A DNA stretch of 64,000 nucleotides from Vicinamibacterales bacterium (GCA_035699745.1 DASSPH010000030.1:578-64577); one strand, 5' to 3'; counted from the stretch's first letter, positions 1 through 64,000 are shown. A program made the numbers and translations. Notes: generated by a model from the sequence alone, not told the origin.

Positions 1-298
1 GTCATCGGCCGCGGGCCGGCCATGTAGCCCGTGTGCAGCCGCTCGATCCGAAATCCTGCCCGCTCGACGAGCTGATCGCGATTCAAATGGCAGCCGCCAG
101 CCAGCCGCTTCCATACCGGTGTGAGCCGGTCCTGCCGCGCGGCGACACGCAGTTCCGGCGCGCGACCGTGCTCGACGAACAGCAACTGGCCGTCCGCAGC
201 CAGGACCCGTCGAATCTCTCGGAGCGCTCGCGTGACGTCGGGAATCGAACAGAGCGTCGGGCAAGGACAGCATTCTCGCCGAAGTGGGTCGCGTTCAT
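1..298 (-). pseudogene. Class I SAM-dependent methyltransferase remnant, copy A. It runs off the window edge and carries a frame-breaking internal deletion relative to copy B.
   Basis: The minus-strand reading of ~1-240 gives [85 protein letters not shown], typical of the post-motif-II/C-terminal part of Methyltransf_11-type enzymes. The ATG at 298 ([13 protein letters not shown]...) is in another frame. No GxGxG SAM-binding motif lies upstream. Confidence 0.5.
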
Positions 299-660
299 CC
301 TGTTCTCCTCGATCGGTCTTCAGCGGGCGGATCCGCCGATCGTCTGGCCGTTCGAGGCGGGCGGTTGACTGGCACACGCCCGCAGTCGCGGGCGACAGCA
401 TTTACGTCGGCTCCTGCAACGGCACGTTCCGTCGACTGGACGCGTCGGGATCACCCATCGCCAGCGGCGGGGAACTGCTCGTCCTGCTCGCGGATCACAA
501 GGCGGACTACCGGGCGCGGGTCGCAGTGGATCGAGCGTTGGCGCGTGTCGTCTGGCGGCAGGCCGCGGCCGTGCGGTCCATCGGAGGATCGGCCGATCTG
601 TTGTACGTCGGAACGCCGCAGGGAACGCTCTCCGCAGTTCGAGCGGAAGTGCCGTGTCCA
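132..660. repeat. Direct repeat copy A of a mosaic of gene fragments (methyltransferase fragment, conserved 112-nt core, beta-propeller fragment).
   Basis: By-eye alignment to 5095-5515. Block 132-258 matches 5095-5220 and is diverged. Block 260-371 matches 5289-5400 with 4 mismatches in 112 nt. Block 571-660 matches 5427-5515. Copy A lacks 5221-5287 and carries ~190 extra nt at 372-570. Confidence 0.8.
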
Positions 661-663
661 TAG
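370..663 (+). pseudogene. C-terminal fragment of a PQQ-like/beta-propeller repeat protein.
   Basis: The frame of ORF 121..663 ends ...AVAGDSIYVGSCNGTFRRLDASG...GGSADLLYVGTPQGTLSAVRAEVPCP*. The repeated 'xxxlYVGsxxGtl' blades resemble PQQ-like propeller repeats. There is no N-terminal part and no plausible start. Confidence 0.3.
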
Positions 664-695
664 CGGATTGAACTCAACGTTCCCTGCGCAATAAA

Positions 696-733
696 GGAAG
701 GCGGCCGCATCTCTGCGGAATTTTCCGCCTTCC
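696..733. terminator. Nested GC-rich hairpin, a possible bidirectional terminator.
   Basis: GGAAGGCGG (696-704) pairs with CCGCCTTCC (725-733). An inner CCGCA-tctc-TGCGG hairpin is followed by AATTTT on the plus strand. The minus-strand version is followed by TTTATTG. Confidence 0.35.
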
Positions 734-877
734 TGCGAACTATCCCGCACCGGATCCCCGCGCCCGCCGGACGATTTGGCAGGGAATTGCCGGCCTGCAC
801 CAGAAAAGTTACCCAGCCTGGCCCGGTATCCGTATTGCTGTTCCCGAAGCACTCTCGCTTTCAGTCAGGAGCAGCTC

Positions 878-1246
878 ATGAAACGCACCGTGGTCATCGT
901 CTGCGCTCTCGCGGTTCTGGTGTTTCCGCTTCGCGTGTTCGCGCAAGACGCGCATACCGACAGCCCGAAGCGAACGCTGACGGTCACCAACACCCTGATG
1001 GTCGGCACGACGATTCTGCAGCCCGGAGACTACAAGTTCCAGTGCCGCACGTTCGGAGGACGGACGTTCCTGATCGTCACCCTGGTCAGTTCCGGCAAGG
1101 AGATCGCGCGCGTGCCGTGCGTACGCGAGACGCTGGATGCCCCGGTGACCGACTCCGCTTACCGGAGCGTCGTTCTGGAGAACGGGACGCGGAGGCTGAC
1201 GCTCGTCCGGATCAAGGGTGAGTCGGTTGCTCACCGCGTCGACTAG
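878..1246 (+). CDS. Small secreted hypothetical protein (signal peptide).
   Basis: ATG at 878 is preceded by AGGAGC. The N-terminus MKRTVVIVCALAVLVFPLRVFAQD is a classic signal peptide. The gene sits 41 nt upstream of the PFOR start. Confidence 0.7.
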   Translation: MKRTVVIVCALAVLVFPLRVFAQDAHTDSPKRTLTVTNTLMVGTTILQPGDYKFQCRTFGGRTFLIVTLVSSGKEIARVPCVRETLDAPVTDSAYRSVVLENGTRRLTLVRIKGESVAHRVD

Positions 1247-1286
1247 CGTGGACCTGCCTGTGGCGGGGCGCGATCGGGAGAGGTGT

Positions 1287-4890
<3,604 letters not shown>

Positions 4891-4892
<2 letters not shown>

Positions 4893-5094
4893 CGCCATCG
4901 ACCGCGGCGCACCGCAGTTCTCCAACTGCGCCAATCCGCAGGCGCACGAGACGAGCACGGGCCGGGAAATCGTCGAACAGCTTGCGTTGTCGGGCCGGGC
5001 CGCCGGCGCCTTCGTCGCGGGCGTCGGAACCGGCGGCACCGTCATGGGCATCGGGCGGTGCCTGCGCGCGCAGAACGCCGCCGTGCGCAGTCAA
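4891..5094 (+). pseudogene. Internal fragment of a cysteine synthase (CysK/CysM family), about 68 codons with no start or end.
   Basis: Translation [62 protein letters not shown] lines up with the E. coli CysK segment [23 protein letters not shown]...[20 protein letters not shown]. It begins at the PFOR stop codon and ends at the repeat copy B junction. Confidence 0.7.
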
Positions 5095-5330
5095 CTGCCA
5101 CGCGGCGACGCCGGGTTCCGGCGCGCGGCCATGCTCGACGAACAGCAACGGCCGCCAGCAGCCAGGACACGCCGAATCTCTCGCAGGGCTCGAGCGACGT
5201 CGGGGATCGAACAGAGCGTCCATCTCGTCACGACCGTCTGCACGCTTCCGGCGTCCAGCGGGATCGTCTCCGCGGAGCCTGCCGCCGTGGCAAGGACAGC
5301 ATTCTCGCCGAAGTGGGTCGCGTTCCTCCT
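5095..5330 (-). pseudogene. Class I SAM-dependent methyltransferase remnant, copy B (3'-truncated, frameshifted, no ATG).
   Basis: The minus strand reads [58 protein letters not shown], then shifts frame to [18 protein letters not shown]. The codon equivalent to copy A's ATG is AGG here. Confidence 0.5.
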
Positions 5331-5515
5331 GTTCTCCTCGATCGGTCTTCAGCGGGCGGATCCGCCGATCGTCTGGCAGTTCGAAGCGGGTGGTTGACTG
5401 CTCAGCCAAGCTGTCGACGACGGCGGTGCGTTCTCTCGGCGGGTCCGCTGATCTGCTGTACGTCGGAACGCCACAGGGAACGCTCTCCGGAGTGCGAGCG
5501 GAGGTGTCCTCTCCT
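5095..5515. repeat. Direct repeat copy B of the gene-fragment mosaic.
   Basis: See copy A. Same orientation, bracketing 661-5094. Confidence 0.8.
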
Positions 5516-5646
5516 CAGTGGTTGGTCACACTCGGCAGTGACGGGGGCAGCGGTGGCCGCCGTGGGCCGTGTTGGCCGCGTCCCCCGTCATCGGCCTCAC
5601 GCCAGGAAGCCGAGCAGCTTGTCCGACACGCCCTCGGACGGCGGCC

Positions 5647-6716
5647 TCATTCATGCCGTCCGCTCCCGCACGGCGTCCGATACACCGCCCCGCTGCCGAT
5701 CGTGATGTCGCACGCCGGCGGGCAATCGCTGTCGCACGGCGGCAATCTCGGCAGGCAGCGTTCCGCCGGCCCCGCCTCGTACGAGCAGATCAGGTAGGCG
5801 CGATGCACCACGCCGACGCAGTCCGGGAACAGGAAGTCCCCGATGGTGGTCTGGCGCTCGTCGTACAGATACGGGAACGGGTACTCGATGACGCCGTGGA
5901 AGAGACACGGCCAGTCTTCGCTGGCGACGCACGTCAGGAAGTAGCGCTCGCAGCACGCTTCGGTTCCGTCCTCGCACGCGCAGTCGCGATCGGGGACGAA
6001 CTCGATCTCGTGGTTGCGCACGCCCGGGCAGCTCTGGACCTCGAACCACAGCTCGACACGGCGCATCCGCACCGGCCGCTGTCCCGGCAGGTACGGGAAC
6101 CTGCCCCGGTTCATGCGCAGCGTGAGCGCCCGCGTGCAGTCGCGCCGCTCCGCCGACCGGGACCGCCGCCCTGAAGCGCTGCCACGCGTCGGAGAAGTCC
6201 TGCCGCCAGTCGAAGAACCGCAGTCCCGCGCCGGGAAGCAGGCACGACGCGACGTTCCAGCTCGCCTGGCGCAGCATGGCGCCGCCGTTCGGCGCCGAGG
6301 ACCTGCCGCTCGATCTGCTCGATCTCGATGTCGAGGACCGTCACCTGGAAGATCCAGTCCGCCTCGCGGCGATCCCAGCCGCCCTCGGTGAGCGACAGCC
6401 CGGCCTGCGTGCCGTTGATGTCGGCGACGGTGTAGAGGATCCGTGCCGCCGCGGCAAAGGCGTGCGCCAGCTTGGTGCCGATCGGCATCTGGGAGACCGA
6501 CACGGGTGTCGACGCGATGCCGGCGACGCCGGTCGTGTTGTCGGGGATCAGGTTCATCACCTGGCCGACCGCTTCGACCACGTTGCCGGCGGCGCGGGTG
6601 GTCATCGAGACGCCGGTCAGGTTCTGGTACGCCTGCTCCTTGGCGATCAGGCCGTTGGCGATGAGATCCGCGTAGTACTGGCGGCGGGCACCGGATCGCT
6701 CTCGTTCCGCTGCCGC
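5647..6716 (-). pseudogene. 3' remnant of a large TcA-like (toxin-complex subunit A-like) gene, 5'-truncated and spread over three reading frames.
   Basis: Frame A (6716 down to ~6290): ...RRQYYADLIANGLIAKEQAYQNLTGVSMTTRAAGNVVEAVGQVMNLIPD...AHAFAAAARILYTVADINGTQAGLSLTEGGWDRREADWIFQVTVLDIEIEQIERQVLGAE. This carries the 'a.Y/W.RR..eW..Q....ei.QI..Q' pattern of TcA C-terminal regions. Frame B (6277 down to ~6165): MLRQASWNVASCLLPGAGLRFFDWRQDFSDAWQRF. Frame C (~6115 down to 5647): the Cys-rich tail MNRGRFPYLPGQRPVRMRRVELWFEVQSCPGV...PPCDSDCPPACDITIG. Frame A opens right after a TGA at 6719-6717. Confidence 0.5.
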
Positions 6717-6857
6717 TCAGCAGGAGCCGCAACGAGTTCAAGCCCGCGCTCACGCTCGACTACCGCGAGCAGCGGGAAGACTGAACCCAACCGTGGGCGC
6801 AGGCCCTCCGCACGTCCCGCGCCGGTGACGCCGCGCCCGGAGCGAAAGGCTGGGACG

Positions 6858-7070
6858 ATGAAGCTGACCGAGATCAAGCCGGGTCTCTTCCTCAACGAAG
6901 ACCAGATTGTCAGCGTTCGCGTGCTGCCGCAGGAGGATGGCGATGCCTACGCGGTACTGCAGATGCCGAGCGGCGACAAGCTGAACCTTTCCCGCGACGA
7001 GTTCAAGTCGATCACGGGCGAGGCGCCGCGGCCCACGGCGCGGCAGCCCCACGTGCCTGAAGTGCGGTAG
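6858..7070 (+). CDS. Small hypothetical protein (70 aa).
   Basis: ATG at 6858 with AAGG upstream. The composition looks coding (MKLTEIKPGLFLNEDQIVSVRVLPQEDGDAYAVLQMPSGDKLNLSRDEFKSITG). I recognise no family. Confidence 0.4.
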   Translation: MKLTEIKPGLFLNEDQIVSVRVLPQEDGDAYAVLQMPSGDKLNLSRDEFKSITGEAPRPTARQPHVPEVR

Positions 7071-7105
7071 GCGGCGCGGGATGTGCCGGGCCGGCTGGCG
7101 AAGCC

Positions 7106-8623
7106 TCAGTAGATCTGCTGGGTCCTGGCGACAATCACCTTCGGCGGCGTCACGCCGGCCGCGATCATCACCTCGCGAATCGCCGCTTCGGTCTCCGGCG
7201 ACGGCTTGAAGTTGCCGAACCGGTAGCCCACCGCAATCGCGAGCGGCGTCCAGCCGAACTTGTCATCCTTGTTCCAGACGGCAATCCTGGCCCCCTTCGC
7301 GGCCAGGAGCTTGACGACCTTCGGCAGGTTCTTGTAGGCCGCGGCGTGCATCGCGGTCTCGCCGTTCTTGTCCACGGCGTTGATGTCGGCGCCGAGATCG
7401 AGGAGCAGCTGCACGGCCTGGAGCACCTCCGGCTCGGTGCCGGCGTCCTCGCCGGGAGACCGCGTGCCGAGCCCGGCACAGGCCATCAGCGCCGTGCTGT
7501 TCTCCACGTTGGTCAGCGTCGTGTCGGCGCCGAGCGCGGCGAGCGTCTGCATCAACTCGACATCGGCGGTGAGCGACGCGAGCCAGAACGGCGTCGCGCC
7601 GATCTCGTTGGACCGCGTGTTGTTCAGATTCGCCTTCTTCGTCATTCGCGCGTTCACGTTGGCGCCGCGCGCGATCAGCGTCTTCACGAATTCGATGCTG
7701 CTCATCGCGCCCGAGCCGTCCGGCGGCGGATCGTTGTCGCCGACGCCGGGCTTGCGCACGGCGGTGATCGCGTGCAGGACGGTGTACCCGGGCAGATCCG
7801 CATTGGGATTGGCGCCCGAGTCGAGCAGGAACGACGCGAGCTCGTAGTGCGCGTTGGTCACGGCAATCAGCAGCGGCGTCGCTCCCGCCGGCGGCAGGCG
7901 GCCGCCGTACCCGCGCCGGCGCCCTGCGGGGATCGCGTCGTTCACGTCGGCGCCGGCGGCGAGGAGCGCGCGCGCGGCCTCGAGGCGCCCTTCGCGGGCG
8001 GCGAAGAACAGCGGCGTGAACCCGGACGGGACGCGCCGCTTCACGTCGGCGCCCGCTTCAATCAAGTCCTCGACGATCGCGGCATGCCCTTCGGCGGCCG
8101 CCCACATCAGTGCCGTCTGGCCGCGGCGTTCGTCTGCCGCGTCGACGCGCGCGCCGTTGGCGAGCAGCGCCTTCACGGCGCCGGCGGACCCGGTCCTCGC
8201 CGCCGTCATCAGCGGCGTCTCGCCGCCAGGCAGCGCGGCATTCGGGTCGGCGCCGGCCTTGATCAGCGCGTCCACGATCGCGCCGCTGCCGTTCGTGCAG
8301 GCGAGCGAGAGCGGCGTCACGCCGTACCGGCTCGCCGCGTTCACCCTGGCGCCGGCGCGAAGCAGCCGGTCCACCGTGCGGCGATCGTCGTGATAGACGG
8401 CCCAGTGCAGCGCCGTCATGCCGTCGGGCTGGGGTGCCGCGACGCTGACGCGCTGTTCGAGCAGCGCCGCAACCCGCGCCCAGTCCTTTGCCTCGGCGGC
8501 ATCGGCCAGGGCCGTTTCCGCGCTGCGCGTGTCGGCGGCCGGGACGCGCGCCCCCACCGCAGCCGGGCTCGCACACGCCAACAGGACGGCGGCGGCGACT
8601 CGACTACAACGCCAGCAGTTCAT
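7106..8623 (-). CDS. Secreted ankyrin-repeat protein.
   Basis: Multiple 33-aa repeats with G-TpLh.Aa..Gh..iv..Ll..GAdvn signatures (e.g. DGMTALHWAVYHDDRRTVDRLLRAGARVN). The signal peptide is MNCWRCSRVAAAVLLACASPAAVGA, so I start at the second Met (8623). Confidence 0.85.
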   Translation of the reverse strand: MNCWRCSRVAAAVLLACASPAAVGARVPAADTRSAETALADAAEAKDWARVAALLEQRVSVAAPQPDGMTALHWAVYHDDRRTVDRLLRAGARVNAASRYGVTPLSLACTNGSGAIVDALIKAGADPNAALPGGETPLMTAARTGSAGAVKALLANGARVDAADERRGQTALMWAAAEGHAAIVEDLIEAGADVKRRVPSGFTPLFFAAREGRLEAARALLAAGADVNDAIPAGRRRGYGGRLPPAGATPLLIAVTNAHYELASFLLDSGANPNADLPGYTVLHAITAVRKPGVGDNDPPPDGSGAMSSIEFVKTLIARGANVNARMTKKANLNNTRSNEIGATPFWLASLTADVELMQTLAALGADTTLTNVENSTALMACAGLGTRSPGEDAGTEPEVLQAVQLLLDLGADINAVDKNGETAMHAAAYKNLPKVVKLLAAKGARIAVWNKDDKFGWTPLAIAVGYRFGNFKPSPETEAAIREVMIAAGVTPPKVIVARTQQIY

Positions 8624-9944
8624 CGAGCTTTCCCTTGCTGTCGGCAAAGGCGTCCATCCGCACGCCGACGCGGTCGAGGAGCGTCAGGTGCAGGTTGGCG
8701 AGGGGCGTCGGCTCCGCATACTTGATGTGGCGCCCGCCCTTGAACCGGCCGCCCGCGCCGCCGGCGACGATCGTCGGCAGGTTGATGTGGTCGTGGATGT
8801 TGGGATCGCCCATCCCGCTGCCGTAGAGAATCAGCGAATGATCGAGCAGCGTGCCGTCGCCGTCGCGCGTCGATTTCAGCTTGTCGAGATAGTAGGCGAA
8901 CAGCGAGACGTGGAAGGCGTTGATCTTCGCCATCCGCGCGACCTTGTCCGGATCGTTGCCGTGGTGGGTCAGCGGATGGTGCGGATCGGGCACGCCGATC
9001 TCCGGATAGGTGCGGTTGCTCGTTTCCCGCGCGAGCTGGAACGTGATCACGCGCGTCACGTCGGCCTGCATCGCCAGCACCTGCAGGTCGAACATCAGCC
9101 TGGCGTGATCCGCATATGACGCCGGGACGCCGACGGGACGATCGAGATCCGGCAGCTGGTCGTCGGGCGTGGCTGCCTCCGCCTTCTGGATGCGGCGCTC
9201 CACTTCGCGAACGGTCTGCAGGTACTCGCCGACGCGCGCGCGATCCTCCGCGCCGAGCGTGGTCTGCAGCCGCGAGATGTCGTCGCGGACCCAGTCGAGC
9301 AGGCTGGCGCGCCGGCGCAGCGCGGCGCGCCGATCGGCGGGCGATCCGCCGTCGCCGAACAGCCGTTCGAAGACCACGCGCGGATGCGCCTCCGCCGGCA
9401 GCGGCGTCGTCGGCGACGACCAGGACAGATTGTTCTGATACACGCAGGCGTAGCCGTTGTCGCACTGGCCGACCATCTGGATCAGATCCATCGACAGCTC
9501 CAGCGACGGCAGCAGCGTCTGCTCGCCGAGCTGTTTCGCCGCGATCTGGTCGACGGTCGTCCCCAGGTAGTAGTCGGTGCTCTCGGTCCACTTCGCCTTC
9601 GCGGCGCTGAGGAACGCCGCGTTCGAGGTGGCGTGCGTGCCGGGGTAGGCGTTCTTCAGCTCCATGTTCGACAGGACGGTGAGCTGATCGACGAACGGCC
9701 GCAGCGACTGCAGCGTGGGCGACAGGTCGGCGAGCGTCGCGCCCGGCGGCGTCCAGCGCGGCAGATCGCAGCCCATCGGCATGTAGACGAAGCCGAGGCG
9801 GCGGACCGGACCGGCGGCGCTCTTCGCCAGCGCCGTCGTCGTCCACCGGGACGGCACCATAGCGTCGAGCAGCGGCAGGGCAAGGGCGGCCCCCATGCCG
9901 CGAAGGAACGTGCGGCGGGGCAGCGCTGGCTTCGGGATGATCAT
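8604..9944 (-). CDS. DUF1552 family protein (Tat-type signal).
   Basis: The N-terminus MIIPKPALPRRTFLRGMGAALALPLLDAM and the overall sequence are typical of DUF1552 proteins that pair with DUF1592-type proteins. It overlaps the upstream gene by 4 nt. Confidence 0.8.
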   Translation of the reverse strand: MIIPKPALPRRTFLRGMGAALALPLLDAMVPSRWTTTALAKSAAGPVRRLGFVYMPMGCDLPRWTPPGATLADLSPTLQSLRPFVDQLTVLSNMELKNAYPGTHATSNAAFLSAAKAKWTESTDYYLGTTVDQIAAKQLGEQTLLPSLELSMDLIQMVGQCDNGYACVYQNNLSWSSPTTPLPAEAHPRVVFERLFGDGGSPADRRAALRRRASLLDWVRDDISRLQTTLGAEDRARVGEYLQTVREVERRIQKAEAATPDDQLPDLDRPVGVPASYADHARLMFDLQVLAMQADVTRVITFQLARETSNRTYPEIGVPDPHHPLTHHGNDPDKVARMAKINAFHVSLFAYYLDKLKSTRDGDGTLLDHSLILYGSGMGDPNIHDHINLPTIVAGGAGGRFKGGRHIKYAEPTPLANLHLTLLDRVGVRMDAFADSKGKLDELLAL

Positions 9945-12310
9945 CTGGACTTCCTCATCTGGAAAGACGGGCTCTTCACGACGCCGAGGACGATCGACGA
10001 CATCCGGTAATTCTGCGCGCGCGCGGCGCGGACGATCGACCGAATCGCCGGGGCGTCGTAGTATTCGACGCCCCGCCCGAGCGCGTAAGTGTGGAGCTTC
10101 TCGGCGAGCGTGCCGACGAAGAGCTCCGGCCGGCGGACGAGCGCCGCCTCGAGGCCGTCCACGTCAGTGAACCTGGTGCCGTCGGGAAGGCTGCCGGCGA
10201 CGTCGATCGGCGATCCTGCTTCCGCGGCGCGGCGCCGTCCGACCGCATCGAAGCGCTCGAGCGCGAGGCCGATCGGATCCATCAGGTTGTGGCAGGGGGC
10301 GCACTGCGCGTTGCGCCGGTGTTCGGCGATCCGCTCGCGGACCGACAGGCGCCCGTCGACGGTGTTGTCCTTCAGCGCCGGCACGTCGGGCAGCGGCGGT
10401 GGAGGCGGCACGCCGAGCAGCGTGTCGAGCACGAACTTGCCGCGCAGCACCGGCGACGTGCGCGTCGCGTAGGAGGTCACCGTCAGCAGGCTGCCGTGGC
10501 GCAGCAGGCCGCCGCGCCAGGTGTCGGCCGGCAGCGCGACCCGGCGGAAGCGGCTGCCATACACGTGCGGGATGCCATAGTGCCTGGCCAGCCGCTGGTT
10601 CAGGAACGTGTACCTGGCAGTCAGGAGATCCAGAGCGCTGCGATCTTCGCGCAGGACGCTCTCGAAGAACAGCTCCGTCTCGCGCCGGAACGCCTGCTTC
10701 AGGTTGTTGTCGAAATCCGGGAAGAGCCGCATGTCCGGCGTGACCGACTCGAGGTTCACCAGGTGCAGCCACTGCGCCGCGAAGTTGGTCACCAGGGCGC
10801 GCGATCGCGGGTCCGCGAGCATACGCCGGACCTGCGTCTCCAGCACCGCGGGCTGGTGCAGCGTGCCGCGGGCGGCCGCACGCAGCAGCGCCTCGTCGGG
10901 AATGCTGCTCCACAAGAAGAACGACAGCCGCGATGCCAGCTCGAGATCCGGAATCCGGTACGGCGTATTGGCCGGGATGCCGGCGGGATCGCGCTCGACG
11001 CGGAACAGGAACTCCGGGCTGACCAGGATGGCGGCGAGACCCGCTTCGATGCCCGCCTCGAAGTCGCCGTCGCCGTCGCCGTCGCCGCGCGCGCTCCGAT
11101 ACAGCGTCATCGGGCCGCGCAGGTCCGCGCTGGTCACCGGCCGGCGATACGCTCGGCGCATCAGCGCGCCGAAGATCTGCTCCGGCGACCGGGAAACGAA
11201 GATGCGGCGGCGGCTGGGGGTCTCACCCGGGCCCTTCGCGGTGAACGGCCCGAGAATCGAGACCGAGTAGATCGCCGGCTGCACGCGCGGATGCCGATAG
11301 AAATTGAAATGCGTCTGGTACGGCTGCCGCGGTGTTTCCAGCAGGACCGACGGCTTCTTCGGGAACGCGACGCCAACCGCATGCGGACCGGCGGTCACCG
11401 CAAGGCGAACCGTGAGGTGGCGGTCGACGCTCTCATGCGACGGCTGCTCGGTCTCGGGCAGGCCGGGCTGCCGCTGCGGCGGGCTGACCGTGAAGAGCTG
11501 CACGCGCTGGCGATCGACCAGCACTTCGAGGTCGTGTGCTTCGCTGAGCCCCTCGACGTGTTCGTCGCGATCCCGCATCAACCGGACCTGGATCTCGTAC
11601 TCACCGTCGAGCGGAAAGGTGTAGTTGATCAGCGCGCCGCCGCGGGTGCCGATCGGCAGCCCCTCGATGTGTTCTTCCTGCGTCAGCTCCGCCGGGATCC
11701 GTATCGTCTCGCCGCCAGGGGAGCGTCCGGCGCGCCCCACGGCGAGCCGGCCGATCTTCTCCGCCGCCGACAGGTAGCGATCGAGCAGGGTCGGCGTGAG
11801 CGTGCCGACGGTGACGTTGTCGAATCCATAGCTGGATTCGTCGGCCGGCAGCAACGCCGCCGCGTCGATGTCGACGGCGAGCAGGTCGCGGATCGCGTTC
11901 TGGTACTCCGTCCGCGTCAGCCGGCGGATCGTCGCCGGCCGGCCGGGATCCGGCCGCGCCTTCGCGGCGGCGTCGAGGGCGGTCTCGAGCGACGCGACGA
12001 CCGCGTCATACGCCGCTTCGGTCGGGCGATCCTTCCCGATCGGCGGCATCTGCCTCGCGCGCAGCTTGCGCACGACCTTCTCCCACACCTCCGGATGGTC
12101 GGCAATCGTGCCGGTCATCACCGCGTCGAGGGCGAGATCTCCCTTTTTCTTGTCGGTGTCGTGGCAGGAAAGACAGTAGGTTTCGACGAGGTCGACGTGG
12201 GGCGGACGTCTCGCATGCAGCCCGGGGCGCAGGTTCACCGCGGCCGTGAGAACGACGACGCCGGCAAGGACGGCGAGGCGCGCGCGGCCCCGTGGAGCCA
12301 TGCGGCCCAT
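9941..12310 (-). CDS. DUF1592/DUF1588/DUF1585-type multidomain protein with an N-terminal cytochrome c motif.
   Basis: 789 aa. There is a signal/anchor segment followed by CLSCHD (CxxCH heme-binding motif) near the N-terminus. The architecture and its DUF1552 partner are typical of this Planctomycete/Acidobacteria gene pair. Confidence 0.8.
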   Translation of the reverse strand: MGRMAPRGRARLAVLAGVVVLTAAVNLRPGLHARRPPHVDLVETYCLSCHDTDKKKGDLALDAVMTGTIADHPEVWEKVVRKLRARQMPPIGKDRPTEAAYDAVVASLETALDAAAKARPDPGRPATIRRLTRTEYQNAIRDLLAVDIDAAALLPADESSYGFDNVTVGTLTPTLLDRYLSAAEKIGRLAVGRAGRSPGGETIRIPAELTQEEHIEGLPIGTRGGALINYTFPLDGEYEIQVRLMRDRDEHVEGLSEAHDLEVLVDRQRVQLFTVSPPQRQPGLPETEQPSHESVDRHLTVRLAVTAGPHAVGVAFPKKPSVLLETPRQPYQTHFNFYRHPRVQPAIYSVSILGPFTAKGPGETPSRRRIFVSRSPEQIFGALMRRAYRRPVTSADLRGPMTLYRSARGDGDGDGDFEAGIEAGLAAILVSPEFLFRVERDPAGIPANTPYRIPDLELASRLSFFLWSSIPDEALLRAAARGTLHQPAVLETQVRRMLADPRSRALVTNFAAQWLHLVNLESVTPDMRLFPDFDNNLKQAFRRETELFFESVLREDRSALDLLTARYTFLNQRLARHYGIPHVYGSRFRRVALPADTWRGGLLRHGSLLTVTSYATRTSPVLRGKFVLDTLLGVPPPPPLPDVPALKDNTVDGRLSVRERIAEHRRNAQCAPCHNLMDPIGLALERFDAVGRRRAAEAGSPIDVAGSLPDGTRFTDVDGLEAALVRRPELFVGTLAEKLHTYALGRGVEYYDAPAIRSIVRAARAQNYRMSSIVLGVVKSPSFQMRKSR

Positions 12311-12320
12311 GATACGCCCA

Positions 12321-12563
12321 TCAGCCGTCCTCGATCGCGCCGACCTCGATCATCACCCCCCGCGCGAGCGCCCGCTCGACCGCCAGTTCCGTCTGATCGC
12401 ATTCGAAGACAATGAGCGGAAACGTCTGCAGCACGCGGACCCGCGCGCCGGGGGTCACGCCCAGCGCCGCCAGCCGGTCCGCCCGGGCGGTGAGATCGCG
12501 CCTCAGGCGGGCGACCCGGCCGTGCGCCCCCGGCCGCAGCGAGGCAAGCGGAACGTGCGTCAT
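12321..12563 (-). CDS. feoA: FeoA family iron transport protein.
   Basis: 80 aa. Sequence LASLRPGAHGRVARL...LAALGVTPGARVRVLQTFPLIVFECDQTELAVERALARGVMIE is the FeoA SH3-like pattern. Confidence 0.85.
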   Translation of the reverse strand: MTHVPLASLRPGAHGRVARLRRDLTARADRLAALGVTPGARVRVLQTFPLIVFECDQTELAVERALARGVMIEVGAIEDG

Positions 12564-12582
12564 GGTGCTTCCCGGCTCATCG

Positions 12583-14370
12583 TCAGAAGCGGATGCGCAA
12601 CGCCGAGAGCGCCGCGTTCATGGCAGCGCCGGTGGACAGGGCGATGACGGTGACGGTGACGAGAATCGCCAGTCCGACGCGTATCCCGCGCTCTCGAATG
12701 ATCATCAGCAGGTTGGCCAGGCAGGGCACGAACAGCGTCATCACCGTCAGCGCGACGAGCGACTGGCTGCCGGTGAGCGTCCCCTCCCGCGCCATGTGGA
12801 AGAGTCCAGCCGCGCCGTAATCGCGGCGCAGGAATCCCATCACGAACACCGGAGCGGCGTCGCTCGGCAGCCCGAGCGCACCGCTGACGAGCGGCCGGGC
12901 CGCGGCGGAAATCGCGGCGAGCGCACCCACGCGGTCCATCACGAACAGGATCGCGGTTCCGGCGAGGAACAGCGGTACCGCTTCTCCCAGATACCAGCGG
13001 ACACGCAGCAGCGTCTTGGTGATGAGGTTCCTGATACGCGGGATGCGCAGCGGGGGCAGCTCGAGGATGAACTCCGACCGATCTCCCGGCAGGGCCCGCG
13101 CCGCGAGCAGACCAACCAGCAGCATCTGCAGGAGCACGACCCCGAACAGCGTCAGCAGGGCCGCCACCGAGATGCCGCCGAGAATCCCCATGATCGTCGC
13201 GAGCTGCGCTGAACACGGCACGCCGAGCGCGAGCAGCGTGATCGCAATCAGCCGTTCTTTCGGCGTGCCCAGGATGCGCGTCGTCATCGTCGCCATGGTG
13301 TCGCATCCGAGCCCCAGCACCATCGGGAGAACCGCCTTGCCGTTGAGCCCCATCGCGCGAAACAGGTGGTCGCTGAAGATCGCCAGCCGGGGCACGTAGC
13401 CGCTGTCTTCCAGCGCCCCGAAGATCAGAAAGAATGTGGCGACGACGGGAAGGACGATGGCGATGGCGTAGGTGAGCCCCATCGAGACGAGACCGAAGTC
13501 GCCCACCAGAAAGTCCCTGACGAGCGCGACGGGGACGTGCGCCACCGCGCCGCGCACCGCCGGCGTGACGTGCGCCTCGAACAGATCCTCTTCGAGGATG
13601 CCGACGATGGTCTGCGCTCCAAACACGCCGACGAACTGATACGTCAGGTACAGGACGAGCGCGAGGATGGGCAGGCCGGTGAGCGGCTGGCGTACCGCGC
13701 GGCCAAGCCACTCCTGAAACCTGCCGAGCGACACCGGCGTGATCCGCCGGTACGCCGAGGCCGTGCGGTCGGCCCAGCGCGCATGGTCGGGTCCGCCCTG
13801 ATGCGCGGCGCGGACGATCGCCGCCGCGGGCAGCGCTTCCCGCAATTCGCGCATGCCGCGCCCTTCCGGGGCGACGGCCTCGACGACCGGCACGCCCAGG
13901 CAGCTCGAGAGACCTCCGGCGTCGATCGACACGCCGCGTGCCCGGGCCTCGTCCAGCATGTTGAGCACGAGGACCATCGGCAGGCCGAGCTCCGCGAGAT
14001 GCGACGTGAGCATCAGCGCGCGGCGGAGATTCCGCGCGTCGGCGACCTGCACGATGAGTTCGGCGCCGCCTTCGGCGAGAACGCGCCGGGTGATCCGCTC
14101 GTCTTCGGAGAGCGCGCCGGCGAGCATGTTGACACCCGGCGTGTCGATGACGTCGCAGACCTCGGCGCCGATCAGGGCGCGGCCCTTGGTGATCGCGACG
14201 GTCGTGCCGGGATAATTCGAGACCGTCGCGTAGCGGCCCGTCAGCCGGCCGAAGATGACGCTCTTGCCGACGTTCGGGTTGCCGACGAGCGCGATCCGCA
14301 GCGGGTGAGCACGCAGGCGCAGCGGCGGCGGATCGCTGCTGACGGGATCACTCGCCAGGGGACAGGGCAT
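12583..14370 (-). CDS. feoB: Ferrous iron transporter FeoB.
   Basis: The N-terminal G-domain reads IALVGNPNVGKSVIFGRLTG...DTPG. It is followed by a polytopic membrane domain. Confidence 0.95.
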   Translation of the reverse strand: MPCPLASDPVSSDPPPLRLRAHPLRIALVGNPNVGKSVIFGRLTGRYATVSNYPGTTVAITKGRALIGAEVCDVIDTPGVNMLAGALSEDERITRRVLAEGGAELIVQVADARNLRRALMLTSHLAELGLPMVLVLNMLDEARARGVSIDAGGLSSCLGVPVVEAVAPEGRGMRELREALPAAAIVRAAHQGGPDHARWADRTASAYRRITPVSLGRFQEWLGRAVRQPLTGLPILALVLYLTYQFVGVFGAQTIVGILEEDLFEAHVTPAVRGAVAHVPVALVRDFLVGDFGLVSMGLTYAIAIVLPVVATFFLIFGALEDSGYVPRLAIFSDHLFRAMGLNGKAVLPMVLGLGCDTMATMTTRILGTPKERLIAITLLALGVPCSAQLATIMGILGGISVAALLTLFGVVLLQMLLVGLLAARALPGDRSEFILELPPLRIPRIRNLITKTLLRVRWYLGEAVPLFLAGTAILFVMDRVGALAAISAAARPLVSGALGLPSDAAPVFVMGFLRRDYGAAGLFHMAREGTLTGSQSLVALTVMTLFVPCLANLLMIIRERGIRVGLAILVTVTVIALSTGAAMNAALSALRIRF

Positions 14371-14391
14371 CGAGACGTCTGCCGCCGGCCG

Positions 14392-14949
14392 TCATGGGAC
14401 GGTAATTCCGCGGGCCAGGGCGGCGCTCAGCACCTTGAGCATCCGGGCATAGCGCTGATCGTCACGCTTGAGCCTCGCGGTGTACTCCTCCTGGGTGAGC
14501 TGCTGCAGCTCCCATTTGCCGTTGAACACCGTGGACTTCCCGCCGTTCGCCGTCGTCGTGTCGCCGACCTGCTCCGAGTCGGATTCGGGCCGGATGCCGT
14601 CCGCCGCCATGTCTTCGACGAAGAAATGCCCGGTGCGGTCGCCGACCGCCTGCATGTCGACGTAGACGTCCATGTACTGGCGAGCGGCAATCTTCTTGTC
14701 GATCAGGGCGGGTGCGGGATACGGGGCGCTGATGACGAGGAACTGGATTCCAGGGACGTAGAGGACGGCCACGTACCGGCCTGGTTCGTCCGGATCGCGC
14801 GCGGCGAACGCCTCCATCTTCTGTTGTTCCATCTGTGCCTTCAACGCGGCCGCGGGTTCCGCGGACAGCGATCCGTCCCGCGCCGCGCGGAGCCCGGACA
14901 CAGACACCATGAGAAGGACGAGCACGGCGAATATCGTGAGGCGTTTCAT
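14392..14949 (-). CDS. Secreted hypothetical protein.
   Basis: ATG at 14949 preceded by GGAGGAACGCTC. The signal peptide is MKRLTIFAVLVLLMVSVSGLRAA. The gene ends 21 nt upstream of feoB on the same strand. Confidence 0.7.
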   Translation of the reverse strand: MKRLTIFAVLVLLMVSVSGLRAARDGSLSAEPAAALKAQMEQQKMEAFAARDPDEPGRYVAVLYVPGIQFLVISAPYPAPALIDKKIAARQYMDVYVDMQAVGDRTGHFFVEDMAADGIRPESDSEQVGDTTTANGGKSTVFNGKWELQQLTQEEYTARLKRDDQRYARMLKVLSAALARGITVP

Positions 14950-15095
14950 GAGCGTTCCTCCGGCAGCGCGCCGTGCCGTTTGCATGCCAGGCACGGGGTG
15001 CTGGTTTTCGCGCCGAAGTCGCGACTGAGGGGAGCGCCCGCCGCGGATAATTCCGCAGCGCCGGGAATTTTCCAGTGGGGGACGGCCGGCTGGGT

Positions 15096-15347
15096 CTAGG
15101 CGGGCTTCGGGCGCGTGCCGCCGCCCCTGGGGCGCGCCGGCGCCGGATGGTCCCGCCGCGCGCGCGCGTCCGCCATGATCTCGCGGAGCGTGGCGCATTG
15201 CGCCCGCAGCTTGCGGCTCTTGGTCACCGCGTCGGCGGCTTGGGCGCGAAGGTCGGCGCTGCGATCGTTCAGGGCGCGCTGCTGCTCGCCGCTGATCGAG
15301 AGCATGGCGGATTCATACACGGCGTCGTACGGACGATCCTCGGCCAT
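15096..15347 (-). CDS. Small hypothetical protein (83 aa, helical, charged).
   Basis: ORF starting MAEDRPYDAVYESAMLSISGEQQRALNDRSADLRAQAADAVTKSRKLRAQCATLREIMADA. The composition looks coding. I recognise no family. Confidence 0.4.
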   Translation of the reverse strand: MAEDRPYDAVYESAMLSISGEQQRALNDRSADLRAQAADAVTKSRKLRAQCATLREIMADARARRDHPAPARPRGGGTRPKPA

Positions 15348-15465
15348 CGGCCATGCCTCATGACAAGGTGCGCTGTTGGTACGGCAACCTGGGTGAGGTG
15401 GCTCGCCCGTTACGGGCAACGACACTCGAAGCTGGAGGCGAACGCGGCGCGCTCGCATCGTCAGT

Positions 15466-15575
15466 GTACGCGCGTTCGGGCGGGAACCGCCAGGAATTCT
15501 CGAGCTGACCAGGTAGCGGAGCGCTGGAAACACTGCCATGACGGGCGTCATACGCACCGCGCACCGGCCCGTTCA
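15466..15575 (+). promoter_or_regulatory. Candidate cobalamin (B12) riboswitch in the leader of the 15586-19031 operon.
   Basis: The RNA reads ...GGGCGGGAACCGCCAGGAAUUCUCGAGCUGACCAGGUAGCGGAGCGCUGGAAACACUGCCAUGACGGGCGUCAUAC.... It contains, in order, the GGGAA junction, GAAU, GAGCUGAC...AGCGG, the B12-box-like ACACUGCC and a GGGxGUCAU element. These are arranged as in the E. coli btuB leader as I recall it. Flanking GCGCG/CGCGC and CGGGC/GCCCG could form P1. Not verified with a covariance model. Confidence 0.3.
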
Positions 15576-15585
15576 TACTCGCTGC

Positions 15586-16275
15586 ATGGATCCCCTGAAA
15601 GGATCGAACTGGAGCAGTCCCGGAACGGTCGCGGGATTCGCGGATTCCCCGCCGAATCAGACGCTGATGAGCTATGCCGCCGCGGAACGCCGCCGCGGCG
15701 CCTCCACTGCCGTCGACCTGGGATGCGGCGCCGGCCGCAATCTCGTTCCGCTCGCCCAACAAGGCTGGAGCATCGTCGGCATCGATCTATCGCGTCCGAT
15801 GATCGACGCCGCGGGCGAGCGCGTCGCGGCCGACGGGTTATCGGCCCGCGTGCAGCTGGCGGTCGCGCCGATGGACGCGCTGCCGGTCGCGAGCGGCTGC
15901 GCCGATCTGGTGATCGCACACGGCATCTGGAACCTGGCGCGATCCGCCGCCGAGTTTCGCCGCGGGCTGCGCGAGGCGGCCCGCGTCGTCCGGCCCGGCG
16001 CGGCGCTGTTCGTGTTCACGTTCTCGCGCCGGACGCTGCCCGAGCCGGCGCGGCCGGTGACCGGCGAAGCGTTCGTCTTCACCGGCTTCTCGGGGGAGCC
16101 GCAGTGCTTCCTCACGGCGGAGGAGCTCGTCTCAGAACTGGCGGCCGCGGGTTTCGTGCCCGATGCCGCCGTGCCGCTCACGGAGCACAATGCGCCGCGT
16201 CCGGGATCGCTCCGCACCGGGAACGTTCCCGTGATCTTCGAGGCGGCCTTCCGGTTCGCCGGAGGCACGCGATGA
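15586..16275 (+). CDS. Class I SAM-dependent methyltransferase.
   Basis: Motif I is AVDLGCGAGRNLVPLAQQGWSIVGIDLSRPMIDAA. The post-I and motif II regions are present (ADLVIAHGIWNL). The start at 15586 was chosen so as not to overlap the putative riboswitch; 15538 is an alternative. Confidence 0.85.
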   Translation: MDPLKGSNWSSPGTVAGFADSPPNQTLMSYAAAERRRGASTAVDLGCGAGRNLVPLAQQGWSIVGIDLSRPMIDAAGERVAADGLSARVQLAVAPMDALPVASGCADLVIAHGIWNLARSAAEFRRGLREAARVVRPGAALFVFTFSRRTLPEPARPVTGEAFVFTGFSGEPQCFLTAEELVSELAAAGFVPDAAVPLTEHNAPRPGSLRTGNVPVIFEAAFRFAGGTR

Positions 16276-16475
16276 AGCCGCCGAAAATCCCGCTCAAGCC
16301 GGCGCACCCGGAGCGCACGTGCTGGGGCTGCGACCGCTACTGCGCCGCGGACGACCTCGCCTGCGGCAACGGAACGATCCGAACGCTGCACCCGATCGAG
16401 CTGTTCGGCGACGACTGGCTCGACTTCGCCGATCGCGACAAAGGATCGCGGTCCTCCTCCGAGCGCTCCGCGTGA
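16272..16475 (+). CDS. Small Cys-rich protein, DUF3079-like.
   Basis: MKPPKIPLKPAHPERTCWGCDRYCAADDLACGNGTIRTLHPIELFGDDW matches my recollection of the DUF3079 pattern (HPERxCWGCDxYC...LxCGNG...HP.ELFG.DW). ATGA overlap with the methyltransferase stop. Confidence 0.65.
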   Translation: MKPPKIPLKPAHPERTCWGCDRYCAADDLACGNGTIRTLHPIELFGDDWLDFADRDKGSRSSSERSA

Positions 16476-17899
16476 CCCCACGGCCTCCGCTCCTGCTGTG
16501 CCTGCTGTATCTCGCGCCGGCCCACGTCGCGCTGGCGCTCGCGTTCGGCGGCGTCGCGCTCGATCCGGCTGCCGCGACGGGATTCTTCTATCACTCGCGC
16601 ATGCTGGCGATCGTCCATCTCGTCACGCTGGGATGGATCACCGCGTCGATTCTCGGCGCGCTCTACATCGTCGGACCGGCGGCCCTGCGCACGTGGTTCC
16701 GCGCCGGATGGCTCGACTACACCGCGGCCGCCTTCGTGTGGATCGGCGTGACGGGCATGGTGGCGCACTTCTGGATCGTCGAGTACCGCGGCATGGCCTG
16801 GTCGGCCGCGATGGTGACGATCGGAATCGCCGCGGTGGGGATCCGCGTGGCTCCGCCGCTCTGGCGCGCGCCGATACCGGCCGCGGTGCGCACCCACATC
16901 CTCCTGGCGTTCGTGAACATCGCCGGCGCGGCGGTCATGGGCGTTCTGCTCGGCATCAACAAGGTGCACCCGTTCCTTCCCGGCTTCGTGCTGAACAACG
17001 TGTTCGCGCACGCCCACCTCGCGGCAGTCGGGTGGGCGGCGATGATGGTCGTCGGCGTGGCGTACCGTCTGCTGCCGATGGTGCTGCCGTCGCAGATGCC
17101 GGCGGGGCGGTCGCTGTGGGCGACCGCGGTGCTGCTCCAGGCGGGCGCGCTCGGACTCTTCGTCGCGCTGCTGCTGCGGGCGCCGGTGTCGTGGATCTTC
17201 GCCGTGATGATCGTCGCCGGGTTCGCGACGTTCCTCGGCCATGGAATCTGGATGGTGCGGCATCCTCGGCCGCGCCCCCCGGCGATCCCGGTGCCTGAGA
17301 CCACCGTTCTTCACGCCGTCGCCGCCGGCGCCTCGCTCGCCATCGCCTGCGGGCTCGGGTTGTGGCTGTCGGTCGCCGAACTGTCGCCGCAGACGCTGCG
17401 GGTGGCGATTGCCTACGGCGTGTTCGGACTCGTCGGCTTCCTGTCGCAGATGGTCGTGGCGATGAAAGGCCGGCTGCTGCCGCTCTTTGCGTGGTACTGG
17501 GCATCGGCGAGATCCGGGGGCGTGTCCCCGGTGCCGTCGCCGCACGAGATGCCCTGGCGCGGCGGGCAGGAGCTCGTGTTCGTGCTCTGGCTGTTCGGGG
17601 TGCCGGCGCTCGCCGGCGGGCTGGCGTTCGACGCCGTTCCGTTCGTGCGCGCGGCCGCGTGGTCGCTGCTGGCCGCCACGCTGCTCGATTCGGCGCAAGC
17701 GGCCATCATCCTGCGCCACGCCTTCCGCGCGGCGGCCCCGCTCGGCCGACGGACAAAGGCTCCGGCGGGGGATATGATGGGCGTCATACCGCCGCGTGCG
17801 AGCGCGCCGGATACTGACGGTCATGCCGCTGAACGCCTGCGAGCTCGAGATCGATCTGTTCTGCCGCGGCATCCGGCTGTCCCCGAGCACCGAGGGTGA
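16472..17899 (+). CDS. Polytopic (~12 TM) His-rich membrane protein, possibly heme-copper-oxidase-subunit-I/NnrS-like.
   Basis: GTG at 16472 overlaps the previous stop (GTGA). There are many hydrophobic segments. Conserved-looking His pairs occur inside TM segments (FYHSRMLAIVHLVTLGW and NNVFAHAHLAAVGW). The family assignment is uncertain. Confidence 0.6.
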   Translation: MTPRPPLLLCLLYLAPAHVALALAFGGVALDPAAATGFFYHSRMLAIVHLVTLGWITASILGALYIVGPAALRTWFRAGWLDYTAAAFVWIGVTGMVAHFWIVEYRGMAWSAAMVTIGIAAVGIRVAPPLWRAPIPAAVRTHILLAFVNIAGAAVMGVLLGINKVHPFLPGFVLNNVFAHAHLAAVGWAAMMVVGVAYRLLPMVLPSQMPAGRSLWATAVLLQAGALGLFVALLLRAPVSWIFAVMIVAGFATFLGHGIWMVRHPRPRPPAIPVPETTVLHAVAAGASLAIACGLGLWLSVAELSPQTLRVAIAYGVFGLVGFLSQMVVAMKGRLLPLFAWYWASARSGGVSPVPSPHEMPWRGGQELVFVLWLFGVPALAGGLAFDAVPFVRAAAWSLLAATLLDSAQAAIILRHAFRAAAPLGRRTKAPAGDMMGVIPPRASAPDTDGHAAERLRARDRSVLPRHPAVPEHRG

Positions 17900-19031
17900 C
17901 GCGCAGCGCATCAAGCGCACCCGCGCCGGCCTGGGCTCCGGTCTCGAGCTGGTGCTGCCGACCGGCTCGCGCCTGAAGCCGGCGATCTGGATGAACGCGC
18001 CGGTGGTCGAGTCCTTCGCCCGGTCGTCGCCGTACGTGCTGCACAGCGGCGACGCGGGGCACACCATCGTCGACGAACGCAGCGGCGAGCGCTACCCGGT
18101 GCGGCTGCCCGAGGCGCCGGAATGGTACGCGTGGGAAACCTCCCGCGGCACGCCGATGGGCCGGATCGGCGTCCTGCAGGGCACGTACCTCGGGATCTAC
18201 GTCAACCCCGTCTGCGACTTCTGGCGATCGAACCTCGAGTGCCGGTTCTGCACGACCGGCCGGAACGTCGGCGACGCGGAAGCCGCGGCGAAGACGGTCG
18301 AGGAAGTCGTGGAAACCTGCCGGGCCGCGAAACGCGAGTCCGGCGTGACGTTCGTACATCTCAACGGCGGGTTTCAGGGCGGCCATGCGCTCGAGTTCAT
18401 CGAGCCGTTCGTCCGGGCGATCAAGCAGCAGGTCGGGCTGCTCGTCGGCGTGCAGCTCGCGCCGGAGCGCGAGCTGTGGCGGTACGACCGCCTGATCGCG
18501 CTCGGCGTCGATCATTTCTCGTTCTGCATCGAGTTCATCGATCCGTCGTGGTTCGCGGAGATCTGTCCCGGCAAGGCCCGAACGCTTGGCCAGGACCTCT
18601 TCTTTCAGGCCATGGATCACTGCGCGGCGCGGCTGCCGCGCGGCGCCGTTTCCGGCGAGCTCATCGCCGGCATCGAGCCGATCGCACAGACCCTCGCCGG
18701 CATCGAACGGATCGCCGAGCGCGGAGCGTTTCCCACCGTCTGCATCTTCCGGCCGACCGCCGGGTCGCAGTTGTCCGGCTGGCAGTCGCCCGCCTACGAA
18801 GACATGCGCGCCGTGATGGCGGCGATGTACGAAGCCTGCCGCCGCCATCGGATCCCGATCGGCGTGGCGCCGAACATCGAGGTCAGCCTGGTGGTGACGC
18901 CGGACGATGCGGCGCTGCTCGCGCCGCGGACACCGGGCTTCTACGCCTACGAGGCGTGGCGGCGGACGCTGCGCGTCGCGGCGCGGCCGCTCTTCCGCCA
19001 CCGCATCCGGCGCGCGGCCGCCGCGTCCTGA
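17823..19031 (+). CDS. Radical-SAM-like protein with an atypical cluster motif.
   Basis: YVNPVCDFWRSNLECRFCTTGRN has the '...NLxCxFC' core of radical SAM enzymes, but the first Cys is replaced by Ser and another Cys sits 8 residues upstream (Cx8CxxC). The TIM-barrel-like remainder includes VTFVHLNGG, GVDHFSFCIE and GELIAGIEP. The start at 17823 overlaps the upstream gene by 77 nt and is uncertain. Confidence 0.6.
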   Translation: MPLNACELEIDLFCRGIRLSPSTEGDAQRIKRTRAGLGSGLELVLPTGSRLKPAIWMNAPVVESFARSSPYVLHSGDAGHTIVDERSGERYPVRLPEAPEWYAWETSRGTPMGRIGVLQGTYLGIYVNPVCDFWRSNLECRFCTTGRNVGDAEAAAKTVEEVVETCRAAKRESGVTFVHLNGGFQGGHALEFIEPFVRAIKQQVGLLVGVQLAPERELWRYDRLIALGVDHFSFCIEFIDPSWFAEICPGKARTLGQDLFFQAMDHCAARLPRGAVSGELIAGIEPIAQTLAGIERIAERGAFPTVCIFRPTAGSQLSGWQSPAYEDMRAVMAAMYEACRRHRIPIGVAPNIEVSLVVTPDDAALLAPRTPGFYAYEAWRRTLRVAARPLFRHRIRRAAAAS

Positions 19032-19138
19032 CGCCGCCGGCGCAGCGGCTCTCCCGGCTACTGACCCGCTTGACAGTTGGTCGGATCCTCGCCACAAACT
19101 AGACTCGCAGAATGCGTGTCCTCTCTCGCTGACGCCAC

Positions 19139-21400
19139 ATGCCGCCCGTGTCGCCTCAGCCGCTTCGAACGCCGTCGCCCACGCGGGCGCTCACTCTCGC
19201 CAGTGTTTCCTTTGCGCTCTGTTTCGCCGCCTGGGGTCTGATTGGCGGTCTGGCGCCGGCCTTCGCGTCGCTCTACCACCTGAGCGGGTCGCAGACCGCG
19301 CTGCTCGTGGCCGTCCCCGTTCTCCTCGGCTCGCTGGCGCGGCTGCCGATGGGCATGCTCACGGATCGGTTTGGCGGTCGCGCGGTGTTCAGCGCGCTGC
19401 TCGCGTTCTCCGCGCTGGCCGCCTTCATCGTGCCGCTGACCGGCAGCTATCGCGCGCTGCTGGTCGCCGCCTTCCTGGTCGGCGTGGCCGGATCGTCGTT
19501 CGCCGTCGGCGCGGCGTTCGTCTCGCGCTGGTCGCCGCGCGCGCAGCAGGGGACGGCGCTCGGCATCTACGGCCTCGGCACGCTCGGCCAGTCCCTCGCG
19601 GTGTTCATCGGTCCGCTGGTCGCGGCGCGCTGGGGCTGGGAAGCCGTCTTCCGCGGCACCAGCGCGCTGCTGCTGATCTGGGCGCTGGTGTTCGTGACGC
19701 TGGCGCGAAATCCGGTCCATGCGTCGCGTCCGGCAGGTGTCGGCGCCATGCTCGCCGTGCTGCGCACCGCGCCGCGGGCGTGGGTGCTCGGCGCGTTCTA
19801 TTTCCTCACCTTCGGCGGCTTCGTCGCGTTCTCCATCTACCTGCCGACGCTGCTGCGCGTGCAGTTCGGCCTCGCGCCCGCGGACGCCGGCTTCCGCGCC
19901 GCCGGCTTCGTCGTGCTGGCGACGCTGGTGCGCCCGGCGGGCGGGTGGCTCGCCGACCGGATCGGCGGCGCGCAGGTGCTGTCGTGGGTGTTCGGTGGCG
20001 TCGGCATCTTCGCGCTGCTGCTCACGTGGCCGTCGATGGTGCCGTTCACCGTCGGCGCCCTGGCGTGCGCGTTGCTGATGGGCGTCGGCAACGGGGCGGT
20101 GTTCAAGCTCGTTCCCGAGCAGTTCCCGAAGGAGACCGGCACGGTCACCGGTCTGGTCGGCGCCCTCGGCGGCATCGGCGGCTTCTTTCCGCCGCTGCTG
20201 CTCGGCCTGTTCAGCGATCGCTTCGGCGTGATCTGGCCGGGCTTCCTGCTGCTGTCGGCGACGGCGATCGGACTGCGGGCGGTCAACGAGCGCGTGTTCC
20301 GTCCAGGCGACGTCGAATGGACGCGGGCGCTGCCGGTCGCCGCCCGTCAGGGACTGGAGCGGGTGCGCGCGGGCGCGTGGGCGACGCTGGTCACCGCCGG
20401 CCTCGCCGCGACGATCGTCGTCGGCTCGCGCAACCTGCAGCACTTCGACGCGGCGCTCGTCGGCTACACCTTCGCCACGCTGTTTGCCGCCTTCGGCATC
20501 AGCTACCGCTACGCGATGTGGCTGCATCGTCCGCCGACGCGCATGTACTGGCGCCGCGGATGGCAGGCGTTCTTCTCACGCCCGCGCGTGGCGCGGAACG
20601 CCGTGAGTCTCGGCCGCCGCGCGATCGTCGAGTTCGCCGCCAATGCCTACATCTTCCGGCGCGGCCGCCTGCGCGGTCTCGCGCACTGGCTGATCATGTG
20701 GGGCTGCGTGCTCGCCGCGGCGATCACGTTCCCGCTGGTGTGGGGCTGGATTCACTTCGAAACCGTGCCGGGCGCGCTCCACACCTACCGCACGTTCATG
20801 TTCGGGTTTCCCGTCCAGGATTTCCCCGTCGAATCGGTGATCGCCTTCGTCGTGTTTCACGGGCTGGTCTGGTCGGCGTTCCTGGTGATCGCGGGAGTGA
20901 TGCTCGCCTTCAGACGACGGATGATCGACCACGGCGCGGTCGCCGTACAGCAGTTCGGCCAGGACATGCTGCCGTTGCTGCTCCTGTTTGCCATCAGCGT
21001 CACCGGGCTGCTGCTCACCGCCAGCTACACGTGGATGCGCGGTTACGCCTACGACTTCCTCGCCATCCTGCATGCGGCGACGGTGATCGTGACGCTGCTC
21101 TGGCTGCCGTTCGGCAAGCTGTTTCACGTCTTCCAGCGGCCGGCGCAGCTCGGCGTCGGCTTCTACAAGGACGCCGGACGGGAACAGGCCCAGGCGCGAT
21201 GCCGGCGCTGCGCGCAGCCGTTTGCCTCGGTGCCGATGATCCGCGATCTCACCGAAGTCGAACGCGAGCTGGGGTTCCGGTACGAGCTGTCGGGCGGCGG
21301 CCATTACCAGGACGTGTGTCCTCGCTGCCGCCGTGCGCTCTTCGGGCTCGCGCAAGGCGCACTGTGGCGTCGATACCTCGACCCGGGAGAGGCAGGTTAG
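19139..21400 (+). CDS. Fusion protein: NarK-like nitrate/nitrite MFS transporter + NarI/HdrE-like di-heme cytochrome b domain + C-terminal 4-Cys zinc-ribbon.
   Basis: Residues ~1-400 form a 12-TM MFS with the nitrate/nitrite-porter glycine-rich signature ([12 protein letters not shown]...[15 protein letters not shown]). Residues ~470-690 carry 5 TM segments with intramembrane His (LAHWLIMWG...[21 protein letters not shown]) and the NarI-family motif [10 protein letters not shown]. The tail carries CRRC...(35 aa)...CPRC. Confidence 0.8.
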
Positions 21401-21404
21401 GGCA

Positions 21405-23675
21405 GTGGCGCAGGTTCCGGTTACCCCTCTACGCATCATCGAACGGTTCGGCCCGCACCTCTCGTCGATGACGGGCGATCGCCTGTCGACGAGCATCGAG
21501 CCCGAGCGCCTGGTGAAGACCCACTGCTGTTTCTGCGGACAGCAGTGCGGCATCCAGCTGAAGGTCCGCAACGAGCAGGTGATCGGGTTCGAGCCGTGGG
21601 AGGAATTCCCGTTCAACCGCGGGATGCTCTGCCCGAAAGGCGTGAAGCGCTACCTGCAAGGCTCCCATCCCGACCGCTTGACGACGGCGTTGCGCCGCGA
21701 CACGTCGGCGCCCGGCGGGTTCGCCGCGCTGCCGTACAGCGAGGCGATCGCCCGCACCGCCTCCGAGATCGCGCGGATCCAGCAGGCCTACGGGGCGGGG
21801 TCGGTCGCCGTGCTGGGCGGCGCCAGCCTGACCACGGAAAAGACGTACCTGCTCGGCAAGTTCGCGCGCGTCTGCCTCAAGACCCCGTTCATCGATTACA
21901 ACGGCCGGCTCTGCATGGTCAGCGCCGGCGCGGCGAACAAGAAGGCGTTCGGCATCGACCGGACGACGAACCCGTGGTCCGACATGGTCGGCACCGAGGT
22001 CATCTGGGTCGCCGGGTCGAACGTCGCGGAGTGTTCGCCGATCACCACCAACTACATCTGGCAGGCGCGCGAGCAGGGAGCGAAGATCATCGTCCAGGAC
22101 CCGCGCATCACCCCGGTGGCGCGCACCTGCGACCTGTACCTGCCGGTGAAGCCCGGCCGGGACGCGGCGCTCTTTGCCGGCGTGCTGCAGATCATGATCG
22201 AGCGCGACTGGCTCGATCACGGGTTCATCCGGGACTGCACGTCCGGCTTCGAGGCGGTCGCCGAATACTGCCGCGAGTGGACGCTGGCGCGCACCGCGGA
22301 GGTGACCGGCGTGCCGCAGCGGGCGCTGCTGCAGGCAGCCGAATGGTGGGGCACGGCCCGGACGAGCTTCCTCTTCCACGCCCGCGGCATCGAGCACCAC
22401 TCGAACGGAGTGCAGAACGCGCTGGGCACGATCAACCTCGTGCTCGCGTCCGGCCGCATCGGCAAACCCAAGAGCGGCTACGGCACCATCGTCGGACAGG
22501 CCAACGGACAGGGCGGGCGCGAGCACGGTCAGAAGTGCGACCAGCTTCCCGGATGGCGGGACATCACCAACCCGGCGCACCGCGAGTACATCGCCGGCGT
22601 GTGGGGGATCGACGAAAAGGAGATGCCCGGTCCGGGCGTCGACGCCTACGAGCTGTTCCGCAAGATCGATCGCGGCGAGATCAAGGCGCTGCTGTCGATC
22701 TGCTTCAATCCCAAGGTCTCGCTGCCGGACAACAGCTTCGTGACCCGCTGCCTCGAGAAGCTCGAGTTCTTTGCCGCGATCGACTTCTTCCTGAACGACA
22801 CCGCGTGGCACGCCGACATCGTGCTGCCGGGAAGCCTGCAGGAAGAAGACGAGGGGACCGTCACCCAGGTCGAGGGGCGCATCATCAAAATCAACCAGGC
22901 GGTCGCGTGCCCGGGGGAGGCGCGCCAGGACTGGCGCATCATCCAGGATCTCGCCGCCGCGCTGGGCCGGCCGAAGGGTTTCACGTTCGGCGAGCCGCGC
23001 GAGATCTTCGAAGAGCTGCGCCTCGCCAGCAAGGGGGGCGTCGCCGACTACTCGGGCGTCACCTACGAAAAGATCACGGAACGGCTCGGTGTGTTCTGGC
23101 CCTGCTACAGCGAAGACCCGCGCACCGGCGAGCCGATCGACCACGCCGGCACGCCCCGGCTGTTCGAGCGGGGGAGCTACAACCCGGTCGCCAGGGGGAA
23201 CGGACCGTTCTACTTTCCCGACGGCCGCGCGCGCTTCAACGTCGCGGAATACCGGACGCCCGTCGACGACGCAGACGACGAGTTTCCGATCTACCTGACG
23301 ACGGGTCGTGTGGTCAGCCAGTTCCTGTCGGGAACGCAGACGCGGCGCATCGGTCCGCTGGTGCGGCAGTACGCGGAGCCGCGCATCGAGATGCACCCGC
23401 GGCTCGCCGCCAAGGCGGGGATCGCCGACGGCGACTGGGTCACCGCGGAAACGCGGCGCGGCGCGATGACGCTGCGGGCGCAGGTGGTCACGACCATCCG
23501 CCCCGACACCATCTTCATTCCGTATCACTGGGCCGGGCCGAAGAGCGCGAATCAACTCACCGTGGCGGCGCAGGATCCGATCAGCAGGATTCCCCAGTAC
23601 AAGGTCTGCGGCTGCCGCGTGCGGAAGGCGTCAGCGCCGCCGGAGTACGCCGGCGTCCTCGAACCGCAGCAGTAG
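21405..23675 (+). CDS. Molybdopterin (bis-MGD) oxidoreductase, assimilatory/NarB-NasA-type nitrate reductase catalytic subunit, with no Tat signal.
   Basis: The N-terminal 4Fe-4S motif is [10 protein letters not shown]...MLCPKG. The Mo-ligand region [18 protein letters not shown] has Cys-Met as in Nap/Nas/NarB, not the Cys/Sec-His of formate dehydrogenases. [26 protein letters not shown] is typical of Nas/NarB. The start (GTG 21405 versus ATG 21468) is uncertain. Confidence 0.85.
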
Positions 23676-23687
23676 CCGGCATCCTTC

Positions 23688-24341
23688 ATGGCCAAACCGG
23701 ACTATCTCCACTTCTTCATCGATCCGAACCGCTGCATCGGGTGCCAGGCGTGCGTGCAGGCGTGCACCGAGTGCGATACCCACCGCGGCGAGTCGATGAT
23801 TCACCTCGAGTACGTCAGCCGGCCGGAGAGCGTGCAGACGGTGCCGGTGGTGTGCATGCATTGCGAGCAGCCCACGTGCGCGGAGGTCTGCCCGGCGGAC
23901 GCGATCAAGCGGACCGGCGACGGCGTGGTGCAGTCGGCCCGCAAGCCGCGCTGCATCGCCTGCGGCAACTGCGTCATGGCGTGTCCGTTCGGCGTGCCCG
24001 AGCTGTACGAGGATCGCAAGATCATGATGAAGTGCGACATGTGCTACGACCGGTCGAGCATCGGCAAGAAGCCGATGTGCGCCACGGTCTGCCCGAGCCA
24101 GGCGCTGTTCTTCGGCACGCGGGAGCAGATCGCGCAGCTCCGGCCGCTGTCGGCGCCGGTGAACACCTTCCAGTTCGGCGCCCAGACGATCACCACGCAG
24201 GTGCACGTCATGGTGCCGCGCGCGCTCGCCCAGCCCCGCGCCTACGTCGACGTGGCGGCGGCGATGGACGAGCAGCCGCGCAGCCGCGCCGTGTCGCTGA
24301 AGGTGCTCGGCAGCGACCCCTACGCCGAGGTCGAGGTATAG
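23688..24341 (+). CDS. 4Fe-4S dicluster (four-cluster, DmsB/FdnH/HybA-like) electron-transfer subunit.
   Basis: Four Cys groups are present: [37 protein letters not shown] and CDMC...CATVCP. Confidence 0.9.
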
Positions 24342-24345
24342 CGTC

Positions 24346-24993
24346 ATGCCCTATCCGAGTTCCGACCCGCGCGCGCCGATCGATCCCGCCATCAGTTCGC
24401 CGGGGCGTGAGGGGCTGACCGGGACCGCGCCGGCGAACCTCTACGGCCCGGCGTCGCCGAGCGAGCAGATCACGGTCGCCCCCGATTTCGCGCCCGCCGA
24501 GGCGCAGCCGGCCTGGCGCCAGGACTTTCCGATCGACTGGCCGCAGGACCTCTACGTCGAGCGCCGGGAGTTCATGAAGTTCATGGTGCTCACCAGCGGC
24601 GCCCTCGCGATCGGACAGCTGTGGATCGCGCTCCAGAACTGGTACCGCGATTACCGCGGACTGGCGCCGGTTCAGCGCATCGCCTCGGTCGACGAGATCG
24701 CGGTGGGCGCCGCCCTGAGCTTCCGGTATCCCGACGAGCACGAGCCCTGCCTGCTGCTGCGCCTGTCGGAGAGCGAGTTCGTCGCCTTCAACCAGAAGTG
24801 CACGCACCTGTCGTGCGCGGTGATTCCGCGGCCCGCCGAAGGCAGCTGGTATTGCCCCTGCCACGAGGGACGATTCGATCTCCGGACGGGGGCGCCCACG
24901 GCGGGACCGCCGAGACGGCCGTTGACCCGCATCCTGCTCGATCGGAAAGGGCGGGACATCTACGCGGTCGGCGAGGAGGCGCGGACGCTATGA
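24346..24993 (+). CDS. Membrane-anchored Rieske [2Fe-2S] protein.
   Basis: The Rieske motifs are CTHLSC...(17 aa)...CPCHEGRF. A TM helix follows an RREF motif (ERREFMKFMVLTSGALAIGQLWIAL), with a ~70-aa N-terminal extension before it. The gene starts 5 nt after the FeS subunit stop. Confidence 0.85.
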   Translation: MPYPSSDPRAPIDPAISSPGREGLTGTAPANLYGPASPSEQITVAPDFAPAEAQPAWRQDFPIDWPQDLYVERREFMKFMVLTSGALAIGQLWIALQNWYRDYRGLAPVQRIASVDEIAVGAALSFRYPDEHEPCLLLRLSESEFVAFNQKCTHLSCAVIPRPAEGSWYCPCHEGRFDLRTGAPTAGPPRRPLTRILLDRKGRDIYAVGEEARTL

Positions 24994-25235
24994 AGCCCGT
25001 CGCCAGGCGGCCGTTCACCCGCGACCAGCGGACCACGATCATCAGCGGCATGCTCGTGTTCGTCATCATGCTGGTCGTGCTGCAGCTCTGGCTGCTGACC
25101 GCGACGATGAACGCCTGGCTGGGCGGGGATGCATCGCTGGTCTGGCCCGGCGCCCTGGCGAGCGCCGCGGCGCTGGGGCTGAACGTCGGGCTCTACGGCT
25201 ACCTGCGCCGCATGGAGCGCGCGCGCCGCGGCTAG
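24990..25235 (+). CDS. Small two-TM membrane protein (81 aa).
   Basis: ATGA overlap with the Rieske stop. Sequence: MKPVARRPFTRDQRTTIISGMLVFVIMLVVLQLWLLTATMNAWLGGDASLVWPGALASAAALGLNVGLYGYL. Confidence 0.6.
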   Translation: MKPVARRPFTRDQRTTIISGMLVFVIMLVVLQLWLLTATMNAWLGGDASLVWPGALASAAALGLNVGLYGYLRRMERARRG

Positions 25236-25246
25236 CCGGACAAACA

Positions 25247-25276
25247 TTTGATCGATTCCAAACTTTGATCTAGCCT
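25247..25276 (+). promoter_or_regulatory. Candidate furA-katG promoter/operator.
   Basis: This is the only AT-rich patch nearby. TTTGATC appears at 25247-25253 and again at 25264-25270. TTGATC (25248-25253), a 17-nt spacer and TAGCCT (25271-25276) fit a sigma-70-like -35/-10, placing the transcription start a few nt before the ATG at 25288. Confidence 0.3.
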
Positions 25277-25287
25277 AGCTGCGGCAG

Positions 25288-25794
25288 ATGACGGACGACT
25301 CCGCGGCGCTGCTGCGCGAACACGGCGTGCAGGTGACCGCCCAGCGCCTGGCGGTGCTGCGGGCGGTCGCGGGGCAGCCGCACATCACCGCGGACGCCGT
25401 GGCCGGCGCCGTGCGACGCGAGATCGGCGCGATCTCGCTGCAGTCGGTCTACGACGCGCTGGGGCTGCTCGTCGCCAAGGGGCTCCTCCGGCGCATTCAG
25501 CCGCCCGGATCGCCCGCGCGCTTCGAGGATCGCGTCGGCGACAATCACCATCACCTCATCTGCCGCACCTGCGGCCGCGTCGTCGACGTCGACTGCGCGG
25601 TGGGATCCGCACCCTGTCTCAGCCCGAGCGGCGACAACGGCTACGAGATCGACGAAGCCGAAGTCGCGTACTGGGGCCGATGCCCGGACTGTCTGGAGCG
25701 GGCGCGCCCGAAGCCGCCGCGGCGCGGCGGGCGAGCGACGCCGCGCGTCCGGCGTTCGATCGACCAACACACCCGCCGGCGTCATCGCCGGTGA
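25288..25794 (+). CDS. furA: Fur-family transcriptional regulator (FurA/PerR-like, upstream of katG).
   Basis: Winged-helix N-terminus ([12 protein letters not shown]...ADAV). Metal-site residues are [16 protein letters not shown] and a C-terminal CPDC. The furA-katG arrangement is as in actinobacteria. Confidence 0.85.
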
Positions 25795-28340
<2,546 letters not shown>

Positions 28341-28411
28341 TGCTACTGTACCCGAGCCGTCACGTCAAGCAGGGTGAAAACGAAACCGGCGTCCGTCTAA
28401 TCTGTGTGCCC

Positions 28412-30376
28412 ATGACGAGAACCCTCTCCACGCTTGCCATCCTTCTCACCATCAGCGTGTCCGCGTATGCCCGCGGTCCGCAGAGCCCGCGCGCGTCGAG
28501 CGAGGACGTCAACAGCGTCGCCCTGCTCCGCGACGTGTGCGGCAAGAACAGCGCCGAGCCGGTGTGCGCGGCGCTCGACGATCTGTCGGCCGACGAGGCA
28601 TGGCTCATCCTGAACTACGTCTGCGATCGCGCGACGTGGGGCACGACGGACCCGTGTGTCAGGTTCAAGCAGAGCCGCGGCGGCGCATTGATACTGAATC
28701 TGAAGTCGAACGCGTGGACTGCGGAGTGGGAGCAGGCCTCTCACCCGTTGACGTTCGACGTGACCGGCGCGCCGACGCTGCGGCTGCGCCCCGGCGACGC
28801 CAGGCCGCTCAAGATTCTGGTCGAAGAGATTTCGCCGATCGTCTATTCGGCCGCGCCGGGCGTACCGAAAGAGGACGACCTCTCGGTGATCGCCGGTCTC
28901 AAGAGCTTTCTCGCGCTTGCCGGCACCGGCATTCAGGGGCTGGTGCAGACACTCACGTTCTCGGCGGCGGAGGGGTTGGCGCCCTCCCCGCCCAAGCCGG
29001 CCACGCCGCCCACCGAGGGCATTGCGCCGCTCGGGAAGAAGGTTCCGCCGCCGCCGCCGCAGGCGCCGCGCGAGTGCACCGTCGCGCCGCCGGACGTGCG
29101 CGAAGCCGCCGAACAGGTGACGCGGCGTCTCGAGCAGCTCGTCGAGGTCGGGTCCGCCATGCGGACGCTCGAGAAGGCGCTCGACGCGCTCGCCGGCGCC
29201 CGGACGGCGTTCATTCACGCCGCCCAGCAGGCCGAGGACGGCAAACGCGTCACGGCGGCCCAGCTCGTCGCCCCGAACCTCTCCGACCTCACGCGCGCGT
29301 ACGACAGCTTCGACGCCGCCACGCGCGCGCTGACGGAGAGCACCGACCGGCTGGCCGCGTGCCAGCCGCTGTTGAACGCCTACGCAACCATGCTGGGTGC
29401 GCCGGCCGACGGCAGGATCGTGCGCGACCTGGCGGGGCGCGTCGCCGGCGTCGGCGGGTGCACGGACGCCGGTGTGTCCGGACTGCGCACCGCCTTGCGC
29501 GCCAGCGCCGCCCTGCTGGCCGATCCGGTGATCGCGGATCCGGGCGTCTGCACGGCGGCCCGGCTGAAGCCGATCCTCGAAACGCATCGCGATGCCATGA
29601 AGCCGCTCGTCGAGCGCCTGTTCAATGCGCGCCAGGTCGAGGAGAAGGTGTGGGCGGCGATCGACAAGGCCGCCGGAGCGCGCCGCGAGGTGCTGGCCGG
29701 CGCCGACGTTCTGACGCGGCAGGTCCAGCGCGCGCGGCGGCACACCTGGGACAACACGCTGATTCGATCGCTCGTGGTGACGCGCCCGAATCCCGCGCTC
29801 GCCTGGAACAAGGTGCAGTCTCACGAGATCGTGCTCACCGCCGACTCGCCGTATGTGAAGGAGATCTCCCTGGCCCGGGCCGCAGTGGAGAAGCGGGCCT
29901 ACAAGCTCGAGTCCGCCGTGGGTCAGATCCTCGGCTATGGCATCGGCCTCATCTACACGCCGCTGCACGAGTCCACGTATACCGCGGTCGCCCGGCCGGG
30001 CACCTCGACGAAAGTGATCGCCGAGACCAAACGTGAAACGCGCGCCGGTGACCTCGCCGCCTTCGTGACCTATCGGTTCATGGAGCATCGGCCCGCCAGG
30101 CGCACCGTGCAGCCCACGGCGGACTTCGGCGTCGGCATCACCAGCGATCGCCCCGCGTTCTTCCTCGGTCTCGGCCTCGAGGTCTTCCGGGCCGCCCGCC
30201 TCGGGTTCGGCTGGTCGCCGCAGCGGGTCACGCGGCTCGCCGACGGGCAGACGCCGAACGTCACCGAGGTCTCGTCGACCGACGACATCAGGACCGTGAA
30301 GCGGTTCGCGACGCGCAATTACTACGTGAGCGTCACCTTCGCGCTCGACTCGCTGTCGCTCTTCAACAGCAAGTAA
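28412..30376 (+). CDS. Large secreted orphan protein (654 aa).
   Basis: Signal peptide MTRTLSTLAILLTISVSAYA. It has a Cys-containing N-domain, a Pro-rich linker (SPPKPATPP...KKVPPPPPQAP), a long Ala/Arg-rich helical middle and a C-terminal region of alternating beta-strand-like segments (ADFGVGITS..FFLGLGLEVF..YYVSVTFALD). I recognise no family. Confidence 0.7.
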   Translation: MTRTLSTLAILLTISVSAYARGPQSPRASSEDVNSVALLRDVCGKNSAEPVCAALDDLSADEAWLILNYVCDRATWGTTDPCVRFKQSRGGALILNLKSNAWTAEWEQASHPLTFDVTGAPTLRLRPGDARPLKILVEEISPIVYSAAPGVPKEDDLSVIAGLKSFLALAGTGIQGLVQTLTFSAAEGLAPSPPKPATPPTEGIAPLGKKVPPPPPQAPRECTVAPPDVREAAEQVTRRLEQLVEVGSAMRTLEKALDALAGARTAFIHAAQQAEDGKRVTAAQLVAPNLSDLTRAYDSFDAATRALTESTDRLAACQPLLNAYATMLGAPADGRIVRDLAGRVAGVGGCTDAGVSGLRTALRASAALLADPVIADPGVCTAARLKPILETHRDAMKPLVERLFNARQVEEKVWAAIDKAAGARREVLAGADVLTRQVQRARRHTWDNTLIRSLVVTRPNPALAWNKVQSHEIVLTADSPYVKEISLARAAVEKRAYKLESAVGQILGYGIGLIYTPLHESTYTAVARPGTSTKVIAETKRETRAGDLAAFVTYRFMEHRPARRTVQPTADFGVGITSDRPAFFLGLGLEVFRAARLGFGWSPQRVTRLADGQTPNVTEVSSTDDIRTVKRFATRNYYVSVTFALDSLSLFNSK

Positions 30377-30415
30377 GCGGCCGGCGCCGGAATGCGCTAA
30401 CATCCGCCCGACCAG

Positions 30416-32818
30416 GTGGGCACGCTCATTCAGGACCTTCGCTACGGCGTCCGGCAGCTGGTTCGGCAGCGCGGGTCGTCCCTCGTCGCGATCCTCACGC
30501 TGGCGCTGGGGATCGGCGTCTCGACCGCCATCGTCTCGCTGATCGACGCCACGATGCTGCGCCCGCTGCCGTATCCGGATCCGGAGCAGCTCGTCACCGT
30601 CGCGGTCGAAGAGCAGCGGGGCGGCGGACGCTGGGCGCAACCTACGCCGTCGATGGCGGACATGCGCGCGTGGCAGCAGGCGACCGACGTGCTGTCGCAC
30701 GTCGCCGGCGCAGGCAGCTCGTTCTACGGCCGCATCGCGGACGGCCCCGAGCCCGAGCGCCTGCGCGTGGCGCACTTCACCGAAGAGTACCTGCCGATGC
30801 ACGGCGTGACGCCGCTGATCGGCCGCAATTTCAGCCGTGCCGATTCCGAGTACGGCGCGACGCCGGTCGCGCTGCTCGGGTACGGGTACTGGCAGCGGCG
30901 GTTCGGCGGCCGCGCCGACGTCGTCGGACAGACGATCCGTCTCGACGACAGCGTCGTCACCATCGTCGGCGTGCTGCCGCAGCGGTTCAACGCGGCCACG
31001 CCGGTGTCCACGCCGCTGCAGATCGATCCGACGATGTTCGCGCGGCGGGGAACCGGCCGCGTCTCCGTGTACGCGCGGCTGCGTCCCGGCGTCACCCTGG
31101 AGCGGGCGAGAGCCGTCCTCTCCTCGCGCACGCTCCCCGGCGCCCCGGGCAGGGACGGCGCCGCGCCGGCCGCGCGCGCCAGCGTGAGCTCGCGGCTGGA
31201 CGACGCGATCGCGCAATATCGCACCACCGTCAACGTGCTGGCGGGCGCTGTCGGGCTGATCCTGCTCATCGCCTGCGTCAATGTCGCGGGGCTGCTGCTC
31301 GCGCGCGGTGCCGCACGGCGTTCCGAGCTCGCCCTCCGCATGTCGCTGGGCGCCGGGCGGGGGCGGCTGATGCGCCAGCTCCTGACCGAAGCCGTCGTGC
31401 TGGCGATCCCCGCCGGCGCGCTCGGCGTGCTGCTCGCCTGGGTTTCGCTCGACGCGCTCGTGGCCAACATCCCGCTGACGCTGCCGGCGAACTCTCCCGT
31501 CAGGCTGAATCTCGAGGTTCTCGCGCTGACCGCCGCGCTCCTCGTGCCGACGACGCTGGTGTTCGGACTGGCGCCGGCGCTGACGCTGTCACGGCTGCGA
31601 GGCGGCGCGACGCTGGGCCGGGGCACCCGCCAGGTCGGCGCGTCGTTGTCCAATCGCGGAGGACAGTTGCTGATCGGCGCCGAGGTGGCGCTGGCAGTGG
31701 TCCTGGTCGCGGGCGCCGGACTCATGATTCGCAGCTTCACGCGCATCCTCGCCGTCGATCTCGGCTTCAAGGTAGACGGCCTGGTCACGATGGACGTGCT
31801 GCCGCTCGAGCGAACGCCGGCCGCCCATACGGAGTACTACCTGCAGCTGCTGCCGCGGCTGCGCACCTTGCCCGGTGTCGAATCCGTGGGACTCGTCGAC
31901 AACTTCCCGCTCGGTGGAAGGACGTCGTTCAGCGACCTGACGGTGGAAGGACAGTCCCGGTTCCTGTCCATGTTCGAGATGCTGCCGGGATATCTCGACA
32001 CGCTGGGCGCGACGCTGCGGCACGGGCGGCTCCTCACCGACGCCGATTACGCCTCGCGGTTCCGCGGCGTCGTCCTCAACGAGTCCGCGGCGCGCGCCCT
32101 CTTTCCCGATGGGGGAGCGGTCGGCCGAACCGTGCTCAGGCTCGGGTCGGCCGAACCGTGGACGGTGATTGGTGTCGTCGCCGACCTGCGGCATGGGGGT
32201 CCGCTGGCGCGCCGCGAGCGGGAACAGGAACGGCTGCAGGCGTTCTTTCCGTACGTGCCGACGGAATCGGATCTCACGGCCGCCACCACCATCGTCGTGC
32301 GGACCTCGAGCAGCGTTCCTGCGCTGGCGGATCAACTGCGCCGCACCGCGGCGGCCATCGGGCCGCGCGTGCTGGTGGAACGGATCCGCGCCGCCGACGA
32401 TCTGCTCGCCGACCGCGTGATCACGCCGCGGCGGCGAATGGTGCTCCTCGGGCTGCTCGGCGCGCTCGGACTGACCCTGGCGCTGGTGGGCGTGTTCGGG
32501 ATGACCGGGTACGCGGTGACGCGGCGCACCGCCGAGATCGGCGTCCGCATGGCATTCGGGGCGCGGCCGGAACAGGTCGTCGCGACGATTCTGCGCGATG
32601 CCGCGCTGCCGATCGCCGGCGGCATCGCCGCCGGCCTCGCCGCGACGCTGCTGGCCACGCGCACGATCGAGAGCTTCCTGTTCCAGACGACGCGCAACGA
32701 CCCGGCGACGCTGGCGCTGGTCGCGGTGGCGCTCGGCGCCGCCGGCTGCCTCGCCGCGCTGGTTCCGGCGATGCGGGCGGCGCACGTGGATCCGGCGATC
32801 GCGCTGCGGACCGAATAG
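30416..32818 (+). CDS. ADOP-family duplicated FtsX/MacB-type ABC permease (orphan, no adjacent ATPase).
   Basis: GTG start. The N-terminus MGTLIQDLRYGVRQLVRQRGSSLVAILTLALGIGVSTAI is the stereotyped acidobacterial duplicated orphan permease start. There are two FtsX-like 4-TM halves. Confidence 0.9.
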   Translation: MGTLIQDLRYGVRQLVRQRGSSLVAILTLALGIGVSTAIVSLIDATMLRPLPYPDPEQLVTVAVEEQRGGGRWAQPTPSMADMRAWQQATDVLSHVAGAGSSFYGRIADGPEPERLRVAHFTEEYLPMHGVTPLIGRNFSRADSEYGATPVALLGYGYWQRRFGGRADVVGQTIRLDDSVVTIVGVLPQRFNAATPVSTPLQIDPTMFARRGTGRVSVYARLRPGVTLERARAVLSSRTLPGAPGRDGAAPAARASVSSRLDDAIAQYRTTVNVLAGAVGLILLIACVNVAGLLLARGAARRSELALRMSLGAGRGRLMRQLLTEAVVLAIPAGALGVLLAWVSLDALVANIPLTLPANSPVRLNLEVLALTAALLVPTTLVFGLAPALTLSRLRGGATLGRGTRQVGASLSNRGGQLLIGAEVALAVVLVAGAGLMIRSFTRILAVDLGFKVDGLVTMDVLPLERTPAAHTEYYLQLLPRLRTLPGVESVGLVDNFPLGGRTSFSDLTVEGQSRFLSMFEMLPGYLDTLGATLRHGRLLTDADYASRFRGVVLNESAARALFPDGGAVGRTVLRLGSAEPWTVIGVVADLRHGGPLARREREQERLQAFFPYVPTESDLTAATTIVVRTSSSVPALADQLRRTAAAIGPRVLVERIRAADDLLADRVITPRRRMVLLGLLGALGLTLALVGVFGMTGYAVTRRTAEIGVRMAFGARPEQVVATILRDAALPIAGGIAAGLAATLLATRTIESFLFQTTRNDPATLALVAVALGAAGCLAALVPAMRAAHVDPAIALRTE

Positions 32819-32827
32819 GCCCGTCGC

Positions 32828-33316
32828 CTAGCCGATCGGATAGTCCACGTCCTCGGACTGGTTCGGTTTGCCCATCGTGCGGCACATCGCCAGCACCTGT
32901 CCCTGGTGGTTGAAGATGTGGGTCACGATGCGGAGGATGACATCCGCCGGTCGAAGAACCCGTGTCCGCCCGGGATCGCTGATCATCTCGCGCGCCGAGT
33001 TCAGTTCCGCCTCGTCCGCTGCCTGCAGATACGCCCGCGTGGCGGCGGCGGTCTGCGCCCGGAACGCTTCCATCGCCCCGAGATCCGGCAGCGGCGGCAG
33101 CGTGGCCTCCTCGGTGTAGCCCCTCGTAACCACCGTCTGCCAGTACACCTCGGCGCCGATCGTGTGCTCCAATTGCTCGAGCACGGTCGGCATGCCGAAC
33201 CCTGGAACCGTCCGGTGCAGTTCCCCTTCGGTGAGGCAGCCGCAGAATCCGATGAGGCGGCGGAAGCTTTCCTGCGCGCGCGCATGAATGTCGAGGAGTG
33301 CCGCGGCGGTGTACAT
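32828..33316 (-). CDS. DinB-family (four-helix bundle) protein.
   Basis: 162 aa. His-containing helices are typical of the DinB/DUF664 superfamily (LLDIHARAQESF..., LEHTIGAEVYW, IVTHIFNHQGQ). Confidence 0.7.
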   Translation of the reverse strand: MYTAAALLDIHARAQESFRRLIGFCGCLTEGELHRTVPGFGMPTVLEQLEHTIGAEVYWQTVVTRGYTEEATLPPLPDLGAMEAFRAQTAAATRAYLQAADEAELNSAREMISDPGRTRVLRPADVILRIVTHIFNHQGQVLAMCRTMGKPNQSEDVDYPIG

Positions 33317-33390
33317 GCGCCGATCTTACGCGACGGGAAATACCCGTGGCGCGCTTGCCGCCGGTCGTGACCGGCTGATACCGTACACGC

Positions 33391-34395
33391 GTGGCGCCGA
33401 ATCCCTTCTCAGCCCTCTTCGGCACGGGCGGACGCCGCGCGGTCGAGTCGATCGTGCCGCGGCGGACGTTCGACGACGTGATCCTGCCGCCGGCAACGCG
33501 GCGGGCGCTGGACACGGCGCTCGCGCAAGTGACGCAGCACGATCTCATCTTCAACCGCTGGGGGCTCGGCGAGCGCCATCCCGCCGGCCTGGCGCTGGCG
33601 TTCAACTTCGCCGGACCGCCGGGCACCGGCAAGACCATCTGCGCGGAGGCGATTGCGCACGCGCTGGGCCGCCGGCTGCTGCTCGTGCGCTACGCCGAGC
33701 TCGAATCGCTGTGGGCGGGGGAGACGCCGAAGAACGTCGCCGCGGTGTTCCGCCGCGCCCGCGAGGAGCACGCCGTGCTCCTCTTCGACGAGGCAGACGC
33801 GCTGGCCACGCGCCGCTCGACGTCCGTCCACCACGGCTTCGAGCGCGAGTCCAACACGACCATCAGCGTGCTGCTCCAGGAGCTCGAGCGCTACGACGGC
33901 GTGGTGATCTTCGCCACCAATCTCGCCGCCAACTTCGATCCGGCATTCGAGCGGCGGATCCGGACGCACGTGCTGTTCGAGATGCCCGGGGTCGCCGAGC
34001 GCGAGCAGATCTGGCGCGTGCAGCTCCACCCCCTGCGCACGCCGCTTGCGGCCGACGTCGACTTCGCGGCGCTGGCGCAGCGCTACGAGGTGAGCGGCGG
34101 CGACATTCGCAACGCGGTCCTCAAGGCCGCGCTTGCCGCCGCCGCCGAGCCCGGCCCTGACGCCGCCAAGCGGATCCATCAGCGCCACTTCGAAGCCGGC
34201 ATCGAGGACGTGGTCGCGTCGCGGCGCGTGATGCGGCAATCGTTGTTCGCGCCGGAGACGGCGGCGAGCGACGCGGAGGCGCTCGCCCGCGAGGCCGGGG
34301 CGCACCTCGCGCGTCTCGTCACCTACGCGTTCGCTGCCGGGGCCGCGGCGCTGATCCTCGCGCTCGCCGCCCTGATCGTCGCGCTGTTCAGGTAG
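33391..34395 (+). CDS. AAA+ ATPase with a C-terminal transmembrane helix.
   Basis: Walker A is FAGPPGTGKTICAEAIA and Walker B is VLLFDEADAL. Second region of homology: VVIFATNLAANFDPAFERRI. The C-terminus LVTYAFAAGAAALILALAALIVALF is hydrophobic. GTG start. Confidence 0.85.
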   Translation: MAPNPFSALFGTGGRRAVESIVPRRTFDDVILPPATRRALDTALAQVTQHDLIFNRWGLGERHPAGLALAFNFAGPPGTGKTICAEAIAHALGRRLLLVRYAELESLWAGETPKNVAAVFRRAREEHAVLLFDEADALATRRSTSVHHGFERESNTTISVLLQELERYDGVVIFATNLAANFDPAFERRIRTHVLFEMPGVAEREQIWRVQLHPLRTPLAADVDFAALAQRYEVSGGDIRNAVLKAALAAAAEPGPDAAKRIHQRHFEAGIEDVVASRRVMRQSLFAPETAASDAEALAREAGAHLARLVTYAFAAGAAALILALAALIVALFR

Positions 34396-34412
34396 ACTTG
34401 CTGGCTGAGTCT

Positions 34413-34751
34413 ATGATTGCGATCATGTGGCAGTTCGATGTGAAGGCCGGACACGAGGATGAATTCGAGAAGCTCTACGGCGTCGACGGCCCCTGGACCA
34501 CGATGAACCGCCATACGCGGTCGTACATCGGCACGTCGTTCCTGCACGACCAGAACCGCGCCGCCCGCTACATCGTCATCGAGTACTGGAGCGAGATGCT
34601 CGTCACCGAGCAGAGCAAAGGAACGCGCAAGGCGGCCGAGGCTGCCATCGAAGCGAGACGCGACGAACTGGTGGCGTCGGTCGAGCCGCTCGGTATCTTC
34701 ACGGTGCTCGACGTGCCCGACCGGTTCGGTCCCGCATGGTCGCAGCGGTAG
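34413..34751 (+). CDS. Small ABM/Dabb-like (ferredoxin-fold monooxygenase-like) protein.
   Basis: MIAIMWQFDVKAGHEDEFEKLYG...YIVIEYWSE is the typical beta-alpha-beta start of antibiotic-biosynthesis-monooxygenase-like domains. The family call is tentative. Confidence 0.5.
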   Translation: MIAIMWQFDVKAGHEDEFEKLYGVDGPWTTMNRHTRSYIGTSFLHDQNRAARYIVIEYWSEMLVTEQSKGTRKAAEAAIEARRDELVASVEPLGIFTVLDVPDRFGPAWSQR

Positions 34752-36084
34752 CCGCCTGGCGGCCCAGGCGGTGGCGCGCCATCGCCTCGAGCGCCATCGC
34801 GGTCGTCAGCGACGCGGACGTGAATTCGAACACCTGTCCGCCGTCGGTTCTGCCGACGAAGAAGGTCGCCTCGTCGAACCCGCCCACGGCGTTCTGCTCC
34901 GACTCCAGATAGCGGATCGCGCCGTCGAGCAGCGCGCCGCGCCGGCCCGCATTCATCAACGTCAGCGCCGCGAACGCGGTGTTGAGGTGCGGATCCCCCT
35001 TGTCCCAGTGGATCGTGCCGTCCGCGCGGAGCAGTGCCGTCCGCTCCAGATCCGAGGCGAAGATCTGCACGGCGGTGGCGAGCGCTGACACGCCGCCCTC
35101 GCGGAACGCGCGGGACACGACGTACTGAAACGCGAAGTTGTCGGGATAGTACTCGGTCAAATCCTCGAGCCGGGAACGGTGAATGCCCAGGATCGCGGCG
35201 AGATTGATCAGGCGCACGGCCTCGGTCACGCCGGGGGCATCGAGCCGGTGTTTGCGGCCCAGGGCATACAGCACGTTCCCGTTCACCACCAGGTCGACGT
35301 CGTTCGGCAGGAGACGCGGCGGATCGCGATAGGTGAGCCAGGTCAGATAGGCGCCGCTTGCGGGCGGCAGCCACCACGGGTTGACGCGCCGCGGCACGGC
35401 GCCGACGTCCCGCCAGTCCGCGAAGAAGCGCTCGAACGCCACCGGGCTGGCCGGCGCGCCGTCGAGCGCCGCCGCATCCATCATCGCCGCGTACGTCGTC
35501 GCAGTGACGTCGGCATCGGAGGGAATCGCGAGCGTGGACGGGTAGATCGGCAGATTGATCGGGACGCGCTGGCCGCCGAGAATCGGGCCCTTCAGCCAGG
35601 CCGTCATCAGCAGCGTCGTCAAGAGGTCCGGCGTGCGCGGGTCGGCGTCATACGGCCAGAAGCCGAACGTGCCGGCATCGGGCGCGGCGGGTGCCGACTC
35701 GAACAGGCGCATGAATCCCATCGCGCGCTGCCGCATGGCGCGCGCCATGAGAAAGTCGAGATCGGTGAGGTTCAGCTGCCGGCCGTTCTGCTCGACCACG
35801 GTGGCGAGCGCATGATGGATGAACGCGACCGTGAACGGACTCACGTCGCGCACGCGCCCGGCGCCGCCTCCCTGCAGCGTGAAATGCTGCGGCCAGTCGC
35901 CGGGGAAGTCGCGAATGCGGATGCCGTCGACGGTGACGTCGAGCGGCTGCTGCACCTGGTTGAAGTACAGGAACCAGAGGCTCCGCTGAATCGGCGACGG
36001 CGTGCCGGCGGCATCGTCGCGCGCGGGGAGCGCGACGAAGCACAACGCCGCGATGGCGGCGTGCCAGCGGACCCGCCGCATCAT
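34699..36084 (-). CDS. Secreted hypothetical protein, possibly with an alpha/alpha-toroid (prenyltransferase/terpene-cyclase-like) fold.
   Basis: Signal peptide MMRRVRWHAAIAALCFVALPA. The fold idea comes from repeated helical-hairpin-like segments and SEQNAVGGF / NTAFAALTLMNAG motifs, and is weak. ATGA coupling with the upstream GDPD gene. Confidence 0.6.
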   Translation of the reverse strand: MMRRVRWHAAIAALCFVALPARDDAAGTPSPIQRSLWFLYFNQVQQPLDVTVDGIRIRDFPGDWPQHFTLQGGGAGRVRDVSPFTVAFIHHALATVVEQNGRQLNLTDLDFLMARAMRQRAMGFMRLFESAPAAPDAGTFGFWPYDADPRTPDLLTTLLMTAWLKGPILGGQRVPINLPIYPSTLAIPSDADVTATTYAAMMDAAALDGAPASPVAFERFFADWRDVGAVPRRVNPWWLPPASGAYLTWLTYRDPPRLLPNDVDLVVNGNVLYALGRKHRLDAPGVTEAVRLINLAAILGIHRSRLEDLTEYYPDNFAFQYVVSRAFREGGVSALATAVQIFASDLERTALLRADGTIHWDKGDPHLNTAFAALTLMNAGRRGALLDGAIRYLESEQNAVGGFDEATFFVGRTDGGQVFEFTSASLTTAMALEAMARHRLGRQAATAATMRDRTGRARRAP

Positions 36085-37016
36085 CGACCTCCGGGACTGG
36101 AGGCGCGCCGCGGCATCTGGTCGGGATTATCGGTGATGACGCCGTCGACGCGCAGGACGTCGAGATAGTGCGCCATCTCCGCGCGCACGTCCGGGAACCC
36201 GGCGACCGCCGACGCGCGGAACGTGTACGGCGTGATGAGCATACCGAGCTGCCGGGCCGCGGCAATCCCCTCGGGATGATCGCGGACGATGGTCTTTTCC
36301 GGGCTCAATCCCGTGGCGAAGGCCTTCACGCTGGCGAGCCCCTCCGGTGTGAGCCACCGCGCCGCGTCGCGCGCCGCGATCAGGAAGTGCACCGGCAGCT
36401 TGGTGCCGAGACTCGCGAGCACCTGCAGACTCGACGCGGTGAACGACTGCAGCAGCACCGGCGTCTTCGGATCGGCGCCGGGACGATCGAGCCCCTTCGC
36501 CTTCAGCTCGTCGAGAATCCCCTTCTCGATCCCTGCGTACTTCTCGGGGAGCTTGAGCTCGATGAACAGGCCGGATCGGCCGCGCAGCGCGTCGATGGTC
36601 TCGGCGAAGGTCGGAATCCGCGTCCCCTTGAACTTCGGATCGAACCACGAGCCCGCATCCAGCTTCCGGATCTCGGCGAGCGTGAAATCGGCGAGCATCC
36701 AGCGCTTCGCCGTCTGGCCGTTCGCCAGGCTGACGGTGCGGAACCGATCGGGAAAGACCTCTTCCACATCCGTCGTCCGCTCGAGCGACTCGTCGTGCAG
36801 GCAGACGATCTGCCGGTCTTTGGTCAGCTGCAGGTCGAACTCGACGAACGTCGCCCCCTGGTCCGCGGCGAGACGGAAGGCGGGAACGGTGTTCTCGGGC
36901 GCGTACGCGGAGGCACCCCGATGCGCGACGAGCCATCGCGGATTGGACTGGACGGCTCCGCCGGCGAGACCGGCGAGCAGCGCGAGGACTAACCAGGACA
37001 GTCGCATGGCGCGCAT
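36081..37016 (-). CDS. Periplasmic glycerophosphodiester phosphodiesterase (GDPD family).
   Basis: A signal peptide is followed by VAHRGASAYAPENTVPAF...FVEFDLQLTKD...LHD, the catalytic signature of GlpQ/UgpQ enzymes. Confidence 0.9.
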   Translation of the reverse strand: MRAMRLSWLVLALLAGLAGGAVQSNPRWLVAHRGASAYAPENTVPAFRLAADQGATFVEFDLQLTKDRQIVCLHDESLERTTDVEEVFPDRFRTVSLANGQTAKRWMLADFTLAEIRKLDAGSWFDPKFKGTRIPTFAETIDALRGRSGLFIELKLPEKYAGIEKGILDELKAKGLDRPGADPKTPVLLQSFTASSLQVLASLGTKLPVHFLIAARDAARWLTPEGLASVKAFATGLSPEKTIVRDHPEGIAAARQLGMLITPYTFRASAVAGFPDVRAEMAHYLDVLRVDGVITDNPDQMPRRASSPGGR

Positions 37017-37079
37017 CTTACCAGCCCGGCCGCATCAGAGCCTGTCACATTTCCTCCCCTTCCTTCGTCTCATCAACAT

Positions 37080-38015
37080 ATGACGACGACAAGCGGGAGA
37101 ACGGTATTCGTAGCGGGCGGCTCCGGAACCATCGGCGTGCCGCTCGTTCGTGCCCTGGTGGGCGCAGGGCACAAAGTCTTCGCGACCACGCGGTCCGCGT
37201 CGAAGCAAGCACTGCTGTGGGACCTCGGGGCGACGCCGGTGGTGGTCGACGCCTTGAATGCCGCGGCGCTGGAGCGCGCGGTCCGCGCCGCACGGCCGAC
37301 GCACGTCATCCACCAGCTCACGGCGCTGCCGAAGACCGCGCCGAAGAGCGCCGCCGACCTGGAGCCGACCAACCGGCTCCGGGACGAAGGCACGCGGAAC
37401 CTGCTGCGGGCGGCCGTCGCGGCGGGAGCCCGCCGGTTCATCGGCGGGTCGTTCGCGCTGATCGGGGCCGGGGTCATGCCCGAGGCGCCGCAGGCCGGAC
37501 TGGACCGCGCGCGCGAGGCGATCCAGTCGATGGAATCGCAGATCCTCGGCGCGGCCCGCGACGGGACGATCGAGGGAATCGTCCTGCGCTACGGGCTGTT
37601 CTATGGGCCGGGGAACCCGGCGACGGATGACATGCTCGACCGCGTCCGGCGGCGCCGGCTTCCGCGCGTCCGCGGCGATGCCGGCAAGCTTCCGTACATT
37701 CATCTCGATGACGCGGTGAGCGCCACCGTCGCGGCGATCGATCACGGAGCCTCGGGCAGTGTGTACGACATCGTCGACGACAGGCCGGCGAGTTTCAGCG
37801 AAATGGTGGACGTCATGGCTGAACTGGCGCACGCACCGCGCCCGTTCACGGTGCCGGCGTGGCTGCCGCGCCTCGTCGCTCCGTACATGGCGCGGCTGCT
37901 CGCGCTCCAGGCGCCGCTGTCGAACGCCGCCGCGAAGCAGGACCTCCAGTGGACGCCGCGCTTTCCGAGCTATCGCGAGGGGTTGCGGCAGACGATCCGG
38001 CTGGCCGCCGCATGA
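37080..38015 (+). CDS. NAD(P)-dependent epimerase/dehydratase-family SDR.
   Basis: The Rossmann motif is VFVAGGSGTIGVPLVRALVGAGHKVFATTRS. Confidence 0.85.
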   Translation: MTTTSGRTVFVAGGSGTIGVPLVRALVGAGHKVFATTRSASKQALLWDLGATPVVVDALNAAALERAVRAARPTHVIHQLTALPKTAPKSAADLEPTNRLRDEGTRNLLRAAVAAGARRFIGGSFALIGAGVMPEAPQAGLDRAREAIQSMESQILGAARDGTIEGIVLRYGLFYGPGNPATDDMLDRVRRRRLPRVRGDAGKLPYIHLDDAVSATVAAIDHGASGSVYDIVDDRPASFSEMVDVMAELAHAPRPFTVPAWLPRLVAPYMARLLALQAPLSNAAAKQDLQWTPRFPSYREGLRQTIRLAAA

Positions 38016-38950
38016 GCCCCATGGATCATCTCCAGGAGTTTCAACGCTGCCGCCCGCTGCTGTTCTCGATCGCCTACCGGATGCTCGGCAGCGCGAGCGA
38101 CGCGGAAGACATCCTGCAGGACGCCTGGCTGCGGTTCGCCCGCGCCGGCGATGCCGAGGTGCGTTCGGCGAAGGGGTATCTCACCACGATCGTCACGCGG
38201 CTTTGCCTCGACCACCTCAAATCGGCCCGCGTCTCGCGCGAGCAGTACGTCGGCCCGTGGCTGCCGGAGCCGATCCTGACCGAAGGGGACGCGCAGCCGG
38301 AACAGTCCGCCGTGCTCGCCGAATCGCTGACGCTCGCGTTCATGGTCCTCCTCGACACGCTCTCACCCGACGAGCGCGCGGTCTTCCTGTTGCGCGAGAT
38401 CTTCGAGTACTCCTACGCCGAGATCGCGGAGATGCTGGGATCGAGCGAGGCGAACTGCCGGCAGCTGTTCCACCGCGCCAGGCAGCGCGTCGCCGCGCGG
38501 GAGCCGCGATCGAGCCGTCCCTACGAAGAGAAGCAGCAGCTCGCGGAGCGCTTCGCCCGCGCGCTCCGCGATGGCGACGGCGACGCGCTGGCCAGCGTGC
38601 TCGCGGCCGATGTCGGCTTCTGGGGCGACGGCGGCGGGAAGGTTCCGGCAACCGGACGCCCGGTGTACGGCCGGCCATCGGTGCTCAATCTGCTCCTCGG
38701 CATCCGGCGCGTCGCCGCCGCGATGGGCGTCACGATGGACGACGTCGGGCTGCAGGTGCGGGAGGTCAACCGCGAGCCGGCGATCCTGGTTCGTGTTCGC
38801 GGACAGCTCAACTCCGTCTACACGTTCACCATGAGGGACGATGCGATCTCGGTGATCCGCGTGATCCGCAATCCGGACAAGCTCGGGTTCATCGACGCAC
38901 AGTTGTCGGGCGGTGTGAGCAGCGCTCCACTGCTGGCGCCGGGTCCCTGA
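38012..38950 (+). CDS. ECF sigma factor with a C-terminal SnoaL-like extension (ECF41/SigJ-type).
   Basis: Sigma-2 and sigma-4 regions are present (LLFSIAYRMLGSASDAEDILQDAWLRF and ERAVFLLREIFEYSYAEIAEMLGSSEANCRQLFHRARQRV), plus a ~100-aa extension. ATGA-coupled to the epimerase gene, the known ECF41-COE genomic association. Confidence 0.85.
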   Translation: MSPMDHLQEFQRCRPLLFSIAYRMLGSASDAEDILQDAWLRFARAGDAEVRSAKGYLTTIVTRLCLDHLKSARVSREQYVGPWLPEPILTEGDAQPEQSAVLAESLTLAFMVLLDTLSPDERAVFLLREIFEYSYAEIAEMLGSSEANCRQLFHRARQRVAAREPRSSRPYEEKQQLAERFARALRDGDGDALASVLAADVGFWGDGGGKVPATGRPVYGRPSVLNLLLGIRRVAAAMGVTMDDVGLQVREVNREPAILVRVRGQLNSVYTFTMRDDAISVIRVIRNPDKLGFIDAQLSGGVSSAPLLAPGP

Positions 38951-38962
38951 ACGCATTCGTCA

Positions 38963-38987
38963 GCGCTGTGCCGATCCGGCACAGCGC
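38963..38987 (+). terminator. Perfect 11-bp GC-rich hairpin after the sigma-factor gene.
   Basis: GCGCTGTGCCG-ATC-CGGCACAGCGC lies 13 nt after the stop. There is no U-tract, so terminator function is inferred only. Confidence 0.4.
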
Positions 38988-39058
38988 CGGCCCGCACACG
39001 GTCCCTTTGGCGGGAGCTTACGACGGCATGTCGCTTGCTCCGCCCGGCGTATCCATCC

Positions 39059-40465
39059 ATGGCAGCTCGCTCCGGCGCCGCGGCCTCCGGCCTGACGCTT
39101 GTACGAACCGAACCGCGCACGGACGACCCCGCGCCATCCGACCGCCGCGTCCATCCGCGCCTGACGCTCTCGGATCTCGACTGGCTGAATACCATCCGTC
39201 TGAAGTACGGCCCGGTGGTGTCGCTGATCGATCTGTCATCGGGTGGTGCGCAGATCGAAACCACCAGCCGGCTGAATCCGGGCGCACCCGTGGTCGTGCA
39301 GATCTCGGGCAGCGGCGGCGAGATCGCGGTGCCCTCGACGGTGGTGCGCAGCCAGGTTTCGCGGGTGGCGCCGTACATGATGTATCGCAGCGCGCTGTCC
39401 TTCAGGCGGGCGATCGAGACGGCGCAGCCCGCCGTCGACAAAACGTCTGACGCGTTCACCAGTCTTCTCAGCGAGCACGCGCGCATGACGGGGGCGATCC
39501 GCCGGCTCTCGCACGCCTGCACCGGCGGCGACCCCGCGGCGATCGTCGGCGACGACATCCTCACCTCCACACTCGGGCTGATTCAGTCGCCGGCCGGACG
39601 GCGCGCGGGAGACAGCTTCCGGCGGCACCTCACGGTCTTGTTCCGCGACCTGACGCGCGGCATCGAAGCCGCGGCGCCGGCCGACACGCTGCTGTCCGCG
39701 CTCGCGGACCGTTTGCGGCGCTCGGTCCCCACGCGTGTGATCCACATTGCGGACGGCGGAACGGGGATCGGGCCACACCGCGAGGACACGGTCTACTTCG
39801 ACGCGGCGCGCGAGGGGAGCGTGGTGGCGCGCCTGGTGGTGGAATTTCCGCGCGACTGCCAGCTCGAAGCCTGGCACCTGCACTTCCTCAGAGTGGCGGC
39901 GCAGCTCGTCGCGCTCGTCAACGACGTGTCGGCGCTGCGCGAACGCGCCGGGCACGATCCGGCCGTTTCACCGAAGAGCCCTCCGCGCGCGTCCGAGCCG
40001 GCGCCGCTGCCGTTCGCCGCGCTGCCGCCCGCGCCAGTGCCCGCGGGGGTCGTCGAGGCGGCGGTTCCGGCCACGATGGTCTGGGTACCGGTCGTGGCGC
40101 GGTACGCGGACGGACGCGTGCTGAAAGGATATTGCCGCGGTTTCGTGCCGGCCCGCGGCTACGTCTCGGTCGCGCCGGCGCCGGACGCGCCGCAATCGGC
40201 GGTATCGACGCTGCTGCTGCGTCATCTGAAGGCGGTGTTCTTCGTCCACGACCTGGCCGGCGCGCCGCCGGACGTCGAGCCCACCCCGGCGGCACGCGGC
40301 CGTGACATCATCGTCACCTTCATGGACGGCGAGGTCCTGAGCGGGACGACGCTGAATTACGCGGTGGACGGCGCGGGCTTCTACCTCTCACCCCACGATC
40401 AGCGCGGCAACAACCTGCGCATCTTCGTGATCAACGAAGCCGTCCGGCACGTCCAGTTCCCCTAG
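39059..40465 (+). CDS. PilZ-domain protein with long uncharacterised middle and C-terminal domains.
   Basis: The N-terminal PilZ signatures are RVHPR (RxxxR) and DLSSGG (DxSxxG). The rest matches no family I recognise. The start (TTG 39035 versus ATG 39059) is uncertain. Confidence 0.75.
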   Translation: MAARSGAAASGLTLVRTEPRTDDPAPSDRRVHPRLTLSDLDWLNTIRLKYGPVVSLIDLSSGGAQIETTSRLNPGAPVVVQISGSGGEIAVPSTVVRSQVSRVAPYMMYRSALSFRRAIETAQPAVDKTSDAFTSLLSEHARMTGAIRRLSHACTGGDPAAIVGDDILTSTLGLIQSPAGRRAGDSFRRHLTVLFRDLTRGIEAAAPADTLLSALADRLRRSVPTRVIHIADGGTGIGPHREDTVYFDAAREGSVVARLVVEFPRDCQLEAWHLHFLRVAAQLVALVNDVSALRERAGHDPAVSPKSPPRASEPAPLPFAALPPAPVPAGVVEAAVPATMVWVPVVARYADGRVLKGYCRGFVPARGYVSVAPAPDAPQSAVSTLLLRHLKAVFFVHDLAGAPPDVEPTPAARGRDIIVTFMDGEVLSGTTLNYAVDGAGFYLSPHDQRGNNLRIFVINEAVRHVQFP

Positions 40466-41409
40466 GGGGTCTGCGGAAACACGTAGGTGATCGTCGCGCC
40501 GCTGGCGGCGTGGCGCTTGACGTCGGCGCGGCCGCCGTGCGCCCGCACGATGTGCGCCGCGGCCGCGAGCAGCACGCCGGCGGCCGGCGCGCCGCGGTAG
40601 TCGTCGCCGCCGTTCTCGAAGAACCGGCTCGCCTGACCGCCGCCGACGATCAGCGTCGGGCAGAACACGTCGATGATGATCGCCGGCCGGACGCGCACCG
40701 TCTGCAGGCTGATCGAGATCCGGGCTGGCGGCTGCCGGCCGTCCCTGCCCGGCTGCCGCCGCGGATCCGAGAGCAGCATGTCGACGACCGCATCGACGGT
40801 TCCGACGAGCCCCAGGACCACCTGCGACGGTTCGGCGAGGATCTCGAACGCGGCGTCGTCGACGGAGATGTCGAACTCGATGCCTGCCAGCCGCGCCACC
40901 GGCGCGGCCGCTCGCACGGACGCGTCGACGATCTCGCGCGCCGACACTTCGACGCGCGTCGGCGGCTCGTGCTGCTGCAGCGTCGCCGCGGCGCGCGCCA
41001 GGCGCGTCACGCGCAGGAACTCGACCTGCACCGACTGCGCGATCAGCGACGGACTGGCGAACTGCGGACGCGCCGCGCTCTGGTGAGTGACGAGCGACTC
41101 CAGCCGATCGGCGATGAGGCCGAGGGCCGGACCCGTCAGCGTGGGAGACACCGGAGCGTCGCCAGCGGCGCGGCTGTCGGTTCGCTCGGGCACGGGGGCC
41201 GGTGTGTCGTGGGCCGTGCGGGACATCAGTTCGTCGACATAGTGCGCATCGTGGCGCATGCGAAAGGTGGCCGGAAGGCCTTCCCGGATCCGTCCGGCCG
41301 GGGGTTCTTCGTCCGCATCATCGGTGCCGTCCAGGTTGTCCGCGTCAGTGAGGTGCAGGGAGTCATTCAGCTCTTCGGTGATCTGATCACCGGCCGCCGG
41401 TTCGTTCAC
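40462..41409 (-). CDS. Hypothetical protein with an acidic N-terminus and a degenerate HATPase_c-like C-terminal domain.
   Basis: GTG at 41409 is preceded by GGAGGA. The C-terminus ...ISISLQTVRVRPAIIIDVFCP...GAPAAGVLLAAAAHIVRAHGGRADVKRHAASGATITYVFP resembles the G2-box/lid end of histidine-kinase ATPase domains. I see no clear H-box. Confidence 0.55.
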   Translation of the reverse strand: MNEPAAGDQITEELNDSLHLTDADNLDGTDDADEEPPAGRIREGLPATFRMRHDAHYVDELMSRTAHDTPAPVPERTDSRAAGDAPVSPTLTGPALGLIADRLESLVTHQSAARPQFASPSLIAQSVQVEFLRVTRLARAAATLQQHEPPTRVEVSAREIVDASVRAAAPVARLAGIEFDISVDDAAFEILAEPSQVVLGLVGTVDAVVDMLLSDPRRQPGRDGRQPPARISISLQTVRVRPAIIIDVFCPTLIVGGGQASRFFENGGDDYRGAPAAGVLLAAAAHIVRAHGGRADVKRHAASGATITYVFPQTP

Positions 41410-41570
41410 GCGCGAGTCCTCCGAACATACAGACCGGTACCGTCTCCGGGCAGCCGGCCTGCGCAGCTGTTTTTGGGAACGCGGGGAGAATATCGCAGCG
41501 CGCGCTCCAAGCCAAGAGCAAAGCAGCGCTCGCAGCACGCCGCGTCTCTCCGCGGGCGTATTCTACTGTC

Positions 41571-42542
41571 ATGACCAGGTTTTTGACGAGCTCGATCGCC
41601 GTCGCGTCCGCCGGCATCCTCCTCGCGGCGGCGCCGCAGCAGCCGGTCTTCCGCACCGCGAGCGACGCGGTCCGCGTCTTCGTCACCGTGCTCGATCGCG
41701 ACGGCCGTCTCGTCACCGGCCTGACGCAGGACAAGTTCGAGGTCCGCGACGAGGGGAAGCCGCAGCCGATCACGCAGTTCGACAACAAGCCGCAGCCGAT
41801 CCGGCTGATCGTGCTGCTCGACGTGTCGGGCAGCATGGCGGGGAACCTGCCGCTGCTGCGCGGCGCGGCGGAGCAGTTGTTCACCCGGCTGCTGCCCGGC
41901 GACCAGGCGCGGGTCGGATCCTTCGGCCACGAGGTCGTCCTCGCGCCGGCGTTCACGAGCGACCGCCGCGAGCTCACCGCGTCCTTGCCGACGGCAATCG
42001 CCCCGGATGCGCCGACGCCGCTCTGGCGCGCCGTCGTCCAGGCGATCCGCGCATTCGACGGCGCCGACGATCGGCGGAAGGTGATCCTGGTCCTCAGCGA
42101 TGGCAAGGACAGCGGGCCGATCAGCTTCCGCGATCGCCCGTCCAGCCAGGCGGACGCGATCGATCGCGCGCGCGACGAAGACGTGATGATTTACGGCATC
42201 GGGATGCGAAGCCGCGGCGCGCGCCCGCCGCAGACCGGCGCCGGCCCGGGCGGACTGCAGGCGATGCTGCTCGCCGACATGCCGGATCCGGGGCTGGCTC
42301 GAGTCGCCGAAGAAACCGGCGGCGGCTACACCGAGATCCGCTTCGGCCAGGATCTCGGCGCGGCCTTCGCCGCGGTCGCCGACGAACTGCACACGCAGTA
42401 TCTGCTGGCGTTCGCGCCGCCCCAGCGAGACGGCAAGGTGCACGACGTCAGCGTCCGCGTCAGCGAGAAGGGTCTGAAGCCTCGCGCCCGCAGGAGCTAC
42501 GTCGCGCCGAAAGCGGAGCGCCCCGCCTCCGACGTTCGCTGA
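41571..42542 (+). CDS. VWA-domain protein (VWFA-related acidobacterial type).
   Basis: The signal/anchor is followed by QQPVFRTASDAVRVFVTVLDRDGRLVTGLTQDKFEVRDEGKPQPI and the MIDAS-like LLDVSGSM. Confidence 0.85.
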   Translation: MTRFLTSSIAVASAGILLAAAPQQPVFRTASDAVRVFVTVLDRDGRLVTGLTQDKFEVRDEGKPQPITQFDNKPQPIRLIVLLDVSGSMAGNLPLLRGAAEQLFTRLLPGDQARVGSFGHEVVLAPAFTSDRRELTASLPTAIAPDAPTPLWRAVVQAIRAFDGADDRRKVILVLSDGKDSGPISFRDRPSSQADAIDRARDEDVMIYGIGMRSRGARPPQTGAGPGGLQAMLLADMPDPGLARVAEETGGGYTEIRFGQDLGAAFAAVADELHTQYLLAFAPPQRDGKVHDVSVRVSEKGLKPRARRSYVAPKAERPASDVR

Positions 42543-42548
42543 ACCGCG

Positions 42549-44519
42549 CTAGCTGCCCGCCAGGTCCGCGTACCCGTCGCTGATCGTGTCGTCCGGCCTC
42601 GTCGCGAACAGCGCCAGCAGGTCGGTGATGACCGCCGCCTTGTCGCGCGCGTCGCGGCGGGACCACGTCCGCGACTTCACTTCCACGAAGAAGCCGTCCT
42701 GCGCCGGCACCAGCAGGCGATCGAGGTGGACGTAGAACTCCACGCCGCGAAAGGCCACCAGCCAGCGGCGCCGATCCTTCTCGACCACACGCTCGGCGGC
42801 CGGACGGAAGTACTCGCGATAGAACCGCGCCGAGTGCGTCGCCGGGGCGTAGTAGCGCGAGCGGGACAGCAGGACCGCGCCGAAGTGATCCTCGCGCGTC
42901 CGGCCCGTCAGGGTGAGACGGGCGCGGGCGCCGGTCACGGCACCGTGGGCGTCGAGGAACTCGTCCTCGCGATAGCGCAGCCATCCCTGGTCGGGATCGT
43001 CGAACGACCAGTAGGTATCGTACTGATGGTAGTGGCTCGATTTGATGACGGTGACGCGATCGCTGCCCAGCACCGCGAGCACCTGGTCTTCCGCCGGCAC
43101 GCGCGCCTTGACCTGCACCTCGAAGCTCTCCTGTTCGACGGCGCCGCCGACCGCGACGAGCTTCTGCAGCACGCTGACCTCGCGGCTGGTGAGGAACGCG
43201 TCGACGCGCGACGCCGCGTCCTGCGCCGCCGCACGCAGCTCGCGCTCGTCGAGCGTGAGCAGCCGGCGATCGCGCATCAGCCACCGGCCGTTGCACATCA
43301 CGTCGACGACGTCGGTGGACTTCGAGGCATAGACGATCTGGCCGTAGACGCCGCCGGCGCCGTGCCCGAAGGCGGGCACGTTGTGGAGGCGATCGAGCTC
43401 GAGGACGACCAGATCGGCGCGCTTGCCCGGTTCGAGCGATCCGATCAGATCGCCCATGTGCAGCGCCCGGGCGCCGAGCCGCGTCGCCATCGCCAGCGCC
43501 GTCCGCGCCGGGATCGCCGTCGGATCCCCGGTGGTGCCTTTCGCCAGCAGCGCGGCCAGCCGCAGCTCCTCGAACATGTCGAGGTCGTTGTTGGAAGCCG
43601 GCCCGTCCGTGCCGATCCCGACGTCGACCCCCAGCTCCAGCATCCGCGCCACCGGGGCGACTCCCGCGGCGAGCTTCAGATTGCTCGACGGGTTGTGCGC
43701 GACGCCGGCGTTCGCGTTCTTCAGCGCCCGCATCTCGCCGTCGTCCACGTGGACGCAGTGCGCGGCGAGGACCTTGGCGTCGAACAGCCCGTGCTTCTTC
43801 ACCCACGGCACGACCGGCATGCCATTGACGCGGCGCGACTCGTCGACTTCGAGCGCCGTCTCCGAGAGGTGAATGTGCAGCGGCACGTCGAACTCCACGG
43901 CAAGCTCGGCGCAGGCGCGCAGGATGTCGGGGGTGCACGTGTACGGGGCGTGCGGCGCCGGCGCCGGGACGATCAGCGGATGGCCGCGCCACCGGCCGAT
44001 GAAGTCCCGGGCGAGCGCGAGCGATTCCTCGAAGCTGGTGGCGTCAGGGGTGGGGAAGCGCAGCACCGTCTGGGCGCAGAGCGCCCGCAACCCCGCCGCC
44101 GCCGTCGCCTCGGCGATCGCGTCTTCGAAGTAGTACATGTCCGCGAAGCAGGTGACGCCCGATCGAATCATCTCCGCGCAGCCGAGCCTGGTGCCCAGGC
44201 GCACGAAGTCGGGGTTGACGAACGCGCGCTCGACCGGCATCACGTAACCCATCAGCCAGACGTCGAGGCGCAAGTCGTCGGCGAGGCCGCGCAGCAGCGT
44301 CATCGGCACGTGGGTGTGCGCGTTCACCAGGCCGGGCATGACGACGCGGCCGCGGCAGTCGATCGTTTCGGCGGCCTGGAAGGCCGCCGCATCGGCGCCG
44401 ACCGCCGCAATCGAGTCCCCGCGCACGGCGACGGCGCCGCCGCGATGGACGGTGAAGCCGGCATCCATGGTGACAACGAGGGCATTGGTGAGGAGGAGAT
44501 CGCACGTCGGCCTGGCCAC
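42549..44519 (-). CDS. mtaD: Fusion: MtaD-like amidohydrolase (5-methylthioadenosine/S-adenosylhomocysteine deaminase family) + C-terminal CYTH (CyaB/ThTPase-like) domain.
   Basis: The N-terminal ~430 aa include VMPGLVNAHTHVPMTLLRGLADDLRLDVWL and HLSET, typical of MtaD. The C-terminal ~200 aa include FEVQVKARV..., WLRYRED, LTLTGRT, VEKDRRRW, FYVHLDRL and GFFVEVKSR, a CYTH beta-barrel pattern with ExQxK in place of ExExK. I chose the GTG start at 44519 to avoid the divergent gene. Confidence 0.8.
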   Translation of the reverse strand: MARPTCDLLLTNALVVTMDAGFTVHRGGAVAVRGDSIAAVGADAAAFQAAETIDCRGRVVMPGLVNAHTHVPMTLLRGLADDLRLDVWLMGYVMPVERAFVNPDFVRLGTRLGCAEMIRSGVTCFADMYYFEDAIAEATAAAGLRALCAQTVLRFPTPDATSFEESLALARDFIGRWRGHPLIVPAPAPHAPYTCTPDILRACAELAVEFDVPLHIHLSETALEVDESRRVNGMPVVPWVKKHGLFDAKVLAAHCVHVDDGEMRALKNANAGVAHNPSSNLKLAAGVAPVARMLELGVDVGIGTDGPASNNDLDMFEELRLAALLAKGTTGDPTAIPARTALAMATRLGARALHMGDLIGSLEPGKRADLVVLELDRLHNVPAFGHGAGGVYGQIVYASKSTDVVDVMCNGRWLMRDRRLLTLDERELRAAAQDAASRVDAFLTSREVSVLQKLVAVGGAVEQESFEVQVKARVPAEDQVLAVLGSDRVTVIKSSHYHQYDTYWSFDDPDQGWLRYREDEFLDAHGAVTGARARLTLTGRTREDHFGAVLLSRSRYYAPATHSARFYREYFRPAAERVVEKDRRRWLVAFRGVEFYVHLDRLLVPAQDGFFVEVKSRTWSRRDARDKAAVITDLLALFATRPDDTISDGYADLAGS

Positions 44520-44622
44520 GATCGAATTGTAGCGGCGTTGAGCGCGCTGATTGGCGGGGTCTGCGGGTGGGCGGGGCGGAAGGATGCCGTGCCGGCGGCG
44601 TTTTGTTGTACCGTGGCGCCCT

Positions 44623-46479
44623 ATGCGCAGATACAGCAGCGCGGCCGCGGCCGCACTCGTCCTCGCCGCCGCGACCACGCTCGCCGGCCAGGGACCGCGG
44701 GAGTGGCGGGACTACGCCGGCGGGCCGGACAGCTCGAAGTTCGTCGCCGCCAGGCAGATCACGAAGGAGAACGTCGGCCGTCTCGAGGTCGCCTGGAGCT
44801 ATCCGGGCGGCGTGAGCGACTTCAATCCGCTCGTGGTCCGCGGCGTCATCTACGGCCGCGCCGCCGGCGACAAGTTCGTCGCGCTCGACGCCGCCACCGG
44901 CAAACAGTTATGGCTCTCGGAGCCGGTGCCCGGCTTCAACGTCCGCGGCATCAACTACTGGGAGAACAAGGACGGCTCGGACCGCCGCCTGATCTACAGC
45001 GCCGCCAATTTCCTGCAGGAGCTCGACGCGATGACCGGCGAGCCGATCCGGACGTTCGGCAGCAACGGCCGCGTGGACCTGCGCGCCGGACTCGATCGCG
45101 ATCCGGAGAAGGTCAACCAGCAGTCGCGCACGCCCGGCCGGGTGTTCGAGAACCTGATCATCATGGGCTCGGCGACCAACCAGGAGTACGACTCGGCGCC
45201 GGGAGACATCCGCGCCTTCGACGTCCGCACCGGCGCGCTGGTGTGGACCTTTCACACCGTGCCGCGGCCGGGCGAGGTCGGCTACGACACCTGGCCGCCG
45301 GAGGCCTGGAAGACCATCGGGGGGGCGAACAACTGGGGAGAGCAGACGATCGACGAGAAGCGCGGCATCGTTTACGTGCCGACCGCGAGCCCGAAGTTCA
45401 ATTTCTACGGCGGCAACCGCAAGGGAGCGAACCTGTTCAGCGACTGCATCCTGGCGCTGGACGCGCGCACGGGGAAGCGGCGGTGGCACTTCCAGACCGT
45501 GCACCACGACATCTGGGATCTGGACAACAACGCCGCGCCGCAGCTGACGACCATCCGCCGCAACGGCCGATCAATCGACGTCGTCGCGGTGGCCAGCAAG
45601 ACCGGATACCTCTACGTGTTCGATCGCGTCAACGGCACACCGATCTGGCCGATCGAAGAGCGTCCCGTGCCGCAGCGCACCGACGTGCCGGGTGAAGCGC
45701 TGTGGCCGACGCAGCCGATCCCGACGAGCCCGCCGCCGTTCTCGCGCCAGCGATTCACCGCCGACGACGTCAACCCGTACATCCTGACGCCCGAGGAGCG
45801 CGAGCGCTTCCGGCAGCGCATCCTGGCGGCGAGAAACGACGGCCCGTTCACGCCGATCGGCTTCGACGAAGTGCTGCACATGCCGGGCAATCACGGCGGG
45901 TCGAACTGGGGCAGCACCGCGGCGCACCCGTCCGACGGCACGGTGTACGTGATCGGCTTCAACGTGCCCGCGCTCATCCGCCTGCTTCGTCCCGGCGAAG
46001 TCCGCATGGGTCCGGGCGGCGCCAGGGAAGTGGTTCAGGAGGGGCGCTACGTCACTCAGGGCTTCGGGCTGTATCCCGCGATCGTGAATCCGCCCTACAC
46101 GACGCTGACGTCCTACGACTTGAACAAGGGGACGATCCGCTGGCAGATCGGGCTCGGCGACGATCTCCGCCTCGTCTCGCAGGGGATCACCGGCACCGGC
46201 ACGGCGGCGACGATCAAAGGGGGACTGATTCCGACCGCGACCGGCCTGGTGTTCGCCACCGCGGGAGACCGCAAGGTCCACGTGTACGACAGCGCGACCG
46301 GCAAGCAGCTCGCGGAACTGCCGCTCGGCGGCGCGACCAGCGGATCGCCGTCGATGTACGAACTGAACGGGCGCCAGTATCTGCTCGTCGCCGCGACGCC
46401 GTCCTCGACGACCGGCGGACCGGCCGGCATCGTCGCCTACGCGCTGCCGCAGCGACAGGGGTCGAGCCAGCGGAAGTAG
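44623..46479 (+). CDS. PQQ-dependent (quinoprotein) dehydrogenase, 8-bladed propeller family.
   Basis: The signal peptide MRRYSSAAAAALVLAAATTLAGQG is followed by WRDYAGGPDSSKFVAARQITKENVGRLEVAW..., the stereotyped N-terminus of soluble quinoprotein dehydrogenases. Repeated W-motifs follow. Confidence 0.85.
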   Translation: MRRYSSAAAAALVLAAATTLAGQGPREWRDYAGGPDSSKFVAARQITKENVGRLEVAWSYPGGVSDFNPLVVRGVIYGRAAGDKFVALDAATGKQLWLSEPVPGFNVRGINYWENKDGSDRRLIYSAANFLQELDAMTGEPIRTFGSNGRVDLRAGLDRDPEKVNQQSRTPGRVFENLIIMGSATNQEYDSAPGDIRAFDVRTGALVWTFHTVPRPGEVGYDTWPPEAWKTIGGANNWGEQTIDEKRGIVYVPTASPKFNFYGGNRKGANLFSDCILALDARTGKRRWHFQTVHHDIWDLDNNAAPQLTTIRRNGRSIDVVAVASKTGYLYVFDRVNGTPIWPIEERPVPQRTDVPGEALWPTQPIPTSPPPFSRQRFTADDVNPYILTPEERERFRQRILAARNDGPFTPIGFDEVLHMPGNHGGSNWGSTAAHPSDGTVYVIGFNVPALIRLLRPGEVRMGPGGAREVVQEGRYVTQGFGLYPAIVNPPYTTLTSYDLNKGTIRWQIGLGDDLRLVSQGITGTGTAATIKGGLIPTATGLVFATAGDRKVHVYDSATGKQLAELPLGGATSGSPSMYELNGRQYLLVAATPSSTTGGPAGIVAYALPQRQGSSQRK

Positions 46480-46506
46480 CCCCGCGTCGGCGCGCGGCGG
46501 CACGAT

Positions 46507-47421
46507 ATGCTGATATCGATGGCGTCCCGCGGACTCGAGAGCGAGATCGATCGCCTGTATCAGCTGCCGCCGTCGGAGTTCACCGCCGCCCGCAACGCGC
46601 TGGCCAAACGGGCCGGCGGCAGCGACGCCGCACGCATCCGCGCGCTGGCCAGGCCGCCGATCACCGCGTGGGCGGTGAACCAGTTGTACTGGCAGCACGG
46701 CGACGTCTGGAACGATCTGATCGCCGCCGCCGAAAATGCGCGCAAGGCGCACCGCGCGGTGCTGGCCGGCCGCAGCGGCGACGTCCGCGCCGCGGGCAAG
46801 GTCCACGAAGAGGCTGTCGAGCGCGCGCTCAAGACGACGTTGACGCTGCTGGCCGCGGCCGATCATCCGGCGACCGATGCCACCAGGCACGCGGTTGCGA
46901 CCACGCTGCGGGCGCTGCCCGGCGACGAGCCGCCGGGGCGGCTGACGCACGCCCTGCAGCCCGCGGGGTTCGAGCTGTTGTCCGGGCTGCCGATCGCCCC
47001 CGGGCCGCCGCGGCCGCAGCGGCCGGCGCCCGAGAAGCCGGCGGCGCGAGAGGCGGGCGCCGCGCCGGCGCCGAAGGTCGACGCCAAAGCGCTCACCAAG
47101 GCGAAGCACGACGCGGCGTCGGCGGCCCGCGCGCTGCGCGAGGCGGAAACCGCCGCGCGCCGCGAAGAGTTCGAGACGGCGCGCACGGAACGCGAAGAGA
47201 AGCGCGCCGCGGACGTGGTGGAGAGGGCGCGCGAGGCGCTGGCCCGCGCCGAACAGGAACTGGACTCGGCCGAAACCGCGGCACGCCAGGCCGTGCAGGC
47301 GCGGAAGGCAGCGGCGAAGCGCGCCGCCGAGGCGCAGGACGCGCTCGCGGAGGCGCGCCGCCGCGCCGGGACCGCCGCCGCGGAGCTCGCCGCGATGGAA
47401 AGCGGCCGCAAGCCGCGTTAA
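46507..47421 (+). CDS. Hypothetical protein with a C-terminal Ala/Arg/Glu-rich coiled-coil.
   Basis: 304-aa ORF. The N-terminal domain is LESEIDRLYQLPPSEFTAARNALAKRA.... The low-complexity helical tail means the coding call rests mainly on the N-terminal part. Confidence 0.55.
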   Translation: MLISMASRGLESEIDRLYQLPPSEFTAARNALAKRAGGSDAARIRALARPPITAWAVNQLYWQHGDVWNDLIAAAENARKAHRAVLAGRSGDVRAAGKVHEEAVERALKTTLTLLAAADHPATDATRHAVATTLRALPGDEPPGRLTHALQPAGFELLSGLPIAPGPPRPQRPAPEKPAAREAGAAPAPKVDAKALTKAKHDAASAARALREAETAARREEFETARTEREEKRAADVVERAREALARAEQELDSAETAARQAVQARKAAAKRAAEAQDALAEARRRAGTAAAELAAMESGRKPR

Positions 47422-49034
47422 TCGAGGCTGAAGGACACCTTCACCGCCATCACGACCTCAATCGGCCTGCCGTTCAGCAGCGTCGGGCTGAAGCGCCATT
47501 GCCGCACGGCGTCGGCCGCCGCGACCGCGAGATCGGGGTGGACGTCGCCGCCCACCACGCGCACCGAGGTGACCGAGCCGTCCTCGCCGATGATCGCGTC
47601 GAGCGTCACGACCCCTTCACGGCCGGCGGCGCGCATCGAGTCGGGATACACGGGACGCACGTCGACGAGCTTCCTGGGCACGCGGATGTTGCCGCCGACG
47701 CGCACCGGCGCCGGTCCCTGCGGCCGCGCCGACGCCGGCGCGGTAATCCGGGTGCTGCGCACCGAAATGGTCTCCTGCAACGTGCCGACCGGCAGTGTGA
47801 TCGCGCGGTCCCAGTCGCGCGGGCTGGTCAGCTCGAATTCCTGCCGCAGGGCACGGAAGCCGGGAATCGAGGCGGACAACACATATTTGCCGGGAGGGAT
47901 GGCGGCGATCTGGAAACGGCCGTCCGCGCCGGTCTGCGCCGTCCATTTCTGCGACGCATCTTCCAGCGTGAGGGCGACGCCCGGCATCACGGCGCCGGTC
48001 GTATCGTAGATCGCGCCCGAGAAGAACGACGGCGGCGCCTGCTGGCCGCGGAGGGCCGCGACCGGCAGCGCCGCGGCGAGGAGCAGGGCGGCGGCGAGCA
48101 CGGCGGCGCGCCGCGAAAGAGCCTGACGATCGAGTCGCGGATTCAGCATGGCGACGATTCTCCTTTCGAGCGTGGACGGGTGAGCCATCGGCATCGCCGA
48201 GACCCAGCGGGTTCCGGTTCGGCGGCAGCGCCGCGCCAGCGCGAGCAGGTGGCCGGCGTAGTCGCGCGCCGCCACACCGCGCCCCAGCACCGCGTCGTCG
48301 CACGCCTGCTCGCTGGCGCGGCGCAGGCGCGTGCAGGTGATCCAGATCAGCGGGTTGAACCAGAGCACCGTGCGCAGCGTTTCCGCCGCCATCTGCACGA
48401 TCCAGTCGTGCCGGCGGATGTGGGCGAGCTCGTGGCACAGCACCGCGTGCATGCGCTCGCGGGGCCATTCGCGGGCGTGGGACGGCAGCAGCACGGACGG
48501 GCGCAGCACGCCGGACGTGGCGAGCAGATCGGACGCGCCGGTCTCGATCAGACGGATCTCGCGTCGGATGCCGTAGCTGGCCGCGATCGCGCGCGTCATG
48601 GCGTGCCACTCGGGATTGCCGCTCACCCGTCCGGCGCGGACGATCGCACGAAGCCGGACGACCGCGGCCAGCAGCGACGCCAGCGCGACACCGAATCCCA
48701 CGAGCCAGACGACCGCCAGCACCGAGGACGGATCGCGCGGCGGCGCGCTGTCGCCCGGCGCCGGCGCCGCGGCCGTGCCGGACGCGGGGCGATCGTCGCG
48801 GACCGGCGACGGCGTCGCGATCAGCGCGGGGCTGCGCTCCCAGCGGGGCTCGATCGGGACGTTCAGCGCCGGCACCACGAACGAGAGCGGCGCGACCGCG
48901 ACGGCGGCGGCGATCGCGGCCGCCAGGACGAAGTGCCGCAGCGCCGCGGCGCGCGAGCGGAAGAGGACGTCGAACAGCACGCCGGCGGCCAGCATCGCGG
49001 TGGTGCGGAGCGCGACGTCGAGCCAGGGGGTCAT
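47418..49034 (-). CDS. BlaR1/M56-family metalloprotease sensor fused to CarboxypepD_reg-like and TonB C-terminal domains.
   Basis: The zinc motif is LCHELAHIRRHDW, with TM segments at the N-terminus. GAIYDTTGAVMPGVALTLED... is the carboxypeptidase regulatory-like segment. The C-terminus PVYPDSMRAAGREGVVTLDAIIGEDGSVTSVRV is the TonB_C pattern. Confidence 0.85.
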   Translation of the reverse strand: MTPWLDVALRTTAMLAAGVLFDVLFRSRAAALRHFVLAAAIAAAVAVAPLSFVVPALNVPIEPRWERSPALIATPSPVRDDRPASGTAAAPAPGDSAPPRDPSSVLAVVWLVGFGVALASLLAAVVRLRAIVRAGRVSGNPEWHAMTRAIAASYGIRREIRLIETGASDLLATSGVLRPSVLLPSHAREWPRERMHAVLCHELAHIRRHDWIVQMAAETLRTVLWFNPLIWITCTRLRRASEQACDDAVLGRGVAARDYAGHLLALARRCRRTGTRWVSAMPMAHPSTLERRIVAMLNPRLDRQALSRRAAVLAAALLLAAALPVAALRGQQAPPSFFSGAIYDTTGAVMPGVALTLEDASQKWTAQTGADGRFQIAAIPPGKYVLSASIPGFRALRQEFELTSPRDWDRAITLPVGTLQETISVRSTRITAPASARPQGPAPVRVGGNIRVPRKLVDVRPVYPDSMRAAGREGVVTLDAIIGEDGSVTSVRVVGGDVHPDLAVAAADAVRQWRFSPTLLNGRPIEVVMAVKVSFSLD

Positions 49035-49423
49035 CGGCTCTCTCCGCGTGCGTTCTTCAGCAGCGCGGCGATGCGATCGAGGTCGTCGTCGGACATCCGC
49101 GACGCCTCGCCGCCGAGCAGCGCGGCGACCGCCTTGGCGCTGGAGCCGTCAAAGAACGTCTCGACCAGGTGCTTGAGCGCCGACCTGCGGGCGGCGCTGC
49201 GCGGCACGGTCGGCATGTAGACGTAGCGCAGCCCGTGCTCTTCGTGGCGGACGTGCCCCTTGGCCTCGAGCACGCGGAGCTGGGTGCGGATGGTGGAGTA
49301 GGTCGGCGCGCCGGGGACGGCGGCCATGATCTCGGCGGCGGTGCCGCGGCCGAGGCGGTAGAGGGCGTCCACGATCTGCCGTTCCCGCTTGGTGAGGAGC
49401 GCCGGCGCGCGTTTCGCAGACAT
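49031..49423 (-). CDS. BlaI/MecI/CopY-family transcriptional repressor.
   Basis: LTKRERQIVDALYRLGRGTAAEIMAAVPGAPTYSTIRTQLRVLEAKGHV is the winged-helix of this family. It overlaps the BlaR1-like gene by 4 nt. Confidence 0.9.
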   Translation of the reverse strand: MSAKRAPALLTKRERQIVDALYRLGRGTAAEIMAAVPGAPTYSTIRTQLRVLEAKGHVRHEEHGLRYVYMPTVPRSAARRSALKHLVETFFDGSSAKAVAALLGGEASRMSDDDLDRIAALLKNARGESR

Positions 49424-49474
49424 GTGATTTTTATAACACCTCTGCGACTTTAATAACACGACCGCGGCCGGCTG

Positions 49475-51328
49475 TCAACGGCGGTAGGCGGCGGCCTGGA
49501 TGCCGTACAGCTCGGCGTACTGGCCGCCCCGGGCGAGCAGCGCCTCATGCGTGCCCGCCTCGGCCACGCGGGCGCCGTCGAGCACGACGATCAGGTCGGC
49601 CATGCGGACCGTCGAAAAGCGATGCGACACCAGCACGGTGATGCGGCCGCCGTCGCCGGCGGCGCGCCGCCGCGCGGCCGCCGCCGCGTAGCGCTCGAAG
49701 AGTGCGTGCTCCGTCTCTGCGTCCAGCGCGGCCGTGGGCTCGTCGAGAATCATCAGCAGCGGCTCGCGCCGCATGAAGCCGCGCGCCAGCGCCAGCTTCT
49801 GCCACTGCCCGAACGACAGATCGACGCCGCCGGGCCAGGAAGCGCCGAGCTGCGTCTCGAGCCCCGCCGGCAGCCCCGCGATGACATCGGCCGCGCCGGC
49901 GCGCTCCGCCGCCTCCGCGATCGCGGCGGCATCGTCGATGCGGGCGAGGTCGCCCAGCCCGATCGCCTGCCGCGCGGCGAACTCGAACTTGAAGAAGTCC
50001 TGAAAGGCGCCGGCGAGACGGGCGCGCCACGCCGCAGCCGGAATCCGCGACAGGGGAGTGCCGTCCACCCGGATCGTTCCCGACGTCGGCGCATACATCC
50101 GCGTGAGCAGCTTGACGAGCGTCGTCTTGCCGGCGCCATTCTCGCCGACGATCGCCACGACCGCGCCCGCGGGCAGCGTCAGCGTTACCTCGTCCAGCAC
50201 CAGGCGCGACGTCCCCGGGTACGCGAACGACACCCGGTCGAGCGTGATGCCGTCACGGATGGCGTCCGGCGCCGCCGCATCGCCGGACGCGTCCATCGTC
50301 GCGGCGTAATCCTCGAGCCAGGCGAGGCGCCGCGAGCCGTCCATCCAGAATCCGCGCAGGAATCCGATCTCGCCCACGGTTGCGCCGACGTAGGCGGACA
50401 ACCGGGCGCCGGCGGCGAGCACCAGAATCACGTCCGCCGCCGCAACGGCCGGCCGCGACGCGACGAAGATTACCGCGGCGACGTAGCCGGCACCGAAGAC
50501 CGCCCATGCCAGCGCGTGCCAGGCGGCGGACGCGGCGCGCGCACCCGCCACCGGACCGTACCAGCGCTCCCAGGCGGCGCGGCGATCCCGCGTCAGCCGA
50601 TCCGCGATGCCGGTGACGCGCACCTCCTTGCCCGGAGACGCGGTCGAGGCCAGCACGAACAGATGCCGCGCCAGCCGCGCGGCCTGGGCCACGCGCTCCT
50701 GGACCGCGCGTTCCACCGCCGGCCTCCACGTCGAGGTCACCACGGTCGGGACCGCGAACACGCCGAGCAGCAGCAGCGCCGGATGAATCGACGCCAGCAG
50801 CGTCATCGTCACGCCGAGCCGCAGGATCCAGCCGAGCGTGGAGAACAGCGACATGTACATGTGGTCGAGCACGAAGACCTGGTCGCGCAGCATCGCGAGG
50901 CGATCGAGATAGTTGGGGCGCTCCTGATGCGCCAGCGTGGGGATCGTGGCCTGAAGCCGCGCCACGTGCGCCTCGAGCGCGATGGTCACGCGATCGCGGA
51001 AGCGCCGCTGGACGCGCGTGCTGACGGTTCGCAGAAACCAGGTGCCCGCGGTCGAAATGCCGAGCCCGATCGCCGCAACCTGCACGACCCCGGAACGCGC
51101 GCCGATCAGGCCGTCGGCGAGCACCGCCAGCCACAGCGCGAGGAGCGCGTCGGGCAGCGCCGCGAGCTGCGACAGGACGAACGACACGGCCATCAGACGC
51201 GGCTCGTGCCGGTAGCCGAGCCTGCAGAGACGCCACATCGACGCCAGCGCCGGGGGAAGCGGGTCCATCGCCGCCTGCACCGGCGGCGGCTCCGGCGGCG
51301 CAGGCCGATCGTCAGGTGAGGCTGTCAA
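49475..51328 (-). CDS. ABC exporter, fused permease-ATPase.
   Basis: The 6-TM N-terminus is followed by Walker A GENGAGKTTL, the signature LSFGQWQKLALARG and Walker B LLMILDEPTAALD. Confidence 0.9.
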   Translation of the reverse strand: MTASPDDRPAPPEPPPVQAAMDPLPPALASMWRLCRLGYRHEPRLMAVSFVLSQLAALPDALLALWLAVLADGLIGARSGVVQVAAIGLGISTAGTWFLRTVSTRVQRRFRDRVTIALEAHVARLQATIPTLAHQERPNYLDRLAMLRDQVFVLDHMYMSLFSTLGWILRLGVTMTLLASIHPALLLLGVFAVPTVVTSTWRPAVERAVQERVAQAARLARHLFVLASTASPGKEVRVTGIADRLTRDRRAAWERWYGPVAGARAASAAWHALAWAVFGAGYVAAVIFVASRPAVAAADVILVLAAGARLSAYVGATVGEIGFLRGFWMDGSRRLAWLEDYAATMDASGDAAAPDAIRDGITLDRVSFAYPGTSRLVLDEVTLTLPAGAVVAIVGENGAGKTTLVKLLTRMYAPTSGTIRVDGTPLSRIPAAAWRARLAGAFQDFFKFEFAARQAIGLGDLARIDDAAAIAEAAERAGAADVIAGLPAGLETQLGASWPGGVDLSFGQWQKLALARGFMRREPLLMILDEPTAALDAETEHALFERYAAAAARRRAAGDGGRITVLVSHRFSTVRMADLIVVLDGARVAEAGTHEALLARGGQYAELYGIQAAAYRR

Positions 51329-53105
51329 GGCCGGACGCCTCCTCTCCGTCGACGAAACGCTGCGCCTGCAGGTCGAACATGGTGCGGTAGCGTCCGCCGA
51401 GGGCCATCAGCTCGTCGTGCGTGCCGAGCTCCGCCACGCGGCCGTGCTCGAGCACGCAGATGCGATCTGCATGACGCACGGTCGAGAACCGGTGCGAGAT
51501 CAGAATCGTGGTGCAGTGCCGCGTCGCGGTCAGCAGCCGATCGAAGATCTCCGCCTCGCCGCGGACGTCGAGCTGCGCGGTCGGCTCGTCGAGCAGGACG
51601 ACCCCGGCGCCCATCGAGACGGCGGCGAGCGCGCGCGCCAGCGCCACCCGCTGCCACTGTCCGCCCGACAGGTCGGTGCCGCCGTCGTACCCGCGCGCCA
51701 GCACCGTGTCCAGGGATGCGAGCCCGGAGGCGCCGGCGGATTCGAGCGCGGCGCGGACGACGGCGTCGGGGCCGCCGGCCGGCGCGACATTGTCGCGCAG
51801 CGGCAGCTCGAACCTGATGAAGTCCTGAAACACCGCCGTCACGCGCGACCGCCACCACGCGAGATCGAACTCGCGCAAATCGACGCCGTCGATCTCGATC
51901 GCCCCGGACACCGGGTCGTACAGCCGGCAGAGCAGCTTGGCGAGCGTCGTCTTTCCGGCGCCGTTCTGGCCGACGATCGCCAGCGAGGTTCCGGCCGGGA
52001 TCGTGAGGTCCAGCCCGTCGAGCACGAGCGATCCCGGCGAATAGCCGAACGCCACCTGCCGCACGCGGATCTCGCGCACCGGCGCCGACGCCGCGCGGCG
52101 GCTGCCGAGCGGCAGCGATCCGCCCGCCTGCATGGCCGGCCCGAGCCGCATCACCGCGCCGACCGGCGCGGCAGCACCATCGAGCGCCCAGCTGAATCCG
52201 CCGAACGCGATCATCGACACGCCGATCGCCGCCTGGACGTAGACGACGGTCTCGCCAAGGCCGATCCTCGCCGCCGCGGCGTCGGAGGCCAGCGCCCCGA
52301 AGACGAGGACGTTCGCCGACACGACGATCAGGGCGCTCCACAGCACCGGCCGCTCGCGCAGCCGCGTGGCGTCGTACTGCAACTGGTGCAGCCGCCGGCG
52401 GCGGACGACGAACCGGTCCACGATCCAGTCCGCGAGCCCGAACAGCCGCAGCTCCTTGCTCGCCGGCGGATCCACGGCGAGGCGATAGGCGTAGTCGGCA
52501 CCGCGCTGCGCGGCGCGCACCTCGCCGGTGTTGCGGTCGTGCCACACCGCGCTCTCGCGCAGCAGCCAGTGCGTCGCGAGCCAGGCGCCGGCGAGCACGA
52601 TCGGCGCCCACCACGCGTAGCCGACGAGAATCACGGCGCACGCCACGCCGCCGATCATCTCGACCATCCCGCTGGCGATGAAGTCCATCGAGAACGCGAG
52701 CGGCGGACCGGTCATGCCGAGATCGAAATCACGCGCCGCGGTGAGGTCGCTGGTGAGCGCCGGATCCTCGAGGTGGCGGATGCCGGGGGGACCGACGCAG
52801 GCGCGAGTGACGGTGTCGTACAGCCACGCCGCCGTGCGATCCCCCACGTTGGCGCTGAGCGCCTGGTGAATCGGGCCGAGCATCTGCAGCGTGACGAACA
52901 CCGCGCCGACCAGCGCGAGCGCCGGACCGGGCGGGGCCCCCTGCTGCACGGCGGAGACGAGCGCTCCCATCGCCACCGCGAACACCGCGGGCAGCGTGCC
53001 GCGCAGCAGCAGCGCGAGCCACCACGCCGCCGCCACCATGCCGCCGGCGCGCGACACCGCGGCGAACAGCGCGACTTCCTTGCGCCCGCGCCATCTCTCG
53101 GCCAC
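51312..53105 (-). CDS. ABC exporter, fused permease-ATPase (partner of the downstream gene).
   Basis: Walker A GQNGAGKTTL, signature LSGGQWQRVALARA, Walker B VVLLDEPTAQLD. The start is uncertain: I chose the GTG at 53105, and upstream in-frame starts would collide with the divergent GNAT gene. Confidence 0.85.
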   Translation of the reverse strand: MAERWRGRKEVALFAAVSRAGGMVAAAWWLALLLRGTLPAVFAVAMGALVSAVQQGAPPGPALALVGAVFVTLQMLGPIHQALSANVGDRTAAWLYDTVTRACVGPPGIRHLEDPALTSDLTAARDFDLGMTGPPLAFSMDFIASGMVEMIGGVACAVILVGYAWWAPIVLAGAWLATHWLLRESAVWHDRNTGEVRAAQRGADYAYRLAVDPPASKELRLFGLADWIVDRFVVRRRRLHQLQYDATRLRERPVLWSALIVVSANVLVFGALASDAAAARIGLGETVVYVQAAIGVSMIAFGGFSWALDGAAAPVGAVMRLGPAMQAGGSLPLGSRRAASAPVREIRVRQVAFGYSPGSLVLDGLDLTIPAGTSLAIVGQNGAGKTTLAKLLCRLYDPVSGAIEIDGVDLREFDLAWWRSRVTAVFQDFIRFELPLRDNVAPAGGPDAVVRAALESAGASGLASLDTVLARGYDGGTDLSGGQWQRVALARALAAVSMGAGVVLLDEPTAQLDVRGEAEIFDRLLTATRHCTTILISHRFSTVRHADRICVLEHGRVAELGTHDELMALGGRYRTMFDLQAQRFVDGEEASGLDSLT

Positions 53106-53184
53106 GGTCTGATTCTGGATCAGACACCGGTGCAGCGGGGACTTGGAGTGGTGAAGCTGCCGGGTTTCGCGGTACGCTGCCGCC

Positions 53185-53781
53185 ATGATCCACGCGCAGC
53201 CGGTCGTGCTCGAACGGGGCGGCATCCGCCTCGAGCCTCTCACCCCGGATCACCGCGACGCGCTCGCCGCGGCAGCCGCGGACGGGCGTCTCTGGGAGCT
53301 GTGGTACACGGCCGTGCCGCTGCCGCAGGACATGGGGCCGTACATCGATGCCGCGCTGCAGGCGCAGGCCGAGGGGCGCATGATCGCGTGGGTCGTACGC
53401 GACGCGATCACGGGCACGGTGATCGGCGCCACCCGCTACCACGACATCGTCCCGGCGCTGGATCGGGTGGAGATCGGCTACACGTGGTACGCGCAGAGCC
53501 GGCAGCGAAGCGGTGTCAACACCACCTGCAAGCTGCTGCTGCTGACCCATGCCTTCGAGACGCTCGGGTGCAAGGTGGTCGGGCTGCGAACCGACGGATT
53601 CAACTTTCGATCGCAGCGCGCGATCGAAGCGCTCGGGGCGAAGAAGGACGGCGTGATCCGCCACTTCGGCATCCGCAAGGACGGCTCGGCGCGGGATTCG
53701 GTGATGTACAGCATCCTCGCCACGGAATGGCCGGACGTGCGCCGTCACCTGGAGCTGCGGCTGGCACGGCACAGCGGGTAG
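53185..53781 (+). CDS. GNAT-family N-acetyltransferase (RimJ/RimL-like).
   Basis: LEPLTPDHRDALAAAAADGRLWE...EIGYTWYAQSRQRSGVNTTCKLLLLTHAFETLGCKVVGLRTDGFNFRSQRAIEALGA is the acetyl-CoA binding core pattern. Confidence 0.85.
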   Translation: MIHAQPVVLERGGIRLEPLTPDHRDALAAAAADGRLWELWYTAVPLPQDMGPYIDAALQAQAEGRMIAWVVRDAITGTVIGATRYHDIVPALDRVEIGYTWYAQSRQRSGVNTTCKLLLLTHAFETLGCKVVGLRTDGFNFRSQRAIEALGAKKDGVIRHFGIRKDGSARDSVMYSILATEWPDVRRHLELRLARHSG

Positions 53782-53782
53782 C

Positions 53783-53824
<42 letters not shown>

Positions 53825-53825
53825 C

Positions 53826-56087
53826 TCAGCGCGCGTGCAGGACGCTCAAGATATTCGAGAAGTCGTCGGTCCAGAGCGGCGTGCCCGGCCTGGGGGTGAG
53901 CGGCGACCAGCGCGGGTCGGCGGCGAGCGGCGCCAGGTCCGCGGGGTTGCGGGCCATCACGATCCAGTGCGAGTCGCTCTTGCCCTCGGGCTTGCGGGCG
54001 CCGCCGCGATCGATCTGCTGCAGCGCCGTGAGTCCGTGGCTCTCGGCGAGCCGGGCGACGATCGGGCCGAGCGTCAGATGACGGTTGGAGATGTGCATCA
54101 CCAGCAGCCCGTCGGGGACGAGCCGCGAGAGATACAGCGCCACCGCCTCGCGCGTCATCAGATGGATCGGGATCGAATCGGAGCTGAACGCGTCGAGCAC
54201 CAGCACGTCGTAGCTGCGCTCCGGCACCCGGTTCAGCGAGATGCGGGCATCCCCGATCACGACGGGGCAGCGCGCGCCGCAGGCCTCCAGGAACGTGAAC
54301 TGCTCGCGGGTCCGGGCGATGCGCTCGATCGCCGGGTCGATCTCGAAGAACGTCCAGCGCTGCGCCGGTGTCGCGTAGCTGGCGAGCGTGCCGACGCCCA
54401 GGCCGACGACGGCGACGTCGCGCGCGCGCGCGGCGCGCGGCAGCGCCGCCCAGGCCTGGCCGAACGGGCCGGTGCGATGGAAGTAGGTCAGCGCCTCGTT
54501 GCGCCGCTCCGGCGCCAGCGCCTGCAGCCCGTGCAGCGTCGTTCCGTGGGCGAGCGCATGATAGCGCCCCTGCAGATCCTCGCTGACGCGATACACGCCG
54601 AAGAACGTCCGGGTCGCATAGAGCACGCGCTCGCCGGCGTTGTCGAAGGCGAGGCTCGCGGCCATCAGCGCCGCGACGCACCAGCCGAAGCGGTGCGCCT
54701 CGCGCCGCTGCGCAAACGTCAGGATGGCGGGGAGTGACAGCGCCGCGAGCTGCACCGCGAGCGGCGCCCCCTTCGACGCGCCGACGATCAGAATCCCCGC
54801 CGTCAGGCCTCCCACGGCCAGCGGCAGCACGACGTCGGCGGCGCTGCCTTTCCACGCGGCGGCCTCTCGAGTCCTGAACAGCAGGCACGCCGCGGCGACG
54901 ACGAGCGGGTACTCGACGATGCTGTTGAAGAGCACCGGGGCGGCGAGGGTGTTGAACAGCCCGCCGAGCATGCCGCCGAACGAGATCCAGAAATAGAACT
55001 CGGTCAGCCGCGACGCCTCCGGACGATCCTTGGCGAGGCTCGCATGGCAGCTCAGCGCGATGGCGGCGAACGCGCCCAGGTGGATCAGCAGGATCGCCGT
55101 CAGCGGCGCGCGCAGCTTGGCGATCATGACGAGCGCGAGCGGCACGACGAGCAGCGGCACGGCCCGGGCGGCAATCGCGTCCGCCGCGGCGCCGCGCTTG
55201 CCGAACGCGAGCGAGAACGTCAGCAGGTAGAGCGACAGCGGCACGATCCACAGCAGCGGCACCGCCGCGATGTCGGTCGAGACGTAGCTCGTCACCGCGA
55301 GCATCAGGCTCGACGGCACGAACGCGAGCGCCATCCAGCGCGCTCGCCGCGGCCACGACAAGGGCGGTGCAGCCCGGACGGGTTCCTCCACGCGCTGCGC
55401 GATCGCGTGCGGCGCCATCCGCCACCAGGCGACGGCGCCGCAGCCGGCGGCGAGGGCGACGAACCCGGCGTAGCCGAACGCCCACAACCGTGCCTGCGCG
55501 TGCAGCGTCAGCACCGGCTCGACCACGGTCGGATACGACGCCAGCGCGAGCAGGCAGCCGAGATTGCTCGCCGAGTACAGGAAATAGGGATCGCGCGCCG
55601 ACGGGTGATCGGTGCGCGAGAGCCAGTGCTGGAAGACGGACGCGCTCGTCGACAGCACGAAGAACGGCAATCCGATCGTCGCCGAGAGGAGAAGCAGCAG
55701 CCAGGCGAGCGGATTGCCGTCCGGCGGCGCCGACGTGCCGCTCCCGATGGCGAAGGGCAGCACCGCGGCCGGCACGAGCAGCAGCACGCCGTGCACCAGC
55801 ACGTGGCGCCTGAGCGGCACCCAGCGCGACGTGCCGAACGCGTAGCCGTAGCCGGCCAGCATCACGATCTGAAAGAAGACGACGCAGCCGTTCCACACCA
55901 TCGGCACGCCGCCGAGGATCGGCAGGACCATGCGCGCCGCCATCGGCTCGACCATGAACAGGAGAAAGCCGCTCAGGAACATCGCGGCGGCGAAGATGGG
56001 AACGACGAGCGTACCGGCGGCCGCGACGTGGCGCGCCTGCGGCGCGGCGGCGGCGTGCGCGCGCCCGGGAAGAGCCTGCTCCATCAT
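53826..56087 (-). CDS. Fused polytopic membrane domain + spermidine-synthase-like (class I methyltransferase fold) protein.
   Basis: The N-terminal ~480 aa are highly hydrophobic with many TM segments. The C-terminal ~270 aa carry VAVVGLGVGTLASY...YDVLVLDAFSSDSIPIHLMTREA, the aminopropyltransferase pattern. I chose ATG 56087 (GGGAGG 9 nt upstream) over TTG 56111. Confidence 0.85.
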   Translation of the reverse strand: MMEQALPGRAHAAAAPQARHVAAAGTLVVPIFAAAMFLSGFLLFMVEPMAARMVLPILGGVPMVWNGCVVFFQIVMLAGYGYAFGTSRWVPLRRHVLVHGVLLLVPAAVLPFAIGSGTSAPPDGNPLAWLLLLLSATIGLPFFVLSTSASVFQHWLSRTDHPSARDPYFLYSASNLGCLLALASYPTVVEPVLTLHAQARLWAFGYAGFVALAAGCGAVAWWRMAPHAIAQRVEEPVRAAPPLSWPRRARWMALAFVPSSLMLAVTSYVSTDIAAVPLLWIVPLSLYLLTFSLAFGKRGAAADAIAARAVPLLVVPLALVMIAKLRAPLTAILLIHLGAFAAIALSCHASLAKDRPEASRLTEFYFWISFGGMLGGLFNTLAAPVLFNSIVEYPLVVAAACLLFRTREAAAWKGSAADVVLPLAVGGLTAGILIVGASKGAPLAVQLAALSLPAILTFAQRREAHRFGWCVAALMAASLAFDNAGERVLYATRTFFGVYRVSEDLQGRYHALAHGTTLHGLQALAPERRNEALTYFHRTGPFGQAWAALPRAARARDVAVVGLGVGTLASYATPAQRWTFFEIDPAIERIARTREQFTFLEACGARCPVVIGDARISLNRVPERSYDVLVLDAFSSDSIPIHLMTREAVALYLSRLVPDGLLVMHISNRHLTLGPIVARLAESHGLTALQQIDRGGARKPEGKSDSHWIVMARNPADLAPLAADPRWSPLTPRPGTPLWTDDFSNILSVLHAR

Positions 56088-56207
56088 GAAGTCAGGCCTC
56101 CCGGGCTGCAAAGGGAATGCCCCGGGAATGGGCGGAAAAGGCCCGTATTTGCCGGCGAATCGCTTACAAATCCGTCAGCCGATCACCAAATCACCGGATC
56201 GCCCCGC

Positions 56208-57056
56208 TCAGCGACCCAGCTTCTTCCAGTTCGCGAGGCAGCGCTGCACCATCGGCAGTTCGCCGTCCTGCTGCGCACCGGTTTCCTGTTCGATCAGGTA
56301 GTACTCGACGCCGCCCGTCTTCTCGAGCGCGTCGAGCAGCGGTTTCCACGGGGCGGTCCCTTCGCCGAAGGCGACGTTGTAACCGCGATCGGGCGCCCAG
56401 TCCTTGCAGTGCGCGCTCTTGATCCGTCCGGGGTGCGCGTTGATCCAGGCGATCGGGTCGGCGCCCGCTTCGAGGCACGTCCCGACGTCGAACTGCAGCA
56501 CGACGTCGCCGGGTGTGTTCGCCGCGAGGATGTCCATCGGCCGCTGTCCGTCCACCGGCTTCCACTCGATCGCATGGTTGTGGAACCCGGTCGCCATCCC
56601 GGCCGCCTTGAGCTGCGCCGAGGCCTGCGAGAGCTGCCCGGCGAATGCCTTCCACTCGTCCGCGGTCTTGGCCGGCGAGCTGGCGATGATGATGTACTTG
56701 CTGCCGATGATCTGGTTCAGCTCGATCGCTTTCTGCAGGCCGTCGGCGGTCAGCGACTGGACGCCGTTGTGCGTCGACGGGCATTTCAGACCGTTGTCGT
56801 CGAGGACCTTGCGGACCTCTTTCGCCCGATCCGGCGTCCACTGCATGTAGGGCGCGTAGAACTCGACGACCTGATAGCCCATCTTGCCGACGGCCGCCAC
56901 CGTGCCGAGCAGATCTTTCGCCAGCTCGCCGCGAACCGAATACAGCTCGAGGCCGACGGGGATCTTCTTCTGGCCGTGCAGCGCCGCCGAGAACGCGAAC
57001 GGGGCGGCAGCCGACATGGAGAGGAAAGCGCGGCGGGAGAGGTCGCGGGTGCTCAT
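56208..57056 (-). CDS. Tat-exported sugar phosphate isomerase/epimerase (xylose-isomerase-like TIM barrel).
   Basis: The Tat signal is MSTRDLSRRAFLSMSAAAPFAF. GLELYSVR...GYQVVEFY...GFHNH..E...FDVGT match the AP-endonuclease-2/XylI-like barrel pattern. Confidence 0.8.
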   Translation of the reverse strand: MSTRDLSRRAFLSMSAAAPFAFSAALHGQKKIPVGLELYSVRGELAKDLLGTVAAVGKMGYQVVEFYAPYMQWTPDRAKEVRKVLDDNGLKCPSTHNGVQSLTADGLQKAIELNQIIGSKYIIIASSPAKTADEWKAFAGQLSQASAQLKAAGMATGFHNHAIEWKPVDGQRPMDILAANTPGDVVLQFDVGTCLEAGADPIAWINAHPGRIKSAHCKDWAPDRGYNVAFGEGTAPWKPLLDALEKTGGVEYYLIEQETGAQQDGELPMVQRCLANWKKLGR

Positions 57057-57093
57057 GTGCGCACGGTACCGCATAATGCCGGTGAGGTTCCAG

Positions 57094-57585
57094 ATGGAAA
57101 TGGTGAGCGTGCCCGAGTCGTCGCTGGTGGCGGTGTTCCGGTTGATCCTCGCGGCGCTGTTCGGGGCGGCCGTCGGCATCAACCGTGAACTGCGCGCCAA
57201 GCCGGCGGGCCTGCGCACGCACGCCCTGGTCTCGCTCGGCGCGGCGCTGCTCACGCTGATCGGTCTGGCGCTGACCAACGCCGGCGATCCGGAAGGGTTC
57301 GGCGCCGCCAGCCGCGTGCTGCAGGGGCTCGTCGCCGGCGTCGGCTTCATCGGCGGCGGCGTCATTCTCCGGCGGGAAGAGTCGAACGAGGTGCACGGCC
57401 TCAGTACCGCCGCCTCGATCTGGATCGTCGCCGCGATTGGCGTGGCCGCCGGCTGCGGGCTGTGGATGACGTCGGGCGCCGCGGTGCTCCTCGCGCTGGG
57501 CATCCTGGCGCTCGGCGAGCCGCTCGACCGGCTGCTGCGGCGCAGAAAGAAAGCGGAACCGCCGAACGTGAACGCCGGCGGGTAG
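57094..57585 (+). CDS. mgtC: MgtC/SapB-family membrane protein.
   Basis: LILAALFGAAVGINRELRAKPAGLRTHALVSLGAAL...GVGFIGGGVIL...GLSTAASIWIVAAIGVAAG is the MgtC pattern. The start could be 57076, 57094 or 57100. Confidence 0.85.
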   Translation: MEMVSVPESSLVAVFRLILAALFGAAVGINRELRAKPAGLRTHALVSLGAALLTLIGLALTNAGDPEGFGAASRVLQGLVAGVGFIGGGVILRREESNEVHGLSTAASIWIVAAIGVAAGCGLWMTSGAAVLLALGILALGEPLDRLLRRRKKAEPPNVNAGG

Positions 57586-57608
57586 CGGCCCGCCGCGCGG
57601 CGTGCTGC

Positions 57609-58451
57609 CTAGGAGCGCGCGGCGTCGAACCGCGCCGCCATCGGCGCGAACGCCGGCGTCGGACCGCGCCAGCGCAGCTCCTCGACCGATTCGAAGAGCG
57701 GCACGTCGGTGCGCAGCGTGGCGAGCGTGCGGAACAGAAAGGCGCGGTCGCGCTCGCGCAGCCAGGTCTTCGCGAGCCCGGCGGGATTCGCCACGTTCGC
57801 CTGCCAGACGCGCCAGTCCTCGGGAATCGCGTCGAGATGACCGAAGCGCGCCAGAACCGCGGCGGTCGACTTCGGTCCCCACCCCTGCAGCCCCGGGTAT
57901 CCGTCCGCGGCGTCGCCGACCAGCGCGAGGTAATCCGGGATCGACGCCGGCGGCACGCCGAACCTGGCGACGACGCCCGCTTCGTCGATCGTCGCGCGCG
58001 AGCGCCGGTTCAACTGCACGACGCGCGTGCCGCGCACGCACTGCGCCAGGTCCTTGTCCGGCGTGCAGATGATCACCCGATCCACCGACGGGTCCGCCGC
58101 CGCCCGCGCCGCGCCCGCCGCCAGCGCATCGTCCGCCTCGAATTCCACCATCGGCCACACCACCACGCCGAGGGCCGACAGCGCGTCTTCGAGGAGCGGG
58201 AACTGGGCGAGCAGATCGGGGTCAATGCCGGCGCCGGTCTTGTAGCCGGGCCAGAGATCGTTGCGGAACGATTCGATGACGTGGTCGGTGGCGACGGCGA
58301 CATGCGTCGCGCCGCCGTTGATCATTCCCAGGACGGAAGCGACGACACCGCGGACGGCGGCGACCTCGCGGCCGTCGCCGTCCCGGGCGGATGGCAGTGC
58401 GTAGTAGTGACGGAACAGCTCGTAGGTTCCGTCGACGAGATGAACGTCCAG
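57609..58451 (-). CDS. 5'-3' exonuclease / flap endonuclease (Pol I 5'-nuclease family), with a probable non-canonical CTG start.
   Basis: The ORF from ATG 58325 encodes ...WPGYKTGAG...EADDALA...ICTPDKDLAQCV...IPDYLALVGDAADGYPGLQGWGPKSTAAVL (H3TH). The in-frame upstream sequence LDVHLVDGTYELFRHYYALPSARDGDGREVAAVRGVVASVLG carries the conserved N-terminal active-site segment but has no ATG/GTG/TTG. The only near-cognate codon is CTG at 58451-58449. Confidence 0.7.
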   Translation of the reverse strand: MDVHLVDGTYELFRHYYALPSARDGDGREVAAVRGVVASVLGMINGGATHVAVATDHVIESFRNDLWPGYKTGAGIDPDLLAQFPLLEDALSALGVVVWPMVEFEADDALAAGAARAAADPSVDRVIICTPDKDLAQCVRGTRVVQLNRRSRATIDEAGVVARFGVPPASIPDYLALVGDAADGYPGLQGWGPKSTAAVLARFGHLDAIPEDWRVWQANVANPAGLAKTWLRERDRAFLFRTLATLRTDVPLFESVEELRWRGPTPAFAPMAARFDAARS

Positions 58452-58453
58452 CG

Positions 58454-59008
58454 CTACTTCTTCTCTTTGATGCCGAGTTCTTTCAGCTTGGCGACCACGT
58501 TGGCGCCGGCGTCCTTGGTGCCGGGGGCCTTCTCGATGTGGAGGATGGTGCCGTCCGGACCGATGTAGAAGGTCCAGCGCTGCGCGGAGCGGGGCGCATC
58601 CGGCTGCGCGACGCTCGGAGCGCGGAGCACGCCGTAGCTCTCGGCGACCTTGCGGGACGGGTCGCTGAGGATGGGGAAGTCGGCTTTCTCCTTTTCGGCG
58701 AACGCCTTGTTGTCCTCGGGCGTGTCGACGCTGATCATGTAGTACGCGACGTCGAACTGCCGGATTTGATCCCCGCTCTCACGGAGCGAGTTGCATTCGG
58801 CCGTTCAACCACCGGTGAACGCTTTCGGGAACCAGGCGAGGACGACCGCCTTGCCCTTGTGGGCCGAGAGCGAGTGCGTCCTGCCGTCCGAACCCGGCAG
58901 CGAGAAGTCGGGGGCCTTGTCGCCCACCTTGAGTTCCTGCGCCATTGCGAGTGTTCCTGTCAGGCCTGCGGCACACACGAGCACCGCCACCCGGACCCAT
59001 CGGGCCAT
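58454..59008 (-). CDS. Secreted Bcp/PrxQ-type peroxiredoxin with an in-frame TGA (probable selenocysteine) at the peroxidatic position.
   Basis: Two same-frame ORFs are joined by the TGA at 58807-58805. They are ...[67 protein letters not shown] and [38 protein letters not shown].... The gap reads [22 protein letters not shown]. The joined site [14 protein letters not shown] aligns with E. coli Bcp FYPKAMTPGCTVQAC. ATG 59008 has AAGGAG 6 nt upstream. Confidence 0.7.
58772..58790 (-). promoter_or_regulatory. SECIS-like hairpin downstream of the in-frame UGA.
   Basis: Minus-strand RNA CUCGCUC-CGUGA-GAGCGGG forms a 7-bp stem (one G.U) with a 5-nt loop containing GU. The stem begins 14 nt after the UGA. 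Confidence 0.5.
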
Positions 59009-59145
59009 TCCGGCTCCTTTCATGACGAGCCAACGATAGCACGGCCGGTGCTCCTCACCAGTCCGTGGGTGCCGCAAGTGGGAGAGCGTCGGAAGGGCGA
59101 AGCCGCTCGGGTGAATGCACACGAGCGAGAGAGCGTGGAGGGGAG

Positions 59146-59168
59146 TCCGAGGGGCGAAGCCCCTCGGA
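59146..59168. repeat. Perfect 10-bp hairpin with a GAA loop (REP-like), with a degenerate copy at ~59091-59111.
   Basis: TCCGAGGGGC-GAA-GCCCCTCGGA. The upstream copy CGGAAGGGC-GAA-GCCGCTCGG shares the GGGCGAAGCC core and a flanking GAGAGCGT motif. Confidence 0.6.
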
Positions 59169-59186
59169 TGAGAAAAGCGCGGGGGG

Positions 59187-59291
59187 AAGTAGACAGCAGG
59201 GGATTCGTCGTCAAGCCAGCGCTGCGAGCTGAAGGAGAGCGGTCCCGCCCGGAGGTGACGCGACCACACGCCTGACGCCTGCTGTCTACTT
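59187..59291. repeat. 14-bp perfect inverted repeat enclosing 77 nt in an intergenic region.
   Basis: AAGTAGACAGCAGG (59187-59200) pairs with CCTGCTGTCTACTT (59278-59291). An inner CGTCA/TGACG-type pairing is possible. Confidence 0.6.
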
Positions 59292-59302
59292 GCCTCCGCG
59301 CT

Positions 59303-59539
59303 CTACATCTTTTCGATCAACCGGCCCCAGCGATACGCGTAGAGGTATTCGCTGCGGCAGTTGGGGCAGAGGAACGAGCCGACCCAGGAACCCGCGCGCC
59401 GATTCTGCTCGACGCACTCGAGGCCGTACGTACAGTGTGCGCACGTCAGCGCGCGACCGTGCGGGTACGCGCCGGCGTGCACTTCCGAAGCCTGAACCGC
59501 TCCGGACAGCGACCCGATTGAGCTGTGGGCCCTGGGCAT
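59303..59539 (-). CDS. Small zinc-ribbon protein (78 aa).
   Basis: Two CxxC pairs: CAHCTYGLEC...(18 aa)...CPNCRSEY. The start is uncertain because GGAGG abuts the ATG directly. Confidence 0.45.
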   Translation of the reverse strand: MPRAHSSIGSLSGAVQASEVHAGAYPHGRALTCAHCTYGLECVEQNRRAGSWVGSFLCPNCRSEYLYAYRWGRLIEKM

Positions 59540-59680
59540 CCTCCGAAAATGGAGCAACCCCCGTGCCGTGTGGGCCCTCGCGAAAACAGGCCTGAAATCG
59601 ACGATTCCGGCCTGACCGTCCTCCCCTCGCGCAGCCAAGCCGTTGGCCGGTAGCCAACAGCTTGGCCGGTGCTGGGGGCG

Positions 59681-59830
59681 CTACACCGTGCGGCGGCCGC
59701 TGACCAGACCGACGATGAAGAGCACGATCGCGATCACGAGCAGCACATAGATGAAGTTGCCGAGCGTGTAGCCGCTGACCAGTCCGAGCAGCCACAGCAC
59801 CAGCAGGATCACCGCAATCGTAAACAGCAT
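59681..59830 (-). CDS. lmo0937-family small membrane protein (49 aa).
   Basis: MLFTIAVILLVLWLLGLVSGYTLGNFIYVLLVIAIVLFIVGLVSGRR is the stereotyped two-TM pattern. AGGAGG sits 7 nt upstream of ATG 59830. Confidence 0.75.
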   Translation of the reverse strand: MLFTIAVILLVLWLLGLVSGYTLGNFIYVLLVIAIVLFIVGLVSGRRTV

Positions 59831-59961
59831 CGTTTCCCTCCTGGCGCCGATTACAGCACAGGGCGTGCCCACCGCGAGACCGCTGCCGCCTCTTCCATAA
59901 GAGCGGATCCGCCCCGTTTGTGAGTCGCCCGCTACGTACTGATGGTTTAGGATGAGGCTCC

Positions 59962-62900
59962 ATGAGCATGTCGAGGTCCAAGCCGATCAAGTTCGCGCTC
60001 GTCGTCGCGTTGTTGAGCCTCACCGTCGCGGCGCCTGACGCACAAGTCGATACTTCTCTCTTCGCCGGCCTGCGCTGGCGCTCCGTCGGACCGCCGCGCG
60101 GCGGCCGCTCGCAAGCGGTCGCCGGCAGCGCCGCCCGCCCGCACGAGTACTACTTCGGCGCCACTGGCGGCGGCGTCTGGAAGACGACGGACGGCGGCGT
60201 GACCTGGCGCCCGGTAACCGACAGGCAGATCCGCACGTCATCGGTCGGCGCGGTGCAGATCGCGCCGTCGAACCCCGACGTCGTGTATGTCGGGATGGGG
60301 GAGACGCAGCTGCGCGGCAATGTCATTCAGGGCGACGGTGTGTACAAAACCACCGACGCGGGGAAGACCTGGACGCACATGGGGCTCGAGAAGACGCAGG
60401 CAATCGCCCGAATCCGCATTCACCCCACCAACCCCGACATTGCGTTCGTCGCGGCGCTCGGCAATCCGTACGGACCGAATCCCGACCGTGGCGTCTTCCG
60501 CACCAGGGACGGCGGCAAGAGCTGGGAAAAAGTCCTGTTCAAGGATGAGAAAACCGGCGCCGTCGATCTCGTCCTCGATCCGGCGAACCCCAGCGTGATG
60601 TACGCCGGACTGTGGGAGGTGTTCCGCACGCCGCACTCGCTGTCGAGCGGCGGACCCGGCAGCGGGCTCTACAAGAGCACCGACGGCGGGACATCGTGGA
60701 CCGAGCTGACGCGGAACCCAGGGCTGCCGAAGCCGATCTGGGGCAAGGTCGGGATCGCGGTCTCCGGCGCCGATCCCAATCGCCTGTGGGCGATCATCGA
60801 AGCCGCCGACGGCGGCATCTTCATGTCGGACGACGCCGGCGCGACGTGGAAGATGGTCAACGACGATCGCCGCATCCGGCAGCGCGCGTTCTATTACACC
60901 CGCATCTACGGCGACCCGAAGACGAAGGACACGTTCTACGTGCTCAACACCGGTCTGTATCGATCGGTGGACGCAGGCAAGACGCTGCGCGCGATCCAGG
61001 TGCCGCACGGCGACAACCACGATCTGTGGATCTCCCCCGAGGATCCGCGCCGGATGGCGAACTCGAACGACGGCGGCGCCAACGTCTCGGTCAACGGCGG
61101 CGAGTCGTGGACCAGCCAGCGCTACCCGACGGCGCAGTTCTACAACGTGTTCACCACCAGCCACGTCCCGTATCACGTCTGCGGCGCGCAGCAGGACAAC
61201 TCGACGGCGTGCGTCTCGAGCGCCGGCACCGGCGACGATCTGTACGACGTCGGCGGCGGCGAGAGTGGATACATCGCGCCGGATCCGACTGACACCGACG
61301 TGTTCTATGCCGGGAGCTACGGCGGCCTGCTGACGCGCATCAACCGCCGCACCGGCGAGGATCGCGCCATCAACGTCTGGCCCGACAACCCGATGGGGCA
61401 CAACTCGGCGTCGATGACGCAGCGCTTCCAGTGGACGTTCCCGATCGTCATCTCCCCGACCGATCCGAAGACCGTCTACGTCACCTCGCAGCACGTGTGG
61501 AAGTCCACCAACCAGGGTCAGTCGTGGCAGCAGATCAGCCCGGATCTCTCCCGCCACGATCCGTCGACCATGGGGGATTCCGGCGGGCCGATCACCCTCG
61601 ACCAGACCGGGGTCGAGACGTACGCGGTGGTCTTCGCGCTCGCCCCCTCGCCGCTCGACGGCAGCGTGCTGTGGGCGGGATCGGACGACGGCTACGTGCA
61701 CGTGACGCGCGACGGCGGCGCGAACTGGTCCAGGATTACGCCGCCCGATCTGCCCGAGTTCGCCCGGGTCAGCTTCATCGAGGCGTCGCCGCACGACGCC
61801 GGCACCGCCTACCTCGCGGCCAATCGCTACCAGCGTTCCGATCGCGCGCCGTACGTCTACCGCACGCAGGACTACGGCAAGACGTGGACGAAGATCGTCG
61901 GCGGCATCCGCCCCGACGATTTCGCGCGGACCATCGCGGAGGATCCGAAGCGGAAGGGACTGTTGTTCCTGGGGACCGAGACCGGCATCTACGTCTCGTT
62001 CGACGCCGGCGGCGTCTGGCAGCCCTTCAGCCTCGATCTGCCGACCACGCCCGTGCACGGCATCCGCATCAAGAACGACGACCTGGTGATCGGCACCCAC
62101 GGCCGCGCGTTCTACGTCATGGACAACATCAACGTGCTGCGCCAGATCGAACGGCGCACGACCGACGATCCGGTGGTGTTGTTCAAGCCCGGCGACGCGA
62201 TGCGATCGGTGTCGCGCGGCGTGGCGATCGACTACTTCCTGAAGCAGCCTGCCGACGCCGTCACGATCGAGATCCTCGACGCGCAGGGGACGCTGATCAA
62301 GAGCTTCACCGGCAAGCCCGCCCCGGCGCCCGCGCCGGGGGGCGCACCCGCCGCGCCCCCCGCGGAAGAGGGCGGCGGATTCCGTCAGCCCCCCGCGCGC
62401 GTGCCGGTCGCGCAGGGGCTGAACCGCTTCGTGTGGGACACGCGCTATCCCGACGCGGCGACGTTCCCCGGATTGATCATGTGGGCCGGCAGCGTGCGCG
62501 GTCCGCAGGCGCCTCCCGGGCAGTATCAGGTGCGGCTGACCGCCACGGGCCCCTTCGGCGGCGCGCAGGGCACGCAGACGAAGACGCAGCCCTTCAGCAT
62601 CGTCCGGAAGCCGGGCATCAGTGCCACTGACGCCGATCTGCAGCAGCAGTTCGCGCTCGCGCGCGACATCAACGCCAAGGTGAGCGCGGCCAACGAGGCG
62701 GTGATCAAGATCCGTTCGGTCAAGGATCAGGTCGCCGATCGCGCCGGCAAGGCGAAGGACGCGAAGATCAAGGCGATGGCCGACGCGCTGACGACCAAGC
62801 TCACCGACGTGGAAGGGCAGCTGTATCAGTACCGCAACCGCAGCAGCCAGGATCCGCTCAACTTCCCGATCCGGTTGAACAACAAGCTCGCCGCGCTGCA

Positions 62901-63087
62901 GGGGATCGTCGAGTCCGGCGATTATCGTCCGACCGATCAGTCGTACGCCGTGTTCAAGGAGCTCACCGGGCAGCTCGAGACGCACCTGGGACGCCTCGAC
63001 GCGCTGCTCGCGGCCGACGTCGGCGCGTTCAACAAGCAGATCGCGAAGAAGAAGCTGCCGCCGGTGACGCCGGCGGCCGGCAAGTAG
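59962..63087 (+). CDS. Secreted sortilin/VPS10-like BNR (Asp-box) repeat beta-propeller protein.
   Basis: There is a signal peptide and many Asp-box motifs (TTDGGVTW, TTDAGKTW, TRDGGKSW, STDGGTSW, SDDAGATW, SVDAGKT, VNGGESW, STNQGQSW, TRDGGANW, TQDYGKTW). Confidence 0.9.
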   Translation: MSMSRSKPIKFALVVALLSLTVAAPDAQVDTSLFAGLRWRSVGPPRGGRSQAVAGSAARPHEYYFGATGGGVWKTTDGGVTWRPVTDRQIRTSSVGAVQIAPSNPDVVYVGMGETQLRGNVIQGDGVYKTTDAGKTWTHMGLEKTQAIARIRIHPTNPDIAFVAALGNPYGPNPDRGVFRTRDGGKSWEKVLFKDEKTGAVDLVLDPANPSVMYAGLWEVFRTPHSLSSGGPGSGLYKSTDGGTSWTELTRNPGLPKPIWGKVGIAVSGADPNRLWAIIEAADGGIFMSDDAGATWKMVNDDRRIRQRAFYYTRIYGDPKTKDTFYVLNTGLYRSVDAGKTLRAIQVPHGDNHDLWISPEDPRRMANSNDGGANVSVNGGESWTSQRYPTAQFYNVFTTSHVPYHVCGAQQDNSTACVSSAGTGDDLYDVGGGESGYIAPDPTDTDVFYAGSYGGLLTRINRRTGEDRAINVWPDNPMGHNSASMTQRFQWTFPIVISPTDPKTVYVTSQHVWKSTNQGQSWQQISPDLSRHDPSTMGDSGGPITLDQTGVETYAVVFALAPSPLDGSVLWAGSDDGYVHVTRDGGANWSRITPPDLPEFARVSFIEASPHDAGTAYLAANRYQRSDRAPYVYRTQDYGKTWTKIVGGIRPDDFARTIAEDPKRKGLLFLGTETGIYVSFDAGGVWQPFSLDLPTTPVHGIRIKNDDLVIGTHGRAFYVMDNINVLRQIERRTTDDPVVLFKPGDAMRSVSRGVAIDYFLKQPADAVTIEILDAQGTLIKSFTGKPAPAPAPGGAPAAPPAEEGGGFRQPPARVPVAQGLNRFVWDTRYPDAATFPGLIMWAGSVRGPQAPPGQYQVRLTATGPFGGAQGTQTKTQPFSIVRKPGISATDADLQQQFALARDINAKVSAANEAVIKIRSVKDQVADRAGKAKDAKIKAMADALTTKLTDVEGQLYQYRNRSSQDPLNFPIRLNNKLAALQGIVESGDYRPTDQSYAVFKELTGQLETHLGRLDALLAADVGAFNKQIAKKKLPPVTPAAGK

Positions 63088-63917
63088 TGGCCAAGGTCCA
63101 GTCCAGCACCTATGGCGAGTCGCGGCTGCGCATGCTGCGCGTGCTGCAGCGCGGCGACCGCCATGACCCGAAAGACCTGACGATCGGCGTCCGGTTCGAG
63201 GGGCCGATCGACGCGATGGTGCCGGGCGAAGCGGTGAAGAATCTCGTCCACCGCGTCGTCCGCGAGCAGGAGCACGCGGCGTCGTCGATCGAATCGCTGG
63301 GCCTGGAAATCTGCGGGCAGGTTCTGGCGCGGCATCCCGGCATCGGACTGGCGCGCGTGGAGATCTCCGAGCAGCCCTGGGCGCGGCTCGACGCCGGCGG
63401 CAAGGCGCAGGGGCAGGCGTTCACACCGGCGGGCGTGGAGCGGCGGACGGCGAGCGTCAGCAGCAACGGTACGCGGACGTCGGTATCGGCCGGCGTGGAG
63501 AACCTCGTCCTGCTGCGCACCGGCGGTTTCGCGCCGACGTCGCGCGGACGTCCGGCGGACGAACCGACGGCCGACGGGCTGCAGCGCGTCTTCGTCGCCA
63601 GGCTGTCGGCGCGCTGGGCGTACACGTCCGGCGACATCGCCTTCGCGCCGTATCGCGCCGGCGTGCGCCAGGCGATCGTCGACACCTTCGCGTGGCACAA
63701 GGGACCGACGAGCCGCGCCACGCTCGCCGCGATCGCGGAGGTGGTGCTCCAGAGCCATCAGGAGATCGCCCAGATCACGCTGACGCTGGAGGAGCATCCG
63801 TACCGGCCCGTCGATCTGCTCGAGCTGTCGGTCGAGGGGGACGCGCTGTTCGTCGTCCGCGACGAGCCGATCGGCGTGATCGAGATTACCGTCGACAGGG
63901 ACGAGCGATCCCAATAG
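63087..63917 (+). CDS. Uricase (urate oxidase, T-fold) family protein, divergent.
   Basis: GTG start overlapping the previous stop by 1 nt. The N-terminus STYGESRLRMLRV resembles the uricase YGKxxVRxxKV start, and the length (~276 aa) and tandem T-fold layout fit. Several residues I recall as catalytic or urate-binding do not line up. Confidence 0.5.
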   Translation: MAKVQSSTYGESRLRMLRVLQRGDRHDPKDLTIGVRFEGPIDAMVPGEAVKNLVHRVVREQEHAASSIESLGLEICGQVLARHPGIGLARVEISEQPWARLDAGGKAQGQAFTPAGVERRTASVSSNGTRTSVSAGVENLVLLRTGGFAPTSRGRPADEPTADGLQRVFVARLSARWAYTSGDIAFAPYRAGVRQAIVDTFAWHKGPTSRATLAAIAEVVLQSHQEIAQITLTLEEHPYRPVDLLELSVEGDALFVVRDEPIGVIEITVDRDERSQ

Positions 63918-63931
63918 AATCGGCAGTTCGC

Positions 63932-64000
63932 ATGAAGGTCGCGCGCCGCTACATCGTCGCCGGGCGCGTGCAGGGCGTCGGGTTCCGCTGGTTCACCCAC
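63932..64000 (+). CDS. acyP: Acylphosphatase (5' part; continues beyond the window).
   Basis: MKVARRYIVAGRVQGVGFRWFTH contains the acylphosphatase signature V.G.VQGVGFR. Confidence 0.8.
   Translation, partial: MKVARRYIVAGRVQGVGFRWFTH

Follow-up and report, generated by a model that had tools for sequence, protein, structure and literature searches.

We propose that five adjacent genes of a Vicinamibacterales bacterium, at positions 19139 to 25235 of the 64,000-nucleotide stretch of DNA analysed here (the window), most likely encode an undescribed membrane-bound nitrate reductase complex. In other words, a Nas-type enzyme appears to be built into an assembly that follows the logic of NarGHI, draws its electrons from the respiratory chain and carries a Rieske centre on the outer face of the membrane, a reading to which we assign a probability of about 0.55. 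That quinol is the donor, that nitrate is reduced, where the molybdenum and iron-sulfur subunits reside and what the Rieske protein does are points that we infer from sequence. The gene arrangement itself is far beyond chance, and the five proteins have been inherited together.

All five genes lie on the + strand, to which every coordinate below refers. A fusion of a NarK-type transporter to a cytochrome b (19139-21400, ATG start, 753 aa) is followed by the molybdenum (Mo) subunit (21405-23675, 756 aa; GTG start, with an internal ATG at 21468), a four-cluster ferredoxin, hereafter the FeS subunit (23688-24341, 217 aa), the Rieske protein (24346-24993) and a DUF6755 protein (24990-25235, 81 aa). 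The earlier note had described five co-directional, tightly packed genes, and this holds: the successive junctions are +4, +12, +4 and -4 nt, so that the largest gap is 12 nt and the one overlap is an ATGA. However, its list of subunits began with the Mo protein, and the real order is NarK-cytochrome b, Mo, FeS, Rieske and the small transmembrane (TM) protein. GC3 is 0.88-0.95 in the five frames, which marks them as coding.

We compared 81 related loci, drawn from metagenomes and genomes of about ten phyla, and in each of them, as far as the contig extends, the genes follow the order cytochrome b, Mo, FeS, Rieske, DUF6755; the gene set is thus co-conserved, as the neighbourhood check had required of it. 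Eighty of these loci come from one scan of species-representative genomes, and all keep the five-module order as far as the contig reaches. The same order is found on a 1.8-Mb ENA contig with unrelated flanks, and the module also resides on a plasmid of the cultured Deinococcus wulumuqiensis. Herpetosiphon sp. NSE202 is likewise a cultured carrier, and D. psychrotolerans is probably a further one, judging by matches to its Mo and Rieske proteins. The module-specific cytochrome b alone accounts for more than 7000 clusters at 90% identity. A transporter is fused or adjacent in all but 2 of the 54 loci with complete flanks, and depending on the locus NarK is fused, is encoded separately or gives way to a SLAC1/TehA anion channel. 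The fusion of cytochrome b to NarK that had been pointed out is real here and in Vicinamibacteria, but it is not a fixed part of the module: outside that group the cytochrome b is a separate gene, and NarK is interchangeable with SLAC1/TehA.

A tblastn search with NirB and NirD found neither gene within 10 kb of the module in any of the 81 loci, nor anywhere in the 64-kb window, whereas nirB adjoins all four of the NasC-type relatives inspected. No nitrite reductase family is represented among the annotated ORFs of the window or among the recurrent neighbours, NirB and NirD being the ones searched for directly; to this extent the window does lack a nitrite reductase, as had been remarked. The neighbours that do recur are RIC/ScdA (17 loci), Crp/Fnr (9) and NnrS (6), and no conserved cytochrome c or cupredoxin partner was found among them. 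The module contains no NasB/NirB-type gene and no NarJ. Both domain content and conserved neighbours agree with the initial view that the partners of the catalytic subunit are of respiratory type and are not NAD(P)H or ferredoxin modules.

By its motifs and profile matches, the catalytic subunit (21405-23675; Pfam Molybdop_Fe4S4, Molybdopterin and Molydop_binding) is a Cys-ligated, Nas-type molybdoenzyme of the Mo-bisPGD kind that lacks an export signal. It has a four-Cys FS0 motif (21522-21551), and both of the signatures first picked out by eye are present, the Mo-ligand context RLCMVSA at 21906-21926 (aa 168-174) and GQ.NGQGGRE, a GQxNxxGGRE-type segment, at 22494-22523 (aa 364-373). The best NCBIfam model is NasC, with 760 bits (under the equivalog cut-off of 1100), followed by Fdh-alpha with 521, haloarchaeal NasA with 332 and NapA with 233 (cut-off 904); the NarG model gives 51 bits against a cut-off of 1084. 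In a neighbor-joining tree the Mo subunits of the module are united by 100% bootstrap support, as is the grouping of the module with the NasC-type clade; they form a clade of their own, sister to the NasC-type assimilatory nitrate reductases. NapA sequences branch elsewhere in this tree, and AioA, with 23% identity to the Mo subunit, falls in a separate clade. Profiles, motifs and tree thus support the proposed placement among nitrate reductases, specifically the NasC type, and not among formate or arsenite enzymes.

Three better-known enzymes were rejected as identities for this subunit. Formate dehydrogenase of the FdhF/FdhH type is ruled out by the absence of the (Sec/Cys)-His pair and of the Arg of RGQ; in alignments to five solved formate dehydrogenases the His is replaced by Met and the catalytic Arg by Val. 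The arsenite oxidase large subunit is ruled out by the Cys ligand context, the four-Cys FS0 motif and the separate AioA clade, and periplasmic Nap by the lack of a Tat signal and a NapA score under the cut-off. The missing Tat signal, already noticed in this one protein, proves to be general: none was found on the Mo subunit in any locus, and in many loci one is impossible, because the reading frame is closed by a stop codon about 40 codons ahead of the FS0 motif. The absence of a signal peptide suggests a cytoplasmic active site.

Wherever the contig extends far enough, the gene for the FeS subunit (23688-24341) adjoins the Mo gene. Its product resembles the beta subunits of DmsB, FdnH and HybA, with four Cys groups and a Pfam Fer4_11 match, and has neither a TM helix nor a signal peptide. 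All NCBIfam scores are under their cut-offs (DmsB 95.6, HybA 92 and FDH3-beta 91 bits), and the NarH model reaches 31 bits against a cut-off of 524. The last gene (24990-25235) encodes a two-TM hairpin of the DUF6755 family (PF20540; Pfam, 108 bits), both ends of which are basic and hence, by hydropathy, cytoplasmic. It directly follows the Rieske gene in 81/81 loci and in Deinococcus. Both DUF6755 and the module cytochrome b were found always with the module in the loci examined, and DUF6755 is probably a module-specific small subunit.

The N-terminal half of the first gene (19139-20323) encodes an NNP-family MFS nitrate/nitrite transporter domain of the NarK type. Hydropathy gives 12 TM helices over aa 17-382, and aa 16-350 match the MFS_1/NarK subfamily (Pfam MFS_1, 167 bits), with 222 bits to the NCBIfam NarK family TIGR00886, under its 311.7-bit cut-off. 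The C-terminal half (20324-21400) is a di-haem cytochrome b domain of six TM helices, followed by a cytoplasmic CxxC...H...CxxC tail. It has no Pfam domain, including no match to Pfam cytochrome b or Nitrate_red_gam, and no PDB sequence match was found. Across 62 sequences H516, H574, H645 and H663 are invariant, and so are C688, C691, H722, C727 and C730 of the tail; the four His would be placed for one haem near each membrane face. In the hydropathy analysis, Arg-rich loops assign the N-terminus, the loop at 457-515 and the C-tail to the cytoplasmic side, where this loop and the invariant Cys4-His tail form large and highly conserved surfaces.

This cytochrome b is probably a remote relative of NarI, and the NarI-type label it had been given can be retained at the level of remote homology only. 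An hhalign comparison with E. coli NarI yields E = 0.0014 at a probability of only 17%, and in this same weak alignment H645 and H663 coincide with both helix-V haem ligands of NarI, H187 and H205. NarI is also the highest-probability Foldseek match (0.80), but with a non-significant E = 0.33. NCBIfam profiles give weak matches to QmoC and TcuB, and no similarity to FdnI was found. NarI carries two His on one proximal helix, whereas the module protein has one His on each of two helices. In known cytochromes b of the NarI/HdrE/DsrM type, the electrons go to Fe-S partners located at the cytoplasmic face.

The fourth gene encodes a membrane-anchored Rieske [2Fe-2S] protein (24346-24993; Pfam Rieske). 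A conserved cytoplasmic N-peptide, WRQDFPIDWPQDLYV (24514-24558), precedes a twin-arginine motif, ERREFMKF (24559-24582), and a TM helix (24580-24636), and the cluster is held by CTHLSC (24799-24816) and CPCH (24853-24864). Neither of the two arginines varies among 42 diverse representatives or across 81/81 loci, and the surrounding consensus reads YV[AES]RR[DE]FxKF[LM]V; F at +3 and K at +5 each occur in 72/81 loci. C152, H154, C157, C170, C172 and H173 are nearly invariant, and the disulfide cysteines are present. Among solved structures, a PDB profile search ranks AioB (E = 1.7e-18) and the Thermus bc-type Rieske protein (E = 2.4e-17) as the best relatives, while cytoplasmic dioxygenase-type ferredoxins give E = 4e-9 to 5e-6. 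AioB is also the top NCBIfam match (41.8 bits, under its cut-off) and supplies the best non-module matches on plasmids. With its Tat motif, helix, CTHLGC...CPCH-type motifs and disulfide Cys, the protein fits the Tat-dependent, membrane-anchored class of bc1, b6f and AioB. This kinship with AioB and bc-type proteins, together with the invariant twin-arginine motif and the disulfide cysteines, predicts an outward-facing cluster, so that the Rieske domain should lie on the outer face. The picture of an entirely cytoplasmic complex, drawn when the Tat motif had been overlooked, thus remains likely for the Mo subunit, which has no signal peptide, but not for the Rieske protein. Moreover, the precedent of AioB, a Tat-bearing Rieske protein that carries a signal-less Mo subunit out, leaves the cytoplasmic location of the Mo and FeS subunits unproven.

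Hypothetically, the complex would be wired as follows. The Mo subunit and the four-cluster protein would be bound to the cytochrome b from the cytoplasmic side, in the manner of NarGH on NarI, with the Rieske domain on the outer face above the distal haem. The Rieske domain and the conserved outer loops of the cytochrome b would together form a site of (mena)quinol oxidation, from which protons would be released outside while the electrons would travel inward by way of the two haems and the four clusters to FS0. Nitrate would then be reduced to nitrite at Mo inside the cell, a redox loop that would conserve energy, and NarK or SLAC1/TehA would bring nitrate in, let nitrite out, or both. One feature fits this scheme poorly: if both electrons go inward through the haems, the outer-face Rieske centre has no obvious task, and we know of no NarI-type enzyme that uses one. 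To our knowledge, all Rieske proteins of the AioB/bc class either donate to a c-type cytochrome or cupredoxin or, in Aio, accept electrons from the Mo subunit.

If the enzyme faced outward, the task of the Rieske centre would be clear, namely to supply the FeS subunit with electrons. Here the Mo and FeS subunits would fold and bind the Rieske protein in the cytoplasm and be exported with it by Tat hitch-hiking, like AioA with AioB; nitrate would be reduced outside, and Rieske protein and cytochrome b would oxidise quinol in a pNar-like, Q-cycle-type manner, the b haems returning the second electron. The invariant Tat motif and the presence of AioB among the closest solved relatives agree with this arrangement, AioA also lacks a signal peptide, and in haloarchaeal pNar clusters a nitrate reductase that faces outward is accompanied by a Rieske protein and a cytochrome b. 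However, the near-obligatory NarK or SLAC1/TehA, and the NarK fusion, would be left unexplained, the cytochrome b is NarI-like and not bc-type, with its large conserved cytoplasmic surfaces and Cys4-His tail, and the Mo subunit has the cytoplasmic NasC enzymes as its sister clade, is unrelated to AioA and has no ortholog with a Tat signal of its own. We consider this alternative unlikely, and only slightly less doubtful than the proposal that the same complex is assimilatory, a quinol-driven Nas that feeds a nitrite reductase encoded elsewhere, which would make the database label physiologically right. The sister relationship to bona fide Nas enzymes, the mostly aerobic, soil-dwelling heterotrophic carriers, the occurrence of NarK in nas operons too and the JGI annotation of the Mo subunit as assimilatory all speak for that proposal, and without a linked nitrite reductase assimilation may proceed via nir genes elsewhere in the genome. 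Against it stand the contrast in linkage to nirB and nirD (0/81 loci versus 4/4 NasC-type relatives), neighbours concerned with NO stress and Crp/Fnr regulation rather than N assimilation, a passive SLAC1/TehA channel that would fit nitrite efflux better than uptake, and an energy-conserving membrane wire for which assimilation has no need. A dissimilatory role, in respiration or in low-oxygen redox balancing, is more likely.

The reaction itself could differ. The enzyme might oxidise nitrite on the inner side and send the electrons out, via the haems and the Rieske centre, to carriers in the periplasm, or its substrate might be another oxyanion such as chlorate, selenate or iodate. It is established that AioB/bc-class Rieske proteins normally donate to c-type cytochromes or cupredoxins of the periplasm, a Mo subunit is combined with an AioB-like Rieske protein in both iodate reductase and arsenite oxidase, and a substrate is not readable from sequence alone. 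Yet active-site motifs and phylogeny are those of a nitrate reductase, nitrate and nitrite are the specific substrates of NarK-family transporters, the Cys ligand of the module Mo subunit is missing from AioA and IdrA-type enzymes, and a conserved periplasmic acceptor was not found nearby; we regard a different reaction as quite improbable. Finally, since a joint complex is deduced from the genes, these could be mere neighbours, for example an ordinary Nas beside an unrelated Rieske/cytochrome b pair. Order and adjacency persist in 81 loci across phyla although the flanks are unrelated, stop and start codons often overlap, and DUF6755 and the cytochrome b always accompany the module in the loci examined, all of which makes this hardly credible.

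The preferred reading, a nitrate reductase linked to the respiratory chain, would matter well beyond this locus. Current databases label the module as an "assimilatory" nitrate reductase plus hypothetical proteins, and thousands of soil and sediment sequences are now counted as "assimilatory nitrate reductase". If the module is respiratory-chain-linked, N-cycle surveys misassign a large share of the nitrate-reducing potential of Acidobacteriota, Planctomycetota, Myxococcota, Chloroflexota, Gemmatimonadota and others, and underestimate soil sources of nitrite and NO. Acidobacteria that lack Nar and Nap but possess "nasA" have been reported to reduce nitrate to nitrite (Eichorst et al. 2018, PMC5900883), and the module is a candidate for this activity. 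It also breaks the rule, stated for the DMSO reductase family, that the Nas/Nap/Aio/Fdh branch lacks four-cluster and membrane-anchor subunits (PMC7331816); two surveys of the family describe a Nas clade without such partners. DUF6755 and an unannotated cytochrome b family gain a context, bioenergetics gains a new problem in the pairing of a Rieske centre with a NarI-type cytochrome b, and the cultured carriers make the module directly testable.

No description of the module was found in full-text searches of the literature, in keeping with the earlier suggestion that the architecture is undescribed. The accompanying claim, that a Rieske protein and cytochrome b feed a nitrate reductase only in archaeal pNar, was too strong: Caldithrix abyssi has a bc-type Rieske/cytochrome b pair inside its nap cluster that is proposed to feed the nitrate reductase, and a similar proposal has been published for the Qcr-dependent Nap of Campylobacter. 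Unlike the module, both involve canonical bc-type complexes that deliver electrons through c-type cytochromes to periplasmic NapA. Archaeal pNar (represented in our comparison by a haloarchaeal locus) is like the module in combining a nitrate reductase with a Tat-type Rieske protein (NarB) and a membrane cytochrome b (NarC), but its enzyme is of NarG/NarH type with a Tat signal on NarG and an outward site, and NarC is bc-type, whereas the module has a signal-less Nas-type enzyme and a NarI-like b. AioAB, and IdrAB, share with it a signal-less Mo-bisPGD subunit and a Tat-bearing Rieske subunit; however, in AioA the cluster is of the [3Fe-4S] type and the protein provides no ligand to Mo, and Aio lacks the four-cluster subunit, cytochrome b and transporter that the module has.

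The closest catalytic subunits, at 38-47% identity, are those of NasC-type Nas (Bacillus NasC and the actinobacterial, Skermanella and Deinococcus enzymes), which share the Cys-Met ligand context, GQxNxxGGRE, the lack of a signal peptide and a NarK neighbour. Nas receives its electrons from ferredoxin, flavodoxin or an NAD(P)H subunit of the NasB/NirB type and is encoded beside nirBD; the module instead brings a four-cluster protein, a di-haem b, a Rieske protein and DUF6755, with nirBD never nearby. With NarGHI it would have in common the alpha (Mo), beta (Fe-S) and gamma (di-haem b) plan, with a NarK that is linked or fused where SLAC1/TehA does not take its place, but NarG is an Asp-ligated protein of about 1200 aa where the module has a small, Cys-ligated Nas-type subunit, the 217-aa beta is of DmsB type and not NarH, NarJ is absent, and Rieske and DUF6755 are extra. 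A bolder extension, which we think doubtful, is that Nar, Nap, Nas and pNar are joined by a further, unrecognised class of prokaryotic nitrate reductase, to which the module would belong. Such an enzyme would be a Rieske/di-haem-b quinol oxidase in which the low-potential transmembrane branch ends at a cytoplasmic Nas-type Mo enzyme instead of a Qi site, while the outer Rieske centre passes the other electron to periplasmic carriers, a Qo-type bifurcation without a Q cycle; it would have spread laterally through soil phyla and would account for the conversion of nitrate to nitrite in Acidobacteria and others that lack Nar and Nap.

The predicted nitrate reductase module consists of five co-directional genes on the plus strand, as the earlier note had observed, and profile searches bear out their domain content. 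Because the window is about 70% G+C, raw ORF lists are noisy, and coding frames were picked by a GC3 filter together with translations. The first gene (g1, 19139-21400) encodes a NarK-family MFS domain (aa 16-350), after which roughly 360 residues match nothing in Pfam. The Mo subunit (g2, 21405-23675) begins with GTG, the equivalent position being the annotated start of its homologues (756-757 aa). It contains all three Mo-bisPGD domains and the motifs quoted in the earlier note; its best NCBIfam model is NasC, at 760 bits and thus under the 1100-bit equivalog cut-off, followed by Fdh-alpha (521), haloarchaeal NasA (332) and NapA (233). The product of g3 (23688-24341) is a DmsB/HybA/FdnH-like four-cluster protein, the partner type that had been proposed, that of g4 (24346-24993) is a Rieske protein with its top NCBIfam score against the model for the small subunit of arsenite oxidase, and that of g5 (24990-25235) is DUF6755. 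The junctions between the genes measure +4, +12, +4 and -4 nt. A promoter scan found no sigma-70-type site, and its terminator-like matches fall within genes and are uninformative.

This gene set is both abundant and stable. An exhaustive search with the Rieske protein over 50%-identity representatives gave 62 clusters below E = 1e-30. When one genome per species was scanned for loci, an 11-sequence Rieske alignment used as query (a 42-sequence alignment was too diverse for this purpose) returned at least 592 matches. The best 80 of these loci, which we examined, come from Acidobacteriota (Vicinamibacteria, Blastocatellia, Thermoanaerobaculia and Bryobacterales), Planctomycetota, Myxococcota, Chloroflexota (including the isolate Herpetosiphon sp. 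NSE202), Gemmatimonadota, Armatimonadota, Verrucomicrobiota, Binatia and others. In every examined locus tblastn recovers the order cyt b-Mo-FeS-Rieske-DUF6755 on one strand as far as the contig extends, so that the quintet proposed in the earlier note holds together across many phyla.

The closest homologues of the Mo subunit (84-91% identity) come from soil metagenomes and Vicinamibacterales MAGs and carry the JGI label 'assimilatory nitrate reductase catalytic subunit'. A 1.8-Mb ENA contig has the same five genes within entirely different flanking genes. Across phyla, Mo subunits compared with that of the window (for example those of loci L022, L024 and L051) are 68-86% identical, and the two most divergent, from Deinococcus and locus L077, 58-60%. 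Homologues that are 56-57% identical lie on Deinococcus plasmids of four strains; the complete module was confirmed on one, pDrdI of D. wulumuqiensis NEB 479, and IS6 elements lie near the Deinococcus copy. The high identity across phyla and these IS6 elements indicate lateral and apparently recent movement of the whole module among soil bacteria. On pDrdI, PGAP gives the module genes generic names only; the stand-alone cytochrome b (locus L082, 6784-7896; WP_114673479.1) is called 'MFS transporter' and has no MFS domain, a name probably propagated from the NarK-cytochrome b fusions of Vicinamibacteria.

The catalytic subunit is of the Nas type. In a neighbour-joining tree (686 columns, 200 bootstraps, references taken from annotated plasmids), the 14 module sequences form one clade, sister to four NasC-type enzymes, both groupings having 100% bootstrap; proteobacterial and Bacteroidota Nas, NapA, AioA and formate dehydrogenases all fall outside. 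The four sister enzymes are the nearest non-module relatives (38-47% identical) and come from Skermanella, a Mycobacterium, Paenibacillus and Deinococcus grandis. All four adjoin nirB and have a NarK-type transporter nearby, and three of them also have nirD or a small Rieske-type gene; they are ordinary Nas enzymes. This placement upholds the earlier assignment to Nas rather than to formate or arsenite enzymes. The best PDB sequence matches are formate dehydrogenases, a reading ruled out by active-site residues as well as by phylogeny: in an alignment with five solved formate dehydrogenases their (Sec/Cys)-His pair is Cys-Met in g2, and the catalytic Arg of their RGQNNVQG motif is Val in its g2 counterpart, which together make formate oxidation unlikely. 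Kinship with AioA, which published work and the AioB-like Rieske protein had suggested, was ruled out because AioA branches elsewhere in the tree. A Tat signal on the Mo subunit, reported as absent in the earlier note, is impossible in every locus examined; in many loci a stop codon lies about 40 codons 5' of the cysteines of its Fe-S cluster (FS0), and those 40 residues are conserved non-signal sequence, LPxDxxxIxxFGPH.

The cytochrome b family has no Pfam domain, and its database names are all 'hypothetical' or 'MFS'. Its six TM helices follow the twelve of NarK, and by the positive-inside rule an Arg-rich loop (457-515 of the g1 protein), a second loop (586-609) and the C-terminal tail are cytoplasmic, in agreement with attachment to the cytoplasmic C-terminus of NarK. 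Among 62 sequences the four histidines H516, H574, H645 and H663 never vary, nor do C688, C691, H722, C727 and C730 of the cytoplasmic tail. Judged by their positions, H516 with H663 would ligate a haem close to the inner face, and H574 with H645 another close to the outer face. A sequence search against the PDB gave no match and a Foldseek search with an AlphaFold model (pLDDT 74) no significant one, its highest-probability match among GPCR noise being a non-significant NarI (0.80, TM 0.45). A profile of 31 diverse members aligned by hhalign matches E. coli NarI with E = 0.0014 over 98 columns, and the helix-V haem ligands of NarI, H187 and H205, are paired exactly with H645 and H663, within a common PF..L.H motif. 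An FdnI-type cytochrome, suggested by the 1+1+2 histidine pattern, was ruled out (E = 0.57 versus 0.0014 for NarI). The NarI alignment, with weak matches to QmoC and TcuB, makes this protein a putative remote member of the NarI/HdrE superfamily. The NarI/HdrE-type di-haem b of the earlier note would stand at the level of remote homology, with a divergent proximal half. [quoted passage not shown]

Before the cluster motifs of the Rieske protein, R73 and R74 are the only invariant residues among 42 diverse representatives. In the 81 loci examined the consensus is YV[AES]RR[DE]FxKF[LM]V (RR in 81/81, F and K each in 72/81), followed by a moderately hydrophobic helix; judged by its sequence, this stretch is a classic twin-arginine motif. 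The two cluster motifs, CTHLSC and CPCH, include the two extra cysteines that form a disulfide in bc-type Rieske proteins. The family profile best matches AioB (E = 1.7e-18) and the Thermus bc-type Rieske (E = 2.4e-17); b6f and bcc Rieske proteins come next, and cytoplasmic dioxygenase-type ferredoxins are far weaker; the best non-module matches on plasmids are AioB, in alignments that span the RR/TM region. Given the motif and this kinship, the Rieske domain should be a Tat substrate that remains anchored at the outer face. The 15 residues preceding the RR (WRxDFPIxWxxDxYV) are also conserved, which is unusual for a signal peptide; this pattern suggests an uncleaved anchor with an N-terminal peptide working on the cytoplasmic side. 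Two homologue representatives were set aside as evidence on topology, P0295 because its fusion is a frameshift artefact and P0315 because it adds N-terminal TM helices only. The latter (393 aa, from a metagenome) has about five such extra helices before the RR-TM segment, an architecture like that of dual Sec/Tat-inserted actinobacterial Rieske proteins.

On the 5' side of the module in the window lie feoB (minus strand) and, on the plus strand, a UbiE-like methyltransferase (15538-16275; also near the module in loci L002, L016 and L021), a 526-aa polytopic membrane protein (16319-17899) and, directly next to the module, a 411-aa protein with weak radical-SAM similarity (17796-19031; also near the module in L021, L078 and L081). 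The methyltransferase or the 411-aa protein might assist the module in maturation or in quinone-related steps, unless its presence there is coincidental. The membrane protein has only a sub-threshold COX1-like match (E = 3.5e-4) and no similarity to the NnrS proteins near other module copies. Directly 3' is a furA-katG-like pair, a Fur-family regulator (25288-25794, plus strand) immediately followed by a 733-aa catalase-peroxidase with a peroxidase domain (25813-28014, plus strand). The larger annotated ORFs in the rest of the window include no recognisable nitrogen-cycle gene; among them are a PQQ dehydrogenase, ABC transporters and a full-length, 1230-aa pyruvate:ferredoxin/flavodoxin oxidoreductase (1200-4892, plus strand), a hint of low-oxygen metabolism in an acidobacterium presumed to be aerobic. 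On the minus strand, a 525-aa protein (7106-8683) consists nearly entirely of ankyrin repeats, a composition uncommon in bacteria, and a DUF1552 protein (8604-10163) adjoins a multi-domain PSCyt/PSD 'planctomycete cytochrome' (9941-12349; DUF1585/1587/1588/1592/1595 plus a cytochrome c domain), a known, uncharacterised gene pair.

Among the loci examined, NarK is fused to cytochrome b in Vicinamibacteria only. Blastocatellia, Chloroflexia, Phycisphaerae and Deinococcus have a separate narK, mostly just 3' of DUF6755, and about 37 further loci have in its place an anion channel of the SLAC1/TehA type (PF03595, E = 1e-50), as at 10771-11832 of locus L047, directly after DUF6755. A NarK or SLAC1/TehA neighbour is missing from 2 of the 54 loci with complete flanks. 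With two unrelated anion transporters as alternatives, we argue that membrane transport of nitrate and/or nitrite would belong to the function of the module. That they replace NarK implies that these bacterial SLAC1 homologues act on nitrate or nitrite. Other recurrent neighbours are the di-iron repair protein RIC/ScdA (17 loci), Crp/Fnr regulators (9), NnrS (6) and sigma-54 response regulators (5); 24 loci have one or more of RIC/ScdA, Crp/Fnr and NnrS. Neither nirB nor nirD was found by tblastn with NirB and NirD queries in the 81 loci examined or in the 64-kb window, whose annotated ORFs likewise agree with the earlier reading that no nitrite reductase is visible there; the annotated recurrent neighbour clusters hold no nitrite reductase family. 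Two surveys of the DMSO-reductase family take NasC/NasA as exclusively cytoplasmic and assimilatory. The neighbourhood of RIC, NnrS and Crp/Fnr without nir genes makes a role in dissimilation or redox balancing more likely than assimilation, without proving it. Eichorst et al. (PMC5900883) describe nitrate reduction to nitrite in Acidobacteria that have 'nasA' genes only, for which this module is a candidate.

The most economical model, to which we assign a probability of about 0.55, is a NarGHI-like redox loop assembled from different parts, with its active site in the cytoplasm. Cytochrome b and the Rieske centre would together oxidise quinol at the outer face, and electrons would pass from the outer to the inner haem, through the four clusters and FS0 to the cytoplasmic Mo. 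Nitrate, brought in by NarK or exchanged by way of SLAC1/TehA, would there be reduced to nitrite. The main weakness of this wiring is that it gives the Rieske centre no necessary role. The twin-arginine motif of the Rieske protein might instead serve Tat hitch-hiking of the Mo and FeS subunits to an outward-facing site, as in pNar or Aio; set against the cytoplasmic tail of cytochrome b with its invariant cysteines, we regard this as improbable. Two further alternatives would be a Qo-type bifurcation in which the Rieske centre feeds periplasmic carriers and the entry of electrons from periplasmic donors.

Searches of the full-text literature open without subscription, on DUF6755 and on Rieske, Nas, NarK, TehA, Deinococcus and Vicinamibacter in combination, found no description of the module, of DUF6755 or of this cytochrome b; within that scope the architecture is, as the earlier note had it, not described. 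Its further statement that nitrate reduction fed by Rieske and cytochrome b is known only from archaeal pNar was too strong, given the Caldithrix nap cluster. According to one of the two DMSO-reductase-family surveys (PMC7331816), the canonical four-cluster or anchor subunits are used nowhere in the Fdh/Nas/Aio/Nap clade. What sets the module apart is its abundance, its systematic misannotation and its unusual Rieske/NarI-type pairing, and we place it among the complex iron-sulfur molybdoenzymes, as one whose combination of subunits is new. It has parts or logic in common with each of Nas, Nar, Nap, pNar and Aio, but is a member of none of them, differing from Nas in its partners and linkage and from Nar in its alpha and beta subunits.
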